A DNA stretch of 32,000 bases, from assembly GCA_050304695.1 (NCBI GenBank), contig JBNLEB010000021.1:72312-104311 (forward strand), given 5' to 3'. Origin of the DNA: Mariprofundaceae bacterium. Its GTDB lineage: Bacteria; Pseudomonadota; Zetaproteobacteria; Mariprofundales; Mariprofundaceae. Positions 1 through 32,000 of the stretch are shown here, piece after piece (positions within the stretch are counted from its first letter, which is position 1; every line of letters begins with the position of its first letter). The notes beneath the pieces are model-generated. The model ran no database searches, was not told where the DNA came from, and was given only the letters and a program-made list of their open reading frames with translations. The position numbers and the translations under genes are program-made.

Positions 1-1263
1 AGAATCAATTAACACGTCAGTCGAAAGATAATCACCCGCGTTGAGATTTAATGTCGAGTTATTTGCATTCAGATCATCAATAAGCGCCACTTTCGCATGA
101 TCCAGCGACTGCTCAAGCCCTTCGATTGTAGGTACCCGGATTGCTGCACCCAATCCAGAAAGCGTCTGATTAATAGCCGCAACATCATCCCTTGCATATT
201 GGAAATAGTCAGTGCCGCTGGTTCTCGCAGTATCCCAAGCAGGATTCATAGCATGAACTGCATTCGACTCACCTTTATGGAGAGCAAAAATACGATAAAC
301 CGCTTTGGCTTCATCGGGGGTGATATTGTTAGGATCTGCATAAAGACCGAATGCCTGAGATTCGATGATACGGCGCTTGTATTGATCCCCACTCCAATAT
401 CGAATCTGGTACCAGATTTCAGCACGAGCTTCAGCCGGATCGGTATATTGATTTACTGCCCTTCGCAAACTTGGCCCTAATAACGGGTCGGCAGGATCTG
501 AATTGTAATGGAGCGAGGCGAGAACAGCTCGCTCGGCAGAAAACGCCGTTACCCCTGTAAGGTTTTGTGCCGCCGTATCATAAGTACCGATAATTCCATC
601 GAAGACGGATTTCATTTGCACATCCGTCATCGAAAAGTCAGTAACCCCACGAACTGTCTGATTGACCAAATCAACCAAAGCCTGATTTCGTGCATTGGTC
701 TCTGCCTGGGTGGTAGTCGGCATACCCTGAACTGTGCTTAGTGCTGGTGTACCCCAAAGGGCGGCTACGGCTGCCTGTTGGGTTGCATTAAGAGCTGTTG
801 TGCTATTCTGAAAAGTAATGCCACTAACCACCTGATCAGCCGCAACACCACCCAACATATCCTGCATTTGCTGCTGCGTTAGAGAAATAGTCGTGGCCCC
901 ACGCAAAATTTGAGTGAAGTGATCTGCCAGGCGTTGATTCTGTGCATCTTGCTGAACTTTAGTAGCATGCGGATCATTACGGATATCCGCCAGTGTCGGC
1001 GATCCCCAAATATCGTTAATCGCTCTTATTTGAGCATCATTTAACCCCATGGAGGTCAGAATCGAGGTTCTGCTGCTTCTTTCTGCTGGTGTAGAACCAT
1101 CGATATTAAAGCCGACCCCGATCGTAATAATCGGTGGCGTTGCCGTATCGAAATATGGAGTAGGAATCTTCCCCTCAAGTTGAGCGATCAAAGCATAGCG
1201 AAGCTTCTCATATTCGGCTTGAGCATTCGTTCCTGTTATCGTATCTGAAATAGTAATTGTCAT
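1..1263 (-). CDS. Partial CDS (first 421 codons; continues past the window start): large protein whose N-terminus is a T4-lysozyme-like (GH24-type) muramidase domain with a Q-rich repeat insertion
   Basis: Absent from the ORF track because it has no stop inside the window. I checked the frame by hand: ATG at 1263-1261, with no in-frame tta/cta/tca plus-strand triplet down to position 1. SD AAGGTGA lies 7 nt upstream. The translation begins MTITISDTITGTNAQAEYEKLRYALIAQLEGKIPTPYFDTATPPIITIGVGFNIDG. The stretch E-G-x5-Y-x-D-T...T-I-G-x-G parallels T4 lysozyme [20 protein letters not shown] (E11/D20/T26). Later ERAVLASLHYNS and IRYWSGDQYKRR resemble T4L C-lobe helices. There is an internal repeat: LNDAQIRAINDIWGSPTLADI / LNATQQAAVAALWGTPALSTV. 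Confidence 0.5.
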   Translation of the reverse strand, partial: MTITISDTITGTNAQAEYEKLRYALIAQLEGKIPTPYFDTATPPIITIGVGFNIDGSTPAERSSRTSILTSMGLNDAQIRAINDIWGSPTLADIRNDPHATKVQQDAQNQRLADHFTQILRGATTISLTQQQMQDMLGGVAADQVVSGITFQNSTTALNATQQAAVAALWGTPALSTVQGMPTTTQAETNARNQALVDLVNQTVRGVTDFSMTDVQMKSVFDGIIGTYDTAAQNLTGVTAFSAERAVLASLHYNSDPADPLLGPSLRRAVNQYTDPAEARAEIWYQIRYWSGDQYKRRIIESQAFGLYADPNNITPDEAKAVYRIFALHKGESNAVHAMNPAWDTARTSGTDYFQYARDDVAAINQTLSGLGAAIRVPTIEGLEQSLDHAKVALIDDLNANNSTLNLNAGDYLSTDVLIDS

Positions 1264-1275
1264 AGCCTAATCACC

Positions 1276-2436
1276 TTATTGATTTCTGGAACGTGGATAT
1301 AAAAAACCGCAGATATACCTACCATGCATCCATGAAGGTACGGTAGGGCGCAAAGACTTAATCCTTTCAAGTCGGCTAATGGACATGGCTACAGTGTCGG
1401 CGCCAGACATATATCCTGTGCCGTTGTGAAGAAACAGGAAAAATGCGAGTAAGCTACTTGCCCCCGCCCCTCTATCTCCGGAAAGGATGAAATCCACCTT
1501 TCGCTTCTCTGGCTCATATAGAACAATATAATCCCCTGGCTGTCCTTCCGTGCCTTCTATTCCCAAGCGTTCTATGTAGTGCTTACCACACTCAAGAGTC
1601 TGGCGGGTAGCTTCCGGATTGGAATAATTCGAAGGGCACTCGGCATACCATCCTTTTTTCCACTCTCCAGCATCCCGGTTACGTGAATAACCCAATACGG
1701 TCTCCAGCGGCCCATCAGCTTCGAATCGCACACGAGCTATTCGCAATCGTGGTCTCCAAACCATACGCGTTTGACCCAAACGGGAACCCTTCCCGGAAGC
1801 CCCGGCTTTCATATTAGCCAGATACGTCTTCTTCCAATCATCGAAGGACTGGGCCTCTGACGGATAGATATGCATCAATTTGTTCTCGATGGTATAAACC
1901 ACATCCAGATAATCCTTGATATCCAGTTCCTTCCATTCCGGCCAACTGAATTGCGTCATCTTTGGATCGAATACGACTTCGGTACTAAACGATGCCAGAG
2001 AGGGCTGCACCCTGTTCATATTCTCGGCCATATCGTGGCAAACGGCTCTGTCGTTGCCACCTTCCAGCTTAAACACCAATGTCTTGTTTTGCTTGGAAGA
2101 CTTGGAAACCTCCGAAGCAGTTTTCTCATCAGGAACCGTTTTAGCCAGGCTTGCAATTCGATCCTGACACTTTGTTTTGACGCATTCCGAATTCACGCAT
2201 TTGTTGCGCTCTTTCATCCACCCACGTTGCTGTTGTTTGAGAGTAGAAGGATCAGAACTTTCTTTGAGCGCTTTGCTGTAGGCGGCACTCAAATTATCAT
2301 CCAGCTTGGAGAGTTCGGCATCAGCGCAGATCATCTTCTCAACCTTTGTGCCTGCCTTGGCGCAATCGTAGCTCGCCGCGCAAGAGGTGTTGGCGGTCAG
2401 AAGCATCACTGCAAATATCAGATGGATGTATTTCAT
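1276..2436 (-). CDS. Secreted protein with N-terminal DUF1311 / LprI-like (lysozyme-inhibitor family) domain and about 300 aa of unknown C-terminal region
   Basis: ORF 1276..2487. I prefer the ATG at 2436 (MKYIHLIFAVMLLTANTSCAAS, a signal peptide), which has SD GGGGAGGG about 6 nt upstream. YDCAKAGTKVEKMICADAELSKLDDNLSAAYSKALK...LKQQQRGWMKERNKC fits the remembered DUF1311 pattern C..T..E..C....L..D..LN..Y......Q..W...R..C. Confidence 0.6.
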   Translation of the reverse strand: MKYIHLIFAVMLLTANTSCAASYDCAKAGTKVEKMICADAELSKLDDNLSAAYSKALKESSDPSTLKQQQRGWMKERNKCVNSECVKTKCQDRIASLAKTVPDEKTASEVSKSSKQNKTLVFKLEGGNDRAVCHDMAENMNRVQPSLASFSTEVVFDPKMTQFSWPEWKELDIKDYLDVVYTIENKLMHIYPSEAQSFDDWKKTYLANMKAGASGKGSRLGQTRMVWRPRLRIARVRFEADGPLETVLGYSRNRDAGEWKKGWYAECPSNYSNPEATRQTLECGKHYIERLGIEGTEGQPGDYIVLYEPEKRKVDFILSGDRGAGASSLLAFFLFLHNGTGYMSGADTVAMSISRLERIKSLRPTVPSWMHGRYICGFLYPRSRNQ

Positions 2437-2517
2437 GAAATCCCTCCCCAAATCAATCGGCAGCACTCTGCCAACGAATATCATCAATCATATCGCATGA
2501 AAATGCGATATCCAGCC

Positions 2518-4080
2518 TTAAGCCGCGCGGCTCAGGTGCACTTCATCATTAGCTGCATCATTGAATGCCGTTTCTGTACCGATGAAGTCGAGCGCCAGTG
2601 TCGGATGAAAATATTTCGCACCAAACGTTCCACCGGCAATAGAGAACTGGTAAGTCCAGCCGTTACCCAGCGATGAATTCCCCGAGACATTGAAGTTATA
2701 AGGAACACCGCCACCAGACCATATGTAGAGGTTCCCATTGGCAGCAAGGGAGAACTGCGTTGAACCGACATTGTTCCAGTGCTGAATCAGATCGGCCCAG
2801 AACGCATCCCGGGTCACCGGTGTGTTTGTCGTACCGATGGTCATCGCCTCATAGGCATTACCGGCAACAATATCGTTACCATCGCCTGCATGGATGCTGC
2901 TGCCACCGTAAACATTGGTGATCAGGTCATCGCCTGCGCCGCCGTTGATCTGGTCGGCGCCACCGTTGCCGATGATCCAGTCGCCATCGGCACCGCCGTC
3001 AATCACATCGCCTGTGCCCGAGCCGAATATCTCATCGCGGCCCGCATTGCCGTTGATCGTAGCCGCAGCTCCCGTACCGCTCTGGTAAGCATCCAGATAG
3101 TCCGCACCTGTCGTACCATCCAATACGGATGTCGAGGCGGGTGGTGTAAAGTCTGCCACGTTCATGGTAAAGCTGTTGGCTGAAGTCGCTACCGTCGACT
3201 GCACACCATTCGCATCCGTGGCAAGCACCTCGGCCGTGAAAGTTACGCTCTCGTTCTGCGTGATCTGTCCGTTCTGACGAACCACGAACGACATCTGCTT
3301 CTGCCCCTCAGCGGCAGGGATCAGGAACGATCCATCCGCCTCCTGGGCATAGGCCACATCCCCCACCATCAGATCGATCAGACCGTTCAGGCCACTGCCG
3401 ATAATCCTGATAACATCGCCGACACCGAAGGCGCTGTTCGCCGCCATAGTGACACGGCCCTGACCGCCCTCCTGCATCGTCGCAGTGCTATCGGTAAATG
3501 AAAACTGATCGTGTTCATTCAGGGTCAGGCCAAGCTGTCCGGCCTTATAGTTTTTAACCAGCACCTTACCATCGATCACCAGATCGCCGCCGGACTTGAT
3601 ATCCCCGGACTTGAACACATAGGTATGCTCGACACCAAGCGCATCCGTGCCCTTGAACACCTTGCCATCCGCATCTGCCCGGTTACCGCCGGTCAGCGGT
3701 GTCGAGTTGATTTCGATGGCGCCGATACCATCGGTATCGACGATGGTGTCGAAGCCGTCGCCTGTAGAGTATTTGTAGGTGTCGTTACCGATACCGCCCT
3801 CAAGATGATCATTGCCTTTACCACCTACAAGCAGATCGTCACCGCCATCGATGATATCGCCCTGACCCGAACCGAAGATCATATCCCGTCCGGCATCGCC
3901 ATTGATGGTTGCCGCCGTGCCAGTTCCACTGGGATTGCCCAGATAGTTATTATCTGCTGTGCCGGTCAGCGTTGTTGTCGTTGCGTTCGGAGTGGGCGTA
4001 ACTGCCGCACCCAGCGTAAGCCCCATGTGGTTGCCGGTTGCAGGATTATACCCCTTCACCAGCATCTTGCCATCGATCAT
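2518..4080 (-). CDS. RTX-type (hemolysin-type) calcium-binding repeat protein, apparently 5'-truncated
   Basis: GGxGxD nonapeptide repeats are present: GGKGNDHLEGGIGNDTY, GNGGADQINGGAGDDLI, HAGDGNDIVAGN. There is an internal duplication: INGDAGRDMIFGSGQGDIIDGG / INGNAGRDEIFGSGTGDVIDGG. The N-terminus MIDGKMLVKGY...GLTLG repeats the internal motif DLVIDGKVLVKNY..LGLTLN, and this similarity continues upstream of the ATG (SPLDL) until an in-frame TGA. No SD precedes the ATG. Confidence 0.65.
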   Translation of the reverse strand: MIDGKMLVKGYNPATGNHMGLTLGAAVTPTPNATTTTLTGTADNNYLGNPSGTGTAATINGDAGRDMIFGSGQGDIIDGGDDLLVGGKGNDHLEGGIGNDTYKYSTGDGFDTIVDTDGIGAIEINSTPLTGGNRADADGKVFKGTDALGVEHTYVFKSGDIKSGGDLVIDGKVLVKNYKAGQLGLTLNEHDQFSFTDSTATMQEGGQGRVTMAANSAFGVGDVIRIIGSGLNGLIDLMVGDVAYAQEADGSFLIPAAEGQKQMSFVVRQNGQITQNESVTFTAEVLATDANGVQSTVATSANSFTMNVADFTPPASTSVLDGTTGADYLDAYQSGTGAAATINGNAGRDEIFGSGTGDVIDGGADGDWIIGNGGADQINGGAGDDLITNVYGGSSIHAGDGNDIVAGNAYEAMTIGTTNTPVTRDAFWADLIQHWNNVGSTQFSLAANGNLYIWSGGGVPYNFNVSGNSSLGNGWTYQFSIAGGTFGAKYFHPTLALDFIGTETAFNDAANDEVHLSRAA

Positions 4081-4162
4081 GAGGTCGAGAGGTGATCCAG
4101 CATCGGCGGATCACGGTGGATAATCATCGTTCACAATATCATGGCCACTGAACTTTGCAACG

Positions 4163-4199
4163 CCGGTTGTACATGTTTTTGCAATTTATGTACAACCGG
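4163..4199. repeat. Perfect 11-bp inverted repeat (ccggttgtaca N15 tgtacaaccgg) in the region between the RTX fragment and the NTase gene; possible operator
   Basis: Read directly: arms at 4163-4173 and 4189-4199, spacer tgtttttgcaattta. It ends 15 nt before the ATG at 4214. Confidence 0.4.
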
Positions 4200-4213
4200 T
4201 CTAATATCCATCC

Positions 4214-5161
4214 ATGGAACATTGGGACAGAGCCATACAATCCGTTTACGCCAATCTGTTGGACAGTGTCAAAAGCGATGCTGGCCTGCCTGCTTCCGGT
4301 TCCGTTGTGACCAGCATGTCGAAAGGACATGCCTACAATCAGCACAGAATATCCTATGAAGGGACACCCATCTCTTTAACACTGGAACAGGAGAGAGCCA
4401 GCACAGACGGATGGCCGAACCGGAGAAAGCTGGTTGCCACACTTCTCGCTTCAGGCGCCAACGTACCTGACAATCCAACTGCCAAAACCATCGAACTGCT
4501 CGATGCCATTGGCTGTTTCTCTTTTCAACGGGCCATACTCATCGGATCGCATGCATTTAACGCCATCGGCAATAATCTCGGTGTAACCTGGGATGCCGGG
4601 TTTGAAACCAAAGACATCGATCTTGGACGCATGGTGAAGGTATCGACATCGCCCAGCCATAAAACGACCGAGATACTGTTGAAGGCAGGATTCAGGCAAA
4701 TTCCGCAACTGAATCGAAAGCACCCGCCTACCAATTTCATTCACAAAAAAAGCGGCATGAAAATCGATTTCCTTACACCGATGATCGGCAAACCGAATCA
4801 TACACCTGCACACCTGCATGGAACTGACATCCATGCCGAACCTATTCGATTTTTGGACTATCTGATCAAAGACCCGCAGGAGGCAGCTATTCTCACTCGA
4901 AACGGCGTACTTGTTTCCGTACCCCAATCTGCCCGGTATGCACTACACAAATGTATTATCTATCAGTATCGACGCGATGACATAAAGCGCCAAAAGGATC
5001 TGCTGCAGGCGCAATCGATCCTGAACGTACTGGAAGAGCGCATGCCTCATCTGATTATGGAAGCGTGGGACGATCTGGAGTGGCAGGAGAAGGCGATGAC
5101 AGGCATCTCCGAACTGCAGGACAGTGAGCTGAAAGAGAGGCTGATCGACCTGCTTACATAA
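4214..5161 (+). CDS. Nucleotidyltransferase-fold protein (AbiEii/DUF1814- or GSU2403-like), with no partner gene seen
   Basis: 315-aa ORF. LIGSHAFNAIGNNLGVTWDAGFETKDIDLG resembles the Pol-beta-superfamily NTase signature (G[GS]...D-h-D) with the long spacing seen in AbiEii-type proteins. The assignment is from memory of the family pattern only. Confidence 0.4.
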   Translation: MEHWDRAIQSVYANLLDSVKSDAGLPASGSVVTSMSKGHAYNQHRISYEGTPISLTLEQERASTDGWPNRRKLVATLLASGANVPDNPTAKTIELLDAIGCFSFQRAILIGSHAFNAIGNNLGVTWDAGFETKDIDLGRMVKVSTSPSHKTTEILLKAGFRQIPQLNRKHPPTNFIHKKSGMKIDFLTPMIGKPNHTPAHLHGTDIHAEPIRFLDYLIKDPQEAAILTRNGVLVSVPQSARYALHKCIIYQYRRDDIKRQKDLLQAQSILNVLEERMPHLIMEAWDDLEWQEKAMTGISELQDSELKERLIDLLT

Positions 5162-5229
5162 ACCGTACCGTCGACATCTGCACCCGGCCTGTATCGAGGG
5201 GGCTTTAAACAAAGATAATATGACTTTTA

Positions 5230-5811
5230 TTACGGATACTTTTGTTTCTTTTTCAAAACAAATGTGCCTCCGCTGAAGGTTATTCTTTTCCAGTCATTCG
5301 AAAAACCGCCCCAGGCCTTCATCAAATTACTATGCGCATTCACACACTCGAAATTCTTCCCCGGCTTCAAATCGCAAACCCACATTCCACCATAGTCGAT
5401 GACATATTTTCCGTTTAAATCATTGATTGTTACATGCACATCGAATTTGTCCGTATCGGGCATTCCATAGGTAAATCTCCAGCCGACAGTTGGCTGATCG
5501 GGCCCATCGAGATCCGAAGAGTTGTTACCACCTCCCGTGCCGCCTCCACTATTTGCCTGTTCGATAAATTGTATGATCAGTTCATTTTCGTTAATCGGAC
5601 GATCCGATATCACAAGAAACGTGTACTGTCCTTTCCGGGGAACAGTCACTATGGAGTTCCATACGTTCGAGTTGTTATCCTCGTCAGGGCCCGGATTCAT
5701 ACCAAGCACCGGGTTGAGTGCAGTTACAGTGATATTTGTGCCTATAGGCGCCATCACAATGCAACGATGGCTGCCCGCATTCAGTGTTCTGTTAATTCTT
5801 ATCCTTCCCAT
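5230..5811 (-). CDS. Hypothetical protein (193 aa), two halves joined by the Gly/Asn-rich linker NSGGGTGGGNNS
   Basis: ORF with a strong SD (AGGAGG 7 nt upstream of the ATG at 5811). AT-rich codon usage (about 42% GC in a sampled line). No motif I recognise and no signal peptide. Confidence 0.5.
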   Translation of the reverse strand: MGRIRINRTLNAGSHRCIVMAPIGTNITVTALNPVLGMNPGPDEDNNSNVWNSIVTVPRKGQYTFLVISDRPINENELIIQFIEQANSGGGTGGGNNSSDLDGPDQPTVGWRFTYGMPDTDKFDVHVTINDLNGKYVIDYGGMWVCDLKPGKNFECVNAHSNLMKAWGGFSNDWKRITFSGGTFVLKKKQKYP

Positions 5812-5878
5812 TTCGTAACCTCCTGAACAGATAACCGGGCAATAGATATAGCTGCTCGCCCATCTGTTGTTCTCCTAT

Positions 5879-5916
5879 ATAAAGCACTTTTTGAGTGATA
5901 AAGCACCTTTTTGGAG
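5879..5916. repeat. Tandem direct repeat, period 19 bp (ATAAAGCAC-TTTTTGAG / ATAAAGCACCTTTTTGGAG), 66-103 bp downstream of the glmS stop
   Basis: Read directly at 5879-5895 and 5898-5916. Confidence 0.6.
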
Positions 5917-5981
5917 TTCAGGGAAGCGAACCCGCCCGGAATTCAGGAGTTTCGAATGAAAAGAATCGCGCGCTTTTCCGG

Positions 5982-7808
5982 CTATTCCACAGTCACGGAC
6001 TTGGCGAGATTACGCGGCTGATCGACATCGGTGCCCTTGAGCAGGGCGACATAGTAGGCGAGCAACTGCAACGGCACGCTATAGACAATCGGAGCCGTGC
6101 CGGGGAAGATGTCCGAGAGGGTCAGGTTCCGGTACTTGTCCAGGTCGATCTTCACCTTCTGATCGCTGAAGAGGAAAAGCTCGCCGCCACGGGCGCGCAC
6201 CTCCTGAAGGTTAGAAAGAACTTTTTCGAGCAGCGGATCGTCCGGCAGTGCGCAGATCACCGGAATGGTCTCATCGACCAGCGCCAATGGGCCGTGCTTG
6301 AGCTCTCCGGCCGGATAGGCCTCGGCATGGATATAGCTGATCTCCTTGAGCTTGAGCGCACCCTCCATCGCCACCGGATAGAAAGCGCCACGCCCAAGGA
6401 AGAGCGCGTTCTGCTTGTCGGCAAAACCCCCGGCCATCTCTTGAATAGCATCGGCAAGCTGAAGCACCACCTCGACCTGCCTCGGCAGAGCGTGCAGCTC
6501 ATTAACCATGGCCGCTTCCTGCTCAGGCGTCAGCCCCTGGCGGCGAGCCAGGGCTATCGTTAACAGGCGCAACGCCACCAGCTGTGTGGTGAAGGCCTTG
6601 GTGGAGGCGACACCGATCTCGGTACCGGCACGGGTCATGAAGCAGACATCGGACTCACGCACCAGCGAACTCTCCGGCACGTTACAAACCGTCAGGCTAC
6701 CGATATAACCCTGTTCGCGACTCCCCTTGAGTGCTGCCAGTGTATCGGCCGTCTCGCCCGACTGTGAGATAGTGATCAGAAGCGATCCTTCCGGCACCAC
6801 GACTTTTCGGTAACGGTATTCACTTGCCACCTCGACGTTGCAGGGGATACCGATCTCCTCCAGCCAGTAGCGGGCGACGAGCCCGGCATGATAGCTGGTA
6901 CCGCAGGCAACAATCTGTACATGTTTTGTCTTATCCAGCAGCGCCCTGGTCTCATGGCCGAAACTATCTTCCAGCAGGCGACCCCGATGGATACGCCCCT
7001 CCAGTGTCTCCGAAATCACGCCCGGCTGCTCGAAGATCTCCTTGAGCATATAGTGGGCATACGGCCCCTTATCGACACTGTCACTGGAGAGATCCGACGC
7101 TTTGACCCGGCGAGCCACCTCTTTGCCATCCGCATCGAACACCGTGACACCATCACGACGCACCTCGGCCATGTCACCCTCTTCCAGAAAAACAAAGCTG
7201 CGCGTTACCGGCAATAGCGCCATCACATCCGAGGCGATGAAGTTCTCCCCCTCACCCAGCCCGATCACCAGCGGACTGCCCTCTCGCGTCACCACGATCC
7301 GATCGCCGTCTTCAGGACTTGCCGCCGCCAGCGCATAAGCGCCTTCAAGCTCTTTGCTGGTCTCTTTCAGTGCCGTAAAAAGATCGACACCGGACTCCAG
7401 TTTACTGGCCATCAGATGAGCGATCACCTCCGTATCGGTTTCGGAGGTGAATTCGTAGCCAAGCTTTAACAGGCTCTCTCGAAGTTCGGCATGATTCTCG
7501 ATGATGCCATTGTGAACCACTGCCACACGCACGCCGCTCATGTGCGGGTGGGCATTGCGCTCGGCGGGCACACCATGGGTTGCCCAGCGGGTATGAGCGA
7601 TACCAAGGGTGCCGGTGACATCGGAACCCTCCACGATCTCTTTCAACGCTGCCACCTTGCCCAGCGAGCGGAACCGTTTCAGCGTGCCTTCCCCGTCGCG
7701 CACGGCCACCCCGGCCGAGTCGTAACCGCGATACTCCAAACGCTCCAGCCCCTCCATCAGGATGGGCAGGACATCTCTATCCGCAATCGCTCCGACAATG
7801 CCGCACAT
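5982..7808 (-). CDS. glmS: Glutamine--fructose-6-phosphate aminotransferase (isomerizing)
   Basis: 608 aa. The N-terminal MCGIVGA supplies the Ntn amidotransferase Cys. Two SIS domains are present, and the C-terminus is ...DVDQPRNLAKSVTVE, typical of GlmS. Confidence 0.97.
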   Translation of the reverse strand: MCGIVGAIADRDVLPILMEGLERLEYRGYDSAGVAVRDGEGTLKRFRSLGKVAALKEIVEGSDVTGTLGIAHTRWATHGVPAERNAHPHMSGVRVAVVHNGIIENHAELRESLLKLGYEFTSETDTEVIAHLMASKLESGVDLFTALKETSKELEGAYALAAASPEDGDRIVVTREGSPLVIGLGEGENFIASDVMALLPVTRSFVFLEEGDMAEVRRDGVTVFDADGKEVARRVKASDLSSDSVDKGPYAHYMLKEIFEQPGVISETLEGRIHRGRLLEDSFGHETRALLDKTKHVQIVACGTSYHAGLVARYWLEEIGIPCNVEVASEYRYRKVVVPEGSLLITISQSGETADTLAALKGSREQGYIGSLTVCNVPESSLVRESDVCFMTRAGTEIGVASTKAFTTQLVALRLLTIALARRQGLTPEQEAAMVNELHALPRQVEVVLQLADAIQEMAGGFADKQNALFLGRGAFYPVAMEGALKLKEISYIHAEAYPAGELKHGPLALVDETIPVICALPDDPLLEKVLSNLQEVRARGGELFLFSDQKVKIDLDKYRNLTLSDIFPGTAPIVYSVPLQLLAYYVALLKGTDVDQPRNLAKSVTVE

Positions 7809-9205
7809 TACTTATCCTTCTTTGGCCGCTGCCAGTCACGAATATGACGTTGTTCCGGGCGTGCAGAGAGGGTCAGACCTCCCTCACTCACCCGCTTCGT
7901 AATAATGCTGCCTGCGCCGATAGTGGCATCACTGCCCACCTCGACCGGTGCGATCAGTTTGGTATCGGAACCGACAAAGACATCATCGCCGATGATGGTC
8001 TTATGCTTGTTGGCGCCGTCATAGTTGCAGGTGATGGTGCCGGCACCGATGTTGCAGTCGCTGCCCACCTCGGAGTCACCGATATAACTGAGGTGGTTCA
8101 CCTTACTTCCATGCCCTACCACGGCATTCTTGATCTCGACGAAGTTACCGATGTGCACCTCTTCATCGAGCCGCGCACCGGGACGCAACCGCGCAAACGG
8201 TCCGATTTTCGCATTGGAAGCGACACTCGCACTATGGATATGGCTGAAGGCGAAGACATTGACACGATCATCCAGCCACGCATCCACCAGCACAGCGTTG
8301 GGGCCGACCCGGCAGTCGTCTCCAATATGAGTGGAGCCGATCAGATAACATCCTGCCTGAATCACACTATCGACACCGATACTGACACCGGCCTCGATAC
8401 GCACGCTCTCCGGCTTCTCGATGGTGACGCCATTCATCTGCCAGTCGTGGATAATCCGTTTCTGCATCAGTGACTCGACCTCGGAGAGCTGCACTCGATT
8501 GTTCACACCCAGCATCTCATCCGGATCATCCATCACAACGGTCTCGACAGACTTTCCAGCAGCCAGCGCCAGCGGCACGATATCGGGCAGGTAGTACTCG
8601 CCCTGTGCATTGCGATTGCCGATCTTGTGCAGCAGGTCGAAGAGCACATCGTGCTTCACACAATAGATGCCACTGCTGACCTCGCGAATCTCTTTTTGAG
8701 CATCGTCCGCATCCTTCTCCTCAATGATCGCCGTAACCTTGCCCTCGCCATCGCGTACAATTCGGCCATAACCGTGCGAGTTCTCAGGTTCGGCGGTAAG
8801 AACCGTCACCGCTGTATCGAGCTTTCGATGCCGGTCGATCAGAAGTGCCAGAGTTTCCGTTCGCAGCAGAGGTGTATCGCCGCAGACAATCAGCACATCA
8901 CGCACATCGCGAATAACGGTCTCGCACTGCTGCACGGCATGCCCCGTTCCGAGCTGTCTGTCCTGAATCACCCACTCCAGATTTTGAGGCTGGCCGACAT
9001 GTTCCTGCACCTGTGCCGACTCATGCCCGGTCACCAGTGCGATGGCTTTGGGCCGCAACCCCTCAACCGTATGCAGCAGGTAGTCGATCATCGCCCGGCC
9101 AAGCACCGGATGCAGCACCTTCGGCCTGGATGAGCGCATACGTTTGCCCTGACCTGCAGCCAGTACACAAACCTGTAGATCGGGATAGTGAAATTCCTGA
9201 CTCAT
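7808..9205 (-). CDS. glmU: Bifunctional UDP-N-acetylglucosamine diphosphorylase / glucosamine-1-phosphate N-acetyltransferase
   Basis: LAAGQGKRM NTP-transferase motif, then C-terminal left-handed beta-helix hexapeptide repeats. I chose the ATG at 9205 (MSQEF...) with SD GGAGGAG, because the longer ORF start (9244) would run into the atpC terminator hairpin. The stop overlaps the glmS ATG by 1 nt. Confidence 0.95.
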   Translation of the reverse strand: MSQEFHYPDLQVCVLAAGQGKRMRSSRPKVLHPVLGRAMIDYLLHTVEGLRPKAIALVTGHESAQVQEHVGQPQNLEWVIQDRQLGTGHAVQQCETVIRDVRDVLIVCGDTPLLRTETLALLIDRHRKLDTAVTVLTAEPENSHGYGRIVRDGEGKVTAIIEEKDADDAQKEIREVSSGIYCVKHDVLFDLLHKIGNRNAQGEYYLPDIVPLALAAGKSVETVVMDDPDEMLGVNNRVQLSEVESLMQKRIIHDWQMNGVTIEKPESVRIEAGVSIGVDSVIQAGCYLIGSTHIGDDCRVGPNAVLVDAWLDDRVNVFAFSHIHSASVASNAKIGPFARLRPGARLDEEVHIGNFVEIKNAVVGHGSKVNHLSYIGDSEVGSDCNIGAGTITCNYDGANKHKTIIGDDVFVGSDTKLIAPVEVGSDATIGAGSIITKRVSEGGLTLSARPEQRHIRDWQRPKKDK

Positions 9206-9242
9206 CTCTCCTCCATAGATACCGGGACGATGCCTGATACGC

Positions 9243-9269
9243 AAAAAGGTCGCACAATGTGCGACCTTT
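9243..9269 (-). terminator. Rho-independent terminator after atpC
   Basis: Stem aaaggtcgcac / gtgcgaccttt (11 bp; the central pairs probably open to give a larger loop), followed on the minus strand by a run of 5 T. Confidence 0.6.
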
Positions 9270-9318
9270 GCAAAGATTTAAGCGCCGATTAAGTGGCCTC
9301 CGATGATTGAGTAGCCTC

Positions 9319-9737
9319 TTAGTGACCTTTCTTCTTCTTACGAAGCCATGCGAGCCGTGCAGTCATCATGGAGAGTTCCGCTTCAGCTACGGCGATATCA
9401 ACTTCGCCATGCTTACCTTCAACCACTTCCTGTGCCTTGCGCTCGGCAGCCAGTGCAGCCGCTTCATCGATATCGGTTGCACGCTCCGCCGAATCGGCCA
9501 GCACGGTGATCATATCCGGTTGCACTTCCATAAAGCCGCCGGAGACGAACACTTCATCGACCTCTTCAGGCCCTGTCGTGATACGCAGTTCACCCGCAGT
9601 CAGGGCGCAGAGCAGCGGCGTATGCTTCGGCAGGATACCGAGCTCACCGGCTACACCCGGAGCTACGACCATCTCGGCCTCGCCGCGATAGACTTCACGC
9701 TCAGCCGTGGCAACGAGTACTTGAACGGTAGAAGCCA

Positions 9738-9738
<1 letters not shown>
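9319..9738 (-). CDS. atpC: F1 ATP synthase epsilon subunit
   Basis: 139 aa. Sits immediately after atpD with a TAATG 1-nt overlap. Sequence is typical of epsilon (VVAPGVAGELGILPKHTPLL). Confidence 0.93.
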
Positions 9739-11156
<1,418 letters not shown>

Positions 11157-12008
11157 TTAACCTGCAGCTGCAGCACCGGCACAGATCTCTGCCAGCTCCT
11201 GCGTAATCGCTGCCTGGCGTGCCTTGTTGTAGGTAATGCTGAGATCCTTGACGATCTCCTTGGCATTATCCGTTGCAGCCTTCATCGCCACCATTCGGGC
11301 CGACTGCTCGCACGCCTTATTCTCTAACACACCATGGAAAACGATCGACTCCACGTAACGACGCAGCAGTCCATCCATCACCTCTTTACTATCGGGCTCA
11401 TACAGGTAATCCCAATAGCTCTCATGCTTCTTATCATCGGCAATCGGGCATGGAATCAGACGCATGCTCTTCGGTGACTGCGTCATGGTGTTAACGAATT
11501 CACTGTAAACAAGATGGACTTCATCGAGTTCACCGCTCATATATCTGTTCATCGCCAGATCGACCACACCGAGGATGTCGGCAATCTCAGGTGAATCGGG
11601 AACATTCTCGACAGAGCCTGCAATCGTCGCAAAACGTTTCAGGAACGCACCTGCACGACGACCGATGGTGAACACCTCGGTATCGACGCTCTGCTCTTTC
11701 AATACCGCAATCGCCTTCTTCAGCGCATTGGTATTCAGGCCGCCGCAGAGACCCTTATCGGTGGTGATCACGATGATACCCACCTTCTTCACCTCGCGTT
11801 CGGTAACGAACGGATGCTGGTACTCCGGATGCGCCTGCATCAGGTTGGATACCACCTGCTCCAGACCCTCGGCGTAGGCACGGGCGTCCACCACACGATC
11901 CTGGGCCTTGCGCATCTTCGATGCGGCAACCATCTCCATCGCCTTGGTAATCTTACCAGTGTTCTGGATCGCCTTGATCTGACCCCTAATTTCCTTTGCA
12001 GATGCCAC
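11157..12008 (-). CDS. atpG: F1 ATP synthase gamma subunit
   Basis: GTG start at 12008 preceded by AAGGAG gives (M)[35 protein letters not shown], matching the E. coli AtpG N-terminus [34 protein letters not shown]. The longer track ORF (to 12065) overlaps atpA. Confidence 0.93.
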   Translation of the reverse strand: [283 protein letters not shown]

Positions 12009-12033
12009 GTTACGACTCCTTGACCAGGTTGCC

Positions 12034-13575
12034 TTAGTAAGTTCCGGTCGCCTTGAAGTCGGCAATCGCCTTCTTCAGACCTTCGGTTACTTCATCAGTC
12101 AGCTCAGGCTTGGCATTCAGACCGTTCATCAGGCCGGCTTCGGCAGAAGCCAGGTGAGCCAGCAGGCCCTTCTCGAAATCGCGAACCTTCTTCACTTCGA
12201 TATCGTCGAGATCGCCGTTGTTCAGTGCGAAGAGAACGGTTGTCATCTCAGCTACGGACTGCGGAGAGTTCTCATCCTGCTTCAGAATCTCAACACCGCG
12301 CTTACCACGCTCGATCTGCTTGCGGGTCGCCTCATCCAGGTCGGATGCGAACTGTGCGAATGCCGCCAGCTCACGATACTGAGCCAGGTCGAGACGCAGG
12401 CCGCCACCGACCTTCTTCATCGCCTTGGTCTGTGCTGCACCGCCCACACGGGAAACTGACAAGCCAGCGTTGATGGCAGGGCGCTGACCGGCGTTGAACA
12501 GTGAGGTCTCGAGGAAGATCTGACCATCGGTAATAGAGATCACGTTGGTCGGTACGAATGCAGATACGTCGCCTTCCTGAGTCTCGATGATCGGCAGGGA
12601 GGTCAAAGAACCGGTCTGGCCCTTGATCTTGCCGCCGGTGAACTTCTCGACATAGGTCTCATCCACACGCGATGCACGCTCCAGCAGACGGGAGTGCAGG
12701 TAGAATACGTCACCAGGGTACGCTTCACGGCCCGGAGGACGACGCAGGATCAGGGAAACCTGACGGTAGGCCCATGCCTGCTTGGTCAGGTCATCATAAA
12801 CGATCAGCGCGTCTTCACCGCGGTCGCGGAAGTATTCGCCCATGGTGCAGCCGGTGTACGGTGCGATGTACTGCAGTGCCGCAGACTCGGATGCAGAGGC
12901 GGATACGATAATGGTGTTATCCAGTGCGCCGTGCTCTTTCAGGGTACGAACCACGTTGGCAACAGTCGATGCCTTCTGGCCGACAGCCACGTAGACGCAA
13001 GTCACGCCGGTATCTTTCTGGTTGATGATGGTATCGATCGCGATCGCGGTCTTACCGGTCTGGCGGTCACCAATGATCAGCTCACGCTGGCCGCGGCCAA
13101 CAGGAACCATGGAGTCGATCGCCTTGATACCGGTCTGCAGTGGCTGATCCACCGACTTACGCTCGATCACACCGGGTGCGATCTTCTCGACCGGACTGTT
13201 CAGCTCAGCATCGATCGGGCCCTTGCCATCAATCGGCTGACCCAGAGCGTTGACCACGCGACCCTTCAGGCCGGGACCGGTCGGAACCTCGAAAATACGA
13301 CCTGTGCACTTGACCTGATCGCCTTCGCGCAGGTGGGTGAACTCACCGAAGATCACCGCACCGACCGAACCCTCTTCCAGGTTCAGTACCATGCCGAATG
13401 TATCGCCAGGGAACTCCAGCATCTCGCCAGCCATTGCAGCGGAGAGACCGTGGATCAGGGCAACACCGTCACCTACGGAGATCAGACGACCGACATTCGC
13501 GTCGGTAGCACCTGCTTCAAAGCCCTTGATCTGCTCCTTAATGATGGAACTGATTTCAGCGGTATCGAGTTTCAT
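12034..13575 (-). CDS. atpA: F1 ATP synthase alpha subunit
   Basis: 513 aa. Walker A GDRQTGKT; typical alpha-subunit sequence throughout. Confidence 0.98.
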
Positions 13576-13629
13576 ATCTTTTAACCTCTAATGACCAATC
13601 AATAATCTTTAATAACTTATGCAGCCGGT

Positions 13630-14154
13630 TTATGCAGCCACTGCCTTACGCAGGCCTTCCAGCCTGCCGCGCAGTGAACCGTCGATCTGGCGGTCGCCGA
13701 TATTGACAACCATGCCACCCAGAATCTGCTTATCTTCAACAATCTCCAGCTGCACCTTCTTCTTTCCGGCCAGTCCGGAGACAGCAGCTTCGATCTTCTT
13801 TTTGGTTGCCGCATCCGGCTTGGCTGCCACCACCACAGTAGCGACAACGCTGGCTTCGGACTCGCGAACCATCTCAGCAAAAATGTCGTTAATCTCAGGA
13901 ATCAGTGAAGCCTTACCACGTTCGCAAAGCATGGTGACAAGACGATCGAGCTCCTTCGATGAGGTGCCGGCGATCTTCCTGAGTACCTCTACCTTCTGCT
14001 CAGCAGAGATATTCGGCAGCTCCAGAAACGCCTGCACATCCTTGACCGAGGCAGCCTCAGCCAGAGCGGCAAGACCGGTAGCCACATCGACGCCCTCTCC
14101 AGAGAGTTCAAACAGAGCCCTGGCGTAACGGCGTGAAACAGCAAGCGAACTCAT
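13630..14154 (-). CDS. atpH: F1 ATP synthase delta subunit
   Basis: 174 aa. N-terminal ...RRYARALFEL resembles the delta/OSCP N-terminus. Position is between atpF and atpA. Confidence 0.9.
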   Translation of the reverse strand: MSSLAVSRRYARALFELSGEGVDVATGLAALAEAASVKDVQAFLELPNISAEQKVEVLRKIAGTSSKELDRLVTMLCERGKASLIPEINDIFAEMVRESEASVVATVVVAAKPDAATKKKIEAAVSGLAGKKKVQLEIVEDKQILGGMVVNIGDRQIDGSLRGRLEGLRKAVAA

Positions 14155-14633
14155 GCGCGACCGAACCCTTCGCTGACGACATTGTCGATCAGCTTGGCGT
14201 GACGTTTGGCATCGAGCTCTTCGTCGATGACACGCTCTGCAGCCAGCATGGCGATTGCCGCCACCTCTTTCTGCAGCGCCTGACGGGCACGATTCGCTTC
14301 AGCTTCCACTTCACCGCGAGCCGACTCAACAATCTGCTGAGCATCCGTACGGGCTTTGGTTACAGCCTCTTCACTCAGTTCGGCAGCACGCTTTTCAGCC
14401 GCTGACACGATCTCCTGAGCTTTTGAGCGAGCCTCTTTCAACTGAGCATCAATCTCAGCTTCAGCCTTGGCTTTCGCTTCCTTGCCGGCATCCGCCGCTG
14501 CAAGACCCTCAGCGATCTTCTTGGTACGTGCCTCCATGGCATCGTTCAGAGGACCGTAGAGATTCTTCCACAGCAGAATCACCATGGTCATGAAGACCAC
14601 AATCTGGCCGATAAATGTTAGGTCGAGACTCAT
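14151..14633 (-). CDS. atpF: Fo ATP synthase subunit b
   Basis: 160 aa. One N-terminal TM helix followed by a long charged helix. ATGA overlap with atpH. Confidence 0.9.
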   Translation of the reverse strand: MSLDLTFIGQIVVFMTMVILLWKNLYGPLNDAMEARTKKIAEGLAAADAGKEAKAKAEAEIDAQLKEARSKAQEIVSAAEKRAAELSEEAVTKARTDAQQIVESARGEVEAEANRARQALQKEVAAIAMLAAERVIDEELDAKRHAKLIDNVVSEGFGRA

Positions 14634-14673
14634 GCGTTCACCTTCCTGTTACTTTGTTAATGCGTTCCGTTGC

Positions 14674-14928
14674 TTATCCGAGGAATGGGTTGGCGAACAG
14701 GAACCACAGTGCGAATGCCATGATGATGAACGGGAAGGACTCCATCAGACCTGCGAAAATGAACATGTTGAACATCAGCTGCGGGCGCATTTCAGGCTGA
14801 CGCGCGATACCCTCCAGGGTCTTCGAGCAGATCAGGCCCCAACCGATAGCTGAACCCAGGCCGGCAGCGGCCAGAATCACACCTACGGAAATTGCTGAAG
14901 CAGCGGTGATAATCGTTGTTGCATCCAT
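14674..14928 (-). CDS. atpE: Fo ATP synthase subunit c
   Basis: 84 aa. Two TM helices with loop ARQPE and a carboxylate in helix 2 (GLMESFPF). Confidence 0.93.
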   Translation of the reverse strand: MDATTIITAASAISVGVILAAAGLGSAIGWGLICSKTLEGIARQPEMRPQLMFNMFIFAGLMESFPFIIMAFALWFLFANPFLG

Positions 14929-14964
14929 TGTTTTTACTCCTATGCAGTACTTAAAAAATAAAAC

Positions 14965-15807
14965 TTAGTGTTCAGCCGGCTGGTGTGCAATCGAGAGGTA
15001 CACCACCGTCAGAATCATGAAAATAAACGCTTGCAGCAGGCCGATGAAGAGATGGAAGAAAGACCATCCCAGACCGACGAAAAAGCCAGCTGTCATAGCC
15101 ACCCATCCGCCGCCGAGCAGTAGCGATGCGATCAGCAGGAAGATTACCTCGCCTGCAAACATGTTACCGAAAAGTCGGAAGGAGAGAGAGAGCGGCTTGG
15201 CGATCTCCTCCACCAGCTTCAGAATCAGGTTGATCGGAATCAGTGCGACACCGAGCAGCTTCACAATCGGGTTCTTCGAATCCAGCAGCAGCGCTGCGAA
15301 CGGCTGCAGCAGCAGCTCCTTGCAGAAGTGAACCGGCTTAAGTTTAAACTCGTAGTAGAGCACCATCAGGAAGACGGAGACCGCCATCGCCGCCGGCAGG
15401 TTCAGATCGTTGGTCGGAACCGGGCGGAAGTGGTGCACACCGAACATGTTGGCAATATGGCCCATCATATAGGCCGGCATGATGTCCAGCGAATTGCAGA
15501 GAAAGATAAAGACGAAGATAGTGAAAGCGAGCGGTGCCACCATTGGGTTGTGAACCGGGAAGTTGTCTTTCACCGTCTGATCGACGAAGCCGACGATGGT
15601 CTCCATGAAGTTCTGCGCACCGGTCGGCGCACCCTCGGTAATTTTACCCTTCAGCCACATACCGAAGCCAACCATCAATGCTGCGATGGTGACTGTAAGA
15701 ATCATCGTGTCGATGTGAATCTGCATAAACGGATTGCTTTCGTCGATCTTGTACGTCCAGTACTGAAGATGACTCGCAATTCCGTCGCCGCCGCTATGCT
15801 CAGCCAA
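14965..15807 (-). CDS. atpB: Fo ATP synthase subunit a
   Basis: 280 aa polytopic membrane protein containing LSFRLFGNMFAGE, which carries the essential Arg motif. Confidence 0.93.
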   Translation of the reverse strand: MAEHSGGDGIASHLQYWTYKIDESNPFMQIHIDTMILTVTIAALMVGFGMWLKGKITEGAPTGAQNFMETIVGFVDQTVKDNFPVHNPMVAPLAFTIFVFIFLCNSLDIMPAYMMGHIANMFGVHHFRPVPTNDLNLPAAMAVSVFLMVLYYEFKLKPVHFCKELLLQPFAALLLDSKNPIVKLLGVALIPINLILKLVEEIAKPLSLSFRLFGNMFAGEVIFLLIASLLLGGGWVAMTAGFFVGLGWSFFHLFIGLLQAFIFMILTVVYLSIAHQPAEH

Positions 15808-15840
15808 AGCTTTCCGCCCCTAGTTTAATCTTATAATAAA

Positions 15841-16248
15841 TCAATCGCTTGCATCTGTGGCCTGTGAAACATGTTTCACAATATAGATATAACCACCGAC
15901 ATAAGCTGTAAACATTCCCGCAGCAACCGCGAGAAGATGGAGCCCTATAAAATATGCACCTATCAGTGCAAACACCAGCAGAAGAAAACGAACCGCCGCC
16001 GAGCGATATAACACTCCCCGGCCATCTGCTCCCTCCACCCGGGAAGAGCTCATAACGCTTCTGGCAAGAAGAACGCTGTTCAGCCCGACCAGAATGCCGC
16101 CCGACAGCAGAGAGACAGCAACTATCCCGCCCTGCCAGAACCACGCAAAAAACGATACAACCAATGCTGTTAAAAACTGAATCCGGAAGAGCCCGGAAAA
16201 CTGTTTCTGCCAAGCAGTCGAAGGCTGCTTTTGTTGACGATCAGACAA
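15841..16248 (-). CDS. atpI: ATP synthase protein I (AtpI)-like small membrane protein
   Basis: 135 aa, about 4 hydrophobic helices, first gene of the atp operon. Called by position and topology only. Confidence 0.6.
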   Translation of the reverse strand: MSDRQQKQPSTAWQKQFSGLFRIQFLTALVVSFFAWFWQGGIVAVSLLSGGILVGLNSVLLARSVMSSSRVEGADGRGVLYRSAAVRFLLLVFALIGAYFIGLHLLAVAAGMFTAYVGGYIYIVKHVSQATDASD

Positions 16249-16304
16249 GCCTCAGGCCTCCCATTTTCAACAATAAAAACCACCCTCTTTTTTTGCGAGG
16301 CCGA

Positions 16305-16333
16305 TTTCTACCAACATCATCTTCCGAATGCAA
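16305..16333 (-). promoter_or_regulatory. Candidate sigma70 promoter for the atp operon (TTGCAT-N17-TAGAAA on the minus strand)
   Basis: The minus strand reads gcTTGCATtcggaagatgatgttggTAGAAAtcgg. The -35 is at 16333-16328 and the -10 at 16310-16305, about 57 nt upstream of the atpI ATG. Confidence 0.3.
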
Positions 16334-16380
16334 GCATCGAAAATCCATACGCCGGAAACAGGTCGGAAAGGGGTAATAAA

Positions 16381-16668
16381 TCACTCGTATACCGAGATCA
16401 GCCCCTCCAGATAGATATCCGCCCGGCTCTTGCCACCGGGCAGTTGAACATCCGGATCTTCTCCCAGTGCCTCGACCGACGCCCTGGCATAAGCGGAACG
16501 TTCATCCTGACTCATCAGCCGCCAGTCGCTCGCATCCACGATGCCGTCTTCTGTCTTATCGAAACGGGCATCGACGGAGATATTGTCGCCCGCACTCGAT
16601 GCCAGCGGCATCACAAACAGAGCAGCCAGCAACAGAGCGGAGGGCAGGTGCGCGCAGAGAGAACGCAA
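16381..16668 (-). CDS. Small secreted protein with an EF-hand-like Ca-binding loop
   Basis: 95 codons. TTG start 1 nt after the ahcY stop, with no clear SD. Signal-peptide-like RSLCAHLPSALLLAALFVMPLASSA|GD. DKTEDGIVDASD fits the 12-residue EF-hand loop (D1, T3, D5, G6, V8, D12). Confidence 0.45.
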   Translation of the reverse strand: MRSLCAHLPSALLLAALFVMPLASSAGDNISVDARFDKTEDGIVDASDWRLMSQDERSAYARASVEALGEDPDVQLPGGKSRADIYLEGLISVYE

Positions 16669-16669
16669 C

Positions 16670-18076
16670 TTAATAACGGTAGTGGTCAGGCTTATACGGC
16701 CCCTCGACAGGGACCCCGATATAATCCGCCTGCTCCTGCGACAGCTCGGTCAGGTTAATGCCGATCTTGGCCATATGCAGGCGTGCCACCTCTTCATCGA
16801 GCTTCTTCGGCAGGGTGTAGACCTCGTTCTTATACTGGCCGGTCTGCGTGAACAGCTCGATCTGCGCCAGTGTCTGGTTGGTGAAGGAGTTGGACATCAC
16901 GAAGCTCGGATGGCCGGTCGCACAACCGAGATTCACCAGACGTCCTTCGGCCAGCAGTGTGATTCGCTTACCGTCCGGGAAGATGATCTGATCCACCTGC
17001 GGCTTCACATTCTCCCACTCGTATTTCTTCAGAGAGGCAACATCGATCTCGTTGTCGAAGTGGCCGATATTGCAGACGATCGACTGATCCTTCATGGCCG
17101 CCATGTGGTCGTGGGTAATCACATGGTAGTTGCCGGTGGTGGTGACGAAGATATCGCCCAGTGCCGCCGCATCGTCCATATTGACCACGCGGTAACCCTC
17201 CATCGCCGCCTGCAGTGCGCAGATCGGATCGATCTCGGTCACCCATACGGTGGCACCCATACCACGGAACGCCTGCGCACAACCCTTACCCACATCGCCG
17301 TAACCGAGCACGACACAGATCTTACCCGCGATCATCACGTCGGTGGCACGTTTGATACCGTCGAGCAGCGATTCACGGCAGCCGTAGAGGTTATCGAACT
17401 TGGATTTGGTGACCGAGTCGTTGACGTTGATGGCAGGGAACGGCAGATCGCCCTTCTCCTGCATCTGGTAGAGACGGTGCACGCCGGTCGTGGTCTCTTC
17501 AGTCACACCCTTGATCGCCGCTTTGCGCTCGGAGTACCAGGTCGGATTCGTGGCCAGCTTCGCCTTGATGGCGTTGAACAGGGCGACCTCCTCTTCACTA
17601 CCCGGATTGTCGAGCACGGAGATATCCTTCTCCGCCTTGGAACCCAGAATCACCAGCAGGGTGGCATCGCCACCGTCGTCGAGGATCATGTTCGGCGTGC
17701 CGCCGTCATGCCACTCCATGATGCGGTGGGTGTACTCCCAGTAGTCCTCCAGCGTCTCGCCCTTGTAAGCGAAGACCGGCACGCCCTCGGCAGCGATGGC
17801 CGCGGCGGCATGGTCCTGGGTGGAATAGATGTTGCACGAAGCCCAGCGAACCTCGGCACCGAGCGCTGTCAGCGTCTCGATCAGCACGCCGGTCTGGATA
17901 GTCATGTGCAGGGAGCCTGCAATGCGGGCGCCCTTCAAAGGCTGCTCTTTCGCATACTTCTCACGTGTCGCCATCAGGCCCGGCATTTCGGTCTCGGCGA
18001 TGGTCAGCTCTTTGCGACCCCAGGAGACAGTCTCCGGGGACATATCGGCCACTTTATAATCATTGAAATCAGACAT
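16670..18076 (-). CDS. ahcY: Adenosylhomocysteinase
   Basis: DYKVADM...[17 protein letters not shown], the NAD-binding GYGDVGKG, and a C-terminal ...KPDHYRY. I prefer the ATG at 18076 (AGGAG 7 nt upstream) to the ATG at 18082, which has only 1 nt of spacing. Confidence 0.96.
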
Positions 18077-18115
18077 TCTCATACTCCTGTCGTTTGCCTA
18101 AACAGACATAAAAAT

Positions 18116-18193
18116 ATGAGCACCGTTGGATATGTTATTATCGTCGACTGAGCCTGGTTCCGTTTTAATTTAGAACTGCAGTGCTCCTCAGTC
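18116..18193 (-). promoter_or_regulatory. SAH riboswitch (S-adenosylhomocysteine-sensing leader of ahcY)
   Basis: The minus-strand RNA is GACUGAGGAGCACUGCAGUUCUAAAUUAAAACGGAACCAGGCUCAGUCGACGAUAAUAACAUAUCCAACGGUGCUCAU. It matches the remembered consensus blocks GAGGAGCGCUGC / CAGGCUC / AACGGCGCUCA. P1 is CUGAG/CUCAG, P2 is CUG..GUUC/GAAC.CAG, and the pseudoknot is GAGCAC/GUGCUC, with a compensatory G>A / C>U change relative to the consensus. It lies 40 nt upstream of the ahcY ATG. Confidence 0.78.
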
Positions 18194-18243
18194 TGGAAAT
18201 TTATTAGATGTTGAATAAGGCCATCCTGACCTTTTCAACTTAC

Positions 18244-18314
18244 GAAAAACAAAAGCGCGGTTTTGTTTTTCTCACAAAATCAGCGCTGCCGATTTTACTC
18301 GCCCATCCATGGGC
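18244..18314 (+). repeat. Intergenic stem-loop repeat unit, copy A
   Basis: gaaaaacaaaa-gcgcgg-ttttgtttttc (11-bp stem), then CTCACAAA, then gccc-ATCCAT-gggc (18301-18314). It aligns with copies B, C and D (see findings). Confidence 0.55.
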
Positions 18315-18448
18315 TCGATCGCTCACACCGGCGGAGGTTGGATTTTGATTTGAGGCAAGGCGTGAAGCGCGCAGAACCGGAGCATATCGGAGATATGTGA
18401 GGATTCGGGCACTACAACAACACAGCATCAGATCAAAAGGCGACCTCC

Positions 18449-19618
18449 CTATACGCCAGCGGCGGCTTTGAGGGCTGCAGCCTTGTCGGTGCGCTCCCAT
18501 GTGAATTCCGGCAACTCACGACCGAAATGCCCGTACGCAGCAGTTTTGCTGTAGATCGGACGCAGCAGATCGAGCTCCTGCACGATCCCTTTCGGACGCA
18601 GATCGAACACTTCACGAACGGCCTCAGCAAGCTTGCCCTCGTCGACCTTGCCGGTGCCGAAGGTATTGATCATCACACTGAGCGGGTGTGCCACACCGAT
18701 GGCGTAAGCCACCTGCACTTCACAGCGATCAGCCAGGCCGGCCGCCACGATATTCTTGGCGACATAACGCATCATATAGCAGGCGGAGCGATCCACCTTC
18801 GTCGGATCTTTACCGGAGAAAGCGCCGCCACCGTGATGACCGAAACCGCCATAGGTATCGACAATGATCTTACGTCCTGTAACACCGCAGTCGCCCACAG
18901 GGCCGCCGATCACGAATCGACCGGTCGGATTGATGTGATATTCGGTGTCTGCATGCAGCAGGCCGGTGCCGCCCAGCACCGGATTGATCACTTCATCCAT
19001 GATCGCTTCGGAGAGCTCTTTATGCTCAATGTCGGGATTGTGCTGGGTGGAGAGTACTACCGCATCGATCGCCACCGGCTTGCTATTCTCATAACGCACC
19101 GTCACCTGTGACTTCGCATCCGGACGCAGGAAGGCAAGCTTGCCGCTCTTGCGCACTTCAGACTGTTTAGCGACCAGTTGATGAGAGAGATGAATCGGCG
19201 TCGGCATCAGCACGTCGGTCTCATTCGAGGCATAGCCGAACATCAACCCCTGGTCGCCTGCGCCCTGATCGAGATCAATACCTTCACCCTCATTCACACC
19301 GGCAGCAATATCCACCGACTGCTTATCGAGCGAGACCAGCACCGCACAGCTCTCCCAGTCGAAACCCATGCTTGAAGAGTTGTAGCCGATCTCCCTGATC
19401 GCACCGCGTACGATATCCTGATAATCGACAACAGCCGAAGTGGTGATCTCACCGGCGATCAGCGCCATGCCTGTAGTCACCATCGTTTCGCAGGCAACGC
19501 GGGCATACCTGTCCTGCTCCAGAATCGCGTCGAGCACGCCATCGGAGATGCGGTCGGCCACCTTATCGGGATGCCCCTCGGAAACTGACTCACTGGTAAA
19601 CACAAAATCACGACTCAT
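18449..19618 (-). CDS. metK: S-adenosylmethionine synthetase
   Basis: 389 aa. [36 protein letters not shown] and the rest of the sequence are classical MetK. Confidence 0.97.
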
Positions 19619-19711
19619 ATATCATATCCCCTTTATCCGGATCAGGACGAAAAACCTGCGGCAGACTAATCCCTGAAGCAGTTAAATCAAATTCACGGCA
19701 AAAACCCTGTC

Positions 19712-21313
19712 TCAACGACGCCACAGTAACAACAGGCCACCGACCAGTGCAATTGCGGCTCCGGCCCAGATCACATCGGCACTCATGTTACCCCATCCCA
19801 CTCCCGCAAGCACACCCGATCCGACAAACAGGGAAATCGCGGCAAGCTGTAACACGCCCGACTGTTCAGACTCCTCAGCGGCACGCTGAACATGTTGTTG
19901 TGCCACGATCTTCTTAATCTCCTGAGGCAGTTGAATCCAGTGATCGACACCTGCCTTCAACTCTTTCGCCGCCTGCTCAATACGCGCCCTGGGCCCCAGA
20001 TGCTCGGCCACCCACTTGCCGACCAGTGGCTTGGCCAGTGCCCAGACGTTGACCTCCGGCTCAAGCTCGCGTGCCACCCCTTCGATCACCACCATCGTCT
20101 TCTGCAGTAACAACAACTGTGGCTGCGTCTCCATCTGGAATCGTTCGGTTACCGAGAAGAGGTAGAAGAGAAGCTCAGCCAGTGAGATATCCTTAAGTGG
20201 CCGGTTGAAGATCGGCTCGGCAATCTCGCGCATCGCATCCTCGAATGCCGAGACATCGGTATCGACCGGCACATAGCCCGCCTCCAGATGTACCTCGGCT
20301 GCACGCCGGTAATCCTGTTTCAGGAAGGCAAGCAGCATATCGGCGATATAGCAGCGCGAACGCATGTTAAGCCGACCGACAATACCGAAATCGACCAGCA
20401 GAATCTCGCCCTTGTCGGAGACGAAGATATTGCCCGGGTGCAGGTCGGCATGGAAATAGCCGTCGACAAAGACCATATGGAAAAAGAGCGCCGCCGTCCT
20501 TTCGCACAACTGCATCAGGTCGTGTCCGGCAGCCTCCAGCTTCTCACGCTCATCGATCTCGATACCGTAGACCCGTTCTGTCACCAGCACCTCGGTAGAG
20601 GTGTAGTCCCAAAGCACCTTCGGCACCGAGACTCCCTCCACCTCTTCCAGGTTCCCGGCAAAACGGCTGGCATGGGCCGCCTCGGATCGCAGGTTGAGCT
20701 CGCCCATGATGGTGGCTGCGAACTCATCGACTACACGCGGCGCCTTCAGCCTCCCATACTCGGGAAAGTATCGATCGAACAGCTCGGCCAACAGCCTTAA
20801 GATATCGAGATCGGCCTCGATCGTCTTCTGAATGCTTGGGCGACGTACCTTGACCGCTACATGGGTGCCGTCGTGGAGTCTGGCGAAGTGAACCTGCGCA
20901 ATCGAGGCGGCAGCGACAGGCTCACGGTCGAGCTCAGCAAAGACACCATCCTCACCGGTCAGCGGCCTCTTGTAGGCGCGACTCAATACGGATTCGATGA
21001 TTTCAATCTTCTCCGGCGGCACATCGTCCTGCAATCTTTTGAGCTCCAGTGCCACATCCATCGGCAGCAGGTCGACACGGGTAGAGAGCATCTGACCGAA
21101 CTTGATAAAGGTGGGGCCCAGTTGCTCCAGCACCTGCCGGAACTGAATGCCGACATCTTTGGGAAGCTCATCTCCGGTGAAGAGGCGCACCATCCAGGCG
21201 TAGGGGCGGAAGAGACGCATACGCACCGCCAGTGCAGCCATGCCGTGCGATGCCAGAATATAACCGATGCTCAACAGTCTCAGGTTGCGCTTGAACCGGG
21301 AGGAGAGGATCAC
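19712..21313 (-). CDS. ubiB: Ubiquinone biosynthesis regulatory protein kinase UbiB (ABC1/ADCK family)
   Basis: 533 codons, GTG start overlapping the ubiJ stop (GTGA). FIKFGQMLSTRVDLLP, AAASIAQVH, HADLHPGNIF, and C-terminal TM helices. Confidence 0.92.
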   Translation of the reverse strand: MILSSRFKRNLRLLSIGYILASHGMAALAVRMRLFRPYAWMVRLFTGDELPKDVGIQFRQVLEQLGPTFIKFGQMLSTRVDLLPMDVALELKRLQDDVPPEKIEIIESVLSRAYKRPLTGEDGVFAELDREPVAAASIAQVHFARLHDGTHVAVKVRRPSIQKTIEADLDILRLLAELFDRYFPEYGRLKAPRVVDEFAATIMGELNLRSEAAHASRFAGNLEEVEGVSVPKVLWDYTSTEVLVTERVYGIEIDEREKLEAAGHDLMQLCERTAALFFHMVFVDGYFHADLHPGNIFVSDKGEILLVDFGIVGRLNMRSRCYIADMLLAFLKQDYRRAAEVHLEAGYVPVDTDVSAFEDAMREIAEPIFNRPLKDISLAELLFYLFSVTERFQMETQPQLLLLQKTMVVIEGVARELEPEVNVWALAKPLVGKWVAEHLGPRARIEQAAKELKAGVDHWIQLPQEIKKIVAQQHVQRAAEESEQSGVLQLAAISLFVGSGVLAGVGWGNMSADVIWAGAAIALVGGLLLLWRR

Positions 21314-22017
21314 CGGGCTCCACCCTTGCCAGACTCCTGGCCGGATCCCTTATCAGGTTCCCCGGTCGAATCATCCAGCCGATGTTCAACCCGCGTCACA
21401 CGCCCCTTCACCCGGCTGATTTTGCGATGCAGATCCTCCACACCGGCCTGCCATGCCTGGGCACGTTCACCGCCCGGAACCTCCATCCCGGCCAGTTTTT
21501 CATCCAGCAGCTTCCGGGTCGTTGCCGCCACCTTCCGCTCGGCCCTGACCAGCGCATGGGCCGCTGCTGCAACACGACTGCCAAAATAGTCGCCGAAGGC
21601 GTCTCTCAGTTCGCGCTCCCAATCGAGGTCGGCCTCGGCCAGCAGTTTTTTGAAACGCAACATCGCCTCCGAATCTCCCGAAAGCTTCAACACCTGTTCG
21701 AAGACCAGCTCATCGGGATCTTCATGGGCAAAACAGAGACGGGCGAAGGCGGCCGTGGTCGCATCGATCTCAACAGAAACGTCGTCCCCACCATTATCAC
21801 CGTGCTTCGGATGCACCCAGACCTGACCACGCTTGAAACCCATAAAGAAAACAGCGCCGGTATCGCGCACATGAATACGGAAAACGCGGCCGTTCAACCC
21901 TTCCAGCGCCGGTGCCAGCGACTTGTCGCGTGCAAAGAAGAGCCCCAGCACGGTGGAGAGCACCACACATTGAACGGGAACAGGGATTAACCTGAGCGGC
22001 AAAAACATCACACTCAT
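21310..22017 (-). CDS. ubiJ: Ubiquinone biosynthesis accessory factor UbiJ (SCP2-domain protein)
   Basis: 235 aa located between ubiE and ubiB. The pattern GRVFRIHVRD...LKLSGDSEAMLRFKKLL..ADLDWE parallels E. coli UbiJ (GKVLRVEVKG...LEVQGDIQVVQNF..LA..FD.AE). Confidence 0.7.
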   Translation of the reverse strand: MSVMFLPLRLIPVPVQCVVLSTVLGLFFARDKSLAPALEGLNGRVFRIHVRDTGAVFFMGFKRGQVWVHPKHGDNGGDDVSVEIDATTAAFARLCFAHEDPDELVFEQVLKLSGDSEAMLRFKKLLAEADLDWERELRDAFGDYFGSRVAAAAHALVRAERKVAATTRKLLDEKLAGMEVPGGERAQAWQAGVEDLHRKISRVKGRVTRVEHRLDDSTGEPDKGSGQESGKGGAR

Positions 22018-22082
22018 CGGGCTACGCCCTTATTGATTGATCCGCAAAATGCAGGACAGCATTTTGCTCGTAACGATTCCCG

Positions 22083-22321
22083 AAGAGCGCGGTCTTTGGG
22101 AACCTCACGAAACTGCGTTTCGCCCGCCATCCCTGGCGGGAACATGGAGACACTTACGGCGCGCTGCGCCGCCACCCTTCCATGGGTGGAATTTAGATCG
22201 TGCACAGATGACGGAACGGCACCGCCCACCCGCACATGGACGTGCGGCTTTAGTAAGCCAGCGTAAAACCGCGCTTTTGCGCTGGCGTCCGAAGGGTGAG
22301 GACACGACTGCATGGATGCGG
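22083..22321 (+). repeat. Cluster of at least five stem-loops (repeat copy B plus related hairpins) filling the ubiE-ubiJ spacer
   Basis: aaga-gcgcgg-tctt (22083-22096) and CTCACGAA. cccgcc-ATCCCT-ggcggg (22123-22140). ccaccc-TTCCAT-gggtgg (22172-22189). ccgcac-ATGGAC-gtgcgg (22230-22247). gccagcgtaaaa-ccgcgc-ttttgcgctggc (22257-22286, 12-bp stem with one T.G pair). A weak ctgc-ATGGAT-gcgg (22308-22321). Confidence 0.55.
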
Positions 22322-22381
22322 GAGGTAGAGCATCGCATGGAGCAGATGCCGAGGACGTTCCGAACCCGTATCTCACAACCT

Positions 22382-23140
22382 TCAAACCTTATACCCGCGG
22401 TGAAGGGCGACGATACCACCGGTCATGTTTTCATATTTCACCAGCTCGAATCCGGCCCAGTCGATCAATTTGGCGAAACGTTTCTGATCGGGAAAACGGC
22501 GGATCGACTCGACCAGGTATTGATAGGAGTCGCGATCGCCGGTCACGAACTCGCCCATCGCCGGAATCACATTAAAGGAGTAAGCATCGTAAACGACATC
22601 GAGCAGTGGTACTACAGGGCGGGTAAACTCAAGGCAGATAAACTGGCCGCCCGGCTTGAGCACACGATGGAATTCGGCAAGCCCCGCCTCGATATCGACA
22701 AAGTTACGAATACCGAAAGCGATCGATACCACATCGAAAGAGTTGTCGGCAAAAGCGAGTTTCGTGCCATCGGACTGAATGCAGTCGGCCCTGCCGGGGA
22801 GCAGCCCCGCATCGAGTACCCGGCGTGCTCCCTCAGCCAGCATCGGGCCGTTGAGATCGGTCAGCACGACACGGCCGGCAGAATCCCCGGCACGTCCCAT
22901 CTTCTTCATCAGGCCGATGGAGATATCGCCCGAACCTGCCGCCACATCGAGCACGGCCGAATCCGGTTTTACGGCAGCTACCTGGATCATGCGCCGCTTC
23001 CACAAACGGTGCAGCCCGGCACTCATCAGATCGTTCATAATGTCGTATTTGTTGGCAACGGATGAGAAGACACCCATCACCTTGCCGGCCTTCTCGCTGA
23101 CATCGACCGTCTCATATCCGAAATGCGTCTGGGTACTCAT
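22382..23140 (-). CDS. ubiE: Demethylmenaquinone / ubiquinone C-methyltransferase UbiE
   Basis: I chose the ATG at 23140 (MSTQTHFGYETVDVSEKAGKVMGVFSSVANKYDIMNDLMS), which matches the UbiE N-terminus (THFGFQTV...VF.SVA.KYDVMNDLMS). SAM motif VLDVAAGSGD. The longer track ORF (to 23404) runs through the NrdR boxes and repeats. Confidence 0.93.
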   Translation of the reverse strand: MSTQTHFGYETVDVSEKAGKVMGVFSSVANKYDIMNDLMSAGLHRLWKRRMIQVAAVKPDSAVLDVAAGSGDISIGLMKKMGRAGDSAGRVVLTDLNGPMLAEGARRVLDAGLLPGRADCIQSDGTKLAFADNSFDVVSIAFGIRNFVDIEAGLAEFHRVLKPGGQFICLEFTRPVVPLLDVVYDAYSFNVIPAMGEFVTGDRDSYQYLVESIRRFPDQKRFAKLIDWAGFELVKYENMTGGIVALHRGYKV

Positions 23141-23214
23141 AGGCGCGCAAGCGTAACAGAGGAAGATAGGAGGGGTAAGCATCAATGATCGCAGAACCGT
23201 TAACCGCCCATGGA

Positions 23215-23250
23215 TGGGCGACGACTGAGTGAAACGAAGTCGTGAGCGAA
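23215..23250 (-). repeat. Intergenic stem-loop repeat unit, copy C (inverted orientation)
   Basis: cgccc-ATGGAT-gggcg (23215-23230) followed by GTGAG (23242-23246). The reverse complement reads CTCACgacttcgtttcactcagtcgtcgcccATCCATgggcg, which aligns with copy A. Confidence 0.5.
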
Positions 23251-23259
23251 GCAAGATCG

Positions 23260-23298
23260 ACACAATATATAGTAACACCCCACCACTATATATAGTTA
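23260..23298. promoter_or_regulatory. Distal pair of NrdR boxes
   Basis: acaCaAtATaTaGtaa (23260-23275) and ccaCtAtATaTaGtta (23283-23298), compared with the remembered NrdR consensus acaCwAtATaTwGtgt. About 13-14 of 16 positions match in each box. Confidence 0.6.
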
Positions 23299-23395
23299 CA
23301 TCTTTTTCCCACCCAGAGACAGAAACAGCTTTAACCGGCACAGCTAACCTGTGAAAAGACTGTGGAAAACCGGTGCATAGACATTGAATGGTCAA

Positions 23396-23443
23396 ATACC
23401 ACACATAGTGCGCTCATGTTGCTTGACACCCAAGATATAGTGC
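23396..23443. promoter_or_regulatory. Proximal pair of NrdR boxes overlapping the nrdJ promoter
   Basis: ataCcAcAcaTaGtgc (23396-23411, about 11/16) and accCaAgATaTaGtgc (23428-23443, about 13/16). The starts are 32 bp apart, which is three helical turns and the classical NrdR spacing. Confidence 0.55.
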
Positions 23444-23451
23444 TTCATATT
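23423..23451 (+). promoter_or_regulatory. Candidate sigma70 promoter of nrdJa (TTGACA-N17-CATATT)
   Basis: TTGACA at 23423-23428, a 17-nt spacer, and CATATT at 23446-23451. The second proximal NrdR box lies in the spacer. SD GGAGGGAG precedes the ATG at 23508. Confidence 0.35.
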
Positions 23452-23507
23452 CCCGCCACCAAACATACTAAAACACGATTTCGCACACGTCTGGAGGGAG
23501 AAACAGT

Positions 23508-26500
23508 ATGAGCGCAGCCACCACCAACACGGCAGTCAAGGCCAAGGCAGAGGAAACCGCGGAAGCAACCGGCGAATACAAGCTGGCTTCCGAGGTCACG
23601 CTGCAGCCTGCATCCGAAGATATCTGGGATAAGAAGTACCGCCTGAAGGATAAAAACGGTAACGCTGTCGATGTCGATATCGAGGCGACCTACGAGCGTG
23701 TTGCCAAGGCGCTGGCTGCTGTCGAGGAGAAGGATAGGCAGGAGTTCTGGTTCAACCGTTTCACCTGGGCGCTGCAGCAGGGTGCCATCCCGGCCGGTCG
23801 CATCATGTCCAACGCCGGTGCCGAAGCGCATAAGCCCGCCACCTCCACCATCAACTGCACCGTATCCGGCTCGGTTCCCGACTCGATGGACGGCATCCTC
23901 TCCATGGTGCGCGAAGCCGGCCTGACGCTGAAAGCAGGCTGCGGTATCGGTTATGAGTTCTCCACCCTGCGTCCGAAGGGCGCTTATGTCTCCGGTGCCG
24001 GTGCCTACACCTCGGGCCCGCTCTCCTTCATGGATATCTTCGACAAGATGTGCTTCACCGTATCTTCGGCAGGCGGTCGTCGCGGCGCACAGATGGGCAC
24101 CTTCGACATCCACCACCCCGACGTCATGGATTTCATCCGCGCCAAGCGTGAGGACGGTCGCCTGCGCCCGTTCAACCTCTCCTGCCTGATCACCAAGGAC
24201 TTCATGGAAGCGGTGAAGGCCGATGCCGACTGGGATCTGATCTTCCCGGCTACCGAGCAGGAGGCCGGGAACAAGGAGGAGCGTATCGTCTGGAAACAGA
24301 TGCCGCACTTTGCAGGTTCGGCCATTCGCAACGACAAAGGTGAGGTCGCCTGCAAGGTCTACAAGACGATCAAGGCTCAACGTTTGTGGGATGTGATCAT
24401 GTCCTCCACCTACGACTACGCCGAGCCGGGCTTCATCCTCATCGATGAGGTCAACGAGAAGAACAACAACTGGTTCTGCGAAGATGTGCGCGCCACCAAC
24501 CCGTGCGTTACTGCCGACACCTGGGTACAGACGTCAAACGGTCCGCGTCAGGTGAGCCATCTGACCGGCACAGGCTTCCGGGCAGTTGTTGACGGCAAGG
24601 CGCATGCCACAGGCGAAGAGGGATTCTTCAAAACAGCACATAAGGATGTGGTTCGCCTGCAAACTCGCGAAGGCCATGCACTTCGCCTGACCGGCGACCA
24701 CCGCGTGCGCAAGGTGACCCGTCTGACACGCTGGTCATGCGACACCGAATGGACAGAGGCGGCAGATCTGAAAGCGGGCGACCGGGTGCTGCTTAATGAC
24801 CACGGAAGCCTTGCATGGGAGGGAGCCCTCAACAGAGATCAGGGCTACCTGCTCGGCCTGCTGGTTGGCGATGGAACGCTGAAAACGGACAAAGCCGTGG
24901 TCTCCGTCTGGGCGAACCGTCTGGTTGCCAATGCGTCCACGGGACAGGGTGGCGACTCCGCATATGCACTCATGCACGAAGCAGAGCAGGCCGCCCGCAC
25001 GCTCCCCCACCGCGCCGACTTTTCGGGTTTCCATGAAGTAGACGGGCGCGGGGAGTGGCGCATGTCGCTTTCGTCACTGCGCGACCTGGCCTTTGAGTTG
25101 GGTATGACACCCGGCAACAAATCCATCACCCCAGCCATGGAGCAGGAGTCGTCCGGATTTTATGAAGGTTTCCTGCGCGGCTTTTACGATGCCGACGGAT
25201 CGGTTCAGGGCACTCAAGCCAAAGGCGTATCGGTACGCCTGGCACAGAGCGACCTCTCCCGCCTGGAGGCGGTACAACGCATGCTGCTTCGTCTGGGCAT
25301 CGCATCCACCCTCTACCGGAATCGTCGCAGCGAGGGCGAATCGCTTCTGCCGGATGGCAAAGGCGGAACGAAGCATTACGCAACAAAGGCTCAACATGAA
25401 CTGGTCATCTCAGGCTCGAACCTGCATCTCTTCAACGAACGGATTGGTTTTGCCGACACGGAGAAGCAGGCGCGGCTGGATCAGCTGCTGGCCGGCTACA
25501 AGCGTCGGCTCAACCGCGAACGGTTTGTCGCCGAGGTCGAATCGATCACAGCTGACGGTCGCGAAGATGTCTTCGATGTACAGGTACCGGGCATCAACAC
25601 CTTCGACGGCAACGGCCTGCATGCCCATAACTGCGGAGAACAGCCGCTGCCGCCATACGGCGCCTGCCTGCTCGGATCGGTTAACCTGACCAAGTTCGTC
25701 CGCGATCCGTTCACCGACAAGGCCCGCTTCGACTGGGATGCCTACCGCGAAGTGGTCTCCATCTTCACCCGCATGCTCGACAATGTAGTCGAGATCAACG
25801 GCCTGCCGCTGGAGAAACAGCGTGATGAGATCATGGGCAAACGTCGCCACGGCATGGGATTCCTGGGCTTAGGCTCAGCCCTGACCATGCTGAGGACTCC
25901 ATACGGTTCACCCGAGTCGCTGGAGTTCACCGATAAGATCGCTTACGAGATGGCACGCACCGGCTTTAAGGCCGGCATCGAACTGGCCGAAGAGAAGGGC
26001 CCTGCACCGATCATGGATCAGGAGTTCGAGATCACCCCTGAACTGATGGCCAAACAGCCGAAGATGGCCGAAGACGGCATCAAGATCGGCGACAGACTGA
26101 AAGGCAAAATCCTCTGGGCCAGGTATTCGAAATACATGCGCCAGTTCGCCACCAGCGGCAACATCGAAGATGCCAAGATGCTCAAGGAGCTGGAGGAGAA
26201 GGGTTGCCGATTCACCCACCACTCGTCCATCGCACCGACCGGCACCATCTCGCTCTCCCTGGCCAACAACGCCTCCAACGGCATCGAGCCGAGCTTTGCG
26301 CATCACTACTCACGCAACGTCATCCGCGAGGGCAAGAAGAGTAAAGAGAAGGTGGATGTATTCTCCTACGAGCTGCTCTCCTACCGTGAAGAGATCAATC
26401 CGGATGCGATGCCGTTCTCGACCGATGAAGCGACCAAACTGCCGAGCTACTTCATCTCTGCCGATGAGGTGACGCCGAAACAGCATGTCGATATTCAGGC

Positions 26501-26825
26501 TGCGGCACAGAAGTGGGTGGACTCATCGATCTCCAAGACCGCCAACGTCCCGACCGACTTCCCGTATGAGGATTTCAAGGACATCTACATGTATGCCTAC
26601 GACAAGGGACTGAAAGGATGCACCACCTTCCGTTTCAACCCCGAAGCGTTCCAGGGCGTACTGGTCAAGGAAGAGGATCTGGCCAACACCACCTACAAGT
26701 TCACCCTGGACGACGGCACGGTGGTTGAGGCCAAGGGCAATGAAGAGATCGAGTACGACGGTGAAATGCATACCGCCGCCAACCTCTTCGATGCACTGAA
26801 AGAGGGTTACTACGGTAAGTTCTGA
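23508..26825 (+). CDS. nrdJa: Class II (adenosylcobalamin-dependent) ribonucleotide reductase, large fragment NrdJa, containing an intein (extein 729 aa)
   Basis: Typical RNR core: SNAGA, CGIGYEFSTLRP, GGRRGAQMG. The active-site TNP-CGEQPLPPYGACLLGSVNL is split by the intein. The C-terminus is ...ANLFDALKEGYYGKF. Confidence 0.93.
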   Translation: MSAATTNTAVKAKAEETAEATGEYKLASEVTLQPASEDIWDKKYRLKDKNGNAVDVDIEATYERVAKALAAVEEKDRQEFWFNRFTWALQQGAIPAGRIMSNAGAEAHKPATSTINCTVSGSVPDSMDGILSMVREAGLTLKAGCGIGYEFSTLRPKGAYVSGAGAYTSGPLSFMDIFDKMCFTVSSAGGRRGAQMGTFDIHHPDVMDFIRAKREDGRLRPFNLSCLITKDFMEAVKADADWDLIFPATEQEAGNKEERIVWKQMPHFAGSAIRNDKGEVACKVYKTIKAQRLWDVIMSSTYDYAEPGFILIDEVNEKNNNWFCEDVRATNPCVTADTWVQTSNGPRQVSHLTGTGFRAVVDGKAHATGEEGFFKTAHKDVVRLQTREGHALRLTGDHRVRKVTRLTRWSCDTEWTEAADLKAGDRVLLNDHGSLAWEGALNRDQGYLLGLLVGDGTLKTDKAVVSVWANRLVANASTGQGGDSAYALMHEAEQAARTLPHRADFSGFHEVDGRGEWRMSLSSLRDLAFELGMTPGNKSITPAMEQESSGFYEGFLRGFYDADGSVQGTQAKGVSVRLAQSDLSRLEAVQRMLLRLGIASTLYRNRRSEGESLLPDGKGGTKHYATKAQHELVISGSNLHLFNERIGFADTEKQARLDQLLAGYKRRLNRERFVAEVESITADGREDVFDVQVPGINTFDGNGLHAHNCGEQPLPPYGACLLGSVNLTKFVRDPFTDKARFDWDAYREVVSIFTRMLDNVVEINGLPLEKQRDEIMGKRRHGMGFLGLGSALTMLRTPYGSPESLEFTDKIAYEMARTGFKAGIELAEEKGPAPIMDQEFEITPELMAKQPKMAEDGIKIGDRLKGKILWARYSKYMRQFATSGNIEDAKMLKELEEKGCRFTHHSSIAPTGTISLSLANNASNGIEPSFAHHYSRNVIREGKKSKEKVDVFSYELLSYREEINPDAMPFSTDEATKLPSYFISADEVTPKQHVDIQAAAQKWVDSSISKTANVPTDFPYEDFKDIYMYAYDKGLKGCTTFRFNPEAFQGVLVKEEDLANTTYKFTLDDGTVVEAKGNEEIEYDGEMHTAANLFDALKEGYYGKF
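24504..25631 (+). mobile_element. Intein (376 aa) with LAGLIDADG homing-endonuclease domain, inserted in nrdJa before the catalytic Cys
   Basis: The sequence reads ...RATNP|CVTADTWVQT...DGNGLHAHN|CGEQPL, and it is in frame (24504 is codon 333). Block A has Cys1; block B is LRLTGDHRV; the LAGLIDADG motifs are GYLLGLLVGDGTL and FLRGFYDADGSV; the C-terminus is VFDVQVPGINTF...HAHN with a +1 Cys. Confidence 0.9.
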
Positions 26826-26834
26826 GTGAATACG

Positions 26835-26950
26835 GGATAGGAGTATGGATACCCCTATCCTTTGACGGAACAACAAAAACATCGTTTTGCTGTTCCTCAC
26901 AAAGCCGGCGGCAGGATGCCGCCGGTTTTGGCGACACATCCCTGTGTCGC
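26835..26950 (+). repeat. Three hairpins, including repeat copy D, in the nrdJa-nrdJb spacer
   Basis: ggatagg-agtATGGATacc-cctatcc (26835-26860). caaaa-acatcg-ttttg (26874-26889) and CTCACAAA. ccggcgg-CAGGATG-ccgccgg (26905-26925). gcgacac-ATCCCT-gtgtcgc (26931-26950). Confidence 0.6.
26905..26929 (+). terminator. Possible intrinsic terminator or attenuator after nrdJa
   Basis: A GC-rich 7-bp stem (ccggcgg/ccgccgg) with a 7-nt loop, followed by only TTTT. An alternative reading is a GGA-loop protein-binding hairpin. Confidence 0.35.
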
Positions 26951-26974
26951 GTAACTGAAGCCGAGGAGGTTCAT

Positions 26975-27223
26975 ATGCTTCAGGGCTACAGAGAGATTAC
27001 ATGGCCGGACTTAAGGTTCCCGCCGATTAACCTGTGGGTGATGGCTTCGCTGGCGAACAGCGAGGCATCAGCAAGTTCCGAGGAGCCAGCGACGAGCTCG
27101 GTCGAATCGGATACCCGCATTCACCGGAGGCAGCGCCCGGGTCTGACAAGGACAAACGCGCTGCATAAACATTTACATAGGCGACTGGAGAGCATTCTGG
27201 CCGTCCGTGGAGGAAAGCGATGA
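26975..27223 (+). CDS. Possible small ORF (82 aa) translationally coupled to nrdJb; unknown function
   Basis: Strong SD GAGGAGG 6 nt before the ATG at 26975. The stop overlaps the nrdJb start (ATGA at 27220-27223). The composition is unremarkable, I recognise no motif, and it could be non-coding. Confidence 0.3.
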   Translation: MLQGYREITWPDLRFPPINLWVMASLANSEASASSEEPATSSVESDTRIHRRQRPGLTRTNALHKHLHRRLESILAVRGGKR

Positions 27224-27852
27224 GCATCAAGATCGAGAAGAAGATTACCGGTTACGAAGTGGCCAAGCCGAAGGATGAGCAGGAGAGCAATGTTGCGCAT
27301 ATCGCGCCGCTGCTGGAGCGCGACGATATCCTTGAGGGCAACACCTACAAGATCAAGACGCCGCACTCCGAGCACGCCATGTACATCACCATCAACGATG
27401 TCGTGGTTAATTCAGGCACCCCGGATGCGCATCGTCGTCCGTTCGAGATCTTCATCAACTCCAAGAACATGGAGCACTTCATGTGGATCGTGGCGCTCAC
27501 CCGCGTTATCTCCGCCATCTTCCGCAAAGGCGGCGATGTCAATTTCCTCGTTGAAGAGCTGAAAGCGGTCTTCGATCCGATGGGCGGTTATTACAAGAAG
27601 GGCGGCAAATATATGCCATCCATCGTTGCCGAGATCGGTGAAGTGATCCAGCAGCACCTTGTCTCCATCGGCATGATGGAGGGCAAGCTCAACACCGCCG
27701 AACTGCAGGCCAAACGCAAAGAGGCCGAAGAGAAGCTGGGCAGTGATGCCGTCGCCAAAGGCAACCTCTGCGACAAGTGCGGCGCCATGGCCGTCGTCCG
27801 CCTCGACAACTGCAACTGCTGCCTAGAGTGCGGCGACTCGAAGTGTGGGTAG
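27220..27852 (+). CDS. nrdJb: Class II ribonucleotide reductase small fragment NrdJb (C-terminal TSCPD-type domain plus Cys-rich tail)
   Basis: GNTYKIKTPHSEHAMYITINDVV...RRPFEIFINSKNMEHFMWIVALTRVISAIFRKGG follows the pattern of the C-terminal domain of long NrdJ proteins (G.TYK.KT....YVTIN....P.E.F.......A..RLIS.ALR.G). The tail is CDKCG...CNCCLECGDSKCG. SD GGAGGA is present. Confidence 0.8.
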   Translation: MSIKIEKKITGYEVAKPKDEQESNVAHIAPLLERDDILEGNTYKIKTPHSEHAMYITINDVVVNSGTPDAHRRPFEIFINSKNMEHFMWIVALTRVISAIFRKGGDVNFLVEELKAVFDPMGGYYKKGGKYMPSIVAEIGEVIQQHLVSIGMMEGKLNTAELQAKRKEAEEKLGSDAVAKGNLCDKCGAMAVVRLDNCNCCLECGDSKCG

Positions 27853-27905
27853 TATAACTGATATGTAAACTTATCAGCTGGGTGGATTCTTCCACCGAAT
27901 CAACG

Positions 27906-27947
27906 AAAAAGGCTGCTATCTATTGTGATAGCAGCCTTCTTTTTTTG
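27906..27947. terminator. Bidirectional rho-independent terminator between nrdJb and the accessory operon
   Basis: aaaaa-aggctgctatc-tattgt-gatagcagcct-tcttttttt. The stem is 11 bp and perfect (27910-27920 / 27927-27937), with T-runs on both strands. Confidence 0.75.
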
Positions 27948-27994
27948 GTTGTAAAGCACCTGCAAACGCTTGAGCTTATAATATTAAGTGGGAA

Positions 27995-28882
27995 CTAACT
28001 GCTGAAGGACTGGTACTCAATGGTTTTTGCTACCAAGTCACCCTCGATAATACCGCCTTTGTTTTCATTCACTGCTCGCCAAACACGAAACCCTTCTAAA
28101 ATCGCACGCTCCCATTCATTCATTGAACAGCGACTAACTTCTAATCGAGCAGTCATGTCTTTAATGATCCTCAATAACTCGTACGCAACGGTATCAACTC
28201 CATCGTAATATGAATAAGCCTTAGCATGATCAAAGACTAATGCAGAAATCGCCTCATCAATTACCGCTGCCCGACCTCCATCTTCAACCTCATCAACTTT
28301 AAGATCGCTTTTTCTCTTTCGATTGAAAAACCTTCTACAAATCGGCGACCAACCCAGTATGGCCAGGTATGCTAAGTGGAAAACGTCATGGAATCGGTAA
28401 CCATCATCTTCATACGAGTTATCTGTTAATTGATCACCAAACGAGCCTTCATCCCATTCGACATGAACTTTCATGCCTCCTTCAACCATTACCTCTCGAA
28501 TTTCAACTCGAAACTTTCTTGGAATCTGCTCTGCAATTGGAAAGTCTTCATCAAACAATTTTTCCCCAAGAGCATCTGGATGGGTTTTACTTAACCATCG
28601 ATCGGTTGTCTTTGCCAAATTCTGTTCAGCAATTTCTGAAAGATTTAACTTTTGGCGAGATGCAATATTTGCAACATACCAAAGAATATCTCCCAATTCT
28701 TCTGTGATTTTCTCACTAAAAAGATAGTAAGCATCGCCATCTCGAAGATGTTTTTTAAACTCGGTTAGTAGCGAGCCAGCCTCGCCAGTCAAACCAAGCA
28801 GTGAAATCATTAGCCCGCGCTCGTCATCAGGCATTGTCTTGTCAGTTTTTGTTGCTTCTTGCTGAAAATAGTTAAATTCCAT
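27995..28882 (-). CDS. MazG-like all-alpha NTP pyrophosphohydrolase domain (about 100 aa) fused to a roughly 190-aa C-terminal domain of unknown function
   Basis: ATG at 28882 with GGAGG 5 nt upstream; the track ORF starts 4 codons earlier at a TTG. LLGLTGEAGSLLTEFKK...EKITEELGDILWYVANIASRQKLNLSEI fits the MazG/HisE-type motif pair (E..GE..E ... EE.GD.LWY). The C-terminal part (DNSYEDDGYRFHDVFHLAYLAILGWSP...) is not recognised. Confidence 0.65.
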   Translation of the reverse strand: MEFNYFQQEATKTDKTMPDDERGLMISLLGLTGEAGSLLTEFKKHLRDGDAYYLFSEKITEELGDILWYVANIASRQKLNLSEIAEQNLAKTTDRWLSKTHPDALGEKLFDEDFPIAEQIPRKFRVEIREVMVEGGMKVHVEWDEGSFGDQLTDNSYEDDGYRFHDVFHLAYLAILGWSPICRRFFNRKRKSDLKVDEVEDGGRAAVIDEAISALVFDHAKAYSYYDGVDTVAYELLRIIKDMTARLEVSRCSMNEWERAILEGFRVWRAVNENKGGIIEGDLVAKTIEYQSFSS

Positions 28883-28902
28883 AACCCCTCCCAAGGCCCC
28901 TA

Positions 28903-29958
28903 TTATTTTGCACCTAATTCCTTTTCAATTTTAGAATTAATCCCCCATTTTGGTGGATACCAATATTCAATTGGCGAGCAATTCATCCGAAATTTCTGTT
29001 TAATTTTTTTCCGTCCAGAAATCCCAGATATTTCAGGATGAACTACTCGCGAGTATTTATCCACTTCACAAAAAAGGTTTTGTGCATCTATAAGCTGAAG
29101 AGGACGCCCCCAAAGGGTTTGAAAATCTAAACCTAAACGCTCGAACTCCTCATTTTGCCTATCAGCCATAACTTTAATGATATCCGCTTCGTTTAAACCG
29201 CCCAATGAACTAAAACACTTCCTGATCCCATCTCGGGCTCCTGGTCCCGGAACAGTAAATTCCATCTCACTAAAATCCGTCAAATTACTGTAGTTTATAT
29301 CTGTAATGTATTGATATGCTAAAAAATCCCCAATTAAAGGATATGACCTAAACAGCTTGAAACCTTCATACATGCTCTTTGCTTCAACTATTCGAGATGG
29401 TAAATCGTCTTCCATCATCATCACTATAAGCATCAGATGAGCTTGGTGTTTCCTAGCAACATGAAAGTCTTTAGAGCCAGATGCCATCATGTATGCCCCT
29501 GAATATATACTCCTCCCCTTTGCCATAGTTTTCGATAATACTTTGTCATACTTCTTTTGATTGAATTCCGAATAGCGAAGCTCTCCAAATTCATTCTTTA
29601 AAAGCTCCCATGTTTCAATCTTATTGAATAATTTGAATAAAATCGTGCGGAAAAACACTTCTTCAGGCGATTGCTCACCTTTATAGATAACATGTTTAAT
29701 CAAGTACTGGCTGACTCTGTCAGATGCCCTATAAGCATTGGTAAATTTATGCTCAGTTAAAACCGGGTCATCAGTCCAAGGGAGCATCTCATTTGCATAC
29801 CGCCTAAAAAAAACTGCCTGCCGTTCCGCAGCAAACCGCCAATACGTATCAAACACAACTGTGGGCTTCGCTGGTGAAATTGAACTAAAGATAAACGGAG
29901 CCTTTGGTTTTGCCTCCACCGCATTATCTTTTTCCCATAAAATTTTTTGTTTCCTCAT
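28903..29958 (-). CDS. Helical protein resembling the thymidine-hypermodification family (aGPT-Pplase / 5-hmdU DNA kinase helical-domain type; database name 'DNA base hypermodification protein'); no P-loop
   Basis: 351 aa. LPWTDDPVLTEHKFTNAYRASDRVSQYLI matches a motif I remember from this family (PWT.DPIL....F.N..R..DRV[ST]..I). Further blocks are GDFLAYQYITDINYS, GPGARDGIRKCF and LIDAQNLFCEVDKYSR. No GxxxxGK[ST] is present. ATGA overlap with the upstream gene. The assignment rests on memory of the family motif, not on a search. Confidence 0.45.
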   Translation of the reverse strand: MRKQKILWEKDNAVEAKPKAPFIFSSISPAKPTVVFDTYWRFAAERQAVFFRRYANEMLPWTDDPVLTEHKFTNAYRASDRVSQYLIKHVIYKGEQSPEEVFFRTILFKLFNKIETWELLKNEFGELRYSEFNQKKYDKVLSKTMAKGRSIYSGAYMMASGSKDFHVARKHQAHLMLIVMMMEDDLPSRIVEAKSMYEGFKLFRSYPLIGDFLAYQYITDINYSNLTDFSEMEFTVPGPGARDGIRKCFSSLGGLNEADIIKVMADRQNEEFERLGLDFQTLWGRPLQLIDAQNLFCEVDKYSRVVHPEISGISGRKKIKQKFRMNCSPIEYWYPPKWGINSKIEKELGAK

Positions 29959-30752
29959 ATCTCCCTGGCTTCTTTAGCATTAATATATTCACTGATATCG
30001 GTTGCAAGCCCACTCAACTGCTTGATCGAACGATCTCGTTTTGCAACTGACGCAATACAGGTTACTTGTTCCAGTTTTAGCCCCATATAATGAGCCATAA
30101 ATTGGCCTAAATTGCATAACCCAAGGTAATTTCCGTAAGCTTTTTCAAATTGATATTGCATTGCATAATATCCGGTAACACACAACCCATTCGTGCCCAC
30201 TGGAGTAAAGCTCACCTGATGCAAACATGGAAACCCTAATATAGGTGCATGCGAATGATCCAACGCCGGATCAAAAACGGTTGCTAGAAGGGCACTTCTT
30301 CTATGGTTCTTATGGTATTTATAGGTATCAATCACATGCCGCAATTGGTTGATGCCACCTTCTTTTTCATTTTGCGAACGGAATGATGTTAGCCGTTGAA
30401 AATATGTTCCTGATTTATTTGCTGCAGGCTGCGCTTTTCTCACTCTAGGCCAAATGTTATTAAAGCGTGCAAACATATGTTCACCATCATCATTAATTGA
30501 TTTGTTCCATAGCGATTCAGGAAAAATGGTATGTGAAACTTCACTACAGCTCCGCTTGCCAACTTTTCGAAGCTCATCATCAAGCCTATTCCTTATGAAC
30601 GAATCCTCAACAGCATTTCCTTCTTCAAAATCCCTTATCGTAATAACTGCCGGAGTCAATTCTTCCATTCTTGGCTCCATCATTGCCAGTAATGTCTCCG
30701 CCCAAGCCATGGAGAGATTCTCATGTGTTGTAGTGAAAGCTACTTTCGACAT
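29955..30752 (-). CDS. Thymidylate synthase-fold protein (ThyA / pyrimidine hydroxymethylase-like), divergent
   Basis: I chose the ATG at 30752 (MSKVAFTTTHENLS...) with SD AAGAGGAAG. The longer track ORF overlaps the ImmA gene. NHRRSALLATVFDPALDHSHAPILGFPCLHQVSF aligns with E. coli ThyA [29 protein letters not shown], so the RR pair and the catalytic Cys are kept. NYLGLCNLGQFMAHYMG aligns with [20 protein letters not shown], but the ThyA QRS.D motif reads AMQYQFEKAYG. Confidence 0.5.
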   Translation of the reverse strand: MSKVAFTTTHENLSMAWAETLLAMMEPRMEELTPAVITIRDFEEGNAVEDSFIRNRLDDELRKVGKRSCSEVSHTIFPESLWNKSINDDGEHMFARFNNIWPRVRKAQPAANKSGTYFQRLTSFRSQNEKEGGINQLRHVIDTYKYHKNHRRSALLATVFDPALDHSHAPILGFPCLHQVSFTPVGTNGLCVTGYYAMQYQFEKAYGNYLGLCNLGQFMAHYMGLKLEQVTCIASVAKRDRSIKQLSGLATDISEYINAKEAREI

Positions 30753-30753
30753 A

Positions 30754-31614
30754 TTACACTTCCTCTTGAAATCTGAATTTTGCTCGCCCTGCAAACCCTT
30801 TACGTGAAACACGGATAAATGCTGACCATCCAGAGGACCTATCTTCAATCCGCCCGATTCCAGGTGTTATCGCTTGAACAACAGACTTATTGTCATACTG
30901 TTCTACAAGCTCTATGTGTGGGCACTCAATTTGGATGTTTGGAGGCAATACACAGTAGTTTGATGTTTCAACATCAATAGCACGGCCACTCCAAGCTTGG
31001 CTGGCTACGATTAAATCCTCCACACACTGCCTACCAAGCAAATTCGAACGTATCTGCCGCGGTGACTTTTTCAGAAATTTGCTCGCTTGACTGCCTGAGA
31101 TAATCCTTAGTGAATACTGCATATGAGTAATTAATGTTGAGTAACCAACACCAAAAAAAGTTGCCACTTCATAAACAACTTCAGATGTACATGACATTGG
31201 ATTAGTGCCACGCAGTTTAAAAGCGTGAATTACAGCCGTTTTAGGCATTAACAAAGCGCTTGCAAAACAATCTGCAGTAAATTCATCAGGTTCAAATTTT
31301 TGCTGGTCCTTTCGCTGATTGACCAACTCATCAAATTTTTCACCATGCCCAAACATATGATGACCTAACTCATGCGCACACGTAAAAGCCTGCCGCCCTT
31401 TCGGACGTAACGAGGAAACTATTATTGTTGGTCGATCACCTAATAGATATATCCCTTCCATAGATGGTATATCAGCTAATCGTAGCTCTACTTCCAATCT
31501 ATCAACCAAATCAAAAACGCAAACAGGCTCAACAGGTGAAAGCCCTAAACCATTTCGTACCTTAAGTGCTTTGGTGATCGCCGCCATGGCCAATGACCTT
31601 CTACTGAGGGTCAT
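30754..31614 (-). CDS. ImmA/IrrE-family zinc metallopeptidase (Peptidase_M78/DUF955) with a roughly 150-aa C-terminal extension
   Basis: HExxH is present in FTCAHELGHHMFGH. The gene sits directly after, and overlaps by 14 nt, an XRE HTH gene, which is the canonical pairing. SD GAAGG precedes the ATG at 31614. Confidence 0.8.
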   Translation of the reverse strand: MTLSRRSLAMAAITKALKVRNGLGLSPVEPVCVFDLVDRLEVELRLADIPSMEGIYLLGDRPTIIVSSLRPKGRQAFTCAHELGHHMFGHGEKFDELVNQRKDQQKFEPDEFTADCFASALLMPKTAVIHAFKLRGTNPMSCTSEVVYEVATFFGVGYSTLITHMQYSLRIISGSQASKFLKKSPRQIRSNLLGRQCVEDLIVASQAWSGRAIDVETSNYCVLPPNIQIECPHIELVEQYDNKSVVQAITPGIGRIEDRSSGWSAFIRVSRKGFAGRAKFRFQEEV

Positions 31615-31954
31615 TCTTACCTTCTGTTTTCCTCAACATGCTGACAATCGACATGAGACGATCAAGATCTTCGTCTTTCATAGCGCTCAACCTTCTCGCT
31701 GCCATCAATAGTTTATCGTCGCTTGCATCCAAGGCTTCTTCATTTTCTGAAGTCAACCAAGCAACACTGACTCCATACAACTCAGCAAAAGTTGATAACT
31801 CTTCGGCCGAGACTCGTCTTCGTCCCGCCTCAATTTCGGAAACAGTTGGACGATGAATTTTCATTAGCTTTGCGACTTGCCCCTGACTCAACCCAGCCTC
31901 TTCTCTGGCTGATCGGAGCCTGGCAGCAAGTATCGCTCTTTTATTTTCCTGCAT
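31601..31954 (-). CDS. XRE-family helix-turn-helix transcriptional regulator
   Basis: LRSAREEAGLSQGQVAKLMKIHRPTVSEIEAGRRRVSAEELSTFAELYGVSVAWL is a textbook HTH_3 (Cro/C1) domain. 117 aa. Confidence 0.85.
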   Translation of the reverse strand: MQENKRAILAARLRSAREEAGLSQGQVAKLMKIHRPTVSEIEAGRRRVSAEELSTFAELYGVSVAWLTSENEEALDASDDKLLMAARRLSAMKDEDLDRLMSIVSMLRKTEGKNDPQ

Positions 31955-32000
31955 TTTTTAAATACCCACAAAGTAGAGATGTTATTTCATCAATTGTGAG

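Follow-up and report, generated by a model that had tools for sequence, protein, structure and literature searches.

A six-gene, low-GC cassette with an XRE/M78 switch: a candidate inducible defence locus of the DS-4 family

At the end of the window (the whole stretch of 32,000 nucleotides analysed), a compact minus-strand cassette of six genes occurs, most likely an inducible defence cassette predicted to act on pyrimidine nucleotides or DNA. On balance, we favour an inducible anti-phage or anti-mobile-element defence belonging to the same modular family as DS-4. The latter system ("NTTI") consists of a thymidylate synthase (TS), a kinase, an HMUDK_hel protein, TIR, and Nmad2, and plaque assays showed it to protect E. 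coli from phage (DefensePredictor; DeWeirdt, Mahoney & Laub, Science 2026; PMC13092281). The features of the locus are the following:

27906..27947, unstranded, bidirectional intrinsic terminator common to the cassette and the convergent TSCPD gene
27995..28882, minus strand, MazG-type NTP pyrophosphohydrolase with MazG_C (PF03819, 2.2e-6; PF18722, 2.9e-75)
28903..29958, minus strand, HMUDK_hel protein of 351 aa, aGPT-Pplase clade-1-like (PF18723, 3.3e-114)
29955..30752, minus strand, divergent thymidylate-synthase-fold protein of 265 aa (AF2 and Foldseek)
30754..31614, minus strand, M78 zinc metallopeptidase of 286 aa, IrrE/CapP/ImmA-like (Peptidase_M78, 1.1e-14)
31601..31954, minus strand, XRE-family repressor of 117 aa, CapH/DdrO-like (HTH_31, 6.5e-17; HTH_3, 8.9e-16)
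31941..32000, minus strand, 3′ end of the ACP-like gene (last 19 codons and stop), the remainder being outside the window

An earlier note on this DNA, whose overall interpretation is partly supported, had described a five-gene operon. An ORF check of the window confirms these five ORFs, with their coordinates and strand, and the strong homologs found for each in homology searches exclude chance ORFs. The operon, however, counts six genes; the missed first one encodes an ACP-like protein of 97–101 aa and lies upstream of the XRE gene. The motifs quoted earlier are all found in the translations, and profile searches confirm the assignments to HTH_3/HTH_31, Peptidase_M78, HMUDK_hel, and MazG. 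The cassette genes are translationally coupled, with junctions that read in the sequence as previously described. The XRE and M78 genes overlap by 14 nt (the M78 ATG is at 31614 and the XRE stop ends at 31601), and 1 nt lies between the M78 TAA (30756–30754) and the ATG at 30752 of the TS-like gene. The TS-like and HMUDK_hel genes share an ATGA overlap (29958–29955), and a 20-nt gap, TAGGGGCCTTGGGAGGGGTT, with a GGAGG, is present 5′ of the ATG at 28882 of the MazG gene.

The bidirectional terminator proposed at 27906–27947 is borne out by a stem scan (12-bp stem, 27909–27938, with A/T runs flanking both sides; scan expectation 0.2) and by RNA folding (−23.6 kcal/mol, z = −7.9). It forms the right-hand boundary of a low-GC island of 4.4 kb, coextensive with the six cassette genes. 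The AT-richness remarked on before corresponds to a GC content of 0.412 (27995–32000) vs. 0.566 (6001–27900). Past position 32000, only the remainder of the small ACP-like gene and the promoter come before genes of host GC. The earlier alternative, an integrative element with its regulatory end here and its other genes past that point, is not supported. In the 10 kb around the cassette, integrase, tRNA, att-like repeat, and phage (structural) genes were looked for and none was found. Genes related to oxidative stress (SOD, hemerythrins, glutaredoxin) occur nearby. With PADLOC, the neighbouring genes give zero matches, and the locus lies outside any recognisable defence island.

The part of the ACP-like gene inside the window translates in frame as LTIDEITSLLCGYLKNAGK, followed by the stop. 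The full ORF is visible in identical contigs (L004, L005, L006), with a 14-nt overlap with the XRE start. In an alignment of 22 sequences, Ser44 is invariant and Asp43 is present in at least 90% (“GFDSL”). The family profile retrieves only ACPs from the PDB (top 2ehs, E 7e-6), and Pfam PP-binding matches 11 of the 22 members (best 2e-6), the copy of the window organism reaching only E 0.028. A single promoter is found 5′ of this gene, and a candidate palindromic operator, GTAAGA-N3-TCTTAC, covers its −10 (TAAGAT, with a spacing of ~17 nt from TTGACA), a layout kept across phyla. In 983 kb, the core GTAAG-N5-CTTAC was found 31 times, for ~1 expected; in 27/42 XRE-bearing loci, it is located 311–392 nt upstream of the XRE start.

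The XRE/M78 pair can be assigned by sequence to the type known from DdrO/IrrE and CapH/CapP. The XRE protein matches PADLOC capH over its full length (4.6e-14) and DdrOC in the PDB (1.8e-5). The peptidase carries its HExxH at H81-E82-H85 and matches PADLOC capP (3.4e-18); its top PDB matches, all of ~290–300 aa, are the IrrE ortholog 8slm (4.7e-4), CapP 7t5t, and IrrE 3dte.

In the family of the TS-fold protein, the residues Cys176 (in FPC), H150-R151-R152-S153, and Asn208 are invariant. The ThyA fold claimed earlier scores under threshold with the Pfam TS profile (13.8 bits vs. 24.3) and likewise under cutoff with TIGR03283 (1.9e-8), yet it is confirmed by the AF2 model (pLDDT 92.3, pTM 0.91). 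With Foldseek, this model gives 395 PDB matches at E ≤ 1e-3, without exception in the TS superfamily (TM 0.5–0.6). A sequence search against solved TS structures gives no match, and hhalign to TS reaches only 11% probability, with the equivalents of Arg166 and Asp169 absent in that weak alignment. The family comprises 1317 clusters at 50% identity (E ≤ 1e-3). Since the gene travels with the switch and not with the tail genes, its product may act in sensing and not in biosynthesis.

The HMUDK_hel protein, named “putative DNA base hypermodification protein” by NCBI, has >8000 homologs, with 60%–73% identity across phyla. The P-loop kinase fused to it in most relatives is missing in the window copy. 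Its AF2 model (pLDDT 85.6) matches in BFVD the SP10 5-hmdU DNA kinase (9e-16), aGPT-Pplase clade 1 (1e-9), and amino-acid:DNA transferases (probability 0.97–1.0); in the PDB, the matches, to HhH glycosylases and PaMx11 gp46, are weak. In the alignment with the solved PaMx11 gp46, the catalytic Cys247 and Asp175 of gp46 correspond to Cys297 and Asp220; the protein keeps the catalytic Cys and Asp of the phage amino-acid:DNA (pyrimidine-C5) transferases. The last protein, with >7000 homologs, has a MazG domain (about residues 1–105) and a MazG_C domain (about residues 108–292), and matches phrog_229, “MazG-like pyrophosphatase” (8.5e-37). The N-terminal part of its family profile matches MazG-like PDB entries and DCTPP1, and the C-terminal part matched nothing in the PDB. 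For MazG_C, a kinase role is a published prediction, in keeping with its complementary distribution.

Architectures were compared in ~65 loci, 52 of which, with full context, are used for the counts. From the comparison, the family emerges as modular in its gene content: [ACP-like–XRE–M78–TS-like]–HMUDK_hel(±P-loop kinase)–[MazG/MazG_C or hydroxymethylase-type TS]±TIR+Nmad2. The cassette is a widespread, putative variant within the DS-4 gene family. XRE and M78 occur in 35/52 loci, with the TS-like gene in 34 of these 35. As tails, MazG_C is found in 31 loci and the hydroxymethylase-type TS in 24 (both in five, neither in two); the P-loop kinase is fused in 22/24 loci with the TS tail vs. only 11/31 with MazG_C. 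TIR+Nmad2 are present in 12/52. The alternative TS tail has 40% identity to PaMx11 gp51, with the CMP hydroxymethylase MilA as top PDB match (6e-26), and further tails (a DCD-family protein, an APH/TCAD9 kinase) likewise belong to the pyrimidine-nucleotide enzymes. In Bacteroidota, variants of the form MazG/MazG_C-HMUDK_hel-TIR-Nmad2 have no TS at all; self-made 5-hydroxymethyl-uracil is therefore no universal requirement. Relatives adjoin integrase, transposases, or an Eco57I-type methyltransferase, and 22 plasmid records contain a homolog. The best explanation is that the cassette is horizontally acquired and self-contained.

The following scheme can be proposed. At rest, the XRE protein bound to GTAAGA-N3-TCTTAC would silence the whole operon, its own gene included. 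A signal of DNA damage or infection (possibly ssDNA, by analogy with CapP) would switch on the peptidase, leading to cleavage of the repressor. MazG would then convert pyrimidine dNTPs into dNMPs and the TS-fold enzyme would modify dUMP at C5, uracil being favoured as substrate base because Asn208 is invariant. MazG_C may substitute for the P-loop kinase of the relatives, and HMUDK_hel would flip out the 5-substituted uracil in replicating DNA and act on the base. The thymidine branch would be depleted or rewritten and replicating DNA, mainly that of the phage, chemically altered, with phage propagation blocked or infection aborted. The earlier proposal, in which a protease/repressor switch controls a thymidine-modification toolkit of phage type in a bacterial chromosome, agrees with the comparative data and with the validation of the related DS-4. 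Against the favoured reading, TIR and Nmad2, both absent from the window, may be the true effectors of DS-4, and in one DS-4 row of PMC13092281, the lambda titre is down only ~9-fold, with small plaques; the Bacteroidota variants do without a TS, the TS-fold protein is very divergent, the locus is outside a recognisable defence island, and XRE/M78 are co-directional with the cargo.

MazG enzymes are classical house-cleaners of non-canonical NTPs. The cassette could read rather than write modified bases: HMUDK_hel (with MazG_C or kinase) would turn 5-hydroxymethyl-uracil-type phage bases into lethal lesions and MazG would destroy the non-canonical dNTP (e.g., 5-hm-dUTP), as a counter to ViI-, M6-, or SP10-like phages. 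The closest structures of HMUDK_hel (the SP10 kinase and phage proteins acting on 5-hmdU in DNA), its HhH-glycosylase-like fold, the role of MazG, and the TS-less variants agree with this. We consider it rather unlikely, however: the hydroxymethylase-type TS of 24/52 relatives would by itself produce the modified nucleotide, the TS-fold protein is left without a role, and DS-4 affected lambda, whose DNA is unmodified. Modification of the host's own thymidines against nucleases, with XRE/M78 a mere controller like the C-proteins of R-M systems, is quite improbable. The toolkit is homologous to the set with which phages modify their own DNA, and the NCBI name points the same way, but the cassette lacks a cognate restriction or effector partner and the amino-acid:DNA transferase (clade 2), PLP, and radical-SAM finishing enzymes, and tight control by a cleavable repressor speaks against constitutive genome-wide modification.

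Compact low-GC cassettes with swappable tails are typical of defence systems, and the present one has these traits, which argues against a mobile DNA-damage-response cassette of the IrrE/DdrO type. There, MazG would sanitize the pool, the TS-fold protein synthesize thymidylate, and HMUDK_hel perform glycosylase-like repair. The IrrE orthologs and DdrO among the top PDB matches of the switch, the DNA glycosylases among those of HMUDK_hel, and the neighbouring oxidative-stress genes would fit; HMUDK_hel is, however, much nearer to phage hypermodification proteins (E 1e-9 to 9e-16) than to glycosylases (E ≥ 0.17), and the family is linked to TIR+Nmad2, RM genes, and mobile elements, with DS-4 a validated defence. 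We regard this possibility as unlikely. XRE+M78 pairs are also classic immunity modules of prophages and ICEs, and the cassette might be the regulatory end and cargo of such an element, an ordinary ImmR/ImmA module with moron genes. Genes 1–2 have PHROGs matches and a tyrosine recombinase adjoins the cassette in two loci (L001, L073). Yet the island holds the six genes only, and the elements searched for within 10 kb are missing; there is no close relative in IMG/VR and no phage DNA similarity, and the cassette, with its own conserved promoter/operator, recurs in unrelated contexts across phyla, making this origin highly improbable.

Among known systems, the phage thymidine-hypermodification clusters (PaMx11 gp46–gp51, SP10 gp186, ViI, M6, PhiW-14; Lee et al. 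2018/2021; PMC8989533, PMC11472151) have in common with the cassette the HMUDK_hel fold and family, with the Cys/Asp of the gp46 transferase conserved. The PaMx11 order gp49 kinase–gp50 HMUDK_hel–gp51 TS is mirrored in bacterial relatives, and the MazG+MazG_C architecture is found in phages too (phrog_229). The cassette differs in being bacterial, chromosomal, and repressor-controlled, without P-loop kinase in the window copy and without the clade-2 transferase, PLP, radical-SAM, and FAD finishing enzymes; identity to the phage proteins is only 25%–35%, vs. 60%–73% within the bacterial clade across phyla. Other defences deplete dNTPs with a dCTP deaminase or a dGTPase. Nucleotide hydrolysis by MazG could likewise starve phage replication, and one relative has a DCD-family tail, but MazG has another fold and is always with HMUDK_hel, and PADLOC gives no match to these dNTP-depleting defences.

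CapH/CapP, DdrO/IrrE, and ImmR/ImmA likewise combine an XRE HTH repressor with an M78 HExxH peptidase of ~290 aa, and the presumed common logic is cleavage of the repressor once a signal activates the peptidase (for CapP/CapH, 10.1101/2022.04.27.489752, 10.64898/2026.05.16.725639). Canonical capH/capP are upstream of the cargo on the opposite strand, whereas the present pair is inside the cargo operon and co-directional, translationally coupled, with the ACP-like gene 5′ and, in 34/35 loci, the TS-like gene 3′.

DS-4 also has an HMUDK_hel protein alongside a TS-family enzyme; DS-4C and the HMUDK_hel of the window have 28% identity (E 1e-31) and a common Cys-Glu motif. The 12/52 relatives with TIR+Nmad2 match the form of DS-4. 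The hydroxymethylase-type TS of DS-4, its separate dNMP/adenylate kinase, and its TIR and Nmad2 are absent from the cassette; conversely, DS-4 lacks the XRE/M78 switch, the ACP-like gene, the 265-aa TS-like protein, and MazG/MazG_C. Systems with MazG/MazG-C/aGPT-Pplase are among those predicted in the DefensePredictor paper, which cites a bioinformatic prediction of 2015 (PMC13092281). The earlier description of an undescribed system without a name was, given these precedents, overstated, although PADLOC v2 gives no match to the three cargo proteins. The exact six-gene composition is uncatalogued, and its kind is already known through DS-4, PF18722, and PF18723.

The cassette occupies 27995-32000 of the window on the minus strand. 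Its five co-directional ORFs read exactly as the earlier note had described them, and code, in order, for an XRE protein, an M78 peptidase, a thymidylate synthase (TS)-like protein (gene 3, 265 aa), an HMUDK_hel protein (gene 4) and a MazG/MazG_C protein (gene 5), with numbering from XRE. The operon itself is larger than the five genes counted there, since a sixth ORF, coding for a protein resembling acyl carrier proteins (ACP-like), lies upstream and overlaps the XRE start. The junctions were correctly read: XRE and M78 overlap by 14 nt, 1 nt separates M78 from gene 3, an ATGA is present at 29958-29955, and a 20-nt spacer with GGAGG precedes the last gene. The claimed terminator is a 12-bp hairpin at 27909-27938 flanked by A and T runs (folding z-score −7.9), and the AT-richness is confirmed, with a GC content of 0.412 at 27995-32000 vs. 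0.566 in the bulk of the window. At the upstream end, the features are as follows.

Ending at window 31941, only the last 19 codons inside the window, minus strand: ACP-like ORF (97-101 aa), overlapping the XRE start codon by 14 nt
8456-8504 of contig L004, about 32249-32297 in window numbering (outside the window), upstream of the ACP-like ORF: promoter and operator, with the same layout in 30 other loci

Because NCBI MAG contigs (L004-L006; assemblies GCA_050305955.1 and GCA_050303675.1) code for a protein 100% identical to that of gene 3, the locus can be read beyond position 32000. In L004, the low-GC island (about 8400-12780) comprises exactly the six cassette genes. The earlier note had considered that the remainder of an integrative element might lie beyond 32000; this is not supported, with integrase, tRNA, flanking repeat and phage gene all absent within 10 kb. 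The island edges showed no att-like repeats, and the searches for integrases and tRNAs were negative.

The surroundings of the cassette have features of their own. Just past the island and outside the window, the 3′ end of a hemerythrin gene occurs twice, as a 221-nt direct repeat (94% identity, L004 6383-6603 and 8141-8361). Between the two copies lies a gene for a HipA_C kinase with an N-terminal wHTH and a host-like GC content (0.6), and the arrangement resembles a scar left by a separate insertion beside the cassette. A SIR2_2 (PF13289) protein is encoded at L004 2144-3025, about 5 kb from the cassette, among genes for SOD, hemerythrin and glutaredoxin. Neither these two proteins nor the other neighbors have a match in PADLOC, and thus no defense-island argument can be made at this locus. 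On the other side, the large subunit of ribonucleotide reductase (window 23508-26825, plus strand) contains an intein that carries a homing-endonuclease domain of the LAGLIDADG type (Pfam) and is followed by a TSCPD-domain gene (27220-27852, plus strand); the cassette lies directly downstream of this locus of nucleotide metabolism, and the terminator is common to both. Further away, an SAH riboswitch (Rfam RF01057, 44.4 bits) at 18111-18195 on the minus strand precedes an S-adenosylhomocysteine hydrolase gene (16670-18082), with a SAM synthetase gene at 18449-19618, an ordinary housekeeping region. Two patches of lower GC (0.47-0.49) occur at 4001-6000, with a gene for an NTP_transf_8 (PF12281) nucleotidyltransferase (4214-5161) and a 193-aa ORF (5230-5811), and at 1-2000, with an LprI-like gene and an RTX-repeat gene just beyond (2518-4080). 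Both may represent other acquired genes.

The protein of gene 4 is of the HMUDK_hel type, as proposed earlier (PF18723, 381 bits vs. a cutoff of 25, E 3e-114). It has more than 8000 homologs, at 60-73% identity across phyla. Most of these are about 560 aa long with a fused P-loop kinase of the Thymidylate_kin type; the window copy is without the kinase, and a domain search of all window proteins found no Thymidylate_kin domain. Sequence searches of the PDB with this protein gave nothing useful, and Foldseek against the PDB gave only sub-threshold matches, to HhH DNA glycosylases and to PaMx11 gp46, a phage amino-acid:DNA transferase of solved structure. Significance came from BFVD, in which the AlphaFold2 (AF2) model (pLDDT 85.6) matches the helical domains of phage 5-hmdU DNA kinases (E from 9e-16, for the SP10 enzyme, to 3e-7; TM up to 0.78), "helical domain" proteins of PhiW-14, RSL1 and Nodularia, and aGPT-Pplase clade 1 (1e-9). 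The amino-acid:DNA transferases are more distant there (probability 0.97-1.0, E 6e-3 to 4e-2); with gp46 itself, phmmer yields no match and Foldseek an E of 0.27 and a TM of 0.32. HMUDK_hel is a sister clade of these transferases (aGPT-Pplase clade 2, PUGT) and not a member of them. In a multiple alignment, Cys297 and Asp220 of the window protein, both invariant in the HMUDK_hel family, align with Cys247 and Asp175 of gp46, of which the former is catalytic and the latter contacts the nucleoside (PMC11472151). HMUDK_hel is therefore probably a base-flipping enzyme that attacks pyrimidines in DNA, rather than a passive helical domain.

For gene 3, the ThyA-like identity claimed earlier stands for the fold and fails for sequence-level membership: the protein scores 13.8 bits against PF00303 of Pfam (cutoff 24.3), and its family profile finds no solved TS in the PDB. 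An hhalign comparison of the family with hydroxymethylase-type TS is colinear with a probability of 11%. In that weak alignment, the conserved motifs of the protein fall on the nucleophile of TS, on its Arg-Arg motif and on the Asn that specifies uracil, with the equivalents of Arg166 and Asp169 not kept. Because it is weak, the TS fold is shown instead through the AF2 model (pLDDT 92.3), for which Foldseek returns 395 PDB matches at E<=1e-3, all of the TS superfamily (probability 1.0, TM 0.5-0.6), including ThyA, the CMP hydroxymethylase MilA and a phage dCMP hydroxylase. The family is discrete (1317 clusters at 50% identity, members of about 250-290 aa). Among 32 sequences, P175-C176, R151, S153 and N208 never vary, and conservation reaches at least 90% at H150 and R152.

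The MazG-type assignment of gene 5 is also sound (PF03819, 28.2 bits vs. a cutoff of 22), with E34, E61, E62 and D65 invariant and profile matches to MazG-like PDB entries. The MazG domain is joined to MazG_C, in a family of more than 7000 MazG/MazG_C homologs. A sequence search of the PDB with MazG_C gave nothing useful; the domain has been called "a predicted nucleotide kinase" by DefensePredictor (PMC13092281).

The first two numbered genes form a switch of a known kind. XRE (HTH_31/HTH_3) is DdrO-like in the PDB and matches the PADLOC capH profile at 4.6e-14 over residues 4-110 of 117 (profile positions 2-101 of 103), a coverage that includes the CapH-type trait of an HTH repressor with a C-terminal dimerization domain. 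M78 (Peptidase_M78, 1.1e-14; PADLOC capP, 3.4e-18) has its HExxH at H81-E82-H85 and, as best PDB matches, CapP and IrrE orthologs of similar total length (286 aa vs. 291 aa); all its sequence matches are confined to the peptidase domain. CapP-type peptidases further have a linker with a C-terminal GAF domain and, in a subset, a cysteine-switch loop, and their cleavage of the repressor is stimulated by ssDNA. As described by Lau et al., capH/capP pairs precede the operon that they regulate and are encoded on the other strand, whereas the present pair is co-directional, inside the operon and overlaps its neighbors. The architecture thus differs from CapH/CapP and, as read from the gene order, is that of an autoregulated single transcription unit.

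Small homologous ORFs hold the position of the ACP-like ORF in most related loci. In a 22-sequence alignment, the family has an invariant Ser within GFDSL. Its profile matches 124 PDB sequences; among the 60 listed, all but one are acyl carrier proteins (best E 7e-6), on whose phosphopantetheine-attachment Ser the invariant Ser is aligned. The Pfam PP-binding domain is found in 11 of 22 relatives (E<=0.1, best 2.2e-6); the organism's own copy reaches 15.1 bits vs. a cutoff of 20.8. No PPTase gene was found near the cassette.

Upstream of this ORF, the promoter is TTGACA-17 nt-AAGAAT. The −10 element sits inside a perfect palindrome, GTAAGAA-T-TTCTTAC, followed by a further GGTAAGA half-site. 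The predicted XRE operator, of the GTAAGA-N3-TCTTAC type, is GTAAGAATTTCTTAC. In 983 kb of related loci, GTAAG-N5-CTTAC has 31 exact matches vs. about 1 expected, and the operator is 311-392 nt upstream of the XRE start in 27 of the 42 XRE-bearing loci. The consensus is TTGAC(A)-~17-19-tGGTAAGATwwTCTTAC-~4-GTAAGGA(G), with the −10 in the form TAAGAT inside the palindrome and the third half-site, GTAAG(G/A), overlapping the Shine-Dalgarno of the small first ORF. This layout recurs in Acidobacteriota, Chloroflexota, Thermodesulfobacteriota, Myxococcota, Cyanobacteria and others, which indicates that promoter, operator and genes travel as one unit. With the ACP-like first gene, the conserved operator makes a new and directly testable variant of the IrrE/CapP switch.

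A single scan of a genome collection, anchored on HMUDK_hel, gave 63 loci from many phyla, 52 of them with full flanks. They were annotated by tblastn (1e-4) with the proteins of the window, of another locus (L002) and of DS-4, an anti-phage system validated by DefensePredictor, as references.

Gene content of the 52 loci with full flanks (chosen as close relatives of the window HMUDK_hel; the frequencies describe that clade only)
XRE and M78: 35/52
TS-like protein of 265 aa: 39/52
XRE, M78 and TS-like together: 34/52
MazG_C tail: 31/52
TS tail of about 340 aa (the type of DS-4A, the TS of DS-4; missing from the window): 24/52
Both tails: 5/52
Neither tail: 2/52
P-loop kinase fused to HMUDK_hel: 28/52 (22/24 with the TS tail, 11/31 with MazG_C)
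TIR and Nmad2: 12/52

The TS of the longer tail is 40% identical to gp51 of phage PaMx11, and in the PDB it matches the CMP hydroxymethylase MilA best (6e-26 vs. about 1e-9 for ThyA); from these similarities, it is assigned to the hydroxymethylase clade. When the TS-like gene is taken as the anchor instead, the loci have the same front end. Their tails are a DCD-family (dCTP-deaminase-like) protein with MazG/MazG_C (DCD-family gene at 8503-9387 of one such locus, L072), or an APH/TCAD9 kinase-like protein and, after it, MazG_C on its own (7888-10107 of another, L073), and these loci adjoin transposases, an integrase or an Eco57I-type methyltransferase. Since MazG_C occurs there without a MazG domain, it can function apart from MazG. 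Taken together, the loci follow the formula [ACP-like-XRE-M78-TS-like]-HMUDK_hel(±kinase)-[variable pyrimidine-nucleotide enzyme(s)]±[TIR-Nmad2]. The core family is spread over Acidobacteriota, Chloroflexota, Planctomycetota, Bacteroidota, Cyanobacteria, Myxococcota, Proteobacteria and plasmids.

We lean, by a small measure, toward an inducible defense cassette of this family acting through modification of pyrimidine nucleotides or of DNA. The analysis shows the operon structure, the conservation of the operator, the kind of switch, the folds with their conserved catalytic residues and the modularity of the family, and there is a validated relative; the mechanism built on these is inferred. 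Support for an effector based on pool-and-DNA chemistry comes from the alternative tail genes, all of which code for pyrimidine-nucleotide enzymes (hydroxymethylase, DCD, kinases, MazG). In a stepwise form, XRE would repress at GTAAGA-N3-TCTTAC until a damage or infection signal activates M78 and XRE is cleaved. MazG would then convert dNTP to dNMP in the thymidine branch, the TS-fold enzyme would work at C5 of dUMP, with MazG_C standing in for the kinase, and HMUDK_hel would act on the 5-substituted uracil in DNA, so that the replicating phage genome or the dNTP pool would end up unusable. As a complete pathway this is doubtful. It is weakened by the TS-fold gene traveling with the switch and not with the tails, by the existence of TS-free variants, and by the possible dependence of DS-4 protection on TIR and Nmad2.

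Less likely readings of the same genes are that the cassette recognizes hmU phages, repairs damaged DNA, modifies self-DNA or is a prophage remnant. For a prophage remnant, the relevant searches gave no DNA similarity to phages and, in a scan of IMG/VR, no close relative of the bacterial HMUDK_hel clade. Within the defense reading, bacteria might have adopted, as an immune effector, the chemistry with which phages evade restriction: when DNA damage is signaled, the thymidine branch would be rewritten and replicating DNA hypermodified (a uracil modified at C5, next phosphorylated and finally attacked by HMUDK_hel through Cys297), making invader genomes non-functional. We regard this as unlikely. 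In its boldest form, the ACP-like protein with its invariant serine may provide the nucleophile or a carried group, leading to a protein- or cofactor-DNA adduct. In parallel, the ACP-like, XRE, M78 and TS-like proteins may together constitute a nucleotide-sensing derepression switch, which, if true, would be a new type of input for regulators of the IrrE/CapP class.

Neighborhoods of this type were reportedly first described, probably, in two papers of the Aravind laboratory (NAR 2013 and NAR 2015). As cited in the DefensePredictor paper, a bioinformatic study of 2015 predicted such domains in defense, without validation (PMC13092281). DefensePredictor itself lists aGPT-Pplase, MazG and MazG-C systems as predicted and unvalidated (PMC13092281). 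DS-4, cloned from E. coli and validated there, comprises a thymidylate synthase, an adenylate kinase, an HMUDK_hel "putative DNA base hypermodification protein," a TIR protein and Nmad2; in one data row, the titer of lambda is about 9-fold lower, with small plaques, and the mechanism is not given (DeWeirdt, Mahoney & Laub, Science 2026; PMC13092281). Literature searches on HMUDK with MazG, on MazG with ImmA and TIR, and on "DNA base hypermodification protein" gave nothing more. The literature searched appears to contain no description of three features, namely the ACP-like first gene, the conserved operator and the close linkage of XRE, M78 and TS-like. The three cargo proteins have no match in PADLOC, and the exact cassette architecture is uncatalogued there. 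Since the components and their association were predicted earlier and a relative has been validated, the cassette is not categorically new. Pfam, too, already had families for its domains.

The window HMUDK_hel is 28% identical to that of DS-4 (DS-4C, E 1e-31). In other respects the two differ: the window TS-like protein has no BLASTP similarity to DS-4A, a P-loop dNMP kinase, separate or fused, is missing from the window, and TIR and Nmad2 are missing from both the window and L004. Lacking TIR and Nmad2, the window cassette is the simplest form; the nucleotide and DNA enzymes must therefore be its effectors, which makes it a good entry point to the chemistry. For this very large core family, a phenotype is known for one distant relative only (DS-4), and a mechanism for none. 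In phages, the thymidine-hypermodification cluster of PaMx11 has gp49 (a 5-hmdU DNA kinase), gp50 (an HMUDK_hel homolog) and gp51 (a TS), in that order, with the phage homologs only 25-35% identical to the window HMUDK_hel. The gp50 protein (4974-5861 of the PaMx11 locus, L070), between gp49 and gp51, keeps the Cys-Glu and the Asp of the gp46 transferase, and its role is unassigned in the hypermodification papers. The chemistry of the bacterial cassette would also give a function to such phage paralogs (gp50, aGPT-Pplase clade 1) within well-studied hypermodification clusters.
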